NCBI GenBank assembly: GCA_029863625.1
Contig: JAOTUY010000005.1
Span: 1,495-65,494, forward strand
DNA from: Acidimicrobiia bacterium
Lineage (GTDB): Bacteria; Actinomycetota; Acidimicrobiia; Spongiisociales; UBA4744
Direction: 5' to 3'
DNA: 64,000 nt
Made by a program: the position numbers and the translations under genes. Shown piece by piece: positions 1 to 64,000 of the stretch; position 1 is the stretch's first letter, and each line of letters starts with the position of its first letter. The notes below the pieces were generated by a model. The model was not told the origin of the DNA and did no database searches. It saw only the letters and a program-made list of their open reading frames with translations.

Positions 1-52
1 TCGTCCGGGCCGCCGGTGCGGTCACGACGATCTCGTATCGCCCGGTGGTCAC
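1..52 (-). CDS. ParE/RelE-like toxin, N-terminal fragment truncated by the window edge
   Basis: Reverse strand from position 52 reads GTG ACC ACC GGG CGA TAC GAG ATC GTC GTG ACC GCA CCG GCG (VTTGRYEIVVTAPAARD...). This resembles the ParE/RelE N-terminal pattern (x-Y-x-[IV]-x-[FV]-[TS]-x-x-A-x-x-D-L). The GTG overlaps the stop of the upstream antitoxin as GTGA. Confidence 0.3.
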   Translation of the reverse strand, partial: MTTGRYEIVVTAPAART

Positions 53-318
53 CGAGGGCGCAGGGCTTGGACGGCCTCGACGCCGCGGACCACGTCACCG
101 TCCAGGTAGGCGCGGTGCGCCTCCACCAACTCCGCCACCGCCTCGGAGTCGCCGAGCATGGCCAGCGTTTCTTCGAGTGACTCAAGATCATCAGGGCTGA
201 TCAGCACCGCAGCGGGTGTGCCGTTCTTGGTGACGACCACCCGTTCATGGTGGGTTTGCACTCGGTCGATGAACTCCGAGAAGTGGTCCCGGACTGTACG
301 CAACGATTCACTGGACAT
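49..318 (-). CDS. Phd/YefM family antitoxin
   Basis: The translation MSSESLRTVRDHFSEFIDRVQTHHERVVVTKNGTPAAVLISPDDLESLEETLAMLGDSEAV is a textbook YefM/Phd core (VVxTKNGxPxAVLISxDDxESLEETLxxL). The start is taken at the internal Met because the long ORF's N-terminus (MWLFPFVDGCGTIVA) is not antitoxin-like. Confidence 0.8.
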   Translation of the reverse strand: MSSESLRTVRDHFSEFIDRVQTHHERVVVTKNGTPAAVLISPDDLESLEETLAMLGDSEAVAELVEAHRAYLDGDVVRGVEAVQALRPR

Positions 319-474
319 GGCCACAATTGTGCCACACCCGTCGACAAAAGGGAATAGCCACACCGATCACCAAACATGAGTCCGGTATTGGCACTCGATT
401 GCTGTTCAGACTGTCGACCACGCGGAATGGCGACTCCTAACCCCGCTTGTCTGGTCGGTTGTCGCTCAGTCTCC

Positions 475-502
475 GGTGTTGGGTGTTGGGTGTTGGGTGT
501 TG
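475..502. repeat. tandem heptamer (GGTGTTG)x4
   Basis: The sequence GGTGTTG GGTGTTG GGTGTTG GGTGTTG is read directly at 475-502, in non-coding-looking DNA between the TA module and the tRNA-like fragment. Confidence 0.7.
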
Positions 503-707
503 GTGGGCGTTCGTTTCTAGGCAGGATCACCCATTCAGGCGCACGAGGTGTTTCGTCGCCGAGGTGGACGACTAATCGACGCGACACATCACTCACACTC
601 CTGGGCCGCGACTGGGCGCGGGAGAACCGAAAACGACGCGAAATATCGCGAGCTGCTGCAAGCCAAAACATCAACGTTTATAAGAGTATTTGCCGGATCT
701 GCCCATG

Positions 708-771
708 GAGCCGGAACCCCCTGAATGGACTCTTAATCCCAAGGTCGTGAGTTCGATTCTCACCGGGCTCA
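708..771 (+). other. tRNA-Lys(CUU)-like 3' fragment (anticodon arm, variable loop, T-arm and acceptor 3' strand; no D-arm)
   Basis: 727-771 reads ggaCTCTTAAtcc-caaggtc-GTGAG-TTCGATT-CTCAC-cgggctc-a. That gives an anticodon loop CUCUUAA (anticodon CUU), a 5-nt variable loop, a perfect T stem-loop (GTGAG/TTCGATT/CTCAC) and an acceptor 3' strand plus discriminator. The only upstream complement is a 7-nt stretch gagccgg (708-714), 6/7 pairs. No D-arm (tagctcagttggtagagc-like) is present, so at 64 nt it is too short to be a functional tRNA. Confidence 0.45.
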
Positions 772-1024
772 CTGCTTGCCCATTCCCCTGTCGTTCCTTG
801 ATGCGACGATTTCCGGGTTCACAGAGATGAAACGAAGCATCCCACGCGTCCCGGGGAGACGGACCGCCGGACGCCCTGAATCAATATCAGGCTTCCCAGC
901 CCGGAATCGCGCAAGCAGCTTGAAGACGCGCGCCCAGCACGAACAACCGACCCGTCATCAAGCGCCAAGATCTGCAGCCAGCGCCACTCTCCTCCTAGGC
1001 TGCCCAAGAGGAGCGGGCTAGACC

Positions 1025-2029
1025 ATGACCATTGTGGTAACAGGCGCAAGTGGTTTCATAGGCGGAGAGCTCACCAGGATGCTCGTTGAACGAGGCGAGC
1101 AGGTACGGATCCTGGCGCGCCCCTCCAGCAACCTGGACCCCTTGGACGGCCTCCCTCTGGACATCGTTCGGGGCGAACTCGACGATTCTCCCGCACTGGC
1201 GCGCGCCATGTCGGCGGCGGACGTGGTTTTCCACTGCGCGGCGCTGGCGGCCGACTGGGGACCATGGAGCGACTTCGAACGGGCCAATGTGAGCGGGGTG
1301 AAGAACCTCCTCCAGGCGGCTGTCGACGCAGGGACGGTTCAGAGGTTCGTCCATGTCAGCACCTCCGACGTATACGGCTATCCACGAACGGCGGTCGACG
1401 AGTCCTACCCATTGCGCGACGTCGGATACAACTACAACCGCTCCAAGATCATGAGCGAGAGACTCGTCGATGAGTACCTCCATCAATTCGGCCTGCCGAC
1501 CACGATCATCCGACCAGTCACTGTCTTCGGACCGCGCAGTTTCACCTTCACTGTCGGTCTGAGCCGTCTCCTCCTGGACGGCGACTTGCCGTTTCTCGCC
1601 AAGGGAAGGGCGCGAGCCGGACTCATCTACATCGACGACCTGATAGAAGGCATGATCTCGGCCGCTTCGGAACCCGCCGCGATCGGACAGGCTTACAACC
1701 TGCGAGATCCGTCGAACATCACGTGGAGGGAGTCACTGCTCACGCTTGCGGACGGACTGGGGGCAAGTACGCGTCCGAGAAACATCCCCACGCCGGTGGC
1801 CGTCCTCGCCGCATTCGGGCTCGAGACCGCCTACTCGTTGTTCCGTATCAAAACCCGGCCTCTCCTCACCCGGCAGGTTGTGTATGCCATGACCCGCGAT
1901 CAGGGCTACCCGATAGAAAAGGCCGAGGATGAATTGGGTTTTGCCCCGACAATCGGGGTCGACGAGGGATTCCGCAGGACCATCGAATGGTTGCGGTCCG
2001 CTGAAGGCCAAAAGGCGCTGACGGACTAG
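1025..2029 (+). CDS. NAD-dependent epimerase/dehydratase (extended SDR family)
   Basis: The N-terminal Rossmann motif is VVTGASGFIGGEL, the length is 334 aa, and the ATG sits just after a GC-rich spacer. SDR epimerase-like conservation runs throughout (FHCAAL, YNRSK). Confidence 0.85.
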   Translation: MTIVVTGASGFIGGELTRMLVERGEQVRILARPSSNLDPLDGLPLDIVRGELDDSPALARAMSAADVVFHCAALAADWGPWSDFERANVSGVKNLLQAAVDAGTVQRFVHVSTSDVYGYPRTAVDESYPLRDVGYNYNRSKIMSERLVDEYLHQFGLPTTIIRPVTVFGPRSFTFTVGLSRLLLDGDLPFLAKGRARAGLIYIDDLIEGMISAASEPAAIGQAYNLRDPSNITWRESLLTLADGLGASTRPRNIPTPVAVLAAFGLETAYSLFRIKTRPLLTRQVVYAMTRDQGYPIEKAEDELGFAPTIGVDEGFRRTIEWLRSAEGQKALTD

Positions 2030-2036
2030 GCCGGTC

Positions 2037-4151
2037 TCAGGCTTCCATGACACCTTCCCGGGGCAGCAAAGCAGGAATGATGACCAGCGCCGTCAAAGCA
2101 GCAGTCGTCATCGACACCCACATGATCATCGAGATGTGCGGATGGATACGGAACGGCGACAGCCAGAGCGCGGTGAGCGCGACGGCGATCCCCAGGGCGT
2201 TGGCGATGATCGGTCGGCCGGCCCGGTCGACGGCTCGCAGGACATACCCGTTCCCCTCTCCACGAGCGAAATCGATGGCCGCCACGAAGTGAATGGCGTA
2301 GTCGATGCCGACCCCGATAACGATTGAAGAGATGACGGCCGTCACCAGATTGAGCTGAATGCCTGAAGCCGCGATGAACCCCAACAACATGGCACTGGTG
2401 AGCAACAGCGGCACCAGGCTCACGACGGTTTGGCGCCACTTGCGATAGGCCAAAGCCAGCATCAGGGTCACAAGACCGTAGGCGACGGCCAGGGAGATGA
2501 ACTGGGCTCGCAGGACCAACCGGGCCACTTCATCCCAGATGACGGGCATACCGGTCAGGATCCGGATCTCCTTCTTATCGTCGGCGTAATCGAGCCATCC
2601 CTGCAGATCTACGGTCTCGAAGGCACCCGGCAACAGCATGAACCGGAGTCCGTCCTCTGATGCCATCTGACCGAGCGGCAAGGGTGTTTCCCCGCTAAGT
2701 GCCCCCAGAAGCTGATCATCCGGGACCACCCCTTGTAGATCGGCCAGGCTGAAAATGGTCCGGATACCCGGGAGCTGTTCGAACTCCCTCGAGAGTTCCG
2801 CGACGGGGGCGAGACCGGCTAAGCCGTCAGCCCGATCGTAGGCGTACTCACCGATCAGAGGGGTTGCTCCGCCGAAGAGTTCCGCGGTCTTCTCAAATCC
2901 GAGGCGGACCGGGTCGTCTTTCTTGAAATAGATGAGCTGATCGCCGTCGACCTGCAGTTGCGGGATGAAGACGCCGGAAAAGGCAATCAGGACTCCGGCC
3001 AGAACCGCCGCTACCCACCGCCGCTTGGCCAGCTCTTTGACGGCAGACGTGAGACGGGGGCCGAGCAGCGCCGTGCGGTGCTTCGGTTCGACGTGAATCC
3101 GGCTGAGCAAAGCGGGTAGCGAGAAGAACGAGATGATGCCGGCGAAGACGATTCCGGCCGCTGTGAAGGATCCCAGCTGGGCGATCGGTGCGACGCCGGC
3201 AAATATCAGCGACAGAAACCCGGCGGCGGTGCTGATGGTGGTGAGGATCATCGGAACCCCGACCTGGCGGAGTGTCGACGTGACCCGATCGACTTCATCG
3301 GAGGTGCGGTCGACCTGTTCCTGGTAATGGGTGACGAAATGGAGACCGTCGGCGGAGCCCATCACGATCACGAAGATCGGCACCAGGATGGTGACAATGT
3401 CGACTTCTCGTCCCAGGGCGAAGATGAACCCGAACGTCCACACCGAGCCGAGTAGGGCGGGAAACACCGCGAATATGGTGAGTTTGCGGTCGCCTACGTT
3501 GGCGTAGAAAACGGCCAGTAATAAGAGGACGATGACCGGCGGGATCACAATGAGGAACCAGCTCATCTTGTCGAGCATCGAGGCGAAAATGACTGGATTG
3601 CCCGAGAGGGTCAGCTCCAACCCGTCGGGGGCAGTCACATCGTTCACCGCCTGCGCCACTGCCAGCGAATCGCCGAGCGGAACGACCAGCATCAGCGTGC
3701 TTCGGCCGTCATCACTGACCAGTAGATCGGCCAGGGGATTCTGTCCGAGGAGATCGGTGATTACCTGCTCGGGAACAAGGGCGATCTGGTCCGCCGTCAA
3801 TGGCGCACCGGTGAGCGGGTTGACCTCGGGAATGATCGAACCAACCTGGCCGACACCCTCGATACCGGCCAACGTGTCTCGAAGTTCGCCCACTGCCACC
3901 AGGAGATCCTTCTCGAGCAGGCTGCGACCCTCCGGTGCCGAGACCAGAACGTTGATCGGGTCACCCGTCTCGTACTTCTCCTGCAGGGCGACCCAGGCCT
4001 CACCCGTTTCGTTCCCCTCAGTGATGAACTTGGACACGTCGGCGTTGAACGACATCCGGAACAGCATGGCCAACGAGACGAGGGTGATGATCCCGGTGAT
4101 CGCCAGCACTCGCTTGGAGTGCTCAACAAGGAATCTGGCGATGCGGTCCAT
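2037..4151 (-). CDS. MMPL family (RND superfamily) membrane transporter
   Basis: 704 aa. An N-terminal TM helix (VLAITGIITLVSLAMLF) is followed by a large periplasmic domain and two blocks of about six TM helices (e.g. VIVMGSADGLHFVTHY, GIGVGIDYAIHFV), the classic MMPL/RND layout. Confidence 0.85.
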   Translation of the reverse strand: MDRIARFLVEHSKRVLAITGIITLVSLAMLFRMSFNADVSKFITEGNETGEAWVALQEKYETGDPINVLVSAPEGRSLLEKDLLVAVGELRDTLAGIEGVGQVGSIIPEVNPLTGAPLTADQIALVPEQVITDLLGQNPLADLLVSDDGRSTLMLVVPLGDSLAVAQAVNDVTAPDGLELTLSGNPVIFASMLDKMSWFLIVIPPVIVLLLLAVFYANVGDRKLTIFAVFPALLGSVWTFGFIFALGREVDIVTILVPIFVIVMGSADGLHFVTHYQEQVDRTSDEVDRVTSTLRQVGVPMILTTISTAAGFLSLIFAGVAPIAQLGSFTAAGIVFAGIISFFSLPALLSRIHVEPKHRTALLGPRLTSAVKELAKRRWVAAVLAGVLIAFSGVFIPQLQVDGDQLIYFKKDDPVRLGFEKTAELFGGATPLIGEYAYDRADGLAGLAPVAELSREFEQLPGIRTIFSLADLQGVVPDDQLLGALSGETPLPLGQMASEDGLRFMLLPGAFETVDLQGWLDYADDKKEIRILTGMPVIWDEVARLVLRAQFISLAVAYGLVTLMLALAYRKWRQTVVSLVPLLLTSAMLLGFIAASGIQLNLVTAVISSIVIGVGIDYAIHFVAAIDFARGEGNGYVLRAVDRAGRPIIANALGIAVALTALWLSPFRIHPHISMIMWVSMTTAALTALVIIPALLPREGVMEA

Positions 4152-4386
4152 GGCTTCCTTTCGATGGCCACACTAGATCAACCACTTTGACCATCCCCTC
4201 CAGATGAGCCAGCCAAATCCTGGGACATATGCACGGGCCGGATGGAACAGGACTCGTTATGCAAGAAATCCGCCCTTCGACTTAGAAGGAACCGGTGGCA
4301 TGCACCATCCGAACCGTTATTGTCGCGCTCCCCGGTGCAGGGTGGAGGACTCTCCTTCACTCAATCCGGATTGGAAGAGGTAGGGA

Positions 4387-5670
4387 ATGTCCAGAAGCGG
4401 CTTGCGTCATGAGCGAGTCCTCGACCTGATCGAGACGTCGATGGGACATGGTGTCGAGGCCGGCGTCATCCGCCTCCGCGTCGACGACCAAGCTTCGGCG
4501 GGCGACACCATCACCTTGGGCGGCCGACCCCTGGTCAATTTCGGTTCCTGCGCCTATCTGGGCCTCAATGTCGATCCACGACTGAAGCAGGGAGCTATCG
4601 ATGCGATTCGACGTTTTGGGCCGGTCTTCTCGTCTTCGACCGCCTACACCTCAATAGATCTCTACACATTGCTCGAGGACCGGCTCGCCCAAATGTTTGG
4701 GACGGGGCACATTGTTCTCCCGGCCACTACCACGCTCGGCCACCTTGCGGCCCTCCCTGTTCTCGTTTCGCCGGACGATGTTGTTCTGATCGACACCCAG
4801 TCTCATGCTTCACTACGCCTCGCCACAGATGTCCTGCGGGGAAGGGGAGTGTCTGTCACCGATCTTCCTCACAACGACATGTCTGCGCTGGAGTCAGCCA
4901 TCCAAAAGGCCGAATCCAACCGTGTCTGCCGTATCTGGTATATGGCCGACGGGATCTACTCAATGCATGGGGACGTCGCCCCGGTACACACGATCGCCGA
5001 CCTGCTGGATCGCCACCCGGCTCTGCATGTTTATCTGGATGATGCCCATGGTTTCGGATGGCGCGGGAAACACGGGCGGGGCTATGTGCTCGACAAGACC
5101 CCACTGCATGAGCGCATGGTGATAGTGGTTTCGCTGGCGAAGTCGTTCGGTACCGGGGGCGCCGCGCTTCTGTTCGCAGATCCCGCGACCGCCCGACGGG
5201 TCTGGCTCACCGGCGGCACGCTCACCTTCTCCGGGCCCATCCATCCGGCCGAACTCGGAGCTGCCGTCGCCGCGGCCGAAATCCACCTGTCCGACGAGCA
5301 GGCGGAGCGCCAAACCAAGCTGATCCGCCAAATCGACTTCGTCAGAGATCTGTTGGTCGAGCATCAGCTTCCGGTCGTGTCCCTCGACCCGACCCCAATC
5401 TGGTTCATTCGGGTGGGTCGCCACGACCAAGCGATCAACTTGGCGAAGCGGCTCATGCAGGACGGTTTCTACACCAATACGTCGGCATTTCCGGCCGTGC
5501 CGCGCGGGAAGGGCGGGATTCGCTTCACGCAAACGCTATATCAGACGGATGATCAGATACGCGCGCTCATTAATTCTATGGCCCGACACGTGCCAGAAGT
5601 TGTCGACGAACCGGGAGTAATCGTGGATCTGACCGAAGAAACAGCGCAGCCCGCGGCCAAGAGCGCCTGA
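4387..5670 (+). CDS. PLP-dependent alpha-oxoamine synthase family acyltransferase (8-amino-7-oxononanoate synthase / serine palmitoyltransferase-like)
   Basis: 427 aa with aminotransferase class I/II fold features: GSCAYLGL, a DDAHGFGW-type PLP aspartate region, and SLAKSFGTGGA with the Schiff-base lysine. It is divergent from the MMPL gene. Confidence 0.8.
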   Translation: MSRSGLRHERVLDLIETSMGHGVEAGVIRLRVDDQASAGDTITLGGRPLVNFGSCAYLGLNVDPRLKQGAIDAIRRFGPVFSSSTAYTSIDLYTLLEDRLAQMFGTGHIVLPATTTLGHLAALPVLVSPDDVVLIDTQSHASLRLATDVLRGRGVSVTDLPHNDMSALESAIQKAESNRVCRIWYMADGIYSMHGDVAPVHTIADLLDRHPALHVYLDDAHGFGWRGKHGRGYVLDKTPLHERMVIVVSLAKSFGTGGAALLFADPATARRVWLTGGTLTFSGPIHPAELGAAVAAAEIHLSDEQAERQTKLIRQIDFVRDLLVEHQLPVVSLDPTPIWFIRVGRHDQAINLAKRLMQDGFYTNTSAFPAVPRGKGGIRFTQTLYQTDDQIRALINSMARHVPEVVDEPGVIVDLTEETAQPAAKSA

Positions 5671-5734
5671 AACACCGTCGAGCGCCCGGCAAGACCAACC
5701 CCTTCAGTTCCTGGTCCTGACCTGCCGATATCTG

Positions 5735-7429
5735 TTGCGAATGCAATCGACGGCCCCCCGTTATCGAACCGTTCTCAGGGGCACCGTCCCAACGGGATTC
5801 CGATGGGGCGTCGCTCTTGTTTTGGTGGCGCTCACCCTGGCATGCGCAGCGGTCATAACCATCCCTGCGCAAAAGGACGCGATCGGCCCACCTGGTATGT
5901 TGATCGGAGTGGGGGCCGTAGGCATTCTGCTGGTGCGGTCCTCCCGCCACATGGACGGTCGCGACCGCCGGGCCTGGCGGTTGATCGGAATGGGTTTCCT
6001 GGTAGTTGGGGTTGGCATTCTCACCATTGCGATCCTGGACGTGGCATTCGGCCCGATACCGGCATTTGGACCTCCCGATATCATCGTTATCGCCGGGTAC
6101 GCCCTTGTTCTCGCCGGATTCGGCTCACTGCCCCATCTCAGCACCAGCAAACCACAGCGGGTCCGTATCTACCTCGACAGCGCGATCGGCGCCATCTCAC
6201 TTGCCGTCGTGATGTGGGTGCTGTTTCTCGACGAGCTCATCGCTGCTTTCGCGCAGGCGAATGCGTGGGAAAGGTGGGCAGGATCCATCTACCCGATTCT
6301 CGACGTTGCTGCCTTGATGGTCGTGGTCATCGTGACGGTGCGCCGCAGCAGCTACCGGTTCGACCTTCGGCTCATGTTGTTCGGGGTCGGCATCGTGGTT
6401 CAGTCATTGGCGGATCTGACCCTTTTGAAATCGGGTTTCGGTCAGACCTTCGGCGAGGCCGAACCCAACTACGTCATGTTTCTCCTTGCGGCCCTCGCAT
6501 ACGTGGCCGCTGCCAGCAACGCCAACCGACAGCCAAAACCCCGAGCTTATGCGGATCGCAGGGCTTCCCTGATATCGATGGTGGCGCCCTACTCCGCGGC
6601 GGGGATCTTGGTCATTGTCCTGATAATCGAGATGCAAGCGTCGCAGCTGACGACTAATGCCAGGATCGTTCTCTACGCCACCCTATCCGTCGGAGTTCTG
6701 GTCATCATCAGACAGGGAGTGGCGATTGGCGAAAACCGTCAGCTGGTCGAAAGGCAGCGTGCCGAATTAGTGTCGTCGATCTCCCACGAGTTGCGGACGC
6801 CCCTCACCGCCATTGTCGGGTTCCTCGATGTCATGACCGACGAGGAGGCAGGGATAGATGAAGCGGAGACTCGTGAACTCACCGAAGTCATCCATGAACA
6901 AGCCCGGCACATGTCCCAGATCGTGTCAGATCTAATCCTTCTCGCTCGAGGATCACCCGACGAGTTGACGCTCAAGGAATCCCTGGTCTCGATCGCCGAT
7001 CTGGTCAAGGGCGCCGTGAGATCAGTCGAGCAGAAGACCACATCTCTGACCATCGAAGTTGAAACCCACCTTCAGGGCAGCCTCGATGCCGGTCGAGTTC
7101 AACAGGTCATCGTCAACCTCCTGACCAACGCTGTTCGCTACGGAGGAGACAGAAGCCTGATCGTGGTAAAACGGGAAGGAACCGATCTGGCCATAGAGGT
7201 CCACGACAACGGCCCCGGCGTGCCCAAGAAGTTCGAGTTGGCGATCTGGGAACGCTTCGAGCGGGGGCCGAATCGTTTCAACGCCAGCACTCCCGGATCT
7301 GGTATCGGCCTGGCCGTGGTGGATGCCATCACAAGGGCACACCACGGCAGCACCGCCTATCGGCAATCGGAACGCCTGGGTGGCGCCTGCTTCCGGGTGG
7401 TACTGCCCAACCGAGTCAAAGCGGCCTAA
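5735..7429 (+). CDS. membrane sensor histidine kinase
   Basis: The N-terminal roughly 330 aa carry many TM helices. They are followed by an HisKA H-box (SHELRTPLTAIVGF) and HATPase_c N/G boxes (NLLTNAVRYGG, GSGIGLAVV). Confidence 0.85.
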   Translation: MRMQSTAPRYRTVLRGTVPTGFRWGVALVLVALTLACAAVITIPAQKDAIGPPGMLIGVGAVGILLVRSSRHMDGRDRRAWRLIGMGFLVVGVGILTIAILDVAFGPIPAFGPPDIIVIAGYALVLAGFGSLPHLSTSKPQRVRIYLDSAIGAISLAVVMWVLFLDELIAAFAQANAWERWAGSIYPILDVAALMVVVIVTVRRSSYRFDLRLMLFGVGIVVQSLADLTLLKSGFGQTFGEAEPNYVMFLLAALAYVAAASNANRQPKPRAYADRRASLISMVAPYSAAGILVIVLIIEMQASQLTTNARIVLYATLSVGVLVIIRQGVAIGENRQLVERQRAELVSSISHELRTPLTAIVGFLDVMTDEEAGIDEAETRELTEVIHEQARHMSQIVSDLILLARGSPDELTLKESLVSIADLVKGAVRSVEQKTTSLTIEVETHLQGSLDAGRVQQVIVNLLTNAVRYGGDRSLIVVKREGTDLAIEVHDNGPGVPKKFELAIWERFERGPNRFNASTPGSGIGLAVVDAITRAHHGSTAYRQSERLGGACFRVVLPNRVKAA

Positions 7430-7592
7430 GCAGTTCCTCGTTTCTTGTTTCTCGTTCCCGGTTCGTGGTGTTCTCTCGGCCACCAGGGGGCAAGCGGCCT
7501 GGAAGGGCTGACTTTCTTACGTCTTCCCTCGGCGTCAGCCGGTGGAGCTGGTCGGTTCGAAGAGAGTCGAGCCTGAGGGGCAAAAGACCCGC

Positions 7593-7976
7593 CTACGCCA
7601 CCCCGACTAGATCGGTCACCGCTCTGCGAAAACTGTCGACGTCGAAAGGCTTGGTTAGGTAACCGTTCGCCCCGGACAATCGAGCCCTCTGTTGCGTCTC
7701 GGCGTCGTCGCGAGCCGTGACGATCAGCACCGGTACCATAGCGGTCCGGGGTTCGGCTCTCAGCCGGCCCAGAATCGCCCAGCCGTCCACCCCGGGAAGG
7801 GCGAGATCCAACACCACGAGATCGAAATCCTGGGTGGCGATCGCCTTGAGGGCCGCGGACCCGGTGGTGCAGATGACCGGCTCGAAGCCGGACCCATCCA
7901 GGGTGCGCTCCTCAACCCTCGACGTCGCTTCGGTGTCCTCTACGACCAGGACTTTGCGTTTCACGGTTTTGATCAT
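7593..7976 (-). CDS. single-domain response regulator (CheY-like receiver)
   Basis: 127 aa: KVLVVEDTE...DLVVLDLALPGVDGW...VLIVTA...TKPF. It has the receiver Asp pocket and a conserved Lys, and no output domain. Confidence 0.85.
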   Translation of the reverse strand: MIKTVKRKVLVVEDTEATSRVEERTLDGSGFEPVICTTGSAALKAIATQDFDLVVLDLALPGVDGWAILGRLRAEPRTAMVPVLIVTARDDAETQQRARLSGANGYLTKPFDVDSFRRAVTDLVGVA

Positions 7977-8026
7977 ATGAACCTCGGCGGTTTCACACCA
8001 GGAAGAAGGCGAACCTCCCCCTCTTT

Positions 8027-11000
8027 ATGTCGACCACCCCGCTGCAGATCTTGAATTGTTTCGACCATTTGTCGGGAACTGCTCGCAATTCGCCCGGCCG
8101 TAACACCACCGAATTCAATAGACTGCGATGGTCGGAAATCGACCTACCGGGGGGTGTCGTGGCCGTAGGGGTGGAAGAGAATGTCGACGCGAGCACTGAC
8201 CTCTATCAGTACTACTTGCCGCGCCTGGTTCAGCAGTGGGACACCGACGCTCCTTCGTCTACCCATCGTCAGATCGATGGGACCATGGTCTTTGTCGACA
8301 TTTCAGGTTTCACGGCGATGTCGGAACGCCTGGCCAGGTTCGGGAAGGTCGGGGCTGAAGAGGTCACCGAAGTCCTGGGGGAATGCTTCAAGGGCTTGCT
8401 AGCGGTTGCGTACCCGCTGGGCGGCCGGCTCATCAAGTTCGGGGGCGATGCCCTCCTATTGCTCTTCGACGGCCCCCTGCACGAACGCCGCGCCGTGAAC
8501 GCAGCGGTGGGAATGCAGCATGCCATACGCACACTGGGCAAGGTCAAGACTTCGGCCGGGAACATGACGTTGCGCATGTCGATCGGTGCTCACTCCGGAG
8601 CGTTCCACTTCTTTCTCGTCGGTGACTCGCATCGAGAGTTGATCCTGACCGGCCCCGCCGCCACCGAAACGGTCAAAATGGAGGGGGCCGCCGAGGCAAC
8701 CGAGATCGTCATATCGAAGGCCACGGCATCCGTTCTTCCCAAGGCGGCCGTCGGCCGGCCGAAGGAACCTGGTTTCCTCGTCCGGGCGGCCGTTCCAGAC
8801 GTTGATGAGGGCACCGTCGACGTCCGCCCCCCGCCCGGCAATCTCGAGCAATACATTCCGGTGGCCGTGCGAGAATCGATCCTGGCAGGAGCCAACGAAC
8901 CCGAACACCGCCAGGTCACCGTTGCGTTTCTGCACTTCATGGGGGTAGATGACCTTCTTTCGGAGCAGGGCCCTGCAGCAGTCAGCCGGGCGCTGTCGGA
9001 ACTGATCGGTCAGGTTCAGAAGGCCATCGATCCGCGCGGTGTGGCCTTCCTCGCCACAGACGTCTACGACGACGGGGGGAAGATCATCCTCGCCGCCGGT
9101 GCCCCGACCGCCACCGGGAACGACTCGGAACGCATGCTGCTGGCATTGCGGGAGATGGTCGGTCAAGACCACGAATTGCCAATCAGGATCGGCGTCAACC
9201 GCGGCCACGTTTTCTCCGGTGACGTAGGCCCCGCCTACCGGCGGACGTACACCATCATGGGCGACGACGTGAACCTGGCCGCCCGTCTCATGTCGGCCGC
9301 CTCGCCGGGAGAGATCTACGCGACACCCGTCGTAGTCGATGGCTCCCGAACCCTGTTTGCCACCCGGGCGCTGGAGCCATTCTCGGTCAAGGGCAAAGCC
9401 GAACCGGTCCAGGCGTTCGAAGTTGGAGAAGAGACCGGGACCCGTTCGACCAGGACCAGGGAAGAACTCCCATTCACGGGCCGCAACGAAGAGCTCACCA
9501 GGCTGACCGACGCTTTGGAGGATGCCCGGCTCGGTTCGGGCGGTGTCTTCGCCATTGTTGGCGACCGGGGCATCGGTAAGACCCGGTTGCTCCAGGAGGC
9601 AGTAGCTCTGGAATCGGACGTACCGGCCGTCACGGTCCGAGCCGAGCCCTACGGCACCGCCTCTCCGTACCGGCCGTTCCGGGACCCCATTCGAGACCTT
9701 CTGGGCGTTGAAGGCGGCGAGCAACAGAAAATGGTCCGTCAACTGGCCAAAGCGGTAGGTCGCCTCGACAAAGAACTTCTTCCCTTCCTGCCGCTGATCG
9801 GTGATGTGACCCATGTGGACGTCGACTCAACCCCCGAGGTCCAAGACATCGACCCTCAGTTCCGTCGGGATCGGCTGGCCGGCGTCGTGATCCGGATTCT
9901 GGAACTCGCCAAACCGGGCCCGCTGGCCGTGATCCTGGAAGAAGGCCAGTGGATGGACGAGGCCTCCACCGAGCTTGCCCAACGGCTGAGCCGGGCGACC
10001 GCCGATCATTCCTGGCTGGTCATGACGACCAGGATCGGTAGCGAGGGCGGCTTCGAACCCGAAGACACCCCGATCATCACCCTTGGTCCCCTCGAGTCGC
10101 AGGACGCATTGTCCATCGTCGTGGCTGCGACCGACGAGAGCCCGCTCCGCCCTCACGACATCGATGCGATCGTGCAGCGAGCCGGCGGCAACCCGCTCTT
10201 CCTCGAAGAGATCCTCACGGTGGTGAGACAGACCGAGTCCGTAGCGGACCTCCCCGATTCACTTGACGCGTTGGTGAGCGCCCAGATCGACGCCCTCGCC
10301 CCGCTGCCAAAACAATTGCTCCGCTACGCCAGCGTGCTCGGTCGCAGCTTCCGTCTGACGGTACTGAACGAGGTGCTGCGCGACGACCCGCTGGAGCTCG
10401 ATTCGAGTGCCCAGGACTCCCTCGTCGGGTTCCTCGAGTCCGAGGGCGGCGACCGTATGCAATTTCGGCACGGGCTCATCCGCGACGTGGCCTACGAGGG
10501 TCTTTCGTACCGCCGTCGCCGTGAACTGCACGCAAAGGCTGCCCATGCGACCGAACGACTGGCCGGCGACGACCCCGACTCGGTCGCCGACCTCCTTGCT
10601 CTTCACTACTCGCTGGCCCAGGAATACCAGCCAACCTGGCACTACGCCCGCATCGCCGGCGACGATGCTCGTGAGGCCTACGCCAACGTTGATGCAGCCA
10701 CCCAATATGAGCGAGCCCTCGAGGCAGCCGGGCGTTTGCGGACAGTTAGCGCTCGGGAGAAGGCGGGGGTCTGGGAAGCCCTTGGCGACGTGCGCGAACG
10801 AGTCGGTCTTTACGATGGCGCAGTCGACGCCTATCGGCGAGCAGTCCGACTCCGTGCCGATGACCCTATCGCTAGAGCTAACCTGCTCCTCAAGCGAGCC
10901 CGGGCCCGGATGCGATCCAGTGCCTACGCCGTCGCGCTCGGCGACACGACCCGTGGTCTGCGCTCCTTGGAGAACCTCGACGGCCACGAAGCAGCCAAGG

Positions 11001-11989
11001 CCCGAGCCGGGATGATTTCGTTCAAGGCCGCCATCCGAATGACACAGGACCGACCGCGAGAAGCTCTCGCCAACGCCCAAGAAGCAGCAGACCTGGCCAG
11101 TCTGACCGGGGAGGACGAAGCGCTGGCCCGCGCCTACGGAATTCTTGACTGGGCCCACCTGGCACTCGGAGAACCCCAGAAGGCCGTGCACGGAACAGAA
11201 TCCTTAGAGATCTCGCTGCGGATCGGCGATCTGGCTCAGGCTGCGTTCATTATGAACAACCTGGGCGGCATGGCCTATTTCGACGGTCGCTGGGACGAGG
11301 CGGTGACGTGGTATGCAAAAAGCCGGGAGGCCTTCCGGCGGGCCGGTAACGATGTGGGAGCGGCCTTCGCGGGCGCCAACACCGGCGAAGTGCTGGTGAG
11401 CCAGTACAGGTTCGACGAAGCTGAACCTGTACTGAGAGAGGCAATCCGCGTCTTGCGCGCCTCCGGTTCGGCGAAAGAAGCCACGTTCGCCGAGACCCAG
11501 CTGGCAAGGTTGCTCACGGAGCGAGGCGAGCACGATGAGGCCCACAACATGCTCAGGCGCATCCACGCTGAGGCAGAGGCGCTCGGCCAGACGATTATCA
11601 CCCTGGAGGCTGCGCTTTATCTCGCCCGCCTGCGGGTCCTCCAGGGCGATCCCGGCGGAGCTCTCGGTGTCCTCGAAAGCGCCGAGGAGGCGGCCGGAGC
11701 CGACGCTGTCCTCCTTGCGTCGGCGCTTGCTCGGACGCGTGCCTCTGCCCTGATCGCAATCGGGAGAATCGCTGAGGCAAGAGGAGTCGTTGAGGGTGGA
11801 TTGGCCGAAGCTCGCCGGCAGGGCCTGGACTACGAGGAAGCCTTGCTACTCCGTCTGGCAACCGATGTCGCCCGTTCGGCCGGCCAGAATGCCGAGCCAA
11901 ATCGCACGAACGAAGCCGAGGCGCTCTTCGAGCGCCTCGGCATTCGCTATCCGTTGAGTGATGATTCAGAGGCTCCGTCGCCTACCTGA
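8027..11989 (+). CDS. multidomain signalling protein with two class III adenylate/guanylate cyclase homology domains, a STAND/AAA ATPase and a TPR-like region
   Basis: The first cyclase domain reads GTMVFVDISGFTAMSE...FGGDALLLLF. The second reads VTVAFLHFMG...IRIGVNRGHVFSGDVG...YTIMGDDVNLAARL. A Walker A follows (FAIVGDRGIGKTRLL) after the sequence FTGRNEELTRL, typical of mycobacterial cyclase/LuxR-family ATPases. The long C-terminus is alpha-helical and repeat-rich, and no LuxR HTH is visible at the end. Confidence 0.85.
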   Translation: MSTTPLQILNCFDHLSGTARNSPGRNTTEFNRLRWSEIDLPGGVVAVGVEENVDASTDLYQYYLPRLVQQWDTDAPSSTHRQIDGTMVFVDISGFTAMSERLARFGKVGAEEVTEVLGECFKGLLAVAYPLGGRLIKFGGDALLLLFDGPLHERRAVNAAVGMQHAIRTLGKVKTSAGNMTLRMSIGAHSGAFHFFLVGDSHRELILTGPAATETVKMEGAAEATEIVISKATASVLPKAAVGRPKEPGFLVRAAVPDVDEGTVDVRPPPGNLEQYIPVAVRESILAGANEPEHRQVTVAFLHFMGVDDLLSEQGPAAVSRALSELIGQVQKAIDPRGVAFLATDVYDDGGKIILAAGAPTATGNDSERMLLALREMVGQDHELPIRIGVNRGHVFSGDVGPAYRRTYTIMGDDVNLAARLMSAASPGEIYATPVVVDGSRTLFATRALEPFSVKGKAEPVQAFEVGEETGTRSTRTREELPFTGRNEELTRLTDALEDARLGSGGVFAIVGDRGIGKTRLLQEAVALESDVPAVTVRAEPYGTASPYRPFRDPIRDLLGVEGGEQQKMVRQLAKAVGRLDKELLPFLPLIGDVTHVDVDSTPEVQDIDPQFRRDRLAGVVIRILELAKPGPLAVILEEGQWMDEASTELAQRLSRATADHSWLVMTTRIGSEGGFEPEDTPIITLGPLESQDALSIVVAATDESPLRPHDIDAIVQRAGGNPLFLEEILTVVRQTESVADLPDSLDALVSAQIDALAPLPKQLLRYASVLGRSFRLTVLNEVLRDDPLELDSSAQDSLVGFLESEGGDRMQFRHGLIRDVAYEGLSYRRRRELHAKAAHATERLAGDDPDSVADLLALHYSLAQEYQPTWHYARIAGDDAREAYANVDAATQYERALEAAGRLRTVSAREKAGVWEALGDVRERVGLYDGAVDAYRRAVRLRADDPIARANLLLKRARARMRSSAYAVALGDTTRGLRSLENLDGHEAAKARAGMISFKAAIRMTQDRPREALANAQEAADLASLTGEDEALARAYGILDWAHLALGEPQKAVHGTESLEISLRIGDLAQAAFIMNNLGGMAYFDGRWDEAVTWYAKSREAFRRAGNDVGAAFAGANTGEVLVSQYRFDEAEPVLREAIRVLRASGSAKEATFAETQLARLLTERGEHDEAHNMLRRIHAEAEALGQTIITLEAALYLARLRVLQGDPGGALGVLESAEEAAGADAVLLASALARTRASALIAIGRIAEARGVVEGGLAEARRQGLDYEEALLLRLATDVARSAGQNAEPNRTNEAEALFERLGIRYPLSDDSEAPSPT

Positions 11990-13466
11990 TGCCGAACACC
12001 GGGTCGTCGTTCCCGAAGGAACCGTAGACGTCGATCACCGAGCCGGCGCCCAGGCTGGTTGTGTTGATAGCAGCCAGACACCAGGTGGCCTGAACCAGGT
12101 CGGTGTCAATGACCCCAACCAGGCTCGGGAACAGGTCATCGCCAACACCCGGATCCGGACCTGCCAGCTCGGGGAACAAGCCCTCTTCTATCGCGGCAGC
12201 AGGCCGCAGATTGCAGGCCTGCATGTCCACCAGCGGAGCCGGTCCGTCCAGATCACGATCGTATTGGAGGATCGGCTGCGGGTCACTCGGGCTTCGACTG
12301 TCGAAGACAATGTCACCCCGGTAGTTGGCGGTGATATCGGGACTGAACGGATCAAACGAAACGAACAACGTTGTCGCGTCCATGGTGTAGGGCTTTGGTG
12401 GTCCCGAACATCCAGCGGCAACATCATCGTTACTCGTGAAGATCCTCTTGATGAACGAGGTGAAGCCCGCCTCATTTGTGGCTTCGGCAGTATCACCGCA
12501 GTCCAGTTCACCGTCGTAAACGATCACATCCCTGACCACTCGTATCGCATCATTTCCGGAAGTGTCGGATGCCTCGTAAGTGATTGTGTAGTTACCAGCT
12601 GTAGTCACCAAGCCACCGTCCACGGGGACCGTGGAAGTCCCATAGACGATGTCGTCAGGATCGAAGTTATCTCTGAAGTCGGCACCTGGATCGATGAATT
12701 CATCGCCGACAATGAAGATCAGGGGATTGCCTCCAATCAGAGAAAGCACCGGGGCTTCGCTGTCGGTGGCCATTGTGAAGTACGTGTCATACCCTGCCCC
12801 GGGGTCGTCCAGCAACGAAACTGACCCATCGGCTGGAGAAGAGACGCTGATTTCGACGGCATCGAAAAGGTAGCTTTCACCAACAGCCGGCAGCTCGAAC
12901 AGATGCCGGTCGTCGCCCGAGTCGGGCCCACAATCACTGCCTAAGCACGCGAACGTTGCAGGCGTCCCAATCTCAGATCCATCCTTGAAGGCCTGGATCT
13001 CGCCGGTCGCCCCGAACTTCAGTTTGATCCCGAACTGGGCCTGGTCGGCATACCAATGGCCGATGATGAGACCGGCCAACTCAATCCTGAGGATCTCACC
13101 GCGGTCCAACTGCGTGCCGTTGATCCTCGCACAGGGTGTCCCATTGCCCTCACCCTGGGCTAACACGCCCAGAATGTGGTCTTTGAGGCCTGGTCCAGGG
13201 TTATTACGGTTGGCCTCGGCCGAAAGTTCGACAAGTAGGTGGCCGCTCGGATCAGGATCATTGACGCGACAACCCGACCTACTCAGAGCCTGCGTATAGT
13301 CCGGTGACCCCCCAGCCGGACCCAGCGTGAACTTGTCGCCGTCAGTGTCGTTCATCACGAGGTCGAGTCTTTGACCTGGGACTCCTCCCGAAGCTATCGA
13401 GGCCGTCACCAGCAACGCTCCGACCATGCCGACCACGAGCGCAAGAATCGTCAACTTGCGTTTCAT
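11982..13466 (-). CDS. secreted protein with Ig-like (DUF5011-type) domain
   Basis: The signal peptide is MKRKLTILALVVGMVGALLVTASIASG (start taken at this Met, not the upstream Met of the long ORF). The internal segment PVLSLIGGNPLIFIVGDEFIDPGADFRDN...TAGNYTITYEASDTSGNDAIRVVRDVIV matches the DUF5011/Ig-like pattern. It is convergent with the cyclase gene, overlapping it by 8 nt. Confidence 0.7.
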   Translation of the reverse strand: MKRKLTILALVVGMVGALLVTASIASGGVPGQRLDLVMNDTDGDKFTLGPAGGSPDYTQALSRSGCRVNDPDPSGHLLVELSAEANRNNPGPGLKDHILGVLAQGEGNGTPCARINGTQLDRGEILRIELAGLIIGHWYADQAQFGIKLKFGATGEIQAFKDGSEIGTPATFACLGSDCGPDSGDDRHLFELPAVGESYLFDAVEISVSSPADGSVSLLDDPGAGYDTYFTMATDSEAPVLSLIGGNPLIFIVGDEFIDPGADFRDNFDPDDIVYGTSTVPVDGGLVTTAGNYTITYEASDTSGNDAIRVVRDVIVYDGELDCGDTAEATNEAGFTSFIKRIFTSNDDVAAGCSGPPKPYTMDATTLFVSFDPFSPDITANYRGDIVFDSRSPSDPQPILQYDRDLDGPAPLVDMQACNLRPAAAIEEGLFPELAGPDPGVGDDLFPSLVGVIDTDLVQATWCLAAINTTSLGAGSVIDVYGSFGNDDPVFGIR

Positions 13467-13739
13467 ACCAACCGACCTCCCTTTGGCGGCGCAATACAGC
13501 ACCGTTGTATCAGTTCAGGGTCGAGGAGGCACAATAGACGCCCGGACCCACCGTCCGGGTATCCGTAACGTCGTTCCACGCCTCCCACCGCGATGAACCC
13601 AATCCCCTTCGTTACGTACCGAACCCTACGATGTCACAAGTAGTGAGATTCGTAAAGGGATTCTTTCCGACACCAGGTTGTGAACTCTGATCAAAAGGGA
13701 CTCGATCTGCCCCTCTTGATTGGCGCTACCCGCGTCCCG

Positions 13740-14579
13740 CTAATCGACACAGGTCGTCAAACCGACCCGCCCGGGCACAAGCTCGAACTCGAGATCGTGA
13801 CTCTCGGACATCTCCGCCATAGCTCGATCCAGCATCTCATCCGAATGCCCGGGGTCATGGTGAAACGTGACCAGCTGTTTCACACTTGCCAGCGCGGCAA
13901 ACGCCAGCGCGTGATCGAACGTGCTGTGGCCCCACCCGACCCGACTCTTGTACTCATCGTCGGTGTACTGAGCGTCATGGATCAACACATCGACTCCGTG
14001 AGCCAGCTCAAAACCCGAGGTCCAGTCCGGTACATCGGGGAACTCCGCCACCCCCAGGGCCGGCTCGTGATCGGGCAGATAGGCAAGGACACACTCCGGG
14101 GATTCGATCCGATATCCCATCGTAGGTCCGGGGTGGGTGATGAGCTCGGCGCGCACGGTAAGGCTTCCCAGGGCGAACGAGGCCGGCGGACGGATCTCGT
14201 GCAGCGTGACGTCGGGGAGGTCGCGCAGCATGACCGGGAACAACGGCGGGGACAGATACCGGGTCAGCCGTTCGCGCAGACCAAGCGTCGTCGAACCCGG
14301 ACCCCATACGTGGACTTCGATCTCGGGGTCAAACAGCGGGGAGAAAAACCCAAGACCCTGGATGTGGTCCATGTGGAGGTGGGTGAGGAGGATGTCGACT
14401 CGTTTAGTCCCACTCGGCGTCTGCTCGCCGATCGGCCGGATCCCCGAACCGGCGTCGAGCACGACGAATTCACCGGCCGGACCTCGCAACTCAACGGCAG
14501 CCGTGTCGCCGCCGTACTGAACCGTGTCCGGCCCACCGCTGGCCAACGATCCCCGCGTTCCCCACAGGGTGACCTTCAC
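13740..14579 (-). CDS. MBL-fold metallo-hydrolase
   Basis: 279 aa with the HxHxDH motif (LTHLHMDHIQGLGFF), downstream His/Asp ligands (VLIHDAQY, GWGHST) and C-terminal HHDPGHSDE. Its start overlaps the stop of the upstream PAS gene as ATGA. Confidence 0.8.
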   Translation of the reverse strand: MKVTLWGTRGSLASGGPDTVQYGGDTAAVELRGPAGEFVVLDAGSGIRPIGEQTPSGTKRVDILLTHLHMDHIQGLGFFSPLFDPEIEVHVWGPGSTTLGLRERLTRYLSPPLFPVMLRDLPDVTLHEIRPPASFALGSLTVRAELITHPGPTMGYRIESPECVLAYLPDHEPALGVAEFPDVPDWTSGFELAHGVDVLIHDAQYTDDEYKSRVGWGHSTFDHALAFAALASVKQLVTFHHDPGHSDEMLDRAMAEMSESHDLEFELVPGRVGLTTCVD

Positions 14580-15172
14580 GAGTCGTGCGTCTCCCAGAAC
14601 ATGGCCACGGCGCCGAGGTGGCGGCCTCCCTGGCCTTCAACCGGAAAGGCGGTGATCGCCAGAATCCGCCACACCCCGTCGAGGCCCCTCACTCGCACCG
14701 TGTCGTGACTGGGCACCCGCCCGACCAAGGCGACAACGATTGGCAGCTCAGCATTCGGATAGGGCTTCCCATCAAGCCTGGTCGTATGGAAGTGCTCGGC
14801 GAGCTGATCGGCATTAATCTCACCCGCCTCCTCGAAGCGGACCCCGAGCAACGCCTCCGCCGGTTCGTTGTAGTAGAGGAGATTCCCAGAATCGTCGATC
14901 AGCCAGACGGGGAGAGCGAGGTAGGAGGCCCACTGCTTGAGGAGGATGAGCTCGATCGGCTGTTGGGCCATGTGCCTCCCGTTCGGATTCAGTTTTCCAT
15001 CATGACGCAAAACGGGTATGTCTGCACGAAGTTCTTCGGAACCTGTTGCGACCAAAAAGTCGGGGTCAGAGGTTGAGCCGTCCAGCCCGCCCTCCTCCAT
15101 TACTTGAACAGCCTGACGGTAGCCGGCGTCGATCAGCCCGAACGCCGAGAGCAGCCCGACATGGTCGACCAA
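14576..15172 (-). CDS. stand-alone PAS-like sensor domain protein
   Basis: 198 aa. The segment LPVWLIDDSGNLLYYNEPAEALLGVRFEEAGEI...PIVVALVGRVPSHDTVRVRGLDGVWRILAITAFPV has PAS-fold spacing. There are no TM segments or output domain. It is operonic between the two MBL genes. Confidence 0.6.
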   Translation of the reverse strand: MVDHVGLLSAFGLIDAGYRQAVQVMEEGGLDGSTSDPDFLVATGSEELRADIPVLRHDGKLNPNGRHMAQQPIELILLKQWASYLALPVWLIDDSGNLLYYNEPAEALLGVRFEEAGEINADQLAEHFHTTRLDGKPYPNAELPIVVALVGRVPSHDTVRVRGLDGVWRILAITAFPVEGQGGRHLGAVAMFWETHDS

Positions 15173-15236
15173 AGGGTGTTCACCATTCCCCTATGTGCCG
15201 CCGGCAAAATCTGGGAACGACGGGTGAGGGTGTCGT

Positions 15237-16067
15237 TCAGAACTCGATCTGCATGCCCTCGAAGGCCCCGTCGGTGGCGGGGAACTTCTCACGTGCCAAA
15301 GCGACGATTGCGTCGATTTCATCATCCGAGCGATGCGGATCGTGACTGACCAGAACCAGTCTTTTGACCCGTGATTCGAGAGCCGCCGCAACGGCATGGT
15401 GCCGCGTGCTGTGGCCCCATCCAACGTAGAGGCTGGGGTACTCATCGGGTGTGTATTGCGCATCGTGGATGAGAACATCCACGCCTGCGGCGAAGGTCCT
15501 CAGCGTCTCATCGGAGGCCGGGTCGCCTCGTTCGTAATCGGTGGCCAGGACAATCGTGTTGGCACCGTTGGAAATACGGTAGGCGGTAACGCCCTGCGGG
15601 TGATGGAGCGTCGCCGGGTCGATCGTCAGCCGCCCGACCCGGAAGGGCGATCCCGCCAGGTCGACGTACTCCTTGCCGGCCGCCGTCTCGAAGATGGAAA
15701 CCGGGAACCAGGGCGGTCGGAGAGCACCCTCCACGGCTTCCCTCACGCCCATACCTTCCCAGCTGTGCCCGTAGAAGGTGAACCGGTTTCGCTCATCGAA
15801 GAGGGGCGGGAAGAAGAGAATGCCCTGCAGATGATCCCAGTGGTAGTGGGTGAGGAAAACATGGAAGTCGATACCGTCCGGAGGGATAACCAGATCTTGA
15901 GCCAGGGTGGTGATCCCGGTTCCACCGTCGATGATCAGTCTCTGTCTGGTGCCAAGGTCGATGTCGATGCTGAGGGTATGACCACCGTATCTCTCGGTGG
16001 TCGGTCCCGACACGGGCATGGACCCCCGGACACCTCGAAACGTGAGGGTGACTGGTTGGTCGGCCAT
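15237..16067 (-). CDS. MBL-fold metallo-hydrolase (paralog of 13740-14579)
   Basis: 276 aa with HxHxDH (LTHYHWDHLQGILFF), VLIHDAQYT, GWGHST and SHDPHRSDDE. It has the same architecture as the downstream MBL gene and clearly similar sequence. Confidence 0.8.
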   Translation of the reverse strand: MADQPVTLTFRGVRGSMPVSGPTTERYGGHTLSIDIDLGTRQRLIIDGGTGITTLAQDLVIPPDGIDFHVFLTHYHWDHLQGILFFPPLFDERNRFTFYGHSWEGMGVREAVEGALRPPWFPVSIFETAAGKEYVDLAGSPFRVGRLTIDPATLHHPQGVTAYRISNGANTIVLATDYERGDPASDETLRTFAAGVDVLIHDAQYTPDEYPSLYVGWGHSTRHHAVAAALESRVKRLVLVSHDPHRSDDEIDAIVALAREKFPATDGAFEGMQIEF

Positions 16068-16165
16068 GGTGACATGTCCCTGTGTGGACTGCGATGCGAC
16101 ACCCTATCCGGTATCGACGCTTGCGTGCATGAATTCTTCTCCGACATGTCGCCGGAACGGCCGGT

Positions 16166-17413
16166 ATGCTCGTCCACCGAACCAACGTTCAGGGAGGGGA
16201 GGGCTCATCGGTGAAGGTCACCGCTATTCGACCACCCCGGTTGCGTACCACCGAGACCGAAGCAGAGCGCAAGGTCACCTGGACCGAGCTTTTCTACGAC
16301 CTGGTTTTCGTCGTGGCTGTTTCCGGTTTGGGCGCTCGACTCCTCGACGATCCGACGATACGAGGAGCGGCCGCTTTCACCGGCCTGTTTGTCCCGTTGT
16401 GGTGGGCCTGGGCCGGGTTCACCTTCTACGCCGATCGCTACGACACCGACGATCTGGGCCAGCGAATCCTGGCCGTTGCCCAGATGGTCACCATCGCCCT
16501 GATGGCCGCCAGCATCTCGGGAGACGAAACCCAGTCGCTCATCGGGTTCGCGCTCGCCTATGTCGGAGCCCGGTTGATTCTCATCGTCATGTACCTGCGG
16601 GCCCGCCGCCACGTCCCGGAAACCCGCCAATTAGTCGGCGGCTACGTGCGCGGCATGTCGATAGCGGTCGCCTTCTGGCTGGTTTCTATCTTTATCCCGG
16701 AGCCGTTCCGGTATTTCCTCTGGGCTATTGGACTGCTCATCGACGGCTACACCCCCTACCGCCTCAGGCGCATCCAGGCCAAAGTGCCCCTCGATGTCGC
16801 CCATCTCCCTGAGAGGTTCGGGCTGTTCACCATCCTGGTGCTCGGCGAGTCCATCGCCGCCACTGTGGCGGGGCTGGGCCACGAAGGCTGGAACGCCGGA
16901 CCGGTCGTGACCGCCGTACTGGCCGTGGTGGTAGCCGCCGGCTTGTGGTGGGTCTACTTCGACAACCTCGATGGAACCGTCGTGCGCCGTCGGGCAAATC
17001 AGAAGACCGCCTGGAAACCCACGACGTGGATCTACGGCCACCTGCCCCTGGCCATCGGCTTGATGGCCACCGCCATCGGCTTGGAAGGGGCAGTCATTGG
17101 CGCCGGCGGGCACGACTGGCCGGCCAATGAAAGGTGGTTGCTCGTCGCCGGGGTAGGCGGAGCGCTGATCGGGATCGGCATCATAGAAGTCGCCACCGAG
17201 CGTCGGGACAATGCCGTGTCCCGACTCAAGGCACAGTGGCGGGTCGTCGGAGGAGTCATCGCGGCCGTCATCGGCCTCCTAGGAGGCCTCACCGGACCAC
17301 TCGTCACCATGGCACTTCTCGCTCTGCTCTGCGCAGCTCAGGTCGGCGGAGACGTCTGGCTCAACCAGCGGGAAGCCGCCAATGCCGGAGGCGTAGACAT
17401 TCAGGACGGCTGA
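16166..17413 (+). CDS. LtrA (low temperature requirement A) family membrane protein
   Basis: The N-terminal VTWTELFYDLVFVVAVS matches the hallmark LtrA/DUF1211 motif (ELFFDLVFVFAI), followed by multiple TM helices. The true start may be downstream of the annotated Met (for example the in-frame GTG at VKVTA). Confidence 0.75.
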   Translation: MLVHRTNVQGGEGSSVKVTAIRPPRLRTTETEAERKVTWTELFYDLVFVVAVSGLGARLLDDPTIRGAAAFTGLFVPLWWAWAGFTFYADRYDTDDLGQRILAVAQMVTIALMAASISGDETQSLIGFALAYVGARLILIVMYLRARRHVPETRQLVGGYVRGMSIAVAFWLVSIFIPEPFRYFLWAIGLLIDGYTPYRLRRIQAKVPLDVAHLPERFGLFTILVLGESIAATVAGLGHEGWNAGPVVTAVLAVVVAAGLWWVYFDNLDGTVVRRRANQKTAWKPTTWIYGHLPLAIGLMATAIGLEGAVIGAGGHDWPANERWLLVAGVGGALIGIGIIEVATERRDNAVSRLKAQWRVVGGVIAAVIGLLGGLTGPLVTMALLALLCAAQVGGDVWLNQREAANAGGVDIQDG

Positions 17414-17832
17414 TCGCCGCCCGCACCGCGTCGGGCCTGGGATTTCTCGACCAGCGCAATCACTTCGCGCCGCAAGCGATCAACATCGTATGGTTTGGCC
17501 AGGAACGCGTCCGGTTTGGTCACGGTCGAAAGCCGTTGCGACTCCGCCCCCTCGTAGGCGGTGACCACGAGCACGGGAAGATCCGAGGTCCGGGGGTCTT
17601 CCCGCAGGCGAGCCAGCACGTCCCACCCATGCATTTTCGGGAGCCGGATATCGAGCACCGCGGCATCAAAGGACTGGGTGTTGGCAGCCTCGAGGGCGCT
17701 CGGTCCGTCCTCGCAAGCAACAACCTCGAACCCCACCCGCTCGAGGCTCAACACCAGTAAACGGCGCGGAACCACTTCGTCCTCGACGACCAAAACCTTG
17801 CCACGACTCGTTTGGTGTTCCGCCACGTTCAT
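17401..17832 (-). CDS. single-domain response regulator (CheY-like receiver), paralog of 7593-7976
   Basis: KVLVVEDEVV...DAAVLDIRLPKMHGW...PVLVVTA...AKPYD. It is clearly alignable with the receiver at 7593-7976 and is convergent with the LtrA gene, overlapping it by 13 nt. Confidence 0.85.
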   Translation of the reverse strand: MNVAEHQTSRGKVLVVEDEVVPRRLLVLSLERVGFEVVACEDGPSALEAANTQSFDAAVLDIRLPKMHGWDVLARLREDPRTSDLPVLVVTAYEGAESQRLSTVTKPDAFLAKPYDVDRLRREVIALVEKSQARRGAGGDQPS

Positions 17833-17996
17833 CCTTCAGTCAAATCCAATGTGAGCAGACCTGGTCAGATGGGGCCGATCGCTCGTATCACCCTAGCCAG
17901 CATCCGCCGCCCCACCCACCGACGTGATCCAGACTCGGAGCAGGCCCAAGCCGATGAGGTAACTCCCAACCCCACATGTCGGCCGATCCTCCTAGT

Positions 17997-18431
17997 TCAC
18001 GCTGACTTGTTGTGGCCAACCGGCCACCACCAAGCCAATGACTCCCCCGGCACCGCGCCGACCACGGACTCAACAAAGGCATCTCCGAACGGGAGCAGCG
18101 AGGGGCCTGACAGGAAGCCGGCCACCATCAGCAAGGATGTGCTGATCACGGCCAACCCCGCCCCGACCGATGCAAGAAGGACGCCGGTTGATCGAGACGT
18201 CCCACCCTGGATTCGATAGACCAAAGGGGCCGCAAGGGCAACCAGAGGCGGCGCTAGATGAAACGTCGTGCCGCTTCGAGCCATCGCCAGGACCGCCCAC
18301 AACAGGACAAAGCCGAGCGGGTATCCGACTGCGTTGGCTGTGATCCGGTTTCTCTTCGCTAATTGCGCCATCCACGCAGCTAACCACCCTCGCCATGCGG
18401 TGCTTCCCGAACCTGTCGGGCTTGCGACCAT
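17997..18431 (-). CDS. hypothetical membrane protein
   Basis: 144-aa ORF with three or four hydrophobic helices (PLGFVLLWAVLAMA, VLLASVGAGLAVISTSLLMVAGFL), divergent from fabH. No recognisable motif. Confidence 0.35.
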   Translation of the reverse strand: MVASPTGSGSTAWRGWLAAWMAQLAKRNRITANAVGYPLGFVLLWAVLAMARSGTTFHLAPPLVALAAPLVYRIQGGTSRSTGVLLASVGAGLAVISTSLLMVAGFLSGPSLLPFGDAFVESVVGAVPGESLAWWWPVGHNKSA

Positions 18432-18493
18432 TGTGACCAGTCATGGTTGCGTGCGTTACCATCGGCCAACTCGTACTCAAGGAAGGTGCACCC

Positions 18494-19510
18494 GTGACCA
18501 GCCTCCGCTCCCGCGTGATCGGCCTCGGGTCTTTCCTACCCCCTCGCGTCGTAACCAACGACGATCTGGCCCAAATCATGGACACTTCGGACGAGTGGAT
18601 CGTCCAACGAACCGGGATCAAGGAGCGACGATGGGTAGAGGGTGTCACTTCCACCTCCGACCTGGCCGTCGAAGCATCACGACGGGCCCTGGACTCCGCC
18701 GGCCTCACACCCGAAGACCTCGACATGATCTTTCTCGCCACCATCAGCCCGGATCACTTCTTCCCCGGGTCGGGGGTCTTTCTCCAGACCAAGCTGGGCC
18801 TGGCCGGGATCCCCGCCATCGACGTACGCCAGCAGTGCACCGGTTTCATCTACGCCCTGTCGATGGCCGATCAATACATCCGAACCGGCTCGGCCCGGAA
18901 GATCCTGGTGGTCGGGGCGGAGGTTCACTCGAAAGGACTCGACAAGAGCACGAATGGGCGGGACATTACCGTGCTGTTCGGCGACGGAGCAGGAGCCGTC
19001 GTCCTCGAGGCTATGGAGGTGAACAACCCGCAGCTCGACTCGCATCTCCTCTCAACCCATCTGTACACAGACGGCGCTCATGCAGAGGACCTATGGGTGC
19101 CGGCCGTGAGCACTGCTTACGATGAGCAGATCGTTGACCAACGCATGCTCGACCGGGGTGACCAGTACCCCAAGATGAACGGGCGCCAGGTGTTCGTCCA
19201 CGCAGTGAAGAGAATGCCGGAGGCCGTCGAGATAGCACTCGAGCACAACGGCTACCAGATCGACGACGTCGATCTGTTCGTTTTCCACCAGGCGAACCTC
19301 CGCATCAACGAGGCGGTCGCCCACCGGCTCGGCGCTCCGGAAGAGAAGGTCTTCAACACCATCGAGAAATATGCCAACACCACGGCTGCCACTATCCCTA
19401 TCGGTCTGGACGAAGCCGTCAAGGCTGGAAGGCTGCAACCGGGCATGCTGGTCGCTCTGGCCGCCTTTGGGGGCGGGTTTACCTGGGGGTCTGCCCTCCT
19501 GCGCTGGTAG
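18494..19510 (+). CDS. fabH: 3-oxoacyl-[ACP] synthase III
   Basis: The FabH N-terminus reads SRVIGLGSFLPPRVVTNDDL...SDEWIVQRTGIKERR, with active-site Cys (QQCTGF), His (FVFHQAN) and Asn (NTIEKYANT) regions. The start is placed at the GTG preceded by ggaaggtg, rather than the upstream ATG at 18443 which adds a non-homologous 17 aa. Confidence 0.85.
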   Translation: MTSLRSRVIGLGSFLPPRVVTNDDLAQIMDTSDEWIVQRTGIKERRWVEGVTSTSDLAVEASRRALDSAGLTPEDLDMIFLATISPDHFFPGSGVFLQTKLGLAGIPAIDVRQQCTGFIYALSMADQYIRTGSARKILVVGAEVHSKGLDKSTNGRDITVLFGDGAGAVVLEAMEVNNPQLDSHLLSTHLYTDGAHAEDLWVPAVSTAYDEQIVDQRMLDRGDQYPKMNGRQVFVHAVKRMPEAVEIALEHNGYQIDDVDLFVFHQANLRINEAVAHRLGAPEEKVFNTIEKYANTTAATIPIGLDEAVKAGRLQPGMLVALAAFGGGFTWGSALLRW

Positions 19511-19635
19511 AACGCTGCATGGAGGGGACAACGGCTCGGACGAATAGGGTCTTTCCGCCCCATCACACGGCCGTCCAGTTTCTGTAGGTTGAGAGGCGAC
19601 CGAACCAAGTGCCGACCCGAAGGGGGCCAAGTGTC

Positions 19636-20106
19636 ATGTCCACCCCACCCGATTTCGGCGACCTACCTGAAGACGAGCTGGTCCCGCCACCGTATGAACC
19701 CGACCCGGCTCCTGCTCTGACAACGGGACCCAACGTTTTGCGCCGTAGCAGGTCAGACAAGGTGCTCGCCGGAGTGGCAGGCGGTCTGGGTCGATACCTC
19801 GGCATCGATCCCGTGATCCTGCGGGTCGCGTTTGTTGTGCTCACTCTGGCCGGCATGGCCGGGGTACTCGTCTACATCATCGGCTGGATCGCAATCCCGG
19901 AAGAGAAGCCGGGTGAGCAGGTCGGGACTGCTCAACACTCGAGCGGCAACACCGCGCGCATGATTGTCGGCGGTCTCCTCATCCTGGTCGGCGGAGCCTT
20001 CCTGTTCGACAACGTAATCCCGGATCTGAGCAAGTTCTTCTGGCCGGCCGCGATCATCCTGCTCGGCGCCGGCGTGCTGTTCGGAGGCATGGGGAGGCGA
20101 TCATGA
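19636..20106 (+). CDS. PspC domain-containing membrane protein
   Basis: The sequence RSRSDKVLAGVAGGLGRYLGIDPVILRVAFVVLTLAG...YIIGWIAIP is a classic PspC domain followed by a second TM region. The start is taken at MSTPPDF. Confidence 0.7.
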   Translation: MSTPPDFGDLPEDELVPPPYEPDPAPALTTGPNVLRRSRSDKVLAGVAGGLGRYLGIDPVILRVAFVVLTLAGMAGVLVYIIGWIAIPEEKPGEQVGTAQHSSGNTARMIVGGLLILVGGAFLFDNVIPDLSKFFWPAAIILLGAGVLFGGMGRRS

Positions 20107-20735
20107 CCCCGACAACGGAAACCCCGCCCAGACGCACGAGCAGTGCCCGCATCATCGTCGGTGCGCTCATTCTGCTGATCGGCGTCGGCTGGATGCTCGA
20201 GATCGCCGGGGCGGTCGATGAGATCCCCTGGTCCTACCTGCTGCCGGCCGCAGTGATTGTCGTCGGCGTCGGCCTGGTCGCCGATTCGCGGGGCCCGACT
20301 CACGGTGGGTTGATAGCGCTTGGGATCATCTTGACGATCTTCCTCCTGATCGACGTCTCGGTTTCGACGTTCGACTTCACCTCCGGCGACATCGTGATCG
20401 GTCCGAGGACCGAACACCCCGCCTCCGTGAACGATCTGGAGGATTACGGCATCTTCGCGGGCGAATTGACGATCGACCTCGGCGACGTAGCTTTCCCGGT
20501 CGGCGAGACCGAAGTAAATGTTAACGCCTTCGCCGGGTCGGTTCGCATCATCGTTCCCGATAACGTGACTGTAGAGCTAGCGGCCAGGACCTTTGCCGGT
20601 GAGATCCGTGCATTGGGCAAGCAAAGCGAGGGGCTCGGACCAAACGTCGATGAGACATTCACCGGCAGCGATGCCACCAGGATCCTGGTGCTCGATGTGT
20701 CAACTTTCGCGGGAGAGATCGAGGTAACCAGATGA
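20103..20735 (+). CDS. LiaF-like / DUF2154 cell-envelope stress protein
   Basis: Two N-terminal TM helices are followed by a beta-rich C-terminal domain with repeated TFAGEI/AFAGSV motifs. It overlaps the PspC stop as ATGA. Confidence 0.6.
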   Translation: MTPTTETPPRRTSSARIIVGALILLIGVGWMLEIAGAVDEIPWSYLLPAAVIVVGVGLVADSRGPTHGGLIALGIILTIFLLIDVSVSTFDFTSGDIVIGPRTEHPASVNDLEDYGIFAGELTIDLGDVAFPVGETEVNVNAFAGSVRIIVPDNVTVELAARTFAGEIRALGKQSEGLGPNVDETFTGSDATRILVLDVSTFAGEIEVTR

Positions 20736-20923
20736 ATGACCGACCCATCAATCGCGGTTCCGTCGTTGCCGGCGTGTTCTTCATCCTGGTCGGTGCCGCT
20801 TTTCTGCTGCAAGAACTGGACGTCTGGGATCTCAAAGCGGTCTACGTTTTCCCGGTGCTGCTGGTCGTCCTCGGGGTGGCCGTCCTCCTCGGCGGAACAG
20901 GCAAGAGCGAGGGCAGTTCGTAA
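20732..20923 (+). CDS. small two-TM membrane protein (third gene of the PspC operon)
   Basis: 63 aa with two hydrophobic helices and an ATGA overlap with the upstream gene. Confidence 0.5.
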   Translation: MNDRPINRGSVVAGVFFILVGAAFLLQELDVWDLKAVYVFPVLLVVLGVAVLLGGTGKSEGSS

Positions 20924-20972
20924 TTCTCCCCCCTGAGGAGCAGGCGCAGCCGGAGCCGGGTTGGGGGGAGTA

Positions 20973-20985
20973 CCGCCGAAGGCGG
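20973..20985. terminator. possible bidirectional terminator hairpin
   Basis: ccgcc-gaa-ggcgg lies between convergent genes (ending at 20923 on + and 21069 on -). A second GC hairpin (gggg-ttccgt-cccc) follows. There is no U-tract, which is common at high GC. Confidence 0.3.
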
Positions 20986-21068
20986 GGAGGGGTTCCGTCC
21001 CCAACAACGAAAGACTCACCTGAAGGAGGGGCCGTCCCTTGCGAACAGCGGACGGCGGACCGCGCACA

Positions 21069-21824
21069 TCACTTCAGTGAAAGCAGTCTTCCCACCGGGA
21101 TCTCGCGTTCGGTCCCCGTGATCTGCAGCAAACCGCCGTCAACTTCGCGCACGGTGGTGTTGGTACACCCGCCCTGGGCGTAGCTCTGGTAGTTGACCCG
21201 TATGCTCTCGATGGGGATGTCGTTCCCGTCGGTCGTCGCCCGGAAGTCGCTCCAGCGGGCCACTACCGATGGATCGTCACATCGGCAGAAGGCCTCGGTC
21301 CAGACCATGGGTCCGGCGAGCCGAGTACCAGTCGAGAAGAGATCTCTCACGACCGTAGGCTCTCCCGTGGCGAGATTGGTGACGGTGCCTCTCCAACGTC
21401 CGGTTTCGGGCGAAGAGATGACAAACCGGTAGGGGATGCCGGGTTCCCACGAGTAGTCGCGGGTATTGGAGTTCTCCAGCGCACTTGGCAACTCGGAGAC
21501 GGAACCAGCGAGTTCGCCGGATTCGCCGTATCCGCCCCAATTCACGGCCCGGTTGCCCGGATAGGACGGATGCCACTGTAGACCGAGGTGGGCACCTCCC
21601 CGCGCGGTGCTCCCCTCGAGGAAGGTTGCCTGCAGCGCCCAGAAGTACAGCCGCGACACTGCCGGTTCGACGAGCAGTTCGAAGACTGCCGACACCTCTT
21701 CGAGCGGTACTGACGGCACGGTCCAAATCAAGTGAAACGAAGACGCTCTGTTTGATGAAGCCGGCTCGCCCGAGTCGCGAACCGTCAAGCGAGCCAGAAA
21801 GCGGGCGATCGGACCTGGAGCCAC
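21069..21824 (-). CDS. hypothetical protein
   Basis: 251-aa ORF with coding-like G/C-rich third positions and no recognised motif. Antisense ORFs in the same span are shorter. Confidence 0.45.
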   Translation of the reverse strand: MAPGPIARFLARLTVRDSGEPASSNRASSFHLIWTVPSVPLEEVSAVFELLVEPAVSRLYFWALQATFLEGSTARGGAHLGLQWHPSYPGNRAVNWGGYGESGELAGSVSELPSALENSNTRDYSWEPGIPYRFVISSPETGRWRGTVTNLATGEPTVVRDLFSTGTRLAGPMVWTEAFCRCDDPSVVARWSDFRATTDGNDIPIESIRVNYQSYAQGGCTNTTVREVDGGLLQITGTEREIPVGRLLSLK

Positions 21825-21928
21825 AGTGCGACAGTAGTCAGCCGTCAGCCGTTGGTAGTCAGTAGTCAGTTCGGCGGATTGCCGACTGCGGGCTCACGAC
21901 CGGAAACTGAGAACTGAGGACTGAAAAC

Positions 21929-22252
21929 TCAGATCGTCGGGAGCTCCTCGAATGAAGGGAAGAGGCGATCTGCGCCCGGCACTTCCGAGAGGCTGAGATT
22001 CTCGGCCAGGGTCCGTTTCTTGGTCCAAATTGCCATCACTCGTTCGTTGCTCGAGGAACGAGCCGGAGCGTCCTCGTCGGCCCATTCGACCAGCTGCAGG
22101 AACACGTCGGCTCCGGCCTTGAGGATCATCGCCCGCCAATCGCTGATGAGCCCTTCATCGCGCATGGTGGCGATGTCCTGGCGGAGGGCCTCCAGGAACA
22201 GCTCTTCGCGGCCCTCGTGGACCCGGTATGCGCCGATCGCGATCATTCCCAT
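21929..22252 (-). CDS. ABM (antibiotic biosynthesis monooxygenase / Dabb)-like small protein
   Basis: About 107 aa. MIAIGAYRVHEGREELFLEALRQ...WADEDA fits the ABM ferredoxin-like fold pattern. The start Met is ambiguous (M1, M4 or M6). Confidence 0.5.
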   Translation of the reverse strand: MGMIAIGAYRVHEGREELFLEALRQDIATMRDEGLISDWRAMILKAGADVFLQLVEWADEDAPARSSSNERVMAIWTKKRTLAENLSLSEVPGADRLFPSFEELPTI

Positions 22253-22312
22253 CAAGTGCACGGTACACGGGAGCGATTCGGGATCAAGCCTTTCCGCGAG
22301 CTACACTTGCCT

Positions 22313-22410
22313 TCTCACGGGAGCTCGGTGTACCGGGCTGAGAGGGGGGCCGTCACAGCCTCCGACCGTTTGAACCTGTCCCGGATAATGCCGGCGTAGG
22401 AAGCTCTCTC
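22313..22410 (+). promoter_or_regulatory. TPP (thiamine pyrophosphate) riboswitch, THI element
   Basis: cacgggagctcggtgtaccgggCTGAGAggggggccgtcacagcctccgaccgtttgaACCTGtcccGGATAATGCCGGCGtAGGAAg contains the conserved CUGAGA and ACCUG-AUC-GGAUAAUGCC-GCGUAGGGA boxes of the THI element. It sits directly upstream of the thiB-like gene. Confidence 0.8.
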
Positions 22411-22443
22411 AGCTCGGCCCTCCGACCAACTGAACGGAGAGCC

Positions 22444-23538
22444 ATGTCTGCGAAGAACCCGAAGCGGTCAATACGGAGACTCATCGCGATAGTGGTCTTG
22501 GTGGTGGCGGCCGGCTGTTCCGATCCGGCGACGACGACCAGTAGCCCGGCGCCAACCACCGCCCCCCTCGAACACGTCGAGATCATTCTGATGACCCACG
22601 ACTCGTTCGTGGTGTCGGACGAGCTTCTGGAATCCTTCGAAACCGAGACCGGCATCGAGATAAGGGTCCTCCCCGCGGGCGATGCAGGCACCATGGTCAA
22701 CCAGGCCGTCCTCACCAAAGACAACCCGTTGGCGGACGTCATCTTCGGAGTCGACAACAGTTTCCTGTCGCGGGCGTTGGACGCAGGCCTGTTCGCACCC
22801 TATCTATCCCCCCTCCTGGCGTCGGTCCCAGACGAACTGGAGATCGACCCGCGGGTGACCCCGATCGATTTCGGTGATGTGTGCATCAACTGGGACAAGG
22901 CCTACTTCGCCGACGCGGGGCTGACTCCACCGAAAACCCTCTTCGATCTCACCGATGCCATCTATCGAGACCTGCTGGTTGTTCAAAGCCCGGCGACTTC
23001 TTCTCCGGGACTGGCCTTCCTGTACAGCACCATCGCCACGTTTGGAGAGAACGGTGATTACACATGGATCGACTTCTGGACTGACCTCCGGGACAACAAC
23101 GTGCTGGTGACCTCAGGATGGGAGGAGGCGTACTACTCCTACTTCACGGCTGCTTCTGACGGTGACCGACCCATGGTCGTTTCCTATGCGTCGTCCCCGC
23201 CTTTCGAGGTGATCTACGCTACCGAACCTATCGACGAGCCGCCGACCGCGGTCATGACCCAAGGCTGCTTCCGGCAGATCGAGTATGCCGGGATCGTGGC
23301 CGGGACTGAGGCCCGTCCGGCTGCTGAGAGAGTCATCGACCTCCTGCTCTCCACCCGGTTCCAGGACGGCATCCCGCTCTCCATGTTCGTATTCCCGGCC
23401 AATGCGGATGCGACGCTGCCACCCGCCTTCGTCGAGCACGCCGTCGTCCCGGCAGATCCTCTGTCGCTTCCGGACGGCGCAACCGAAGCGAACGTGCGGC
23501 TCTGGATTCTGGAGTGGACAGAGGTCATGAGCAGGTGA
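22444..23538 (+). CDS. thiB: thiamine ABC transporter substrate-binding lipoprotein
   Basis: Signal peptide with lipobox (LVVAAGCS), SBP family-1 conservation (DVIFGVDNSFL...GLFAPY), and a TPP riboswitch upstream. Confidence 0.8.
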   Translation: MSAKNPKRSIRRLIAIVVLVVAAGCSDPATTTSSPAPTTAPLEHVEIILMTHDSFVVSDELLESFETETGIEIRVLPAGDAGTMVNQAVLTKDNPLADVIFGVDNSFLSRALDAGLFAPYLSPLLASVPDELEIDPRVTPIDFGDVCINWDKAYFADAGLTPPKTLFDLTDAIYRDLLVVQSPATSSPGLAFLYSTIATFGENGDYTWIDFWTDLRDNNVLVTSGWEEAYYSYFTAASDGDRPMVVSYASSPPFEVIYATEPIDEPPTAVMTQGCFRQIEYAGIVAGTEARPAAERVIDLLLSTRFQDGIPLSMFVFPANADATLPPAFVEHAVVPADPLSLPDGATEANVRLWILEWTEVMSR

Positions 23539-25175
23539 CCGAACAGGACAGTCCCAACCGGCGCAGCCGGATCGCGAGAATCGCCCTCATTGCGATACCG
23601 CTGAGCTTTCTCGGCTACTTCTTCGTCTATCCGGTGGCAAGCATCCTCGGGATCAGCCTGTTCGGGGAGGGAGGGTTCTCGTTCTCTGCGTTCTCGGCGA
23701 TTGCCTCGAGGCCCTCCCTGCGCGCCGCGATCTGGTTCACCGTGTGGCAGGCGGTGGCTTCGACGTTGCTGACCCTGGTGGTCGCGATGCCCGCCGCCTA
23801 CGTCTTCGCTCGATTCTCCTTTCCCGGCAAGAGCTTCTTCCGGGCTGCTATCACCGTGCCTTTTGTTCTGCCGACCGTCGTAGTTGGCGCTGCGTACCTA
23901 GCCCTGCTCGGACCGAACGGCCCCCTCGGCATCGATCTTCGCCAAACGATCTGGGCGATCCTCATCGCCCATGTCTTCTACAACTACGCGGTGGTGGTGA
24001 GGACGGTTGGCGGTTTATGGGCCCATCTCGACCCGCGCCTCGAGGAAGCCGCCCGGATGCTGGGAGCCGGCCGCTGGCGGACCTTCCGGGAGGTTTCGCT
24101 TCCCCTCCTCCGCCCGGCTATCGCCGCCGCCTCCTCCATCGTCTTCCTCTTCACGTTCACTTCATTCGGAGTTGTGCTGATCCTTGGTGGGTTCGAGTAC
24201 TCGACCATCGAAGTGGAAATATGGCGACAAACTACGGCCTTTCTCGACTTGCCGGTGGCAGGAGCCCTGGCCGTCCTGCAACTGGTCGGCATCTCGTCGA
24301 TCCTCGTCGCCTACTCCCGTTATCAGGAGCGCCGCAGTGTCGAGCAACAGTTGCGGCCGGCAATCGAAGTGGCCCGCCGGCCGCGGGGCCGGCGGGAATT
24401 CGCGCTGGTGTGGGGCGTGCTCGGCTTTACCGGCTTGTTCCTCGGAACGCCGCTGGCCGTGCTGGTCGGGCGGTCGTTGCGAGTCGGAGATGGGTACGGA
24501 TTCGATGCGTACCGTTCGCTCGGGAAAGCGACGGCCACACTCGTGCCACCCGCTGAGGCGATCGGCAACTCTGCGCTCTTTGCGACCGCGGCGATGGCGA
24601 TCGCCCTCATCGTCGGAACCATGGCCGCGACCCTGATCGCCTACCACCGCACTGCCGTCTCGCGCTGGTTCGACGTGCTGCTGATGCTGCCACTCGGGAC
24701 ATCGGCGGTGACGATTGGATTCGGTTTCCTGGTAGCCCTCGACACACCTATCGATCTGCGGACCGCACCCATCCTGGTGCCCATCGCTCACGCCCTGGTG
24801 GCCATCCCGTTCGTGGTACGCACGGAGGTGCCCGTGATGCGATCGGTGCGTACCAGGCTTCGAGAGGCCGGCGCGGTACTGGGTGCGCCGCCGGGACGGG
24901 TGTGGAGAGAGATCGACCTGCCGCTCATTTTCCGGGCGATGCTGGTCGGGGCCGGGTTTGCGTTCGCCATTTCCCTCGGCGAGTTCGGCGCCACCTCATT
25001 CATCGCCCGGCCGGATGCCCCGACCTTACCGGTTGCAATCTTCCGGTTGCTCGGCCGGGCCGGGGCAGCCAACTTCACCCAGGCCATGGCGCTGAGCACG
25101 ATATTGATGGGCTTGACCGCCATCTCGATCCTGGCCATCGAACGGTTCCGGATCGGCGACATGGGAGAGTTCTGA
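23535..25175 (+). CDS. thiP: thiamine/iron-type ABC transporter permease with two fused domains
   Basis: About 546 aa with 12 TM helices in two repeats (duplicated permease). The start is taken at the GTG overlapping the thiB stop as GTGA; the annotated ATG at 23514 would overlap thiB by 25 nt. Confidence 0.8.
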   Translation: MTEQDSPNRRSRIARIALIAIPLSFLGYFFVYPVASILGISLFGEGGFSFSAFSAIASRPSLRAAIWFTVWQAVASTLLTLVVAMPAAYVFARFSFPGKSFFRAAITVPFVLPTVVVGAAYLALLGPNGPLGIDLRQTIWAILIAHVFYNYAVVVRTVGGLWAHLDPRLEEAARMLGAGRWRTFREVSLPLLRPAIAAASSIVFLFTFTSFGVVLILGGFEYSTIEVEIWRQTTAFLDLPVAGALAVLQLVGISSILVAYSRYQERRSVEQQLRPAIEVARRPRGRREFALVWGVLGFTGLFLGTPLAVLVGRSLRVGDGYGFDAYRSLGKATATLVPPAEAIGNSALFATAAMAIALIVGTMAATLIAYHRTAVSRWFDVLLMLPLGTSAVTIGFGFLVALDTPIDLRTAPILVPIAHALVAIPFVVRTEVPVMRSVRTRLREAGAVLGAPPGRVWREIDLPLIFRAMLVGAGFAFAISLGEFGATSFIARPDAPTLPVAIFRLLGRAGAANFTQAMALSTILMGLTAISILAIERFRIGDMGEF

Positions 25176-25208
25176 TGGCCGGGGTGAACCGGGAAGCAGC
25201 CACCGACC

Positions 25209-26219
25209 ATGCTTGAAGCAACCAACCTCACCGTGCGATTCGGCGAGAAGATCGCCCTCGATGCGGTCAGTCTGACCGTGACCGATGGAGAGGTCCTCGC
25301 CGTGCTCGGGCCGAGCGGGAGCGGCAAGACAACCTTGCTCAGAGTGATCGCCGGGTTGCAGGCTCCTGGATCCGGATCGCTCTCCTGGGATGGCCAGCCT
25401 CTCGACCAGGTCGCTGCCCACGAGCGTGGGTTTGGTCTGATGTTCCAGGACTATGCGCTGTTCCCCCACCGGACCGTGGCCGGAAACGTGGCCTTTGGCT
25501 TGCGGATGGCCGGGATGGCGGGCGATCGCATCGAGGAGAGGGTGGCCGTGGTGCTCGACTGGGTGGGTCTTCCGGGATACCAGGATCGCTCCGTCGGCAA
25601 CCTGTCGGGTGGTGAGCAACAAAGGGTGGCATTGGCCCGCGCCCTGGCCCCGGCCCCTCGCATGCTCATGCTCGACGAACCGGTTGGGTCCCTCGACCGG
25701 GGAATGCGAGAACGCCTGGTGGGTGAGCTTCGCCAACTTTTCGTCGAGCACGGCATCACCACCCTCTACGTCACCCACGATCAGGAGGAGGCTTTCGGTC
25801 TAGCCGACCGAATCGTCATCATGAAGGACGGATCCGTAGCCCAGGAGGGAACCCCCGAGCAGGTGTGGCGCCAACCGGTCGGTGAATGGGTGGCGCGGTT
25901 CCTGGGATTCGACAACATCATCGACGCCACCATCACCGAGGGGGTCGCCCAAACCAGCTTCGGCCGATTCGGAATCGCCGGCCCGGCCTCCGGCTCACAC
26001 CGTCTGGTGATTCGGCCCGACGGATTCACGGTCGCGGCAGGCGGAACCATCCAGGGAACGGTGGTTACCAGGAGTTTCCGCGGCGGGCACTACCAACTGG
26101 CTGTGGAGGCCGGTCCCGGGGTCCTCCTGGAGATGGAGATCGACGAACACCCGGTGCCGGCCGTCGGCGAGGTCGTAACGCTGAGCATTGATCCCGAGGC
26201 GGTGGTGGTCCTGGACTGA
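25209..26219 (+). CDS. thiQ: ABC transporter ATP-binding protein (ThiQ/FbpC-like)
   Basis: Walker A GPSGSGKTT, signature LSGGEQQRVALARAL, Walker B MLMLDEP, and a C-terminal TOBE-like domain. Confidence 0.8.
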   Translation: MLEATNLTVRFGEKIALDAVSLTVTDGEVLAVLGPSGSGKTTLLRVIAGLQAPGSGSLSWDGQPLDQVAAHERGFGLMFQDYALFPHRTVAGNVAFGLRMAGMAGDRIEERVAVVLDWVGLPGYQDRSVGNLSGGEQQRVALARALAPAPRMLMLDEPVGSLDRGMRERLVGELRQLFVEHGITTLYVTHDQEEAFGLADRIVIMKDGSVAQEGTPEQVWRQPVGEWVARFLGFDNIIDATITEGVAQTSFGRFGIAGPASGSHRLVIRPDGFTVAAGGTIQGTVVTRSFRGGHYQLAVEAGPGVLLEMEIDEHPVPAVGEVVTLSIDPEAVVVLD

Positions 26220-26225
26220 CCTTCT

Positions 26226-26275
26226 CCCCGTTCTTGCGTGAGTCGCCGGCGCTATCCGCAGGCTTCTCACGCAAG
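26226..26275. repeat. about 50-bp palindromic repeat element, copy 1
   Basis: ccccgttCTTGCGTGAGtcgccggcgctatccgcaggcttCTCACGCAAG carries a perfect 10-bp inverted repeat. A second copy at 26710-26758 has the same core (ccccgttcttgcgtga ... gcgctatccgcagg ... ttctcacgc). Confidence 0.55.
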
Positions 26276-26680
26276 TTCGGGATGAGCCCGTAGCATCTCC
26301 AGGGTCTCGGCCATACCGTCGGGCAAGCGGCACGGACGGCCATCTGTGTTGATGGAAGCCGCCTTTACGTCGAGCGTCGCGATCGTCTCCCCGTCCCGCG
26401 TCATCGTCTGCCGCCAGCGGGAACTCGCTCGCTTGACCTCGAGCACCTCCGATTGGACCGTCAGGGTGTCCCCGGCCACCGCCGGGACCTCAAAACGAGC
26501 CGTCATGTCGAAGACCACGATCTGCACGCCGATCGCCTTGAGACGGTGGAGTCCCCATCCAATCGACTCGAGTGCCTCGACCCGGGCGGTCTCGAAATAC
26601 CCGAAATACGAAGTGTGATTGACGTGGTCGTACGGGTCGAGCTCATAGAAGCGAACCTTCAGTTCGGTGCGGTGGACCAT
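26267..26680 (-). CDS. acyl-CoA thioesterase (YbgC/4HBT hotdog family)
   Basis: 137 aa. VRFYELDPYDHVNHTSYFGYFETAR is the canonical YbgC/4HBT N-terminus with catalytic Asp/His. Confidence 0.8.
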   Translation of the reverse strand: MVHRTELKVRFYELDPYDHVNHTSYFGYFETARVEALESIGWGLHRLKAIGVQIVVFDMTARFEVPAVAGDTLTVQSEVLEVKRASSRWRQTMTRDGETIATLDVKAASINTDGRPCRLPDGMAETLEMLRAHPELA

Positions 26681-26709
26681 GGCGCCACGCTAGCGCGCCA
26701 GACCCCCTC

Positions 26710-26758
26710 CCCCGTTCTTGCGTGACTTTGCAGCGCTATCCGCAGGTTTCTCACGCCG
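26710..26758. repeat. about 50-bp palindromic repeat element, copy 2
   Basis: cccccgttcttgcgtgactttgcagcgctatccgcaggtttctcacgcc. Same orientation as copy 1, located in the divergent promoter region between the thioesterase and the ADH-like gene. Confidence 0.55.
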
Positions 26759-26815
26759 GAACGGACAAAAAGCGACCCGTCCGAGGCCTCCTGCGAAACC
26801 GCTACCCTGGCCGCC

Positions 26816-27829
26816 ATGAAGGCCTGGGTGCTGCACGACATCAGCGGACCGCAATCCTTTGTGCTCGAAGATGTGGAAACGCCGGACCCGGGGCCAGGCG
26901 AGGTGCGGGTCAAACTGGCCGCTTCGGCACTCAACCACCTCGACATCTGGAGCTCGCTCGGATTGCCAAAGCCTCACCTTCCCCACGTGGCCGGAGCCGA
27001 CGGCGCCGGTGTGATCGATGCGATCGGGGAAGGCGTTTCTTCCGTCAACCCCGGCCAGGAGGTGGTTGTCAATCCGAGCGTTGGTTGCGGCACCTGCCCG
27101 GCCTGCTTGCGGGGCGATACCCCCCTCTGTTCGACCTATCAGATCCTTGGTGAACACCGGTGGGGCACTCTGGCCGAGTACGTCGTCGTGCCGGAACGGA
27201 ATGTGCTTCCCAAACCAGACCAGCTGGGGTGGGAGGAAGCAGCCGCCTACGGACTGGTAACCGGGACCGCCTACCGGATGTTGCGGCGGGCCCGCCTCAG
27301 TTCCGGTGATGTGCTGTTGGTTGTTGGGGTTGGCGGAGGCGTCTCCAGCGCCGGTCTGGCTCTCGGCAAGACGATGGGTGCCACCGTCTATGTCACGTCA
27401 ACCAACACCGACAAGATCTGCCGGGCCATCCAGCTCGGCGCAACCGGCGGGTTCAACTCCACCAACCTCTTCGCCAAGGACCTGAAGCAAGAAATCGGGC
27501 GCGGTGCAGACGTCGTATTGGAGAATGTTGGTCCGGCCACCTGGGAACAGTCGGTCCGCTCACTCGAACCCGGGGGAAGGTTGGTCACCTGCGGTTCGAC
27601 CAGCGGCACCAAGGTCGAGATCACCGTGCCACATCTGTTTTTCAAACAGCTGGAGATCCTGGGGTCGACAATGTTCGACTACGCCGAGTTTGCCGCCGTG
27701 ACCAACCTGATCGGCAGCGGCCGGGTTCCGGTAGTGATCGACAAGATCTTCGACTTCGGTGACCTCCCCGCCGCTCTCGCCCGATTGGAAGCCGGTCAGC
27801 AGCTCGGCAAGATCGTCCTCCGCGCCTAG
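26816..27829 (+). CDS. zinc-binding alcohol dehydrogenase / quinone oxidoreductase (MDR family)
   Basis: 337 aa with GEVRVKLAASALNHLD, structural zinc cysteines (GCGTCPACLRGDTPLC) and a Rossmann VVGVGGGVS. Confidence 0.85.
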   Translation: MKAWVLHDISGPQSFVLEDVETPDPGPGEVRVKLAASALNHLDIWSSLGLPKPHLPHVAGADGAGVIDAIGEGVSSVNPGQEVVVNPSVGCGTCPACLRGDTPLCSTYQILGEHRWGTLAEYVVVPERNVLPKPDQLGWEEAAAYGLVTGTAYRMLRRARLSSGDVLLVVGVGGGVSSAGLALGKTMGATVYVTSTNTDKICRAIQLGATGGFNSTNLFAKDLKQEIGRGADVVLENVGPATWEQSVRSLEPGGRLVTCGSTSGTKVEITVPHLFFKQLEILGSTMFDYAEFAAVTNLIGSGRVPVVIDKIFDFGDLPAALARLEAGQQLGKIVLRA

Positions 27830-27938
27830 CCGCGAGACCGACCGGGGCCTATACTCTCCGGCTGTTCCGCCACCTGGCGCGCCTCCCCAACGCATGGCTA
27901 ACCTGTGCGACGCGAGCCAAGCGGCGAGCAAACCCCCT

Positions 27939-28013
27939 GGGGGCGTGGTGAAGCCTGGAGTTCACGCCGGCCTGTCAAGCCGGAGGTCGCGGGTTCAAAT
28001 CCCGTCGCTCCCG
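27939..28013 (+). tRNA. tRNA-Asp (anticodon GUC)
   Basis: Hand-folded cloverleaf. Acceptor gggggcg/cgctccc with a G-U pair, D-arm, anticodon stem ccggc/gccgg with loop CUGUCAA (anticodon GUC), variable loop aggtc, T-arm gcggg-ttcaaat-cccgt, discriminator G. CCA is not encoded. Confidence 0.85.
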
Positions 28014-28051
28014 CCGGTGATTCTCCAGCTGCGCCCGGCACGGGCGCACCC

Positions 28052-28127
28052 GGCCAGGTAGCTCAGTTGGCAGAGCACAGGTCTGAAAAACCTGGGGTCG
28101 GCAGTTCGATTCTGCCCCTGGCCACCA
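28052..28127 (+). tRNA. tRNA-Phe (anticodon GAA)
   Basis: ggccagg-ta-gctc-agttggca-gagc-a-caggt-CTGAAAA-acctg-gggtc-ggcag-ttcgatt-ctgcc-cctggcc-a-CCA. A perfect cloverleaf of 76 nt with encoded CCA. Confidence 0.9.
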
Positions 28128-28212
28128 AAAGAAACCCCAGCGTGTGCGGCTATTCTGGCCCACTAGCTGGGGTTATTCGTTCAAGACACTCTTCATTGCG
28201 ACCTGGCCCTTT

Positions 28213-28745
28213 TCAACGGTTTTCAACATCACAGCACAAATAGAGACCGAACCTCTGTGCGGGTCGGGTCGGCTCTGCCGGAACCTTCGCCGTCCATGTC
28301 GGGTCGAACCGGTAGACGCCGACACGGGAGATGTGGGCGAATCGCAACGTATCACCATGGTGCGTTGATAACCCGTACTCCCCAAGTGTCGGACTGATGA
28401 TGTGGGTGGTGGTGCGAGAGTGGCTGGCATAGTGCTCGGATGCGATCAAGCGGTAGAGGCATGTGGCTCACGACAGTTGGCGGTGGCCATGTCGGGCCGA
28501 GGGACACCCGATGGACGCACTCGACCACCAGACCGCCGACCGTCATTCGAGATGGCGCCGCCGGCCTGAGACGCAGGTTCAATCTGAGCGATTGCTCCGC
28601 CTCCTTGGTCGCCGGGCGGCGGGGCCCAGGTGGGACCGTTGCGCAGACAGAAGTCGATCTCCGACGGTTCCAACCAACCAACAGACGTCGCTAGAGCCCG
28701 GAGGGCACCCAGGAACGTCTCCGTAGTGTGCGTGGCTCGGCCCAC
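28213..28745 (-). pseudogene. degraded ORF remnant, possibly a tyrosine-recombinase C-terminal fragment
   Basis: Three overlapping minus-strand reading frames are needed to cover the segment. The last frame reads ...YASHSRTTTHIISPTLGEYGLSTHHGDTLRFAHI, loosely reminiscent of the integrase box-II region (RHTxATHLL...LGH...T..Y.H) but with the catalytic Tyr position altered. It lies immediately 3' of tRNA-Phe, a classical integration hotspot. Confidence 0.2.
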
Positions 28746-28815
28746 ATCCTGATCACCGATCCTTCAGCACAGCCACCCCGAACCGAACCGTGACAGATAT
28801 CGGTAACCTGAGCGA

Positions 28816-29547
28816 ATGAATTCGCGTGGCGCCGCCGGCGGGTGGCTGCGGTCCCGGAAGCTGGTTGGTCTCCGCGAGTACGTGGTGGTTTGGGCCGGAT
28901 CCGCAGGCGCGATCGTTGTCCTGGGCCACTCGAGTGACGCCGACTTCGCTCGATACTTCGGCGAGACGCCCCCCCTCATCGCAGTCGGGCTGGTGGGAAC
29001 CGCCGGCCTGGCGGCCCTACGGACGCTCTCGTCTGAGGGGTGGCTGACAGCCGAGGGTATGTCGGCGTTTCGCCGCGGAGCCGGGTCGGCAGCCAAGATC
29101 GCCACGATGTTTGGTGGGGCGATCCTCGTAGCGGACCGTCTCGGGAGGTTCCCGGAAGACATCAACGTCGCGTGGCCGCGTGCGCTGCTTTTCTACCCGG
29201 CGATGGGGTTCGTCGCCGAGGTCGTCTTCCATCTCATACCGCTGTCCCTGTTCTCGCCGCTCGTCCGCATGCTCACCAACTGGGACAAAGGACAGCGGTC
29301 GTACATCATCGTCTCGATAGCGGCCGTCGCTCTCGCGGAGGCTGCCTTCCAGGTGTTCACCGGGGGCTCCGGTGACCGTAATCGGTGGTTGTCGGCCTAC
29401 TTGGGGTTGCATCTCCTCGGGTTCGGTGGGGCGCAACTCGCCGTCTTGCGCAAACGCGGTTTCGCCTCCATGGCGCTCATGCGCCTCGTCTACTACGCCA
29501 TCTGGCACATCCTGTGGGGACGCCTTCGACTCACCCTCCTGTTCTGA
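28816..29547 (+). CDS. hypothetical integral membrane protein
   Basis: 243 aa with five or six hydrophobic helices (IVVLGHSS, LIAVGLVGTAGLAAL, FYPAMGFVAEVVFHLIPLSLF, YIIVSIAAVALAEAAF, YLGLHLLGFGG). No motif recognised. Confidence 0.55.
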   Translation: MNSRGAAGGWLRSRKLVGLREYVVVWAGSAGAIVVLGHSSDADFARYFGETPPLIAVGLVGTAGLAALRTLSSEGWLTAEGMSAFRRGAGSAAKIATMFGGAILVADRLGRFPEDINVAWPRALLFYPAMGFVAEVVFHLIPLSLFSPLVRMLTNWDKGQRSYIIVSIAAVALAEAAFQVFTGGSGDRNRWLSAYLGLHLLGFGGAQLAVLRKRGFASMALMRLVYYAIWHILWGRLRLTLLF

Positions 29548-29742
29548 CCCCACTTCGTGTCGGCCCGTGCCGGGCGCGCCAGGTCCGCACGGAGAGCCCC
29601 CGGAACGGCCGTCGGGGTGGAAACCGTCGTATTATCAACACCGAGGTGGCCGAAGTCCCCACGGGTGCATAGTCATCGCACGTGGCGGCGACCAACGCGA
29701 CGGCGACAAACCACACCAATAGCCTCACCCCGAGTGCTCTCC

Positions 29743-30933
29743 TCATCTCGAATCCTCTTCAGGCGCCGCTTCGTGCAGGTTCAATGAGACAACGTCGATC
29801 CGATCGGGACGGGGCACCATTGCGATCAGCCGCCCGTCGGGAGCCACCGAGATGAAATCCTGGGGGACGTATGCGTTGGCCGCGACTTCCGGGAGCGGGT
29901 AGGTGGCGGTGGCCAGAACTCGCCCGGCCAGATCGACATACAGAACCGTCAGATCGACGGCGAGCACCCCGTCGTCGAGCCAGACGTCAGAGAGGAGCAC
30001 CGCCACGGCGCCCGGGACGGTTCCCTCGTAGGTGAGTGAGCCTTGTTCCCGGATGGGGATCTCAAGAGTGGCCTCACCTATCGCGAACCGGGCCAGACGT
30101 TCCGTTGTGGCGAGCGGGCGAAGCGTGAGGCCGTCTATCTGATAGCCGGGAAGCAGCCGGGGTGAGAACCGCCCACCCTCATCGAAGGCCGCATACACCA
30201 TGGTGCCCGCTTCGAGTTCAACCCACAGATCCCCGTTGGGCCCCATTTCGATCCCGGTCAATCCATTCTCGAGATGCAGACCGTCGGGGAGGGTATGGGC
30301 GCCGAGGTAGTTGCCGGTATTGGAGTAGGAGACGAGCCGGTAACGGTCGAGCACCGGCACGGCCTCGAGTCCCCACACCCCACCGTCGTGAGCAACCACG
30401 TCGATGAGCGGACCCACCTCGTCTGCGTCGGTGTCCACATCGACGAGGATCGAGCCGTCCGCGCCGACTCGGAGAAGGCGTAGCCCTTGCGTATCGGCGA
30501 TCCACACCGAAACGTCCGCCGCCACCGAAAATCCTGCCGGACCGGTCAGGAGCCAATCCGGTTCGCCGCCCTCATAGGTAACACCCCCCTCACCAACCGG
30601 GATGGTAAACAGGACACTCACCGGGGCAGACCCGGGCTCGGAGATCGGCAGCTGCACTGGGATCGTCGTTGCAGTCGGAGACGTGGTCGGCGGGCCGGTC
30701 GACGTGACCGGTGTCGACGGCGATGAGGTCTCTCGGGTGGTTACACCGCAACCGGCGCCCATCAGCGAGATGGTTCCGAAGAGAACCACCAACAGCCATC
30801 GAGTGGCACGGCCGTAGGTTGGTCGCCACGGTGAGGGACCCCGGAGGAGGCGACCCAGCTGGTTGAACGGAGCGGCTCCAGAAGGCGATCGGGTTCGGCT
30901 CCTCCCCCGAAAGGGCGCAGCGCGGTTAATCAT
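29743..30933 (-). CDS. lipoprotein, hypothetical (Thr/Pro-rich linker followed by a beta-rich domain)
   Basis: Signal peptide with lipobox (WLLVVLFGTISLMGAGCG) and a TSPSTPVTSTGPPTTSPTATT linker. The annotated N-terminal extension before the signal peptide suggests the true start may be further downstream. Confidence 0.6.
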   Translation of the reverse strand: MINRAAPFRGRSRTRSPSGAAPFNQLGRLLRGPSPWRPTYGRATRWLLVVLFGTISLMGAGCGVTTRETSSPSTPVTSTGPPTTSPTATTIPVQLPISEPGSAPVSVLFTIPVGEGGVTYEGGEPDWLLTGPAGFSVAADVSVWIADTQGLRLLRVGADGSILVDVDTDADEVGPLIDVVAHDGGVWGLEAVPVLDRYRLVSYSNTGNYLGAHTLPDGLHLENGLTGIEMGPNGDLWVELEAGTMVYAAFDEGGRFSPRLLPGYQIDGLTLRPLATTERLARFAIGEATLEIPIREQGSLTYEGTVPGAVAVLLSDVWLDDGVLAVDLTVLYVDLAGRVLATATYPLPEVAANAYVPQDFISVAPDGRLIAMVPRPDRIDVVSLNLHEAAPEEDSR

Positions 30934-31153
30934 CGTCGATCGTCTCTAACCGCACGGGTTCAATCCCGAGATCGAAGAGATGGTTGATGACGCCGTGGAG
31001 ATGGGATTGGTCGACCAGACGGCCGGCCAGGACCGTGTTCCCGCGGTCATCTCCCCGATTCGAGCCGATGTTGATCCCGCCGGCGAAGCGGTCGCTGAAG
31101 CGACCCTTCGCAATGATGGCACCTGTGTCAAATACGACGTGAACGCTGGTCAT
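30926..31153 (-). CDS. small hypothetical protein
   Basis: 75 aa. Its stop overlaps the lipoprotein start by 8 nt, and its own start overlaps the upstream membrane gene as ATGA, consistent with a three-gene operon. Confidence 0.5.
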   Translation of the reverse strand: MTSVHVVFDTGAIIAKGRFSDRFAGGINIGSNRGDDRGNTVLAGRLVDQSHLHGVINHLFDLGIEPVRLETIDDD

Positions 31154-31980
31154 GAAGCAGTCTCGCTAGTGAGGGTCTCAGAGGTTGCGTCGCTTGATAG
31201 TGGCCGCTTCACCGTGGCGAGACGGATTCCCATCAGGAGCATCCAGGCAAGCCAGAGCAGCGATCCGAGCAGGCCGGCCATCTCCCACTTGGGGAAGTTG
31301 GGGATAACGGTGGCGAAGAGTTCGAGTTGGGCAATGCTGTAGACGACGGCGGCGGTGATGCCAAACCATCCGAGCCACGGACGGAAGATGCGGGAGCGGA
31401 ACATCATGGTCGCCACCATCACCATCCAAGCGATGGTGAACAGCTGGCCGAGGTGCTCGCCGAGTACGACCCCGCCGTATTGATGGATCGCTTGGAAGGT
31501 CACTTCGATCGCCGATCGGGTGGCATCGGAGGCGCCGGGTGCTGTGTGGGCGGCGGCCAGTCCTGGGACCACAAACACCCATCGCAACAGTCCGACGATC
31601 TGGATGATGCCGCCCACAATGCCGAACGCGGTGGCGATTCCGATCAGCTGGTGGCGTTCCTCCACGAGGATCCGTCGGAGCAGCATGACGCCGAGCAGGA
31701 TGGGGAGACCGGCCCAGGCGAAGGCCAACCAGGTGAGGATGAGACCGCTCCCGCCGGCCTGGAACTGGGCCAGGATTTCACTGGTCGGCTTCCGAAGGAG
31801 GTCGGGATAATTGAAGTTGGCGATCAGCATGCTGTAGGGGATGTTCACCAGCAGTGCCCCCAGGATGAACATCAATCCGGTGAACCGATACCGCCGCCTC
31901 TGAAAACGGCCATCTTCGGTTCGGGCGCCGGCGCTCATCACGGGTCGATCCGTTGTCGTGGGTGAGAGTGTGTTGACCAC
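31150..31980 (-). CDS. DUF4386-like multi-pass membrane protein
   Basis: 276 aa with six or more TM helices (FTGLMFILGALLVNIPY, LILTWLAFAWAGLPILLGVMLL, AFGIVGGIIQIVGLL, etc.). It is the first gene of the operon controlled by the palindromes at 31999-32038. Confidence 0.6.
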   Translation of the reverse strand: MVNTLSPTTTDRPVMSAGARTEDGRFQRRRYRFTGLMFILGALLVNIPYSMLIANFNYPDLLRKPTSEILAQFQAGGSGLILTWLAFAWAGLPILLGVMLLRRILVEERHQLIGIATAFGIVGGIIQIVGLLRWVFVVPGLAAAHTAPGASDATRSAIEVTFQAIHQYGGVVLGEHLGQLFTIAWMVMVATMMFRSRIFRPWLGWFGITAAVVYSIAQLELFATVIPNFPKWEMAGLLGSLLWLAWMLLMGIRLATVKRPLSSDATSETLTSETAS

Positions 31981-31998
31981 TTGCTACCTCCTCAGCTT

Positions 31999-32013
31999 GT
32001 GTACTTAGTACAC
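31999..32013. promoter_or_regulatory. operator palindrome 1 (GTGTACT-T-AGTACAC)
   Basis: A perfect 7-1-7 inverted repeat read directly, located between the divergent DUF4386 operon and the TetR gene. Confidence 0.6.
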
Positions 32014-32023
32014 TTATGATAGG

Positions 32024-32038
32024 GTGTACTAAGTACAC
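32024..32038. promoter_or_regulatory. operator palindrome 2 (GTGTACT-A-AGTACAC)
   Basis: A second perfect 7-1-7 palindrome 10 bp downstream of the first. Tandem operators are typical for TetR-family repressors. Confidence 0.6.
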
Positions 32039-32055
32039 ATGTCAAGGGGGAATGA

Positions 32056-32748
32056 ATGAAACCAACACCGCAGTCTGCTCAAGCGAAGACGCTCGACCGA
32101 TCGCAGGTCGTCGCCGAAGCACTGCACCTGGTCAACCAAGAAGGCTTCGATCGGTTGACGATGCGAAACCTCGCCGCCCGCCTCGGCGTGGTACCCATGG
32201 CCCTCTACCGCCACGTCACCAACAAGGAAGAGCTGATCGACGCCGTATTCGAACTTGCGCTAAGCGACATCAAACTCCCCGACCCCGATCTCACCTGGCG
32301 TCCTGGACTCGACGCCCTGGCCCGAGCAATCCGCGAACTACTGCTCGAACATCCGCCGCTGGCCGTCGAGGTGGTCGGCCGGCCCACCCTGGGACCCGCC
32401 TCACTTCGCATCGCCGAATACGGGTACCGTGTCATGCGCACCTCAGGCTTCTCCGACATCGACACCAACGGCGGCATCAACACACTCGTCACCTACGTGA
32501 TCGGGTTCACCGCCCTCGAAGTCCCCAGACGGCACTCGGTCGGCGCAAACCCGCCGCCCGACCTTTCCAAACTACAATCGCTCTACGCCGACCTCCCCGC
32601 CGACCAGTTCCCCCACACGGTGCAGCTGCAACCCCAAGTAGAAGGCCTCGTCACCCCCGAACAGTTCGACCACGGCCTCACCACCCTCCTCGACGGACTC
32701 GAACACCGACTTCAAGACAGCAAAAATGCCGCGTCTCAGTGTCGATGA
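32056..32748 (+). CDS. TetR family transcriptional regulator
   Basis: The N-terminal HTH reads VVAEALHLVNQEGFDRLTMRNLAARLGVVPMALYRHVTNKEEL. Confidence 0.85.
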   Translation: MKPTPQSAQAKTLDRSQVVAEALHLVNQEGFDRLTMRNLAARLGVVPMALYRHVTNKEELIDAVFELALSDIKLPDPDLTWRPGLDALARAIRELLLEHPPLAVEVVGRPTLGPASLRIAEYGYRVMRTSGFSDIDTNGGINTLVTYVIGFTALEVPRRHSVGANPPPDLSKLQSLYADLPADQFPHTVQLQPQVEGLVTPEQFDHGLTTLLDGLEHRLQDSKNAASQCR

Positions 32749-33173
32749 CCCCGGCAGCCAAACAAAGAAGGTCGGCGCATGACAGACGCCCAGCACAGCC
32801 ATCAGCTGACGATTCACGACGGCGCCGGCGCCCTCGCCGTCCGTGACAGTCACTGCCACGTGTTCGGCACCGGCCCACCTCGCCCGCCCTCGGCGAACTC
32901 CTGCTCCAGCTAGCTCCCTGCCATGGAACCAGCAAATCCCGCCGCTCGCCCGCGAGCACGAACCCGCAAACGCCGCGAGAACCGCCCCGAGGGTGGGCCA
33001 ACGGCCAATGTCTCACCGGGTGAGCCGGTCTGCGGGCCGCCCAATCCCCCGAACGGCGCCGCAACGCGGCTTGCGGGTATGAGGGCCTGCTGCGCGGGTT
33101 ATTGATCTGGTGCTCAAAGTAGATCGGGCCACGACGCCTGGGGCGAGGCCCGACCCACCGGAGGGACCTCGAT

Positions 33174-33725
33174 TCACCCGGTGACCGTGATCATCCCGGT
33201 CATGGAGGGGTGGATGGTGCAGATGTAGGCGTAGGTCCCCGGGGTGCTGAACGTGAAACTGAAGCGATCGTCGGGGAACAGGGTGGCTGCCCACACCCCA
33301 TCGTTCGAAGTCGTGGTGTGGTTGAAGCCGTCCCTGTTCCGCCACCTGACCGTCGTTCCCTTGCTAACCGTGGCGTTCGCCGGTTGGAAGGCCGACCCCG
33401 AGATGTCGATCTCGAACTCGCCGCCGCCGGCGGTGGTCGACGTCGTGCTCGAAGAGGTGGACGACGTCGCGCTCGAAGAGGTGGACGACGTCGCGCCCGA
33501 AGAGGTGGACGACGTCGCGCCCGAAGAGGTGGACGACGTCGCGCCCGAAGAGGTGGACGACGTCGCGCCCGAAGACGTGGACGTGGTCTCTGCAGACGTT
33601 GTCGACGTGACCTCCGCAGTGGAAGTACTCGCGGTATTCGCGGTCTCCCCGGTGTCGTCACCACATGCAGCGACCACCAGGACAAACGCGGCAAACCACA
33701 CCATCCAACAGATCCGGCGATTCAT
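33174..33725 (-). CDS. cupredoxin (plastocyanin/azurin-like) lipoprotein with a Ser/Thr-rich repeat linker
   Basis: The N-terminal MNRRICWMVWFAAFVLVVAACG is a signal peptide with lipobox. The linker repeats SGATSSTSS four times. The C-terminal domain ends in YAYICTIHPSMTGMITV, the type-1 copper site C-x2-H-x4-M, with an upstream His (FNHTT). Confidence 0.75.
   Translation of the reverse strand: MNRRICWMVWFAAFVLVVAACGDDTGETANTASTSTAEVTSTTSAETTSTSSGATSSTSSGATSSTSSGATSSTSSGATSSTSSSATSSTSSSTTSTTAGGGEFEIDISGSAFQPANATVSKGTTVRWRNRDGFNHTTTSNDGVWAATLFPDDRFSFTFSTPGTYAYICTIHPSMTGMITVTG
33427..33590. repeat. 24-bp tandem repeat (about 5.5 copies) inside the cupredoxin gene
   Basis: gaagaggtggacgacgtcgcgc[c/t]c repeats head-to-tail from about 33451 to 33570, with degenerate copies at each end. 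In frame on the minus strand it encodes the SGATSSTSS units. Confidence 0.75.
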
Positions 33726-34142
33726 GCTTCCCCCTCGTTCCATGTGCTTCACACGACCCACGTCGCCGACGGCGACGAGTCTCCATCTGCCGTTCCAGGG
33801 TCGCCAACACGTTCGGGTACTCCCCTCGCGACACGCCCACCATCAACTGGACCACCGAAAACGCTTCGTCGGCCCACCTGAGTCCTCTCTTGTCGAGCCA
33901 GTACGCATCTTGTCGGAGACAGTACGCAGCCCGAGAGCGATTCGGTTCCCGGGAGACTGCTTTTACTCGGCGCCGGTGCCCCAACGGGATCGGACCTTCT
34001 GGCTGACACCCGAACCTTCGGCAGCATATTTGGCGATCTCGGGCGGGAAGCTCAGTTGGTGCCGAGGGGCTTGTTGGCGTGACCTGCGTCTGTGCTGCCG
34101 CTCAGACGGATTTGCGTCCTCCTATGACAGGTCCAGTACCTG

Positions 34143-34706
34143 CTAGTTCGGCTCTACCGAGAAGCCGGGATTCGAAGCCAGGGTGGTTAGCTGTTGCATG
34201 ATCCGGCCGTAGAGGGTTTGGTCGATTGATTCAGGTTCGATGGTTGTTTGGATGATGAACCCTGAGCCGAGTGCCATGGCTACTGCGGCGAGTTCTTCCC
34301 AGGTCGCGAATGACGGGTCGGGTCGGCCGCCGCTCATGGTTGCTCCGACCTCGTTGCGGGCTTGTTGATACCGCTCGGCGAGGGCAGCCCGGGTTTGGGG
34401 GTTGTGGACTGCTTCGAGGAAGAAGTCCAGGGTGGCGAGCGCCCATCCGGTTGGGGTGATGTCGACTTGATCGGGGGTCCCTAGGTCGGTGTCGGTTCGT
34501 TCTTGGTCGAGGAGTTCGAGGAATAGCGCCTCTTTGCTGGGCCAGTTCGAGTAGACGGCGCCTTTGGAGTATCCGGCCGTTTCGGCGATCTCTTCGAGTG
34601 ATGCGCCTCGATATCCCCGTTGTGAAAACAACTCTCGCGCAGTGTGGAGGATGGCCTGGCGGGTGCGTTGGCGTGCTTCTTGTCTGCTGAGTCTGCGTTG
34701 AGCCAT
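34143..34706 (-). CDS. TetR family transcriptional regulator
   Basis: HTH: TRQAILHTARELFSQRGYRGASLEEIAETAGYSKGAVYSNWPSKEALF. Confidence 0.85.
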   Translation of the reverse strand: MAQRRLSRQEARQRTRQAILHTARELFSQRGYRGASLEEIAETAGYSKGAVYSNWPSKEALFLELLDQERTDTDLGTPDQVDITPTGWALATLDFFLEAVHNPQTRAALAERYQQARNEVGATMSGGRPDPSFATWEELAAVAMALGSGFIIQTTIEPESIDQTLYGRIMQQLTTLASNPGFSVEPN

Positions 34707-34732
34707 CTTCGACCTTTCTCTTCAAGATCATG

Positions 34733-34779
34733 ATACCATAGGTATTGACATACCTATAGTATTGAAGTACTATACGTAT
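34733..34779. promoter_or_regulatory. AT-rich operator region with palindromes (ATACC-ATA-GGTAT, ATACCTATAGTAT, ATACGTAT)
   Basis: ATACCATAGGTAT is a perfect 13-bp palindrome at 34733-34745. A related imperfect site and an ATACGTAT palindrome follow. The region lies in the divergent promoter between TetR (34143-34706) and the small membrane gene. Confidence 0.5.
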
Positions 34780-34799
34780 GACACATAGAGGAGGTCAAG

Positions 34800-35180
34800 G
34801 TGGAACAGCAGAAGACCCGACGGATAACCATCATCGGAACATCGCTGATAGCCGCGGGTGTGGTGATGGCGGCGGTGGGCGGCACCCTCGACGATCAGAC
34901 CGTGGCCGCGGTACTTCCGGCGATCGGAGCAGCCCTCGTGGCCGCCGGCCTGGCCGCGATCCTGATCATCCTGGTGACCGGCACGCCACGATCCGCGTTG
35001 ATGGGAGCGGCACTGATCGCCGCCGGAACCGTGACGGCAGTCATCGGTGGCCTCAGCACGGACCCAGCGGTGCTGGCAACCTTGCCGACCATGGGAGGCG
35101 CGCTCCTGGCAGCCGGATTGATCACCACCCTGGTCGGTGTCGGCGCACCCAGTTCACAGGTTGACACCACCAGATCCTGA
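34800..35180 (+). CDS. small membrane protein with three internal Ala/Gly-rich repeats
   Basis: GTG start preceded by gaggagg. Three roughly 35-aa repeats each read IAAG-V-AVIGG-DxxVLATLPxxGxALLAAGL. It is divergent from TetR. Confidence 0.5.
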   Translation: MEQQKTRRITIIGTSLIAAGVVMAAVGGTLDDQTVAAVLPAIGAALVAAGLAAILIILVTGTPRSALMGAALIAAGTVTAVIGGLSTDPAVLATLPTMGGALLAAGLITTLVGVGAPSSQVDTTRS

Positions 35181-35848
35181 CCACCAAGGTGTCGGCCCCC
35201 CCGGGCCACCCACCCAGAGCCCACCGCCCCTGTGACGGGGGCTCCCGGCATAACCCACCAAGCCAGCGGAACCCCTCAAAGGCGACCCCGAACTCGCGTC
35301 CTCGGCAATTCTGGCTCGAAGACCTTGTGATCGCGGACAAGGACGACCTCTCCGTATTCGCCTTCCTCAGCGACGAGAGGGCTATGAGTCGAAACGATCC
35401 TTTAGAGACCTTCTGATTCCCGAAGGGAAATGGCCACAGACCTCTGGGGTGACGGATGTAGGAACGCCCCTGGCTCCTCGATGAGGAGCCACGTCGGCGC
35501 ATCTAGGTTCGTTCCGGACCTCATGACCGCCAGATCGAGCAATGATTGAAGCCCCGATCCCACTTCGCTGGGTCTAACCCGCCTTTCGTCGTGTTCCTTG
35601 GGGCTGAGCGAGAAAACGGGGGTCCGTCAGCAGCATCGTCGTGGCAACCTGTCCGCCCTCCGGCTCGGACCTCGCGCCGCAGCCCATTGTCGCCGACCCC
35701 AGCCTCGATCGAGGTACGAGAGTCATCCTCAGAGGGATGTGGGACGTCCACCAGATCCCCAGGTCGGCCCGGGACGCGACGGCGACCACCACGGCGTTTG
35801 GTTACTTCAGCTTGGTGAGCTTGACCGCGGCGAACCGTGATTCCGCCC

Positions 35849-36331
35849 TCAAGCAGAATCGGTTTCTCTGAAGAACAGCCGACCGACGGTACGACCGAGC
35901 GCTCGCATGATCGCTTGCCGGGGTTGCTCGCCGGTCTGGGTGGCGGTCTGGTGGAAGAAGTCGGCGCCCAGCCGCCAGGCGAGTATGCCGTCCGTGAGGA
36001 CCTGGTCGCCCACCACCCACACGTTTGAGTCCGAGTTGACCAAGCCGAGACGACGACGCGTGGTCCAAGGCTTGTTGCCTCGGTTGATCATGCGCTCCAC
36101 ACCGCGCGGAGGTCCGTTGGAGAGGACGATCACTCGCTCCACGGCAGGCAACGCTTCAAACCGATCGATGATTCGGTTTATCTGATCGGCGAATTCTGCC
36201 GGCGGGGCTCCTTGACGCACGAGCGTGTTGTCGGCGTCGAAGATAAGGACCAGTGGTCCCGCTGTGGTTTTAGCACGCGCTCTCACCATCGCGAGATCTT
36301 TGACCGTTGTGATTGGCGTTCTGCGGAACAT
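35849..36331 (-). CDS. HAD-superfamily phosphatase (YqeG-like)
   Basis: LVLIFDADNTL is HAD motif I, VIVLSNG is motif II, and VWVVGDQVLTDG is motif IV. The start is taken at MFRRTPI because the 120-aa N-terminal extension of the long ORF (to 36691) is Arg-rich and non-homologous. Alternative starts are 36505 and 36691. Confidence 0.6.
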   Translation of the reverse strand: MFRRTPITTVKDLAMVRARAKTTAGPLVLIFDADNTLVRQGAPPAEFADQINRIIDRFEALPAVERVIVLSNGPPRGVERMINRGNKPWTTRRRLGLVNSDSNVWVVGDQVLTDGILAWRLGADFFHQTATQTGEQPRQAIMRALGRTVGRLFFRETDSA

Positions 36332-36894
36332 GAACAAGGGAGGGTCGAAGGCCCCTGGTGATGCTAGTGGGGTGGTGAACACCAGCCGGCGCCACCCTGT
36401 GGCGGGCCGTGCCCCGGCACGTCTATCGGCCCCAATACCCCCATGGCGAACACATCCCGGCCTCTCCTTCGCAACGTGGGTAGGACTCCGTCGGTGGATC
36501 GTCATCGACTGCTGACCGTCGGTCGGTTCTTGCTCGCGGCGAAGAGGGGCGTCGGGGAGGTGGACATCACCAAGAAACCGGTGATCGACGTCAGGGCCGA
36601 GACGGCCGGTGCTCCGTCCGTCCTTCGCCCACTCGACGCCAGGCCGGGAACCGGCTCGGTTCACCTTTGAATCCTCAAGGAATCGCACCATGAAGTGGGC
36701 CTTCCTCGGGCTCCGTCGGCAAGCGAATCGCTCATTGCTCGTGTGACATCGGCGTTGACCCTACCGGGGATGCTCGGCGGGTGGATAGAGCCTCACGGCT
36801 GCAAAGGGGTGACCTCAGGGTCGGCCCGGCAAGGGCCGGAAACGTCGACGGGCACACCAGGTGGCAACGGTGCCAGCATCAGGAACAAGACGCA

Positions 36895-37752
36895 TTAGCC
36901 ACCCCCAGGGACTCCCACGTCGATACCCTGTCTGCGGCCCAGCTCCCTCAAGTCCGCCAAGGGGTAAAAACCGAGAGAGGTCACTACATCATCCGCGACC
37001 GTTTCGGCAACCGTGCCGTGCGCGTCAAACTCATACGTGATGCAGCCTCCGTCGAACACGAAATACCAGTTCCCCTCGTAGACGACCTCCGGGGCCAGCT
37101 CTTCTATCCTCTGCAGCGCCTCATTGGCCGCCAGGCCGCGAGCTCCCTCCCCTTCTGGGGTGCTCCGCATTTCGAGGGTGTCTTCGTTGACGTCGAGTTC
37201 GCTGATGATCCACACGAACTGGTTCGTGAACAGCGCGCGGTTCACTCTCGACCGCACGGCGAACGTAATGTCGGGATCGACCGTGAATAGGACCCGGCGG
37301 CCATCAACTCGGACGTCTTCGAATTCTTCGGCGAGTGTTCTTGCGTGAATCAGCGGACCTTCCGCAGATGGGATGATGGTCACTTTGATATCGGACCCGA
37401 TCGAGCGGATCAATTCGTATTTCTCTATATCGGGGTGCGGGACGGGGGTGGCATTGCCAATGTCACACTTCTCGGTGAGGGTTGCCGTGAAGAACGGCGC
37501 CATCATGTCGGCGTGCGTAATTGAGAAACTTGCCTTGCCGCTCTCGACTTCGAAATCGAGGTTGTCCCAGCCGAGCTGCAGTGAATTGATGCAGGGGGCG
37601 TACATGGCGGTTGGCACAGCCTGCAAAGAAAGAACCATTGCCGGGCTCGGATTGTTGACGATGCGCTCGCATTCGGGAATGCCCACGCCGAGTCGGCTGC
37701 AGGATCCGAAGAGTACGACGGCTGCGACCGCCAACGCGGTCCGCCTACTCAC
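36895..37752 (-). CDS. lipoprotein, hypothetical
   Basis: GTG start with ggagg six nucleotides upstream. Signal peptide with lipobox VSRRTALAVAAVVLFGSCS. The GTG overlaps the stop of the upstream kinase-like gene as GTGA. Confidence 0.55.
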   Translation of the reverse strand: MSRRTALAVAAVVLFGSCSRLGVGIPECERIVNNPSPAMVLSLQAVPTAMYAPCINSLQLGWDNLDFEVESGKASFSITHADMMAPFFTATLTEKCDIGNATPVPHPDIEKYELIRSIGSDIKVTIIPSAEGPLIHARTLAEEFEDVRVDGRRVLFTVDPDITFAVRSRVNRALFTNQFVWIISELDVNEDTLEMRSTPEGEGARGLAANEALQRIEELAPEVVYEGNWYFVFDGGCITYEFDAHGTVAETVADDVVTSLGFYPLADLRELGRRQGIDVGVPGGG

Positions 37753-39506
37753 AGGAAGCCTCCCCCTGTGAGTTGGGAGATTATGAACACAAGGAGAAAG
37801 AGGCAGGCCAGGACCGCTCCGATGGTGAGTCGAACCCGCCTTTGGCTCCACCGCTGTATCGAGATCGGTTCTGCGGGTGGGGCGAGTTCTCGGAACTCTT
37901 TGACAACGTCGATGTCTCTCTCTTTCTTGAGCAAAGCCAGCGAGCTTCGGGACTGAGACGGAAGAGTGATGCTGTGGGTGGCTGCAAAGGCTTCGGCGAT
38001 ATCCTCGGGAGCAAATTGTCGCAAGGCGCGCCTGTAGACCATGGTCGTATCCGTCCGGAGAGCCAGGATGACCATCATGTTGGCGAGGTCAACAGCCTGG
38101 CGCCACGGAGTCGGGCGAACGGTTCCGAAGGCAACGTCGATGAGCACCACCCGGCCTTCGCGGATCATCACATTGGCCGGCTTTATGTCACGATGGGCCA
38201 GGCCTGCATCCCACATCAGGCGAATGACGGACAGGGCGTCATCAATAATGCGTTCGTCGATATCGGCCTTGGTCAACTCCTCGGATCCGTCGAGAAATGC
38301 AGAGACCATCATGAACTCACGCTCGGGGGTGATCTCGACAAGGCCGAGCGGTTCGGCAGACGGGATACCCGCGTCGCGCATTACCCGCTGGATATAGTCC
38401 TCATACTCGACGAGGCGTCGAACCGAAGCGAACTTGACCTCGTCTTCGAGAGAACCGTAGAGAATGGTCCGACCCAACTTGTACCAACGGTCCGAACGCA
38501 GATGAGTCTGACTGTACAACTTGGCGAACAGGTAGCAGCACTCTTCTCCCCCCTCGCCAACCACCTCGAGCCGCATGGGCGTGGAGCCCCCCGAACCCTC
38601 TTGTCCGTAGGGCTCAATTCCTATCACCTCCACGCCCAGCTGTTCCCGGGCTGCCTTGCGAATTGCTTCGCCCCGCGCCCCCGTCACGTCCAGGTGAGCG
38701 GTTGCGCCCGGCTTCCAGGTGACGGGGAACACACTCTCGGGAGCAAAGAGCCGGAATACAACGACGGCTACCGCCGGCGCAAAGATGAGCGACACCAAGA
38801 CATCCGACGGATGGTCGACGCCGAGATACAAACGGGCGATGCCGAGCAGTAGCAGCGCAACGGCCGAGAGCCTCCAAAACACGCGGCGCCACTTTCCCTC
38901 ATGCACCAGGGTGAACGCCATGACGCTGAGGGTCACACTCAATGCCGCGATGGGAGCCGATGGATGCGACGGCCCTTTCCACGATCCGATGATGGGGACG
39001 CCCGGCCGTATCCGACCGATCGCCTGCTGCAAACCGTCGACTGTGGTTGCGACGATCAGGATCGCAATGAGCACTGCAAAGACGTGGCGCCACCTGCGCA
39101 CGAGGATCAGCGCCAGGAGCGTTCCAACGCGTAGCGATCGCACAAACCACTCGGAACCGAGCGAATGTATCGCTCGTGCGATGGAGGTCGATGCACTCGT
39201 CCGCAAGTCGACAAACCAACGGAGGATATCTGTGTCGACACGGGTCCACCAGTTGGTTGTGGCCGGCACCGCGAAGAGCGACAACCAGATCGCCACCATG
39301 ATCAGACCGGCGACCAGCCATATGCGCCCCGACGTGCGGAGCTCCCGAGGCAAGGGAGCCTTCTCGCCCGACGGGCGCCGCCGCCGACCGGCAACCCTTA
39401 CTCCGGCAACGCGAAACTCGCGGCGACGACCAACCAGGCCGAGCTCACGAACCACCCTGGTTCCCAACTCGACTTCCTCAACAGAAATGCCCCGCTCCAA
39501 GTCCAT
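37749..39506 (-). CDS. PAP2 phosphatase / protein-kinase-like fusion membrane protein
   Basis: The N-terminal half has TM helices and PAP2 motifs (GRIRP; PSHPS; ARLYLGVDHPSDV). The C-terminal half is kinase-like: a Gly-rich loop (GQEGSGGS), a Lys motif (YLFAKLY), a catalytic loop (AHRDIKPANVMI) and a DFG-like VLIDVAFG. A C-terminal TM helix follows. The start is taken at MDLERG; the ORF extends to 39707. Confidence 0.7.
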   Translation of the reverse strand: MDLERGISVEEVELGTRVVRELGLVGRRREFRVAGVRVAGRRRRPSGEKAPLPRELRTSGRIWLVAGLIMVAIWLSLFAVPATTNWWTRVDTDILRWFVDLRTSASTSIARAIHSLGSEWFVRSLRVGTLLALILVRRWRHVFAVLIAILIVATTVDGLQQAIGRIRPGVPIIGSWKGPSHPSAPIAALSVTLSVMAFTLVHEGKWRRVFWRLSAVALLLLGIARLYLGVDHPSDVLVSLIFAPAVAVVVFRLFAPESVFPVTWKPGATAHLDVTGARGEAIRKAAREQLGVEVIGIEPYGQEGSGGSTPMRLEVVGEGGEECCYLFAKLYSQTHLRSDRWYKLGRTILYGSLEDEVKFASVRRLVEYEDYIQRVMRDAGIPSAEPLGLVEITPEREFMMVSAFLDGSEELTKADIDERIIDDALSVIRLMWDAGLAHRDIKPANVMIREGRVVLIDVAFGTVRPTPWRQAVDLANMMVILALRTDTTMVYRRALRQFAPEDIAEAFAATHSITLPSQSRSSLALLKKERDIDVVKEFRELAPPAEPISIQRWSQRRVRLTIGAVLACLFLLVFIISQLTGGGFL

Positions 39507-39684
39507 GTGCCATCCCTCGCGCTCCTGGCGGGCTTGACATCCCGAAGCTGAGCCTATAGCAGTGAGTGGGTCGCCGTCTGCAATGTCCCCTTCAAAGACG
39601 GACAGTCCGCGGATGGAACTCCGATGAGCGGAACTACCTCGAGATCCGCAATGGGACGGTCGATGGTCTCCTAGCCTGTGGTGC

Positions 39685-40800
39685 ATGCGGTTGCTGCTCG
39701 TCACCAATGACTACCCACCCAAGCCGGGCGGCATCCAGCAAACCCTGGCGAACCTCGTCGACCGGTGGTCCGATCCGGTGCGGGTTCTGGCACCCAACGA
39801 TCCGGCAGCCAAGAGTGACGCCAGGGTCGTCCGCCACGAGCGGACCTTCATGCGGCCTACCCGTCAAGTCCGTCAGTGGGTTGAGGCGCACGTCGCCGAT
39901 TTCCGGCCGGAAGTGATTCTGTTCGGGGCGCCCCATCCGCTCGCCATGCTCGGGCCCGGCCTGCGCAAGCGAACCGGACGACCCTATGTAGTGATGACCC
40001 ACGGTGCCGAGGTGACCTTTCCCGCTGTCATCCCCGGGTTGCGCCAAGTCCTCGCCTGGTCGTTGGGATCGGCCGGCACTGTTTTCGCCGTCTCTCAGTT
40101 CACTGCCGGCCGGGTGGCCCGGCTCTCGGGTCGCAGCGTTGAGGTACTCGGTGCCGGCGCCGACATCGAGAGTTTCCACCCGCAGGTTCTTCCGACCGCT
40201 GAAGGGAAGTCGTCTGAGGGGGAGACGCCCACCCGCAAAGACCGAGCGACCTTCACTCTCGGCTGCGTGAGCCGCTTCGTTCCGCGCAAAGGCCTTACCC
40301 GGCTCTTGCGAGCTGCCGCTGAGTTGCAGGCCCGGGGTCACCGAGTCGAGGTGCTGATCGTCGGGTGGGGTCCACTCGAACAGCGGATGCGGGACCTGGC
40401 CACCCGGCTCGGGGTGCCCACTCGTTTCGAGGTCAACGTGCCGTGGGAGCGCCTCCCGACGCTATATCGCGAGATGGATGCCTTTGTCATGCCGGTCCGC
40501 TCACGGTGGTTTGGTCTGGAGATCGAAGGCCTCGGCCTCTGCTACTTGGAAGCGGCAGCCACTGGACTCCCGATCGTGGCCGGAACGTCAGGTGGTGCAC
40601 CCGAAACGGTCGATCCGGGGGAAACGGGCTTCGTGGCGGATTCAGTGGCTGGCATCGTCGAGGCGGTCGAGATGTGGCTTGCCGATCCGGCCACGGCTCG
40701 GGCGATGGGCGAATCGGGGCGAGAACGAATTGAGGATCATTTCACGTGGGATCTCGTGATGGACCGGTTTCGGAAGGGAATCTCGGCAGCTGTTGAATAG
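39685..40800 (+). CDS. glycosyltransferase family 4 (GT-B fold, GT1/GT4)
   Basis: MRLLLVTNDYPPKPGGIQQ is the GT4 N-terminus. The C-terminal EGLGLCYLEAAATGLPIVAGTSGGAPETV carries the E-x7-E donor-binding motif. Confidence 0.85.
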   Translation: MRLLLVTNDYPPKPGGIQQTLANLVDRWSDPVRVLAPNDPAAKSDARVVRHERTFMRPTRQVRQWVEAHVADFRPEVILFGAPHPLAMLGPGLRKRTGRPYVVMTHGAEVTFPAVIPGLRQVLAWSLGSAGTVFAVSQFTAGRVARLSGRSVEVLGAGADIESFHPQVLPTAEGKSSEGETPTRKDRATFTLGCVSRFVPRKGLTRLLRAAAELQARGHRVEVLIVGWGPLEQRMRDLATRLGVPTRFEVNVPWERLPTLYREMDAFVMPVRSRWFGLEIEGLGLCYLEAAATGLPIVAGTSGGAPETVDPGETGFVADSVAGIVEAVEMWLADPATARAMGESGRERIEDHFTWDLVMDRFRKGISAAVE

Positions 40801-40930
40801 CCAGGCGAATAGGCAGTGTGGGCGAACACACCCGTTCAGCCGGGCATCCGGGTCGTGGTGATAACTTCGTTGGGGAACACGAGGACAAGACGCGGTCTTG
40901 GTCAACCGCTATGTCTCGCAGACCTCCCCG

Positions 40931-41704
40931 TCACCCAGTGTTGCCCAGGTCCCGGCGCTCGAACACTATTCCCCCGGCGATGACGACCGCCGAGACCCAC
41001 AACCCTAGGACGGCGCCGCCCTGCCAAACCTCCACGTTTTCCGTGCCACCCGGCGCGAAGAGGGCCCCGCCCGCCGCAAAGGGAAGGACCTGTTTGATCC
41101 AGTCGCCGGGGATCAACGCTGCTAGGGCCGGATCCACAACGAGCGGGATGATGATGGCGAGGGTGATCGCGAGCGACTGGTTGGTCAGGATCAAACCGAG
41201 CCCAAAGCCGAACAGCGCCAAGGCCACCAGGTACAGCACTGCACCACCGGCTGCCTGGAGGAGATTGGCGGCACCGAAGTCGATGTCGAACCCCTTCTGG
41301 TCGAGCCATAATATCCCAACGATAACGTCGACGGCAACCATGAGGAGGCTCGTGACGAGGGCGACGGCGGCGAGGACGATCCCCTTGGCAGCAATTACCT
41401 CGCCGCGAATCGGAGCCGCCGAAAAACTGGGGAGCACCGTCTTCGACTTGTATTCCCCGCCCATCGCCATCACGCCGAGCACGGCTAGCAAGATTCCGGC
41501 GACGGGTGTCGAAAAGCCCAGGATCGCTCCAAGCAGGGCGTCGGTGTTGTTGAGCGCCTCCTTGGGGACATCTGGCTCGGTATCGTAGAAGCCCACAGCA
41601 AGAGCGAGCATGCCCCAGCTAAGGATGAGGGTCGAGGCCAACATGACCCAGTGGCTGCGCAGCGTCTTGAACTTGATCCATTCGGAGCGGAAGAGCTTGT
41701 TCAC
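40931..41704 (-). CDS. ABC-2 type transporter permease
   Basis: 257 aa with six TM helices, a typical ABC-2 start (FRSEWIKFKTLRSHWV), and an ATGA overlap with the upstream ATPase gene. Confidence 0.75.
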   Translation of the reverse strand: MNKLFRSEWIKFKTLRSHWVMLASTLILSWGMLALAVGFYDTEPDVPKEALNNTDALLGAILGFSTPVAGILLAVLGVMAMGGEYKSKTVLPSFSAAPIRGEVIAAKGIVLAAVALVTSLLMVAVDVIVGILWLDQKGFDIDFGAANLLQAAGGAVLYLVALALFGFGLGLILTNQSLAITLAIIIPLVVDPALAALIPGDWIKQVLPFAAGGALFAPGGTENVEVWQGGAVLGLWVSAVVIAGGIVFERRDLGNTG

Positions 41705-42645
41705 GGGGCTACCTCCCCGCTCGGCGCGGCATTCTCCCCGGGCGTCCCGCCGGTCCGGTACTCTCGTTCATCCGCGGTGAGCTCGAGGAATGCGTCCTCC
41801 AACGAGGTGGTCTTTTCGCGCAACCCATGCAGGGGAATGCCGAGCAACGCCGCCAGGTCGCCAATCGCTGCGGCCGAGGTGTCCGACACCCGCAACTCGC
41901 CATCCTCAGCGAGCACAGTCGCACCCCGGTTCTCGAGCTCAACCTTCAGCTCGTCCGGCCGGGGAGTGCGTACGAGGATGGCTGTCTGACTCTCGGCCAT
42001 GAACTCGTCGACGGACGTCATGGCCATGAGACGGCCCTTACCGATCACGATCAGGTAATCGACGAACAGGGAGAGCTCGGCGAGCAGATGGCTTGACACG
42101 AACACGGCCCGCCCCTCGTTCGCCAGGCCCCGCAGGTATTTGCGAATCCAGCGCATGCCTTCCGGGTCCAGGCCGTTGGCCGGTTCGTCGAGCATCATGT
42201 AGATCGGGTCGCCGAGCAGCGCGGAGGCGAGGCCGAGCCGCTGCCGCATACCGAGTGAAAATGCCCCGACGGTCTTGTTGGCGGCCGGCGTGATGCCGGT
42301 TACCTCCATCACCTCGTCGACGCGGGAGTCGGGCACCCGGGAGCAGGCGGCCAGCATGCGCAGGTGGTTGCGAGCTGTGCGCTTCGGGTGGACCGCCTGG
42401 GCTTCGAGGAGAGTGCCGACCGCTCGGGCCGGGTATTGAATATCGCGGAAGCGCTGCCCGTCGACGGTCACCCGGCCGGCGTCGGGCCGATCGAGGTCGA
42501 GCATGAGACGCATCGTGGTCGACTTCCCTGCCCCATTCGGGCCGAGGAACCCCGTTACCTTTCCCGGGACCACCTCGAAACTCAAGTCATCTACGACGGT
42601 CTTCGGTCCATACGCCTTCGTCAGGCCGTCAACCACGATGGCCAT
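41701..42645 (-). CDS. ABC transporter ATP-binding protein
   Basis: Walker A GPNGAGKST, signature region, Walker B MLDEPANGLD. The start is at MAIVVDGL, preceded by aagagggaggaagaa. The upstream GTG of the longer ORF lacks an RBS. Confidence 0.85.
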   Translation of the reverse strand: MAIVVDGLTKAYGPKTVVDDLSFEVVPGKVTGFLGPNGAGKSTTMRLMLDLDRPDAGRVTVDGQRFRDIQYPARAVGTLLEAQAVHPKRTARNHLRMLAACSRVPDSRVDEVMEVTGITPAANKTVGAFSLGMRQRLGLASALLGDPIYMMLDEPANGLDPEGMRWIRKYLRGLANEGRAVFVSSHLLAELSLFVDYLIVIGKGRLMAMTSVDEFMAESQTAILVRTPRPDELKVELENRGATVLAEDGELRVSDTSAAAIGDLAALLGIPLHGLREKTTSLEDAFLELTADEREYRTGGTPGENAAPSGEVAP

Positions 42646-42994
42646 TTCTTCCTCCCTCTTTGGTGACACCCAACTTCAGACTTCCTGCCAACCGATCCAC
42701 ATGCACTTGTACGCCGCACCAGCGGCCTAGCGCTAGAGGCAAAGGACCTTTACCAGGCGCGGTTCAACCGCACAGAACGACACCCGCCGGGGCCGGTTGG
42801 AAACTCGCGGCCGCCGCTCCGAAGCGGCAGGGAGGATGTGGGGGTGCGCTGATCGTGGTGGATGGCTGTCACCCTCGCACACCCGCCGTCGACGACCTCA
42901 ATCGGGAGCCTTAGGGTCGCCACACCACCCGGACGGCTGGACGGCCGTAAGAGGTCAGGCCGGCACGATTGGCCTCGGTTAGGCTGACCACACG

Positions 42995-43294
42995 ATGCTG
43001 CATCGCCATCCACATCCCGGCGCAAAGGCGGTTGCTGACTTCCTCAACGAACGTCACCACACCGGGCTCACCGACGAAGATGTAGCCGAGGCGCTGCAGT
43101 CGTTGGGATTGAACCTGGTTGCAGCCGATGAGACCCGTTCGGCCACCGTGGCGGACTCCAACATCACCGACAGTAACTTGGTGTGCCTCGATGGTCCTGA
43201 AGGATGCACCGGGGACGTGACCACCGTCACGGGCTCTCGACACTTCCGCTGCGAGCAACACTGGAGCACCTTCCTCGAATCTGAGGGGATGTAG
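42995..43294 (+). CDS. small hypothetical Cys-containing protein
   Basis: 99-aa ORF with largely G/C third positions inside an otherwise gene-poor gap of about 900 bp. It contains C-x5-C-x20-C. No RBS is evident. Confidence 0.3.
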   Translation: MLHRHPHPGAKAVADFLNERHHTGLTDEDVAEALQSLGLNLVAADETRSATVADSNITDSNLVCLDGPEGCTGDVTTVTGSRHFRCEQHWSTFLESEGM

Positions 43295-43563
43295 AGGCAT
43301 AACGGCTTCCCAATGAGGGGTTTCCGACGTCGACGCCGCGGCGGATTGGCTTCACGCGCAAGTATCCAACACCCGAGGCCCGGCCCAACGACTTGACCAC
43401 CCGATAGGGGGCGCAAGGCCCAATCAATAGCACCGAACGACACGGACATCTGATCTCGAAATGGGACATTGGGCCCTGGCGTACTTGAACTCCATCCCGC
43501 ACCATTGCGAATAACCGCGCCAAACGCGGGCACACTGATTGCGTTCGTTCAGGAGGGGTTTCA

Positions 43564-44595
43564 GTGAGAAGCAGAGCCTTTGGTCCGACCGCGTTAACGC
43601 TTGGAATTCTGTTGCTCGCAGCAGGATTGGTGATGTTGTTCTTGATCATTCCAGGCATAGCCCAGTTCCCGGACGACGTTGACTCGACCCGCGCCTATGA
43701 GGGTGAATTGAGTGTGATGCTCAACGCCGATGCGCTGGCGACGATGGAGCTGGCCAACATCTTCATCCGCGACGTTCCGGTGACCATCGACCGCCATGTC
43801 CAGACACTCGAAGTCGACGGCGAAAAAGCGCTGGTAAGCGACGTGGCCGTAATGTCCGGCCCGGCCGGTCCACTGCAACAAGCCGAGGACATCTACTCGA
43901 TCGACCGCAAGACCATGGAGAGCATCACCAACTTCACCGACGATGCCAGGGTGACCGACCGGCAAGGGCTGGTGGTGGGATTCCCGATCGGTACAGAGAA
44001 GGCGGACTACACCGGTTGGAACGGCGACACGCTCGAGACCAACACGCTCACGTTTGTACGGGAGGAAGAACACGAGGGTCTGAATACCTACGTGTTCACC
44101 GCGGCCTCCGGCCCCGACCTGATCAAAGACCCGATTCTTCTATCGGCCTTCCCGGCCGGATTGCCCAAAGCCGCCATCGAAGGCCTGATCCCGGCCCTCG
44201 GTTTGCCGGCAGAGGCCATCGCCCAGCTCGGGCAGGTACTCCCGCTCCTCCCGGATCCCATCCCGCTGGCATACACCTACAGGTACGAAACCATGTACTG
44301 GGTAGAGCCCGATACGGGTGTCCTGATCGACTACGACAAGCTGGAGTCACGCTCGGTCGCAATCAGCCTCGGCGACCAGCCGGTGCCGATCGCCGAAGTG
44401 ATGCACGTCGAGTATGTGCAGTCCCCTTCATCCGTGGCCGAGGCGGTAGCCGATGCTGAAGACGCCCAGGGCCAGCTCTTCTGGCTCGGGATGGTCTTGC
44501 CCTATGGGTTGATTGCGGTCGGAGCGGTCATCGGCTTGCTCGGAGTTGTCGCCTTCACACGCAAGCCGGCTGAGGAGAGTCCTCCAAGGACCTAG
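43564..44595 (+). CDS. DUF3068-like envelope protein (TM helices at both ends)
   Basis: GTG start after aggagggg. N-terminal helix TLGILLLAAGLVMLFLII and C-terminal helix GMVLPYGLIAVGAVIGLLGVVAF around a roughly 280-aa extracytoplasmic domain. The size and topology are typical of the actinobacterial DUF3068/PorA-like family. Confidence 0.6.
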   Translation: MRSRAFGPTALTLGILLLAAGLVMLFLIIPGIAQFPDDVDSTRAYEGELSVMLNADALATMELANIFIRDVPVTIDRHVQTLEVDGEKALVSDVAVMSGPAGPLQQAEDIYSIDRKTMESITNFTDDARVTDRQGLVVGFPIGTEKADYTGWNGDTLETNTLTFVREEEHEGLNTYVFTAASGPDLIKDPILLSAFPAGLPKAAIEGLIPALGLPAEAIAQLGQVLPLLPDPIPLAYTYRYETMYWVEPDTGVLIDYDKLESRSVAISLGDQPVPIAEVMHVEYVQSPSSVAEAVADAEDAQGQLFWLGMVLPYGLIAVGAVIGLLGVVAFTRKPAEESPPRT

Positions 44596-44822
44596 GCGGA
44601 CAACGACGAACTGGGCTATCCAGCCAATAGTTGGTCTGGCCGGCGAAGGGAGTCGTTTAGTCGCCCGCGCCGATGAGGACGGTGGCGCGGACCAGTGTCG
44701 AGGATCGGCCGGATCGAAGCGGCCACTTCTGCGACCCCGGCCGCCCTGTACCCGTTTCATTCCCAAGCCCACCGGTCGAATCGCGTTCGGAAGCGTATGA
44801 TCTTCCCGGAGAAGGAGGTCAG

Positions 44823-45029
44823 ATGTCGGACCATGAGAAGGACGCCGACCTGCGAGACGGTGGATCCCCGACCGCGCATCTCGCCGGCGCCGCCCAAGCA
44901 GAAAAGGCCATCGCCGACGGCATAGAAACGGCAATCGGTACTCCGGCCAGCATCGAAGAAGAGCTCATGCTGGAAGCAGCCGAGCTGCTCGAGGTTGAGC
45001 TCCTCGAGGTTGAGCTACCCGAAAACTGA
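44823..45029 (+). CDS. small acidic hypothetical protein
   Basis: ATG preceded by a strong RBS (ggagaaggaggtcag). 68 aa with a Glu/Leu-rich C-terminus (ELLEVELLEVELPEN). Confidence 0.4.
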   Translation: MSDHEKDADLRDGGSPTAHLAGAAQAEKAIADGIETAIGTPASIEEELMLEAAELLEVELLEVELPEN

Positions 45030-45036
45030 GCTGCGC

Positions 45037-45372
45037 CTATTCGCTCGATTCGGGGGCAGCTACCGGTCCGCTCGCCCGTTCGAGTGCGCCCTCGAACAAG
45101 GCGACGTAGTGCATCTCCCGATGGTCGCGAGCCAGATCTAGCAGCGCTTCGATGGCACGTTCGGCAGCGACGCCGACTTCGTTGCCGCGCAACCCGGCCA
45201 CCTCATTGCCAAACGCACGGGCCCGTTGGTTAGCTTCGTGGCCAAAGGCCCTGCCGGGCTCTACTCCGTCGTCGAAGGGATGCATCGCTCGCGCTGCCAG
45301 CACAGCGTCCTGCTGTCCGCTCCCGTGCTCGTCGCGGAAGCGTGCCTCGGCTTTGGTCCGATCAGTATTCAC
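45037..45372 (-). CDS. hypothetical protein
   Basis: 111-aa helical ORF convergent with the small acidic gene. No motif recognised. Confidence 0.4.
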   Translation of the reverse strand: MNTDRTKAEARFRDEHGSGQQDAVLAARAMHPFDDGVEPGRAFGHEANQRARAFGNEVAGLRGNEVGVAAERAIEALLDLARDHREMHYVALFEGALERASGPVAAPESSE

Positions 45373-45559
45373 CAGGAATCTCCCTCCGTCTCATCGCCCC
45401 TACCTTACGCCCCGAAAGGAAGACGATGCGATGGAAATGAACCTCGGCGGGAATGGGGCGATGAGACATTCGAGCAAGTAGTAGAGAAGGGCGATGAAAC
45501 GGGATGAGCCGGCCGGTCGGTGCTCTCGTGGCTGGCAGCTACATGCTCGTGGCTCGCAG

Positions 45560-46324
45560 CTAATTACTAAACGTCACCGCTACCACGGGAGCCCAGCGCG
45601 ACGCCATACTGCTGTACCGCCCGATCGCCTCATCCATGTCGCCCGCCTCGAGTGCCTCGATCGAACCCCAGATGTCGCCTGCGCTTTCGTCGAGCACCAG
45701 GTCGCCCTCGCCGAACAAGCGGGCCACCCCCCCGTAGTCGAGTTCCACCATCGAGTCCTCCGGGAAGTCATCCAACCATTCGGCCAACTCTTCCAGGTCG
45801 TCGGTGACCGAGCCATTGAAGCCGGCCTCCTTGAGAGCGATGAGAGCACGCTCGAGCCGCTGCGAAGACAATGTCAAAAGGGTCCGATAGCGAAGCCGGA
45901 GATGATCGGAGGTCTGGACAATCTCGCGCTCCTCCGGGTCGAAAGCTGAGAACCACCGGAGAGGCACGTGCCACGGAGCCGTGAGGATGTGCGACCGTTC
46001 CGCCGGTCGTTTCTCGTACAGACGCTGCAACTCCCGCCCGGCTCGTCGGGCGATGTTCTCCGGCACGATCAAGTCTCCGCCGATCTCCCCATAGGTGTTG
46101 TGGAACGCCAGCAAGCCTTCCAACATGCGGAGGTGCGGGTGGCGGGGACATACAAAACGCCGCCCCGACCAGTCCGCATGCAAGGCGTCTTCGTGCATCG
46201 ACTCGCCAAGCAGGCCATACCTCCCGGACCGCAGAGTCCGAAGCACGCCGGAGTCGGGGGCGGGTTCTTGCGCCGGGAACTTCTCGGCAGCGATGTACAC
46301 CCGAAGGAACGATGACGGTGTCAT
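45560..46324 (-). CDS. hypothetical protein
   Basis: 254-aa ORF with a coding-like composition and an acidic C-terminal half. It is preferred over the 151-aa antisense ORF at 45494-45949, which is Arg/His-rich. Confidence 0.5.
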   Translation of the reverse strand: MTPSSFLRVYIAAEKFPAQEPAPDSGVLRTLRSGRYGLLGESMHEDALHADWSGRRFVCPRHPHLRMLEGLLAFHNTYGEIGGDLIVPENIARRAGRELQRLYEKRPAERSHILTAPWHVPLRWFSAFDPEEREIVQTSDHLRLRYRTLLTLSSQRLERALIALKEAGFNGSVTDDLEELAEWLDDFPEDSMVELDYGGVARLFGEGDLVLDESAGDIWGSIEALEAGDMDEAIGRYSSMASRWAPVVAVTFSN

Positions 46325-46462
46325 GGGTCCGGATGCTAATGAAGTGCTGCGCCAAGGTCCTGCTCAGGGACCAATGCGCTCCGCGATGCGACCACAAGCC
46401 CGCAACGAAATATGGTGCTCCGTTAGAATGAGAACAGTTCGCCTCCGAAAGGACGCACGCAC

Positions 46463-47560
46463 ATGGGCGTCTTCACTCTGGTCGAAAAGGCCGGCCACGA
46501 ACAGGTTCTTTTCGGCCACGATCCGGAGTCCGGTTTGCGGACCATCATCGCGATTCACTCAACAGCCCTCGGTCCCGCTCTCGGCGGGACTCGCTTTTTT
46601 CCCTACGACACCGAAGAGCAGGCGCTGGGGGATGTTCTCCGCCTGTCACGCGGCATGACCCTGAAAGCGGCCGCCGCCGGACTGGACCTGGGTGGCGGAA
46701 AAGCGGTCATCATCGGAGATCCCCACCGTGACAAGAGCGAACGTCTCTGGCGGGCGTACGGCCGCATGGTCGATTCGTTCAACGGGCGGTACATCACTGC
46801 CGAGGATGTGGGCACCACATCGCTCGATCTGTCCATCGTCAGACGCGAGACCCGATGGGTGTGCGGCGTGCCCATCGAGGAGGGCGGATCGGGCGATCCC
46901 TCCCCTGCCACGGCCATTGGCCTGTTGGCCGCACTCAAAGCAACAGCCGATTTTCTGTGGGGTTCTGAGGATCTCATCGGTAGGCGGGTGGCCGTCCAGG
47001 GAGTTGGCAAGGTCGGCTACTACCTCACCGGTCTGCTCAGGAACGAAGGAGTCGAGGTGGTTGTCGCCGACGTCTACCAACCTGCAATCGCCCGGGCCGT
47101 AGAAGATTTTGGGGTCAAGGCCGTAGGAATCGAAGAGATCATGACCGTCGATTGTGACGTGTTTGCTCCCTGCGCCCTCGGTGCCGTTCTCAACGAAGAG
47201 AGCATTCCCAAACTCGGGTGCGAGGCCGTGGCCGGGAGCGCCAACAATCAGTTGGAGAAAGATGACGACGCGTTGCTGCTGGCCGAGCGCGGCATTCTCT
47301 ATGCGCCCGACTTCCTGGTCAATGCGGGTGGCCTCATCAACGTTTTCGAGGAGTTGATCGGTTACTCAAACCAGCGAGCGATGCATCGCGTCGCCGCCAT
47401 CGGCCGGCGCACGCTGGACGTCCTGACCGCAGCCAAAGAAAAGGGCATCCTCCCCCTGGACGCTGCTCTGCAGCTGGCGAATGAGCGCATCGAGGCGATC
47501 AGCGACTTACGCCGCTTGTCACGGGGCGACCTTGCCCGGACGGAAGTCAACGGAACCTGA
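46463..47560 (+). CDS. Leu/Val dehydrogenase (Glu/Leu/Phe/Val dehydrogenase family)
   Basis: GGGKAVIIGDP is the active-site Lys region, GVGKVGYYL is the NAD Rossmann motif, and the 365-aa length is typical of valine/leucine dehydrogenases. Confidence 0.85.
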   Translation: MGVFTLVEKAGHEQVLFGHDPESGLRTIIAIHSTALGPALGGTRFFPYDTEEQALGDVLRLSRGMTLKAAAAGLDLGGGKAVIIGDPHRDKSERLWRAYGRMVDSFNGRYITAEDVGTTSLDLSIVRRETRWVCGVPIEEGGSGDPSPATAIGLLAALKATADFLWGSEDLIGRRVAVQGVGKVGYYLTGLLRNEGVEVVVADVYQPAIARAVEDFGVKAVGIEEIMTVDCDVFAPCALGAVLNEESIPKLGCEAVAGSANNQLEKDDDALLLAERGILYAPDFLVNAGGLINVFEELIGYSNQRAMHRVAAIGRRTLDVLTAAKEKGILPLDAALQLANERIEAISDLRRLSRGDLARTEVNGT

Positions 47561-47571
47561 AGGGAGCGTTC

Positions 47572-49602
47572 GTGGAGGCAATAGCGGAGCTGAAGGAAGA
47601 CCACCGCGACCTGGGTCTCACCGATGAACAAGTCCTGGGAATGTACCGGACCATGCTCGAGGCCCGACGGGTCGATGATCGGATGTGGGCACTGAACCGG
47701 CAGGGCCGCGCCCCGTTTGTGGTGTCGTCTTCGGGACATGAAGGAGCTCAGGTCGCCAGCGTCCTGGCGATGAATCCCGACATCGACTGGTGTCTTCCGT
47801 ACTACCGCGATGTCGGCGTCGTCCTGGGATGGGGTTTCCGCCCTCTCGACATCTTCCATGGCGTCTTCTCCCGAAAAGCCGATCCGACCAGTGGAGGGCG
47901 GCAGATGCCGAATCACTGGTCACTGCGAGAGCGGCGCATGTTCACCCACTCCTCCCCGATCGCAACGCAGTACCCGCACGCCGCCGGAATCGCATACGCG
48001 ATTCAGAAAGACGGCCGGCCGGGCGTGGTAGCCGTATATGGCGGTGAGGGTTCGACCTCTGAGGGCGACTGGCACGAGGCAATGAACTTCGCCGGTATCC
48101 ATCGCCTGCCCCTGATCGTCGTCATCGAGAACAACCAGTACGCCATCTCTGTGCCGGTGGCCGAAGAGGTGGCGGGCCAGGTTGCCGATCGGGCGCTCGG
48201 CTACGGCATACACGGAGTGGCCGTCGACGGCAACGACCCCCTGGCGATGTATGCCATCGCCCGCGAAGCCATCGACCGGGCCCGGAACGGCGAGGGGCCG
48301 ACCCTCATCGAAGCTAAGACCTACCGCTACTACGCCCACACATCTGATGACGACGACAAGCTGTACCGCAGCCGTGAAGAGGTCGAATCATGGCGACGCC
48401 GGGACCCGCTCATACTTCTCAAGCAGTACCTGATAGAGACCAGACTGCTGAGCGAGACGCTCGAAGAGCAGATGGAAACCGAGATTGCCGGAGAACTGGA
48501 AGAAGCGGTGAAGCAAGCCGAGGCCGCTCCGGTCGGCGACGATCCGCTCGCCCGTGTCTACGCCCTGCCGATATTCCCGACGGATCCGGTCACCAGCGTC
48601 GAGGCCGAACCGGCTGGTGAAGAAGTCAGCATCATCACCGCCATCAACCAGACCTTGCATGAGGTGATGGCCACCCATCCCGAAGCCCTGATCTTCGGGG
48701 AGGACGTCGCAGACCCAAAGGGAGGCGCCTTCAAGGCAACCAAGGGCATCACCGAGGCATTCGGGAAGGACCGTTGTTTCAACACACCACTGGCTGAATC
48801 CCTCATTATTGGTATCGGCGTGGGAATGGCTGCCGCCGGCAAGATCCCGATACCTGAGATCCAGTTCGCCGACTTCATCCACCCCGCCTTCGACCAGATC
48901 CTTTCTGAGGTTGCCCGGATCCACTACCGCACCGACGGCGACTGGACGTGCCCGATGGTGATCCGGGTTCCCTATGGAGGAGGGATCCATGGGGCCCTCT
49001 ATCATTCGCAATCAATCGAGGCGTTCTACGCGCACATCCCCGGGCTCAAGGTGGTCATACCTTCGACACCGGCCGACGCCAAGGGATTGCTGGTCTCGTC
49101 GGTTGAGGATCCTGATCCCGTCATGTTCCTCGAACCGAAGAAGCTGTACCGCCTGGCCAAGGGACCCTATCCCGCCGGCGACCACCGGGTTCCGCTCGGC
49201 CGGGCGGCCATCCGTCGGGCCGGCACCGATCTGACCATTGTGGCCTACGGAGCCATGTCCTACTTCACACTGGAGGCCGCCGATATCCTTTCCGAACAGG
49301 GCGTTTCAGCCGAAGTGATCGATCTTCGGTCGATCAAGCCTCTCGACTGGCCAACGCTGGAAACCTCCCTGGCGAAGACGGGCCGTCTTCTGATCGTGCA
49401 CGAAGACAACGAATTCGTCGGATTCGGAGCCGAGATCGCCGCCCAGGCTGCAGACAAGGCCTTCGAATTGCTCGATGCGCCGGTGCGCAGGTACGCAACG
49501 CCCGACGTGCCCACCTTCCCGTTTGCCTCCGAACTTGAAGCGATGGTTATGCCCAACACCGCAGGGATCGTGCGCCACGCGCTTGCGTTGGCAGAGTATT
49601 GA
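47572..49602 (+). CDS. 2-oxoisovalerate (branched-chain alpha-keto acid) dehydrogenase E1 component with fused alpha and beta subunits
   Basis: GTG start after gaaggga. The N-terminal half is E1-alpha-like with a TPP-binding motif (GDGATSEGD-like GEGSTSEGDWHE...N). The C-terminal half is E1-beta-like (EDVADPKGGAFKATKGI, transketolase-C-like). The 676 aa are in a single ORF. Confidence 0.85.
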   Translation: MEAIAELKEDHRDLGLTDEQVLGMYRTMLEARRVDDRMWALNRQGRAPFVVSSSGHEGAQVASVLAMNPDIDWCLPYYRDVGVVLGWGFRPLDIFHGVFSRKADPTSGGRQMPNHWSLRERRMFTHSSPIATQYPHAAGIAYAIQKDGRPGVVAVYGGEGSTSEGDWHEAMNFAGIHRLPLIVVIENNQYAISVPVAEEVAGQVADRALGYGIHGVAVDGNDPLAMYAIAREAIDRARNGEGPTLIEAKTYRYYAHTSDDDDKLYRSREEVESWRRRDPLILLKQYLIETRLLSETLEEQMETEIAGELEEAVKQAEAAPVGDDPLARVYALPIFPTDPVTSVEAEPAGEEVSIITAINQTLHEVMATHPEALIFGEDVADPKGGAFKATKGITEAFGKDRCFNTPLAESLIIGIGVGMAAAGKIPIPEIQFADFIHPAFDQILSEVARIHYRTDGDWTCPMVIRVPYGGGIHGALYHSQSIEAFYAHIPGLKVVIPSTPADAKGLLVSSVEDPDPVMFLEPKKLYRLAKGPYPAGDHRVPLGRAAIRRAGTDLTIVAYGAMSYFTLEAADILSEQGVSAEVIDLRSIKPLDWPTLETSLAKTGRLLIVHEDNEFVGFGAEIAAQAADKAFELLDAPVRRYATPDVPTFPFASELEAMVMPNTAGIVRHALALAEY

Positions 49603-49702
49603 ATCGGCAGAGGTTTGTTCTTGGTTCATAGTTCCTAATTCCTGTCACTCGGTCGTACTTCGGGCGAGTAACCTCGCCGCTCGGAGGTGTGCGGTGGGAC
49701 TC

Positions 49703-50212
49703 ATGGATGATCTCGGCTACGAGGCGAAGTCACCGAATAGGCTGCAACAAGTCATGCAGAGGCTCGGGTCCACCCGCCTGAGTGGACGGATACTTTCCAA
49801 GACCCTTTATCCGATGGACAGAGCACTTTTCAAGGCGACCGGCGGCCGGACGACCGTCTCGGGCGTTCTGGGGGGGTTAGCGGTGATCATGCTGACCACC
49901 ACCGGGGCCAAGAGCGGCAAGCTGCGGACCATGCCGCTGATCGGGATCCCGCTGGGAAACGACCTGGCGATCATCGGCACCAATTATGGGCAAGAATCCA
50001 CACCGGGCTGGGTCTACAACCTCGAAGCCAGCCCGGCGGCAGCAGTCGGGTACAGGGATAAGATCGTGGCCGTCACAGCCCGACGAGCCGACGAGAGTGA
50101 GACGGACAGGGCGTTCGATCTGGCAGCCGCCGTGTTAACCGCCTATGCCGAGTACCGCCTCCGGGCGGACCACCGCGCCATCCGAGCGTTCGTTCTCCAG
50201 TCAACGGCCTGA
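49703..50212 (+). CDS. deazaflavin(F420H2)-dependent nitroreductase family protein (DUF385)
   Basis: TTTGAKSGKLRTMPLIGIP...IIGTNYGQESTPGWVYNLEASP...YAEYRLRADHRAIRAFVL matches the DUF385/PNPOx-like family pattern. The start is taken at MDDLG. Confidence 0.65.
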   Translation: MDDLGYEAKSPNRLQQVMQRLGSTRLSGRILSKTLYPMDRALFKATGGRTTVSGVLGGLAVIMLTTTGAKSGKLRTMPLIGIPLGNDLAIIGTNYGQESTPGWVYNLEASPAAAVGYRDKIVAVTARRADESETDRAFDLAAAVLTAYAEYRLRADHRAIRAFVLQSTA

Positions 50213-50305
50213 GCCGCCAGAGCCCCTGCTGGGACCGGGTATGCAGACTGAGGCTGGCAGCTTGAGCCGCGTTCCCAGTTCGTAACCATTGACATCGGTC
50301 GATAG

Positions 50306-50335
50306 ATCATATATGATTCGATGTAGATCGAATCA
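50306..50335. promoter_or_regulatory. overlapping palindromes in an AT-rich upstream region (ATCATATATGAT; TGATTCGAT-GTAG-ATCGAATCA)
   Basis: A 12-bp perfect palindrome and a 9-4-9 perfect inverted repeat, read directly. They lie 25-55 bp upstream of the ArsR-like regulator gene, in the most AT-rich stretch of the window. Confidence 0.55.
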
Positions 50336-50359
50336 TTCGGATATTCTGAAAGTGAGAGG

Positions 50360-51448
50360 ATGATGTCAAGCGGACCCCGGGTAAGGGACTTCACCGATCA
50401 GGACCGTGAATTGCGGGTGGACATCGATCCCTCGCCGGTCCACGAGGTGCTATCGGCATTGTTTGTGGCCGCCCACAGCTCAAAAGCTGCGGAATATGAG
50501 ATCGGTTCGCATGTCATCGAACTGTTCAACCTCTATGCCTCCGACCAGCTGAAGGCTGATATGCGGGCCACGGGACACTGTGGTGAAGTGTGGCTGTGGT
50601 TGATCGGTGTCGCACACTCCCTCCCGGAGCCCCGCACCGCGGAATCCCTCGTGGCTTACCTGGAGATGATGGACCCTGTGTCGATGCGGCGAGAACTGCT
50701 GGGCACTGCCTGCATCACGGAATCGAAAGGCTTTGAGCTTGCGGCCATCGAGGGCGCCGCCGCCGGGGAGACCGAGTCGGTGGACAGTCTCTTCGAACAG
50801 CTCGACGCTGAATCGGGATTGCGGTCCATCCTCCAACTCAGCCCCACCGACACCCGTGAGAAACTGGTGCGAATCGTGCAGCAGTTCACAGACGAAGTCT
50901 TCCCGAAGCTCGAGATCGACCAGTCCGTCCGGGAGCGGGACGCCGGAGACAAGCGGGCAATGGCCCGCACGCTGGCCGCCGACCGGCTGGTGGAAACCGC
51001 CACGAATGGCATCACCTTCACGCCCCGGCCTGACGTGGGAGGAGTGGTGCTGATCCCGTCGATCGTGGCCCGCCCGTGGGTGTTCATCACCGACTACGCG
51101 GCATTGCGCATTTTCGTCTACCCGGTGGCCGATGAGCACTTGGCCGAAGATCCGGACGCCCCTCCCGGCTATCTGATCGAACTCTACAAAGCACTAGGCG
51201 ACGAGAGCCGTCTGCGCATCCTGGGCATGCTCAGCGACGGACCTATGAGTCTGGCGGACATCACCGAGCGTCTCGATCTCGCCAAATCCACGGCCCACCA
51301 TCACCTGCGGGTGTTGCGGACGGCTGGGCTGGTGCGGGTATCCATAGATGAAACCAGGGCCTACAGCTTACGGAGTGGTGCTATGTCCGAGGCCGGGCAG
51401 TTGCTAGAGCGGTACTTGGCCGAGCGACCCACTCGAGACGCTACCTGA
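50360..51448 (+). CDS. ArsR/SmtB-family transcriptional regulator with a long N-terminal domain
   Basis: The C-terminal winged HTH reads YKALGDESRLRILGMLSDGPMSLADITERLDLAKSTAHHHLRVLRTAGLV. The roughly 250-aa N-terminal domain is of unknown function. Confidence 0.75.
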   Translation: MMSSGPRVRDFTDQDRELRVDIDPSPVHEVLSALFVAAHSSKAAEYEIGSHVIELFNLYASDQLKADMRATGHCGEVWLWLIGVAHSLPEPRTAESLVAYLEMMDPVSMRRELLGTACITESKGFELAAIEGAAAGETESVDSLFEQLDAESGLRSILQLSPTDTREKLVRIVQQFTDEVFPKLEIDQSVRERDAGDKRAMARTLAADRLVETATNGITFTPRPDVGGVVLIPSIVARPWVFITDYAALRIFVYPVADEHLAEDPDAPPGYLIELYKALGDESRLRILGMLSDGPMSLADITERLDLAKSTAHHHLRVLRTAGLVRVSIDETRAYSLRSGAMSEAGQLLERYLAERPTRDAT

Positions 51449-51463
51449 TCAAAGGAGACAGAC

Positions 51464-51685
51464 ATGCAAGGACTATTGCACCAATACGTGATGGAGGAGA
51501 TGACCCGGGCTCGCAGGGCAGAGCTGGCAGAGAACGCCCGGGCCCACAGTCTCCGGGCCAGGGCCGTTTCGTATGCCGGGTGGCGAGATCGCGTCGGACT
51601 GAGATTGATCCACGCCGGCGTCCACCTCGTATCTCGTCCTCTCGAGGTCAGGGTACGGCCCAGCCAATCGATCGCCTATCGCTGA
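51464..51685 (+). CDS. small hypothetical protein
   Basis: 73-aa ORF starting 16 bp after the ArsR-like gene, with RBS caaaggagacagac before the ATG. Confidence 0.35.
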   Translation: MQGLLHQYVMEEMTRARRAELAENARAHSLRARAVSYAGWRDRVGLRLIHAGVHLVSRPLEVRVRPSQSIAYR

Positions 51686-52005
51686 CCTGCCGCGGTCCGA
51701 TCACCCATCGAGATCTCCCCGGCAGTGGGGCCGATGAACCCGCCACGGCGCAGAGAATGGGTGGACTTCTGGGACCCGGCTGGTCCGAGGACGGGCCGGG
51801 TGACCGAACCGCTATTGGCCCCGCCTGGCGAAGAAGAGCCGCCGAGCACGCTCAGCACAGCCAGGTGGACTGCGCGCACTGTTTCTGTTGACCCTGCGCC
51901 CAATGCTTCGACCTACCACGCTCCAAACCCCCGGCCACAACCGCCAAGGGACTGAGGCGGCGCATCGGCAGCCTATCCTGCAAGCAGTCTCGACAACGGC
52001 AGCCC

Positions 52006-53766
52006 ATGACTCTCCTCAACGACCTCACCCGAATCTTCGGTGACGCCTTCGAGCAGACCGGTCTCGATCGGGCGCTCGGCACTGTGGTCGTCTCGCAACG
52101 GCCCGATCTCGGCGAGTTCCAATGCAACGGTGCGCTGCCCGCCGCGAAGACGACCGGACGACCTCCGCGAGAGATTGCGCAGGACATCGTTGATCGGGTG
52201 CAAGGCGACGATCGATTCGCGGTCCTCTCGCTGGCCGGACCCGGGTTCATCAACATCAGCCTGACCGACAGCTTTCTGGCCAAAGCCATGCAGCTGGTCA
52301 TCGACGACCCGCGGGTCGGGGTGCCCGAGGTTCGGCCCCGGAAAGTGCTGGTCGACTACGGCGGACCTAACGTCGCCAAAGAGATGCATGTGGGACACCT
52401 CAGAGCCACCATCATCGGCGACTCCCTCAAACGGATCGCTCGATTCCTCGGTCACGACACGCTCGGCGACGCCCATTTCGGGGACTGGGGCACCCAAATG
52501 GGCATGCTCATCGTCGAGATCGCCCACCGGAACCCCGAGCTTCCGTTCTTCGACCCTGCCTATACGGGCCAGTATCCGGCGATCGATATCACTCTCGACG
52601 ATCTCGAAGCGATGTACCCACTGGTCTCAGCCCGCTGTGTTGAAGACCCCGTGGAGGCAGACCGTGCCCGCATCGCTACTTTCGAATTGCAGCAAGGCCG
52701 GTCCGGTTATCGGGCGCTCTGGCAACAACTCCACGACATCTCGATGGCGGCCCACCGTCGAGACTTCGCCAGCCTGGGTGTCGAGTTCGACCTCTGGCAC
52801 GGCGAGTCAACCGTGCACGAGCGGATCGGTCCAATGATCGAACGTCTCCGCGAGGCCGGTGTCGTCACCGAGAGCGAGGGCGCCATGGTCATCGCCATCG
52901 ATGAACCGGGAGACAAGACCGAAATGCCCCCGTTCCTGGTCGCCAAATCGGACGGCGGATTCCTGTATTCGACAACCGACCTGGCCACCGTCGAAGCACG
53001 GGTCGATGAACTGAAGCGCGAAGTCCTGCTGTATGTCGTCGACGCGCGCCAATCGTTTCACTTCGACCAAGTGTTCCGGGCGGCGCGGCGCGGCGGCATC
53101 GCACCGGAAAGCGTCGAATTGGAGCACATCAAGTTCGGAACCATGAACGGCCCGGACGGTAGACCGTTTCAGACTCGCAAGGGTGGAGTGCTCAAGCTGC
53201 ACGACCTGATCTCCATGGTGACCGAAGCGGCGGACCAACGCCTCTCGGAAGCCGACATCGCCCAGGAGTACCCGGAGACCGAGCGAATCGAAATCGCCCG
53301 GCAGGTGGGCCTGGGCGCTCTGAAGTTCGGAGATCTGAGCAACCACCGGACCTCCAACTATCTGTTCGATCTGGACCGTTTCGCGTCGTTTGAGGGGAAG
53401 ACCGGGCCCTATTTGCAGTACTCGGCGGTCCGGATCAAATCGATCCTCCGTAACGCCGAGGAGGCCGGGCTGTCTCCGGGACCGCTCGTACCGCCCGGGG
53501 TCGATACGGAACGCAACCTATTGCTGCATCTGGCACGGCTGCCCGAAGTTCTCGAACGAACCTTCGAACTCCGCGCTCCCAACCACGTTGCCGAGTACGC
53601 CTACGACGTGGCCACTCAGTTCAACCGCTTCTATGAGGAATGCCACATTCTCCGGGAGGAGGACCCGGCTCGACAGGCGTCGTGGCTGGCTCTCGTCGAT
53701 CTGACCTTACGGGAGCTCCACCTGCTGCTCGATTTGCTCGGCATCGAGGTCCCCGAAAAGATGTGA
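52006..53766 (+). CDS. argS: arginine--tRNA ligase
   Basis: The class-I HIGH motif is present as MHVGHLR, and the anticodon-binding DALR-type C-terminus and the 586-aa length are typical of ArgRS. Confidence 0.9.
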   Translation: MTLLNDLTRIFGDAFEQTGLDRALGTVVVSQRPDLGEFQCNGALPAAKTTGRPPREIAQDIVDRVQGDDRFAVLSLAGPGFINISLTDSFLAKAMQLVIDDPRVGVPEVRPRKVLVDYGGPNVAKEMHVGHLRATIIGDSLKRIARFLGHDTLGDAHFGDWGTQMGMLIVEIAHRNPELPFFDPAYTGQYPAIDITLDDLEAMYPLVSARCVEDPVEADRARIATFELQQGRSGYRALWQQLHDISMAAHRRDFASLGVEFDLWHGESTVHERIGPMIERLREAGVVTESEGAMVIAIDEPGDKTEMPPFLVAKSDGGFLYSTTDLATVEARVDELKREVLLYVVDARQSFHFDQVFRAARRGGIAPESVELEHIKFGTMNGPDGRPFQTRKGGVLKLHDLISMVTEAADQRLSEADIAQEYPETERIEIARQVGLGALKFGDLSNHRTSNYLFDLDRFASFEGKTGPYLQYSAVRIKSILRNAEEAGLSPGPLVPPGVDTERNLLLHLARLPEVLERTFELRAPNHVAEYAYDVATQFNRFYEECHILREEDPARQASWLALVDLTLRELHLLLDLLGIEVPEKM

Positions 53767-53855
53767 GGGTCGTTTCCGGGTTTCGGGGTTTCAGGTCTCG
53801 GCAAGATGGGCTCGTTTTGGGGGTCGTAGCACCAGGGCACTTCCTGCGCCGACCT

Positions 53856-54737
53856 ATGCTTTTGGCTATGACCATCCGACCGGCCCGGCCTGAGGACAAG
53901 GCGGCCATCGCGGCTTTCACTACCGACACGTTTTCGTGGGGTGACTACGTGGCAGATGCTTTTGATTCGTGGATGGACAACCCCGACGGTCAGATTCTGG
54001 TTGCCGCCACGGATACGGACGAAGCCGTCGGAATGGCTCACGTGTCCATGCTGTCACCGACCGAGGCGTGGGCTCAGGCCGCCCGAGTCCATCCGGATCA
54101 TCGGCGACAGGGCATCGCCGGACGTCTCACCAGGGCGGGTGAGATCTGGGCAGCCGGGCAGGGAGCCCTGGTCATGCGCCTCGTGACCGAGGATTGGAAC
54201 CAACCCGCCCAGCGCCAGGTCGAGAAGTCGGGATACCGGTCGGTGGCGAAATGGACGATGGCGCAGAAGGGCGTTGGCAGTTCGGTACCGACCGTTCCCG
54301 GGAACGGCGGTCGGAGAGCACCGGCCGAAGAGCGGTTGCGACCATCCTCGATCCACGAGGTAGAACCGGCGTTCCTGGCTTGGTCGACCGGGGATTTGAT
54401 AACTGCCGGACACGCCCTTTTCCCCGCCGTCGGGTGGATGTGGCGTCAGATGACCCTCGACGACGTTGCGAAGACAGCCCGGTCTCGATCTCTCTGGGAT
54501 TGTCCGGCCGGCTGGCTGATCGGAACGATCGAGGAGGATATGTTCTGGGTTTCGTGGATTGTCACCGGTCCCGAAGACACCTACCGGCTATTCAAGGCCG
54601 CCATTGACCTGGCGGGAGAGCAGGGAGCCGAACGTCTGCGCTTGCTCTTCCCTCAAACCGACTCACTGACGCTGGCGGCCCAGCGGGCCGGCATGGAGCT
54701 GCATCCGCTACTCGTGTACGAGAAGCCGCTGAGATAG
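53856..54737 (+). CDS. GNAT family N-acetyltransferase
   Basis: MTIRPARPEDKAAIAAF is the GNAT N-terminus and HPDHRRQGIAGRL is acetyl-CoA motif A. The start could be 53856 (MLLAMTIRP) or 53868 (MTIRP). Confidence 0.7.
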   Translation: MLLAMTIRPARPEDKAAIAAFTTDTFSWGDYVADAFDSWMDNPDGQILVAATDTDEAVGMAHVSMLSPTEAWAQAARVHPDHRRQGIAGRLTRAGEIWAAGQGALVMRLVTEDWNQPAQRQVEKSGYRSVAKWTMAQKGVGSSVPTVPGNGGRRAPAEERLRPSSIHEVEPAFLAWSTGDLITAGHALFPAVGWMWRQMTLDDVAKTARSRSLWDCPAGWLIGTIEEDMFWVSWIVTGPEDTYRLFKAAIDLAGEQGAERLRLLFPQTDSLTLAAQRAGMELHPLLVYEKPLR

Positions 54738-54842
54738 CAGCCAACAACCGGCGACCAGCGACCATTCCTAACATGTTCTGGCCGGAAACTGGAGCGAGGC
54801 GGGCCGGCAGCTCGCGGCGGCGGAGCGAAGCTTCGGACCCGG

Positions 54843-55487
54843 TCAGTCAACGAACATGACGTTGAACACGATCACCGTCCCGATCACCCACGACGAGTAG
54901 AGCAGGGGCAATTCGATCAGGTCCAGCCAAGGCTTGTCGAGGTAGAGGCGACGAATGCCCCACAGGGTCGTGGCCCCTAGCAGCAACGTGGCGGTCAGAC
55001 CGGCAACGCCGGTGGCCACCAGGACGTCGTTGGCGATGCCAAAAATGGACGGGAGGTCTTCGAGGTACGGCTCGATGAACCTTCCGACGAACAGGAGAAG
55101 GCCACCCACCAGAAGAAGCGAACCGGCTCGAATCAGGAGCATCTCGATCTCTGTACCGGTGCGGGTTCGTAAAGCTCGGATCGGGCCCTCGACCGCCACT
55201 CCGAGCGCAAATGCGCCGAACACGGCGATGACCAGACCGGATCCCAGCATCTCTCCGGTCGACTTGGTCAAACCGACCTCCAAGATCTCAAACCCGTCGA
55301 GGAGCACAACGATGGCGAGAGATACCAGGGCCGTGCCCACCACCAGCAGACCCACGTCAAGAGTCGTGCCGGTTATGCGCCGGAACAGGCGGAACAGACG
55401 CTTGGCGTCGGGTTCGGCTTCTTCCTTGATCGTGACCTGCGGATCGTCCACGGTCCCCAACTCCTGGAGGTCGCTTGCGGTCGGCAC
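54843..55487 (-). CDS. hypothetical integral membrane protein
   Basis: 214 aa with five hydrophobic helices and no motif recognised. Confidence 0.5.
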   Translation of the reverse strand: MPTASDLQELGTVDDPQVTIKEEAEPDAKRLFRLFRRITGTTLDVGLLVVGTALVSLAIVVLLDGFEILEVGLTKSTGEMLGSGLVIAVFGAFALGVAVEGPIRALRTRTGTEIEMLLIRAGSLLLVGGLLLFVGRFIEPYLEDLPSIFGIANDVLVATGVAGLTATLLLGATTLWGIRRLYLDKPWLDLIELPLLYSSWVIGTVIVFNVMFVD

Positions 55488-55490
55488 AGC

Positions 55491-56750
55491 CTACTCCCCT
55501 CGAGAGTCCGTGCCGGGACCCAGGGTTTCGTTCTCTCGCACCGCATCCCAGTAAAGCTCAACCGGATGCGCGACGCTATACCAATTCTCGAGATGGGCAC
55601 GCACTTGCATCTCACACCCGGGGTTCGCCGAAGCCACTACGGTCGACCCGGTCACCCGAATCTGGGCTGCCTTGTTCTCGCCCAGCTCGTTCGATGTCTC
55701 GGGGAACAGCATGGAGTAGAGGCCGGCCGCACCGCAACACTGATCGTCGGTCAGGTCAACAGGTTGGTAACCCGCCGCGGCAACGATGACCCGCGGAGCG
55801 TCGACGATACGCTGAGCGTGCCGAAGATGGCACGGATCTTGCACGGCAACGGCACCCCGGTTCATCGACAGCTTGGGAAGCCGACCATCGGCGATGGCCG
55901 CGGCGACGACCTCGGTGACATCTCGGGCACGATCGGCGAGGATCGCCCCTCCATCTCCCGCCCACTCGGCGTACTCCTTGAGGTGGGCACTGCAACCGGC
56001 AGCATTGCTGATGACCAGATCGACGGCCTGCAGGGCTCGAACGTTCCGGACGGCCAGCCGGCGGGCCCGCCTGGTATCTCCATCGTGGGCAGCGAGAGCT
56101 CCACAGCAGGTCTGAGTGGTGGGAACGACGACCCGGTACCCGGCTCTTTTCAGCAGTTCGATGGTGGCTTCATGGACCCCACCGAACCAGGGATCCATAA
56201 CGCAACCGGCCAGAAGGGCGGCGGTGCCCCGCTCTTCGCCCTGCGCCAGATGGACGGCCCCGCGAATCGTCGGAGGAGTAGACGGCACGTCCCTCATTCC
56301 GGCCAGGCTCGACCTCAAGGCGGAGGGCACGATACGCAAGGCGCCCGATCGGCGGGCGAGACCGATAGCTCTTGTCGCCAGCCGCAAAAGCACCGGAGTC
56401 GAAACCAACCGTCCCAGGAGAGCATGGCGGGTCCGTCGAACAGGGTCGGGCCGCTGAGCCGTCAACTCCGCCCGGGCCCCTTCCATCGCCCGGCCGAACG
56501 GGACCAGTGAGGGACAGGCCGCCTCACATGCCCGGCACTGCAGACAGAACGACATCATGTCCTCGAAGGCGTCATCGATGGGGACCAGATCACCAGCCAC
56601 GGCTCGCATGGCGGCGATTCGTCCCCGCGGAGAAGCGGTCTCATCGCCGGTCAGTCGATAGGTTGGGCAATGTGGCAGACACAAACCGCAGTCAACACAT
56701 GCGCTGAGCTCAGCGGGCCGCGGAGCTTCTGCCGTGACCCAACCCATCAC
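55491..56750 (-). CDS. glcF: (Fe-S)-binding protein, glycolate oxidase iron-sulfur subunit GlcF-like
   Basis: Two 4Fe-4S ferredoxin motifs (CVDCGLCLPHCP, CLQCRACEAACP) and C-terminal CCG domains. An ATGA overlap links it to the upstream glcE-like gene. Confidence 0.8.
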   Translation of the reverse strand: MMGWVTAEAPRPAELSACVDCGLCLPHCPTYRLTGDETASPRGRIAAMRAVAGDLVPIDDAFEDMMSFCLQCRACEAACPSLVPFGRAMEGARAELTAQRPDPVRRTRHALLGRLVSTPVLLRLATRAIGLARRSGALRIVPSALRSSLAGMRDVPSTPPTIRGAVHLAQGEERGTAALLAGCVMDPWFGGVHEATIELLKRAGYRVVVPTTQTCCGALAAHDGDTRRARRLAVRNVRALQAVDLVISNAAGCSAHLKEYAEWAGDGGAILADRARDVTEVVAAAIADGRLPKLSMNRGAVAVQDPCHLRHAQRIVDAPRVIVAAAGYQPVDLTDDQCCGAAGLYSMLFPETSNELGENKAAQIRVTGSTVVASANPGCEMQVRAHLENWYSVAHPVELYWDAVRENETLGPGTDSRGE

Positions 56751-57865
56751 AGACCCCCCGGCAACCGACCCGGGTTGACAATCCGGTCCGGATCGAACCG
56801 AGCCACTAAACGACGCTGCAAATCCAGGCCGGGCGGAGCGGTGCCCCAGGCGTCAAAGGCGTCGTACACCTCTGCGGGCGCGTTCGTAAGCACCAGAGCA
56901 CCGCCGCGACTCTCAACCCAGCGGCGAAGCGCTCGTAGGGTCTCCGCGTCGAAATCCCGTACACCGATCCGAACCTCGCCGACCCCCGGCAACGCCTGGT
57001 AGCTCCAGGATGACGGTATATGTCCCAGGATCTCCGGCAACAGCCGCGGGGCGAGGCGCAGAGACAGGCCAACCGATCCTTCAAGTGGGCCGGGCCACAA
57101 CCACTCATCTTCATGACTACCACCCAACTCAGCTGTTCGCGCCTCAACCTCGGCGGAGGTCCCGGCGAGGTAGACCCGCACCTGATGGCGCGCTTCGATG
57201 ACGGCCAGGGGCCGATACCCATAGCCAGGTTGACGATTGACCAGTGTCACCGTCCGCCGTGCCTCCGAGAGTGGCCACAGCTTGAGACACACCCGTCCAA
57301 TCAGCCCAAGCGAGCCAAACGAACCGGCTACAAACCGGGGGAGGTCATACCCGGTAACGTTCTTGACGACCCTTCCACCACCCCGCACGATCCGCCCATC
57401 GCCGGTCACCAGGTCGACTTCCAGCATCCGGTCCCGGGTCGGCCCGTACCGCAGACGCCGGAACCCTGAGATTCCGGCCGCTACTACACCGCCGACTGTT
57501 GCACCTCCGGGGACTTCCGGGAGCACAGCCGTTTGGTCGCGCTCGGCCAGTCGATCTTCGAGGTCTCTGACTCGCACCCCGGCCTCGACGACAACGGTTA
57601 GGTCATCCGGTTGCCAGTCGACGATCGAATTCAGTCGAGCGGTCGAGAGCACGATGGCCGGGTCCACCCGTCCCCCCATACCCTGATGGGTACCTCCACC
57701 CCAGACCAGTACCGGCAGAGAGTGTGCTGAGGCCGCCCCGAGAACCTCAGCAGCGTCAGCGAGAGTGGCGGGTGCGACCACCACCGCCTCGTCGGGAACC
57801 CCTTCGATCGGATCCGACAGGAAGGCGGCCAGACGGCGCTGTAGCGCCGATCTCAGCGAGGTCAT
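56747..57865 (-). CDS. glcE: FAD-binding oxidoreductase, glycolate oxidase subunit GlcE-like
   Basis: FAD-binding PCMH domain. The start is taken at MTSLRS, which overlaps the glcD stop as ATGA. The annotated longer ORF overlaps glcD by 46 nt. Confidence 0.75.
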   Translation of the reverse strand: MTSLRSALQRRLAAFLSDPIEGVPDEAVVVAPATLADAAEVLGAASAHSLPVLVWGGGTHQGMGGRVDPAIVLSTARLNSIVDWQPDDLTVVVEAGVRVRDLEDRLAERDQTAVLPEVPGGATVGGVVAAGISGFRRLRYGPTRDRMLEVDLVTGDGRIVRGGGRVVKNVTGYDLPRFVAGSFGSLGLIGRVCLKLWPLSEARRTVTLVNRQPGYGYRPLAVIEARHQVRVYLAGTSAEVEARTAELGGSHEDEWLWPGPLEGSVGLSLRLAPRLLPEILGHIPSSWSYQALPGVGEVRIGVRDFDAETLRALRRWVESRGGALVLTNAPAEVYDAFDAWGTAPPGLDLQRRLVARFDPDRIVNPGRLPGGL

Positions 57866-59325
57866 ATCCAGGTTCCCTCGGGAATCGGCCGTCCCAGGTC
57901 GAAACATCGTGATCCGGTCGGGAGCACTTTGTCGGGGTTGAACAGCTTGTTGGGATCGAAGGCTTCGACCAACCGGGCCTGGGCGTCCAGATCAACCTCG
58001 GAAAAGACGAGCGGCATGAGGTCGCGTTTCTCCAACCCGATACCGTGCTCTCCGGACAGGGAGCCGCCCGCCTCAACGCATACCCTGGCCACTTCATCGG
58101 CGGCTGCGTGGACTCTATCCAGCACGCCTTCCTCCGAAGCATCGAAGGCCATCAGCGGGTGAAGGTTGCCATCACCGGCATGAAATACGTTCATGATCGC
58201 CAGGTCGTAGCGATCGGCGATCTCGTACACCTTGACCAGCACATCCACCAATTTGGTGCGCGGCACCACGGTGTCATGGAGGTAGTAGTCGGGGGCCAAT
58301 TGGGCCACCGCCCCGAAAGCCGCCTTGCGACCCTTCCACAGCAGGTCGCGCTCAGCTTGATCGGCAGCCACCCGGATCTGAGTGGCGTGGTTGGACTCGG
58401 CGACCGTCCGAACCAATTCCGCTTCTGCAGTGACCGCAGCAGGGTGACCGGTGACTTCGGCCAGCAGCACGGCTGCGGCATCAGTCGGAAAACCCGCTCC
58501 CACAAACCGCTCCACGGCGATGGTCATCGGCTGATCCATCATTTCCAGGGCGGCCGGAACGATCCCCGCGGCAATGATCCCGGACACGGTGGCCGCCGCA
58601 TCCTCAACGCGCTCGTACGCGGCAAGCAGCGTGCGAGCGGCCGGAGGGTTGGGAGTCAGCTTGACGAGCGCCCGGGTCACGATGCCCAGCGTGCCTTCCG
58701 ATCCGACCACGATCCCCCGCACATCCAGTCCAATCGGGTCGGGAGCGTCGCCGCCCAGCATCAGTACCTCACCTGTGGCGTTCACCATTTCAACAGCCAG
58801 CACGTGGTTGACGGTCGAGCCCTCGGCCAGGCAGTGAGGACCTCCGCTGTTGTTGGCTACGTTGCCGCCGATGGTGCAGGCTGCCTGGGACGAGGGGTCG
58901 GGCGCAAAGTGCAGGCCGAAAGGAGCCGTGTGCTCGCTGAGGTCGAGGTTGAGCACCCCGGCACCGACCCACGCCGTACGGCTCTCGGTATCAACCTCGA
59001 TCTCCGTCAGCCGGGTCAACGAGACGACGACCGAGGGACTAGTCGGGACTGCACCGCCGGCTAGGCCCGTCCCGGCACCGCGGGGCACCACGGGGATCTC
59101 ATGGCGCGCCGCGATCCGAACGATCTCGGCCACCTCGCCGACCGTCGCCGGAAGGGTCACGACGGCCACGTCACCGCGTCTGATGCCACCATCCTTGCCG
59201 TACACGTGCCTGCGGAGCGGGTCGGACAGAACCCGTTCCTCACCCAAGAGATCTTTCAGCTCACGAACCAACGTCACATGCCACACGCTAGCCATTACCG
59301 GTTGGGCTCTTGAAAAGGGGATCAT
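57862..59325 (-). CDS. glcD: FAD-linked oxidase, glycolate oxidase subunit GlcD-like
   Basis: FAD-binding PCMH domain (RGAGTGLAGGAVP) and a C-terminal FAD-oxidase_C domain (HAGDGNLH). 487 aa. Confidence 0.85.
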   Translation of the reverse strand: MIPFSRAQPVMASVWHVTLVRELKDLLGEERVLSDPLRRHVYGKDGGIRRGDVAVVTLPATVGEVAEIVRIAARHEIPVVPRGAGTGLAGGAVPTSPSVVVSLTRLTEIEVDTESRTAWVGAGVLNLDLSEHTAPFGLHFAPDPSSQAACTIGGNVANNSGGPHCLAEGSTVNHVLAVEMVNATGEVLMLGGDAPDPIGLDVRGIVVGSEGTLGIVTRALVKLTPNPPAARTLLAAYERVEDAAATVSGIIAAGIVPAALEMMDQPMTIAVERFVGAGFPTDAAAVLLAEVTGHPAAVTAEAELVRTVAESNHATQIRVAADQAERDLLWKGRKAAFGAVAQLAPDYYLHDTVVPRTKLVDVLVKVYEIADRYDLAIMNVFHAGDGNLHPLMAFDASEEGVLDRVHAAADEVARVCVEAGGSLSGEHGIGLEKRDLMPLVFSEVDLDAQARLVEAFDPNKLFNPDKVLPTGSRCFDLGRPIPEGTWI

Positions 59326-59376
59326 GCGCCATCCCGAGACGATACGATTCGGCTCCCTATTTCGAGGAGTCTCCAG

Positions 59377-59610
59377 GTGGACGTCGGTTTGCTTGGCATC
59401 CTGGTGTTGGTCATCGCCTTGACGCTATTCATCTTTCACATCTGGGCGCTCATCGATGTGCTCAGCACTCCCACCAGCGTCTGGACTGCCGCAGATCAGA
59501 ACCAGATCCTGTAGGCCCTCATGGTCCTGGTCCTCTCCTTCATCGGACCGATCCTGTACCTCGCGATCGCCAGGCCCCAACTGGTCGCGGCCCGCTCTCG
59601 AACCGTCTGA
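59377..59610 (+). pseudogene. PLDc_N-family small membrane protein gene interrupted by an in-frame TAG
   Basis: GTG start after gaggag. The sequence VDVGLLGILVLVIALTLFIFHIWALIDVLSTPTSVWTAADQNQIL-*-ALMVLVLSFIGPILYLAIARPQL... has a TAG at 59512-59514 exactly where PLDc_N proteins carry a conserved Trp (TGG), in the motif hWAhhDhh...WhhhhhhhPhhGxhhYhhhxR. The frame stays open to the TGA at 59608-59610. Confidence 0.5.
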
Positions 59611-59780
59611 CTTCGACTTGCCCCGCCTTGAGGTGCGCCAGAACCGGATCGACTTTAAGGTTTTCGCGGCACTAGTTTGGTCTCGTACTCAACGGGTAAC
59701 TCATCGGCCCCGTTGGAGGTCTGAACTCCAACCAAAGACCGGGACGACATGCAACAAATTCTTTACGACGGGATCGGCTC

Positions 59781-61559
59781 GTGAAGACAGTTCACGAATT
59801 CCACATACCCGTCATGGGTACCGGGTTCACCATCGACACCCCGCTCAAAGTGGCCCGCTTTGGGATTGATTCCGTTATTCAGATCGTCGACGACGTACTC
59901 ATCGAACAAATGAGGCAGGTCCATAGCGAGCGGGCCGGAGAGCCGTACCGAGAAATCACCGACGACGATGACGATGCTCGAGCCAACCGGATCACGGCAT
60001 ACCTGAATCTGATCCACCTGCTCGTCCAGCGCCAGATGGAAGTCGTGAAAGGACTTCCATTCGAGACGGACACCGACCTCACCCGCTACTTCGAAATGCT
60101 GCCGGAAGGCCCACTCAAGGGCTCGTATCGACAGATGTTGGCCGCCGAGGACGACCGGCGGGCGGCGCTGGAAGCCGCCCTGCGGCGGCAGGTGGTACCG
60201 GGGTCGATCGATGTCAACATCATGACCAAACTGGACCGCGATACGTATCTTGGCAAAAGAAAACGCCCCCCCGAATTCAGTGACGCGCTGTCGGGTCTGC
60301 GGGGCTTCGCCAGAAGCAACCTACGGTCGGCGGTGGTGTTCTCGGCAGGCCTGAACCCTCGTCTGTTCGGTTACCTCACCGAGTTCAGCGACTTCTTCCC
60401 GGATGAGTATGGCGAACTCCGCAAGCGAATCATCCTCAAAGTGAGCGACTACCGCTCCGCGTTCGTGCAAGGCAAGTACCTCGCCAAACGCGGGCTGTGG
60501 GTCTCGGAGTACCGGGTCGAGTCCGGCCTCAATTGTGGTGGGCATACGTTCCCGACCACCGGCCAATTGATGGGCCCGATTCTGGAAGAGTTTTGCGCCA
60601 GGCGGTCTGAACTGATCGAGACCCTCCACACGATTACCAACGAGGCCCTCATCGCCGTCGGCCGCTCATCACTGGATCGCCCCCTCCCCATGCGGATTAC
60701 TGCCCAGGGCGGTATCGGAACGAACAACGAGCATAGGCTGCTGCTCGACCATTTCGAGCTGGATGCGACAGGGTGGGCCACTCCTTTCCTCCTGGTTCCT
60801 GAGGTGACCAATGTCGATGACTCGCACCGCGAGATGCTCCTCGAAGCGGTCGGCGATGATGTGGAGCTGAGCGACGCCTCCCCCTTCGGGATTCCCTTCT
60901 GGAACCTTCGCAATTCGGCCAGCGACCTTCTCCGACGGGCCCGGATAGCGATCGGCAAACCGGGCAGTCCGTGTCCGAAGGGCTACCTCGCGTTGCACAA
61001 CACCGAGTTCTCCGAGGTACCAATTTGCACGGCGTCCCGCAAGTACGTAGTCCAGAAGCTCGCCCACCTGGAAGAGGAGGGATACACACCCGAGCAGCGG
61101 GCGATGGTGGAGGAAGACGTGCTAGCCAAGACCTGCCTGTGCCGTGACCTGGCCGGTGGCGCGGAACTCAACTCCGGCCTCAACGACGAAGCGGCGACGG
61201 CTGTGTGTACCGGTCCCAACATCGTCAATTTCTCCAAGGTGGCGACCCTCCGGGAGATGGTCGACCACATATACGGCCGTATCTCCCTGCTCACCAACCC
61301 GGATCGCCCCCACATGTTCATCCGGGAGATCGAGTTGTATGTCGACTATGTGGGGAAGGAATTCCGGCGTTTCGCCCTCGGGCTCTCGGCCCGAAAAGAG
61401 AGCTACTTCAGTGAAGTCAAGGAGAACCTTAGGTCTGGAGTTGAGTACTACATGGGTCTGATCGACCGTCTCCCCACGCCCGACCGAGCGCTGTTCGAGG
61501 ATCAGCTGGAGGGTCTGCGCCACGCCGTTCAGCAGATCGGCGCACTGGCTCCCGTCTAA
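59781..61559 (+). CDS. hypothetical conserved protein (possibly an FMN-dependent NMO/PfaD-like TIM-barrel oxidoreductase)
   Basis: 592-aa ORF with clean coding composition. There are weak motif resemblances to the nitronate monooxygenase/PfaD enoyl-reductase family: an N-terminal HIPVMGTGF, a mid-protein ESGLNCGGHTF (compare EADxGGHT) and a C-terminal ITAQGGIGT (compare IAAGGI). This is not a confident assignment. Confidence 0.5.
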   Translation: MKTVHEFHIPVMGTGFTIDTPLKVARFGIDSVIQIVDDVLIEQMRQVHSERAGEPYREITDDDDDARANRITAYLNLIHLLVQRQMEVVKGLPFETDTDLTRYFEMLPEGPLKGSYRQMLAAEDDRRAALEAALRRQVVPGSIDVNIMTKLDRDTYLGKRKRPPEFSDALSGLRGFARSNLRSAVVFSAGLNPRLFGYLTEFSDFFPDEYGELRKRIILKVSDYRSAFVQGKYLAKRGLWVSEYRVESGLNCGGHTFPTTGQLMGPILEEFCARRSELIETLHTITNEALIAVGRSSLDRPLPMRITAQGGIGTNNEHRLLLDHFELDATGWATPFLLVPEVTNVDDSHREMLLEAVGDDVELSDASPFGIPFWNLRNSASDLLRRARIAIGKPGSPCPKGYLALHNTEFSEVPICTASRKYVVQKLAHLEEEGYTPEQRAMVEEDVLAKTCLCRDLAGGAELNSGLNDEAATAVCTGPNIVNFSKVATLREMVDHIYGRISLLTNPDRPHMFIREIELYVDYVGKEFRRFALGLSARKESYFSEVKENLRSGVEYYMGLIDRLPTPDRALFEDQLEGLRHAVQQIGALAPV

Positions 61560-61616
61560 AGCGGGTTTTGGCGCCTATCTTGCCCGCTGTGCAAGGAAGA
61601 TAGGCGCCAAAACGAG

Positions 61617-63155
61617 TCAGGGAGCTCCCCAACCCCCGCCTCCCGGGGTTCTCACCAGTAACCGATCGCCCGGTACCACGTCGAAGGTGGCCTTCCCGGG
61701 GACTCGCTCGGGTACCGCTCCGGCCCGGGTCAGCCAATCCTCCCCGCATTCTCCCGGCGCTCCGCCCGCCAGGCCCCACGGCGGCACCACCCGACGCTCC
61801 CCCATGAGGGAAACGGTGGCCGGAGCTAGGAACTCGATCTCGCGTTCGATGCCTTCCCCACCCGGATAGCGGCCGGCGCCCCCACTGCCTCGTCGGAGCT
61901 CGTAGCGGACAACCCGGAAGGGATAGTGGGTCTCGAGCGCCTCGATCGGAGTGTTCTTGGTATTGGTCATACCGGTGTGTATGCCCGATTGGCCCGGCTT
62001 GCCGGGGCGCCCACCCTGTCCACCGGCGAGAGTCTCGTAGTAGGCAAATTCCTCAGAACCGATCAGCACGTTGTTCATCGTGCCCTGCGATGCGGCCGGC
62101 ACCCGGTCTGGAGCAGCTTGGGCGAGTGCCCCGAGCAACACGTCGGCGATCCGCTGGCTGGTCTCAACATTGCCGGCTGCCACCGCCGCCGGCGGTCGGG
62201 CGTTGATCAACGAACCGGAGGGGACCGTGAGCGAAAGAGGTCGGTAGCAACCTCCGTTGGCCGGGATGGTCGGATCCGTTGCCACCCGGACCGCGTAGTA
62301 GAGACACGAGCGGGTCACGGCTTCAACGGCGTTGATATTTCCCTCGATCTGGTCGGTGGTGCCCGTGAAATCGGCCAACAAAGCCCCACCGTCGATGGTC
62401 ACGGTGACCCGGATCGGCAGGAGGCATCCCTTCCATTCCATCACGTCTTCGAACTGTGAGGTCCCGTCCGGAAGGGCGGTGATAGCGGCGACCGTCCGTC
62501 GCTCGCCGTACGCCAGAAGCGCCTCAGTGACCCGCGAATAGGCATCGAGTCCCTCCCGATCGGCCAATCCCGCCAACCTCCGGGCCCCGACCTCGTTGGC
62601 GCCAAGCTGGGCGGACAGGTCTCCCAACCGTTCGGTCGGCGTGCGAGTCGCCGCCAGGAATGGCTCAACGAAACTCTTCAACCATTCCCCATTTCGAACC
62701 GCAGCCATCGGGGCTACCAAGTGACCCTCCTGATCGATGGTCGTGGCGTGCGCAGGCATCGATCCGGGAGCCTCGCCACCGACATCGGCATGATGAGCGC
62801 GATTGGCCACCCAACCGACCAAGTCATCTCCCAGGTGCACCGGGCGGACCAGCGTGAGATCGTTGAGATGGGTTCCCCCGTGGTACGGGTCGTTGACGGC
62901 GTACTGGACTCCGGGTTCCAGATCGATATGCTCGAGCACGGCCGCCACCGAGGCGGGCATCGAGCCGAGGTGCACCGGGATGTGCTCCGCCTGGGCGAGC
63001 ATCTCCCCGTTCTCAACGAACGCCGCCGCCGAACAGTCGGACCGTTCCTTGATGTTGGGCGAATACGCCGTTCGGCGCAGCACTGCGCCCATTTCATCCG
63101 CAACAGAAGCGAATTCGTTGCGCGCCACTTCGAGCGTGATGGGATCAACGGTCAC
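61617..63155 (-). CDS. hyuB: hydantoinase B / 5-oxoprolinase family protein
   Basis: DPITLEVARNEFASVADEMGAVLRRTAYSPNIKERSDCSAA...VNDPYHGGTHLND is the canonical HyuB N-terminus. 512 aa. Confidence 0.85.
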   Translation of the reverse strand: MTVDPITLEVARNEFASVADEMGAVLRRTAYSPNIKERSDCSAAAFVENGEMLAQAEHIPVHLGSMPASVAAVLEHIDLEPGVQYAVNDPYHGGTHLNDLTLVRPVHLGDDLVGWVANRAHHADVGGEAPGSMPAHATTIDQEGHLVAPMAAVRNGEWLKSFVEPFLAATRTPTERLGDLSAQLGANEVGARRLAGLADREGLDAYSRVTEALLAYGERRTVAAITALPDGTSQFEDVMEWKGCLLPIRVTVTIDGGALLADFTGTTDQIEGNINAVEAVTRSCLYYAVRVATDPTIPANGGCYRPLSLTVPSGSLINARPPAAVAAGNVETSQRIADVLLGALAQAAPDRVPAASQGTMNNVLIGSEEFAYYETLAGGQGGRPGKPGQSGIHTGMTNTKNTPIEALETHYPFRVVRYELRRGSGGAGRYPGGEGIEREIEFLAPATVSLMGERRVVPPWGLAGGAPGECGEDWLTRAGAVPERVPGKATFDVVPGDRLLVRTPGGGGWGAP

Positions 63156-64000
63156 CAGGTCACCTCTAAGGCACCAGACGGATGCACCGTCGTCCGCTCT
63201 CCCGGCTGCAAGTATGCCGTAGCCTCGGGCTCCTCGATGATCGCCGGACCTACCACCTCAGCTCCCGCGACCAAGGCAGGTCGCCACCAAACCGACGCTT
63301 CCTGCGGTCCTCTTCCGGTCAGCACTGTTCGGGTCCCACGCCGGGGCTCACCGGACGGTACGATCTCGGGCAGGTCCGACCACCTCATAGCCGGCTCGCC
63401 AATTGCCTCGGCCCGAGCCGCCACAACCTCGATAGGGTCGCCGGGCCGGGCGAACCCGTTGCGCTCATGATGCGCCTGGTGGAAGCGATCGGCGAGCACC
63501 TCCCACCTGTCACCCGGCTGATAGGTAACAGGCGTCTCATGAGACTGGCCGCGATACCGCACGTCGACCATGCTGCGGACTTCCACCGCCGACCGACCGG
63601 TCTCGGCGAGCATGTGCTCCCGGGCCCGGATGACCACCCCGGCGACCACATCGTCGATTCGATTGCCTTCGGTCATCAGCACACCCTGCACCATGTCGCT
63701 CCGGGGCGGACTGAGCAGCAGTCCCACCGCGCTGAAGACTCCGGCGTAAGGCGGGATCACCGCACCTCCCATTTCCAAGCGACGGGCGAGCGCGGTAGCG
63801 TGCATCCCACCGGCGCCGCCGAAGGCCACCAGGACAGCCTGGCGGGGGTCGGCACCCTCCTCAATCGAAACGGCCCGCACCGCCCTTTCCATATGCGCTT
63901 CGACCACATCGATCACGCCAAGCGCAGTGGCCCACGCATCAAGATTCAACCGCTCGGCCAGGCCGGCCAATGCTCGCTGCGTTGCGTCGGGGTCGAGCCG
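63152..64000 (-). CDS. hyuA: hydantoinase A / 5-oxoprolinase family protein, C-terminal part (gene continues beyond the window)
   Basis: The reading frame is open to the window end. AFGGAGGMHATALARRLEMGGAVIPPYAGVFSAVGLL is the HyuA C-terminal region. An ATGA overlap links it to hyuB. Confidence 0.8.
   Translation of the reverse strand, partial: RLDPDATQRALAGLAERLNLDAWATALGVIDVVEAHMERAVRAVSIEEGADPRQAVLVAFGGAGGMHATALARRLEMGGAVIPPYAGVFSAVGLLLSPPRSDMVQGVLMTEGNRIDDVVAGVVIRAREHMLAETGRSAVEVRSMVDVRYRGQSHETPVTYQPGDRWEVLADRFHQAHHERNGFARPGDPIEVVAARAEAIGEPAMRWSDLPEIVPSGEPRRGTRTVLTGRGPQEASVWWRPALVAGAEVVGPAIIEEPEATAYLQPGERTTVHPSGALEVTW

Follow-up and report, generated by a model that had tools for sequence, protein, structure and literature searches.

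A membrane protein joining a PAP2-like domain to a protein-kinase-like domain, with a conserved lipoprotein partner, looks like a cell-envelope sensor kinase of Acidimicrobiia

The window analysed here is a 64,000-nucleotide stretch of DNA from an Acidimicrobiia bacterium (GenBank assembly GCA_029863625.1, contig JAOTUY010000005.1). Within it, a gene encoding a membrane protein with a PAP2-like and a protein-kinase-like domain lies between a lipoprotein gene and a divergently oriented glycosyltransferase gene, with the following features:

35849..36331, minus strand, HAD-IIIA/YqeG/PGP-phosphatase-like gene (approximately 160 aa with Met 36331 as start)
36895..37752, minus strand, lipoprotein partner gene (285 aa)
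37749..37752, minus strand, GTGA overlap of the kinase gene stop (TGA) and lipoprotein gene start (GTG), in the context ctGTGAgt
37749..39506, minus strand, PAP2-like/kinase membrane protein gene (585 aa, P0001)
37770..37844, minus strand, seventh TM helix (residues 555-579), following the basic stretch QRWSQRRVR
37872..38681, minus strand, cytoplasmic protein-kinase-like domain (residues 276-545)
38124..38138, minus strand, DVAFG (residues 457-461)
38172..38195, minus strand, HRDIKPAN (residues 438-445)
38514..38528, minus strand, FAKLY, containing K329
38577..38606, minus strand, glycine loop GQEGSGGSTP
38742..39347, minus strand, six-helix PAP2-fold domain with remodelled motifs (residues 54-255)
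38802..38837, minus strand, PAP2 motif III, ARLYLGVDHPSD
39348..39389, minus strand, cytoplasmic juxtamembrane motif, GRRRRPSGEKAPLP (residues 40-53)
39507..39684, no strand, divergent intergenic region between the kinase and GT4 genes (178 bp)
39685..40800, plus strand, PimB'-like GT4 glycosyltransferase gene (Pfam 103 bits; full-length match to 3oka, E 5.8e-51)

The longest open reading frame of the PAP2-like/kinase gene (37749..39707, minus strand) starts at a TTG and encodes 652 aa. The gene start is the ATG at 39506 rather than this TTG; GAGGGA lies 8 nt upstream of the ATG, the position agrees with homologue N-termini, and the 585-aa product is identical to database protein P0001. This product begins with a domain of six helices in a PAP2 fold, continues with a protein-kinase-like domain in the cytoplasm and ends with a seventh TM helix, and all of the kinase and PAP2 motifs quoted in the original prediction were found in its translation. 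An assembly artefact can be excluded as the source of the fusion, since the same architecture is encoded by at least 8000 database matches and at least 564 GTDB species, chiefly Acidimicrobiia. A set of 81 genome-encoded members from 80 species genomes was used below together with cluster representatives; no literature on the family was found. The predicted GTGA overlap with the lipoprotein gene was present and supports translational coupling, and GGGGGAGG, a GGAGG Shine-Dalgarno, was located 7 nt upstream of the lipoprotein GTG. A promoter scan of the 178-bp intergenic region gave no match.

Taken alone, the window protein produced Pfam domain matches that were all under gathering score. Homology of both domains nevertheless follows from PDB profile matches, Foldseek and family-wide Pfam counts, with matches at E<1e-3 among 39 diverse relatives in 22 for PAP2 and 31 for Pkinase, and the predicted combination of a PAP2 fold and a kinase fold in one membrane protein is borne out by the profile and structural matches. 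For the N-terminal domain the PF01569 score of 25.9-26.2 bits fell under the gathering score of 27.2, so that the assignment to PAP2 failed by Pfam threshold but was clear by profile and fold: a family profile matched Bacillus subtilis PgpB (5jki) with E 1.5e-10, and Foldseek of the AF2 model recovered 5jki with TMt 0.79 and an rmsd of 3.5 Å over 205 columns, the model having moderate overall confidence (pLDDT 69) and a poor C1/C2 loop at residues 164-180.

The three PAP2 motifs are altered at their catalytic positions. The window protein has Q160...R165-I-R167-P168 at C1, P182-S183-A184-P185 at C2 (canonically P-S-G-H, with the general acid His) and A224-R225...D231-H232-P-S-D235 at C3 (canonically S-R-x5-H-x3-D), and profile alignment with PgpB places the C3 nucleophile His at D231 and the C2 His at P185. 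Position 231 was His in 0/58 cluster representatives and 0/81 genome-encoded members, and no His was observed at position 185 among the representatives (51-58) or the 81 genome-encoded members. The C1 Lys position, Q160 here, was A, Q, S, Y, T or I in 38/48 representatives, with Lys possible among the other 10, whilst R167 (43/49) and P168 (46/48) were kept. Among 82 genome-encoded members the strict C1 pattern K-x6-RP occurred anywhere in only 8, PSGH in one and the strict C3 pattern in none; all three motifs were present in 28 of the 41 neighbouring stand-alone PAP2 genes. Motif III had been described as shifted. The change is instead a His-to-Asp substitution at D231, and H232 occupies the canonical aromatic position and is therefore not a shifted nucleophile. 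On these alignments the domain appears to be one in which the catalytic histidines are lost and a lipid-phosphatase-like fold is kept. Within the window's own Acidimicrobiia clade R165, R167, H181, D231, H232 and D235 are invariant, and these polar residues may form a non-canonical hydrolytic site; in diverse representatives H181 was retained in just 17/51 and H232 in just 26/54.

The kinase domain contains a GSGGSTP loop, K329, HRDIKPAN, DVAFG and PWRQAVDLANMM. Retention of the catalytic Lys and Asp, on which the predicted kinase fold depended, was confirmed by the invariance of K329, D440 and D457, together with H438, R439, K442 and N445, in 81/81 genome-encoded members, and these seven residues were found in 56-58 of 57-58 representatives. 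In the variant glycine loop S305, G307, S308 and P310 are conserved among representatives, and the invariant E354, E356 and E369 are candidates for the alphaC Glu. Similarity to Pkinase (PF00069) was confined to profile positions 96-144 (22 bits versus a gathering score of 31.7), RIO1 (PF01163; 18.4 versus 22) and Bud32 (TIGR03724; 26.4 versus 125) both scored below curated thresholds, and a search of the window protein for Kdo (PF06293) gave no match; a few relatives exceed the RIO1 or Kdo curated thresholds. Foldseek of the AF2 model retrieved RIO, Bud32 and ePK kinases at E ~1e-5, including RIOK1 (E 3.5e-6), Rio1 (TMt 0.54) and Bud32 (3en9). HRDIKPAN is the Ser/Thr protein-kinase form of the catalytic loop, as in PknB, chains of which were recovered by sequence searches. 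PADLOC defence models gave only 40-50-residue matches (PD-T4-6, PglW) to the Ser/Thr kinase catalytic loop, and none to the lipoprotein. In the AF2 model D457 is separated from the next helix (H467-482) by approximately nine residues, with no activation segment or P+1 loop, and no APE motif was present in the sequence. Lack of an activation segment is also typical of RIO/Bud32 ATPase-like and small-molecule kinases, so that a protein substrate is at most putative.

Basic residues cluster on the predicted cytoplasmic loops, which therefore places the PAP2 pocket outside and the kinase inside, and TM7 is predicted to put the short C-terminus TGGGFL on the outside. Mean pairwise identity, computed over a diverse set, reached 0.67 in the N-terminal motif and 0.54 in the kinase, against 0.28 in the PAP2-like domain. 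In 45 diverse representatives of the juxtamembrane motif P45 and G47 were present in all 45, R44 in 44 and R43 in 43, and position 46 was Ser or Thr in 39/44, making the motif a candidate phospho-acceptor or pseudosubstrate.

This topology bears on the opposing phosphatase and kinase activities that had been predicted, in which an active PAP2 lipid-phosphate phosphatase would counter the kinase and, with the GT4, remodel a single lipid or glycolipid. Although the domain is a genuine PAP2 homologue by fold and profile, the window clade keeps its polar pocket residues without exception and IMG labels relatives as phospholipid phosphatase or undecaprenyl-diphosphatase, such a bifunctional enzyme is very improbable: both catalytic His are gone family-wide, the C1 Lys is mostly replaced, H181 and H232 are poorly retained, and the two sites face opposite sides of the membrane and therefore share no lipid pool. 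A canonical PAP2 gene is, moreover, often located next door (33/80 loci). The divergent GT4 gene was itself confirmed by a strong Pfam match, and it adjoins the kinase gene here and in one close relative, and two relatives, at 81-83% identity, have the link; however, no GT4 was found within +/-8 kb of the kinase gene in any of 80 GTDB loci. The link is shallow and the GT4 is context only. Of the envelope-lipid unit that had been proposed around it, the lipid-related neighbourhood recurs whereas the GT4 adjacency is not conserved: a YbhN/LPG_synthase_TM gene is nearby in 40/80 loci, and MMPL lipid exporters lie 3' of the lipoprotein gene in the closest relatives. A homologue of the HAD-IIIA gene adjoins the kinase gene in 5/80 loci, and this gene is a possible accessory.

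The conserved partner of the kinase gene is the lipoprotein, not the GT4, a homologue being located directly downstream in 65/78 loci. Its signal sequence, MSRRTALAVAAVVLFGS followed by the lipobox Cys, consists of MSRR, a hydrophobic helix and LFGS before the C. Cys18 of the lipobox and Cys 28, 54, 96 and 237 are invariant across 25 homologues, in which position -1 of the lipobox is G, A or S, and the protein also carries the motif GGCITYEFDA. No family was identified by Pfam search, and the AF2 model is confident (pLDDT 89). The lipoprotein is homologous to a C-terminal extracytoplasmic extension of 700-735-aa kinase relatives, and at least 20 representative clusters have a domain of this type joined on behind TM7, so that kinase, TM helix and ectodomain follow one another as in PknB-type receptor kinases.

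Other relatives carry N-terminal STAND NTPase-TPR modules or receiver plus LuxR/GerE HTH modules, and these fusions suggest a signalling role. A type B paralogue has the same cassette fused to a flippase-like domain (LPG_synthase_TM). The latter, the absence of an activation segment and the lipid-gene neighbours (the PimB'-like GT4 in the window, YbhN-like and MMPL genes) would also suit a kinase of the Kdo/WaaP/APH type whose substrate at the cytoplasmic face is an envelope lipid or a lipid-linked sugar, with the PAP2-like bundle as anchor or scaffold, and matches to Pfam Kdo (16/39 members) and APH (14/39), and also WaaY, were obtained at sub-threshold to threshold scores. Example substrates would be a PIM or lipoglycan intermediate or polyprenol, with a lipid-binding bundle. 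Kdo, WaaP and APH kinases have catalytic-loop forms that differ from HRDIKPAN with its Ser/Thr protein-kinase Lys. Given this Lys in the window protein, regulator fusions better suited to protein signalling and a GT4 adjacency that is not conserved, we consider a lipid kinase unlikely.

A further interpretation is that of an ATPase switch resembling RIO, Bud32 or UbiB, in which ATP hydrolysis moves the membrane bundle and lipid is extracted or translocated. Lipid might then be passed to the lipoprotein or, in the paralogue, to the flippase-like domain. RIOK1, Rio1 and Bud32 are the best structural and sequence matches, relative P0122 has a weak ABC1/UbiB match, the kinase is clamped by TM segments, and the LPG_synthase_TM domain of the type B paralogue and the MMPL exporters of the closest relatives are compatible with lipid movement. 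This evidence is wholly indirect, however, a PAP2-fold transporter would be without precedent, and the N-terminal RRRRP(S/T)GE motif and regulator fusions fit phosphotransfer better, rendering a switch of this kind decidedly unlikely.

The PAP2-like/kinase protein seems to be a sensor kinase of the cell envelope and not an enzyme that combines kinase and phosphatase activities. We tentatively propose that these two genes specify an atypical kinase of receptor type, in which a pseudo-phosphatase domain senses lipid, and its extracytoplasmic partner, a reading that is plausible while short of an even chance and whose observed basis consists of domains, residue patterns, topology logic, synteny and fusions. 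A cytoplasmic N-terminal tail bearing RRRRP(S/T)GE would be followed by six helices forming a PAP2-fold bundle, its pocket predicted to open to the outside. The pocket appears to retain the phosphate-binding-type residues R165, R167, P168, S183 and D235, with H181, D231 and H232 added in the Acidimicrobiia clade, and its most likely role is to bind, not to cleave, a phosphorylated lipid of the envelope, for example a polyprenyl phosphate or a phospholipid head group. The lipoprotein, putatively disulfide-bonded, would act as a detached ectodomain at the outer face. The kinase domain, held between TM6 and TM7, would be the output because its catalytic set is complete, and it probably phosphorylates proteins on Ser/Thr, its own N-terminal motif possibly among them; we infer the ligand, the substrate and the direction of signalling.

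PgpB/YodM and other membrane PAP2 phosphatases (5jki) have the same six-helix fold with motifs on the extracytoplasmic side, and the C1 RP, C2 PS and C3 Asp are kept in the window protein; it differs in the changes of C1 Lys to Gln, C2 His to Pro185, C3 His to Asp231 and C3 Ser to Ala, and in the fused kinase. Mammalian PLPPR/PRG proteins likewise have a PAP2 fold with substituted catalytic residues and are thought to bind or signal rather than hydrolyse, although they are eukaryotic, lack a kinase domain and carry other substitutions. The top matches of the window kinase, the RIO/Bud32 kinases (6zxg_z, RIOK1; 4jin, Rio1; 8k20_B; 3en9, Bud32), are similarly compact without an activation loop and share the N-lobe pattern '..EYEDY..AGIP..P' and AVDL after DFG, whereas the window kinase has an ePK-type HRDIKPAN rather than HxDLSxxN and is membrane-embedded between TMs, with no ribosome or KEOPS link. 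The Segetibacter SEAE1 PKL kinase, described as new in 2026, has a PAP2 phosphatase and a secreted protein as neighbours (bioRxiv 10.64898/2026.09.18.752743), an association resembling the present combination of PKL-fold kinase, PAP2 and extracytoplasmic protein of unknown function, but in Bacteroidota, as separate genes in a lineage-specific arrangement with a canonical PAP2 and another kinase family. Mycobacterium tuberculosis MviN/MurJ, also actinobacterial, joins a polytopic, envelope-lipid-handling membrane domain to a cytoplasmic pseudokinase, a TM helix and an outer domain (PMC12599244); no sequence relationship to the window protein was detectable, and in MviN it is the kinase fold that has decayed while the membrane domain is the active part, the apparent reverse of the situation here. 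Compared with PknB, a Hanks-type kinase of Actinobacteria, the window kinase lacks an activation segment/APE, has the Gly-loop GSGGSTP and an extra N-terminal PAP2-like six-TM domain, and its system has a novel Cys-rich ectodomain fold in place of PASTA; the catalytic loop HRD(I/V)KPAN is nonetheless identical, as is the order of cytoplasmic kinase, TM and extracytoplasmic domain once the lipoprotein domain, whether fused or split, is taken into account.

The kinase gene, its downstream partner and the divergent gene beside it lie in the window as follows.

36895..37752 (-): gene for a 285-aa lipoprotein
37749..39506 (-): kinase gene, encoding a 585-aa membrane protein with a PAP2-like and a kinase domain
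39685..40800 (+): GT4 glycosyltransferase gene

The minus-strand open reading frame containing the kinase gene (37749..39707) would encode 652 aa if begun at its first TTG. Its true start is placed at the ATG at 39506, giving a predicted 585-aa protein, because this product is identical to database protein P0001, a Shine-Dalgarno sequence (GAGGGA) lies 8 nt 5' of the ATG and the N-terminus aligned with the N-termini of 23 homologues. The longer TTG-initiated form would overrun the GT4 gene, which lies 178 bp upstream in divergent orientation and has a strong Pfam match to Glycos_transf_1/Glyco_transf_4. The TGA of the kinase gene (37749..37751) overlaps the GTG of the lipoprotein gene (37750..37752), the junction reading ctGTGAgt. 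This GTG, with GGGGGAGG located 7 nt 5' of it, opens the 285-aa open reading frame, whose N-terminus, MSRRTALAVAAVVLFGS followed by C, is a lipoprotein signal sequence. Both the GTGA overlap and the divergent GT4 gene were as originally predicted, and since all the motifs quoted in the original prediction are present where it placed them, its observation is confirmed. No Rfam element was detected within the operon or close to it, and a promoter and terminator scan gave nothing above background.

Every single-protein Pfam score for the kinase-gene product was below the gathering score: PAP2 (25.9 vs 27.2 bits), Pkinase (22 vs 31.7 bits), RIO1 (18.4 vs 22 bits) and APH (16.9 vs 23.2 bits), and NCBIfam gave weak matches only, to Bud32, PknB and Kdo-kinase. 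Despite these sub-threshold scores the homology of both domains is secure. A profile built from 24 homologues of the product matched B. subtilis PgpB (5jki) with an E-value of 1.5e-10, and Bud32-like and PknB chains with E-values of 3e-5 to 4e-3. The AF2 model of the 585-aa protein (pLDDT 69 overall, 70-90 across most of both domains) matched 5jki with a TMt of 0.79 and an rmsd of 3.5 A, and also matched RIOK1, Rio1, Bud32 and many ePKs (E ~1e-5). Among 39 diverse relatives, Pfam matches were obtained to Pkinase in 31, PAP2 in 22, RIO1 in 19, Kdo in 16 and APH in 14. The PAP2 assignment originally made thus falls short on the single-protein Pfam score and stands on the PgpB profile and model matches.

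The canonical PAP2 motifs were placed in the protein by profile alignment to PgpB.

Canonical PAP2 motifs and their counterparts in the 585-aa protein
C1: canonical K-x6-RP; here Q160...R167-P168
C2: canonical P-S-G-H; here P182-S183-A184-P185
C3: canonical S-R-x5-H-x3-D; here A224-R225-x5-D231-x3-D235

H232 aligns with the aromatic position of canonical enzymes (GVH[YF]PSD) and motif C3 is therefore unshifted; what had been taken for a shift is instead replacement of the nucleophile His by Asp (D231). Across 58 cluster representatives (50% identity), position 231 is D, A, E, N, Q or G and position 185 is P, A, S, T, E or V, never His at either, whilst H181 and H232 are retained in only 17/51 and 26/54 representatives, respectively. 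The 82 members encoded in the genomes of 80 GTDB species likewise never have His at either canonical position; none has the strict C3 pattern and one has PSGH. Stand-alone PAP2 genes of the same loci, by contrast, carry all three motifs in 28 of 41 cases. Judged on these residues, the catalytic machinery of the PAP2-like domain is lost, and the canonical phosphohistidine mechanism is unavailable to its site. Within the window's own clade a remodelled polar set, R165, R167, P168, H181, S183, D231, H232 and D235, is invariant, so selection still acts on the site. In the databases, family members go under 'PAP2 family phosphatase' or 'hypothetical protein'. With the catalytic residues of a phosphatase lost, the former label probably misleads, and its correction amends an annotation that would otherwise spread.

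Mean pairwise identity in a diverse set was 0.54 for the kinase domain vs 0.28 for the PAP2-like domain. The catalytic Lys and Asp of the kinase fold are retained on alignment, K329, H438-R439-D440, K442, N445 and D457 being invariant in 81/81 genome-encoded kinase domains and kept by 56 or more of the 58 representatives, and the domain looks active on this sequence evidence. Its catalytic loop, HRDIKPAN, is of the type found in Ser/Thr protein kinases such as PknB, and both the N-lobe (EYEDY...AGIPSAEP) and an AVDL motif after the DFG resemble RIO, Bud32 and Kdo kinases. In the AF2 model the next helix begins only ~9 residues after D457, so there is no activation segment. Within the protein-kinase-like superfamily the domain is atypical and reaches no curated family threshold. 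It could act on a lipid or glycolipid, which we consider unlikely, or serve as a RIO/UbiB-like ATPase switch for lipid handling, which we consider more unlikely still. A defence system was rejected, as PADLOC matches were to the generic kinase loop only.

The AF2 model runs from six helices through the kinase to a seventh helix (555-579), and basic residues cluster in the N-terminal tail (13 K+R), in VRRWRH after TM2, in HEGKWRR after TM4 and in QRWSQRRVR before TM7. From this distribution, the N-terminus and kinase lie on the inside, the C1-C3 motifs and the C-terminus on the outside, in agreement with solved PAP2 enzymes, and the PAP2-like and kinase 'active sites' face opposite sides of the membrane. 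The bifunctional enzyme of the original prediction, with opposing phosphatase and kinase activities, has become highly improbable: both domains are there, but the PAP2 catalytic His is absent and the two sites lie on opposite membrane faces. A cytoplasmic motif, RRRRP(S/T)GE-x-PPLP (residues 41-53, mean identity 0.67), is conserved on a par with the kinase active site (P45 and G47 in 45/45, R44 in 44/45, Ser/Thr46 in 39/44) and might be a phospho-acceptor or pseudosubstrate. A Tat signal was rejected by inspection, the RRRR lying ~16 residues ahead of the hydrophobic helix without a Tat consensus.

Of the 80 relatives' loci fetched, 78 had room for a downstream gene, and in 65 of these the next gene in the same orientation was a lipoprotein homologue, whose start often overlapped the stop of the gene before it. 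When the window's GT4 was used as query there was no match within +/-8 kb in any of the 80 loci; the GT4 was divergently adjacent in one 81%-identity relative and nearby in one 83%-identity relative, and in both of these an MMPL transporter gene comes after that for the lipoprotein. The functional partnership with the GT4 proposed earlier is not supported by these data, and the conserved partner of the kinase gene is the lipoprotein. This lipoprotein family has five invariant Cys residues, a GGCITYEFDA motif and no Pfam model. The AF2 model of the lipoprotein is confident (pLDDT 89), and a Foldseek search of the PDB returned no informative structural neighbour; matches to class II aaRS anticodon-binding domains covered a ~100-residue subdomain (TMq ~0.3) and were rejected as a generic alpha/beta fold. 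In at least 20 representative clusters (700-735-aa forms) the family HMM matched the C-terminal extension, where the lipoprotein-like region directly follows TM7 without an inserted alpha/beta subdomain. These Rosetta-stone fusions after TM7 show the lipoprotein to be a detached ectodomain belonging to the kinase protein.

An exhaustive search yielded 400 clusters (50% identity) at E<1e-30. Relatives are encoded by 564 or more species of GTDB, chiefly MAGs of Acidimicrobiia and further Actinomycetota; we infer that the few MAGs under other phylum labels are probably mis-binned. A cluster look-up of 10 divergent representatives returned no cultured organism or informative name. Variant architectures carry an N-terminal STAND NTPase and TPR (~1380 aa; P0121, P0122), an N-terminal receiver and LuxR/GerE HTH (P0139) or an additional canonical PAP2 domain (P0162). 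A set of paralogues from Acidimicrobiia, here type B (186 hits, P0375-P0494; ~840 aa; named undecaprenyl-diphosphatase in IMG), consists of a PAP2-like TM region, the kinase and an LPG_synthase_TM flippase-like domain. Its kinase motifs are HRHLSPANVMV and DFG (as at locus L003, 10589..13108 (-)), and the type B gene often adjoins the gene pair for the PAP2-like/kinase protein and lipoprotein (type A). Several genomes carry two type A paralogues (L011/L051, L002/L017, L020/L040, L061, L072, L076), sometimes in tandem in a single locus, suggesting receptor diversification.

Neighbour families were clustered under a strict coverage rule against multidomain merging. A canonical PAP2 neighbour (for example L065 10196..10909) was present in 33/80 loci and a YbhN-like LPG_synthase_TM neighbour in 40/80; neither gene occurs in the 64-kb window. 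In both closest relatives the gene immediately after that for the lipoprotein encodes an MMPL (RND-type lipid exporter) protein (L081 8754..11684; L082 8762..11728), and a YqeG/PGP-phosphatase-like HAD homologue adjoins the kinase gene in 5/80 loci. Other features of the window are as follows.

2037..4151 (-): MMPL gene, ~33 kb from the lipoprotein gene
8027..11989 (+): 1320-aa protein with adenylate/guanylate cyclase, AAA_16 STAND NTPase and MalT-like TPR, its STAND-TPR module of the type fused N-terminally in P0121-like relatives
22316..22403 (+): TPP riboswitch (55.4 vs gathering score 54.3), upstream of an ORF at 22444..23538
27939..28127 (+): tRNA-Asp/tRNA-Phe pair
29743..30933 (-): 396-aa ORF, no Pfam family at E<1e-4
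33174..33761 (-): cupredoxin lipoprotein of plastocyanin/azurin-like type; its long linker is rich in Ser/Thr and built of tandem repeats (TSTSSGATSS repeated), and the reverse frames give spurious Arg-rich ORFs
35849..36331 (-): HAD-IIIA/YqeG/mitochondrial-PGP-phosphatase-like gene downstream of the lipoprotein gene (PF09419, 22.5 vs 20.4 bits)
36332..36894: gap of ~560 bp in which no gene, RNA family or terminator was recognised
40931..42669 (-): ABC-2 permease/ATPase pair, between the PorA/DUF3068 gene and the GT4 gene
43564..44595 (+): PorA/DUF3068-family membrane protein (154 bits)
59781..61559 (+): 592-aa ORF, no Pfam family at E<1e-4

The GT4 protein matched Corynebacterium glutamicum PimB' (3oka/3okc), a GDP-mannose-dependent PI-monomannoside mannosyltransferase, over its full length (E ~6e-51; residues 3-363 vs 7-373), suggesting that the window organism makes PIM-type glycolipids. 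The HAD gene could encode a PGP or PIP phosphatase, and its 280-aa ORF probably starts too far upstream, as alignment to homologues begins only at residue ~117.

The best-supported reading, a tentative one, is a receptor-type atypical kinase in which the pseudo-phosphatase PAP2 bundle and lipoprotein ectodomain would sense and the cytoplasmic kinase would provide the output. Domain identity, residue loss and retention, topology, synteny and fusions underlie this reading; its ligand, substrate and signal direction we infer. If it is true, it would represent a new bacterial route to monitor lipid-phosphate pools across the membrane and a clear bacterial case of a receptor made from a reused enzyme fold. 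It is possible, if doubtful, that the pair makes up a new kind of bacterial envelope sensor, in which a receptor kinase has a dead-PAP2 ligand-binding module and a dedicated lipoprotein cap. Such a sensor would detect a phosphorylated lipid in the outer leaflet, whether a carrier or a membrane lipid (polyprenyl diphosphate, for instance, or one of PI/PIM type), and signal by Ser/Thr phosphorylation to regulators, which in some lineages are fused to the kinase protein (receiver-LuxR, STAND-TPR). This would be the first described bacterial pseudophosphatase-kinase receptor and a core signalling device of Acidimicrobiia. Beyond the receptor-type kinase, the lipid or glycolipid kinase, the ATPase switch and the bifunctional enzyme, the remaining probability belongs to explanations outside those considered here.

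Oceans, sediments and soils harbour abundant Acidimicrobiia and related Actinomycetota, whose cell envelopes are to our knowledge almost unstudied. The locus gives leads to envelope-lipid genes of the lineage, the candidates being the PimB'-like mannosyltransferase, the PGP-phosphatase-like HAD, YbhN-like proteins and MMPL transporters. All components of the family are familiar. In its understudied lineage the family is both common and conserved, and it is mechanistically suggestive. A literature search for the PAP2-like/kinase architecture found no description of the family. The Lipocone paper and an oral-microbiome PKL preprint, which presents an unrelated PKL-PAP2 gene neighbourhood as novel (bioRxiv 10.64898/2026.09.18.752743), were rejected as descriptions because they concern other families. 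Compared with known systems, the protein has the fold of PgpB-type PAP2 enzymes but not their catalytic residues, and the fold of RIO/Bud32 kinases but a different catalytic loop and context. It shares its catalytic loop and overall order with PknB-type receptor kinases, which, however, have an activation loop and no PAP2 domain. The M. tuberculosis MviN-pseudokinase (PMC12599244) has an analogous architecture in which the opposite domain is degraded.
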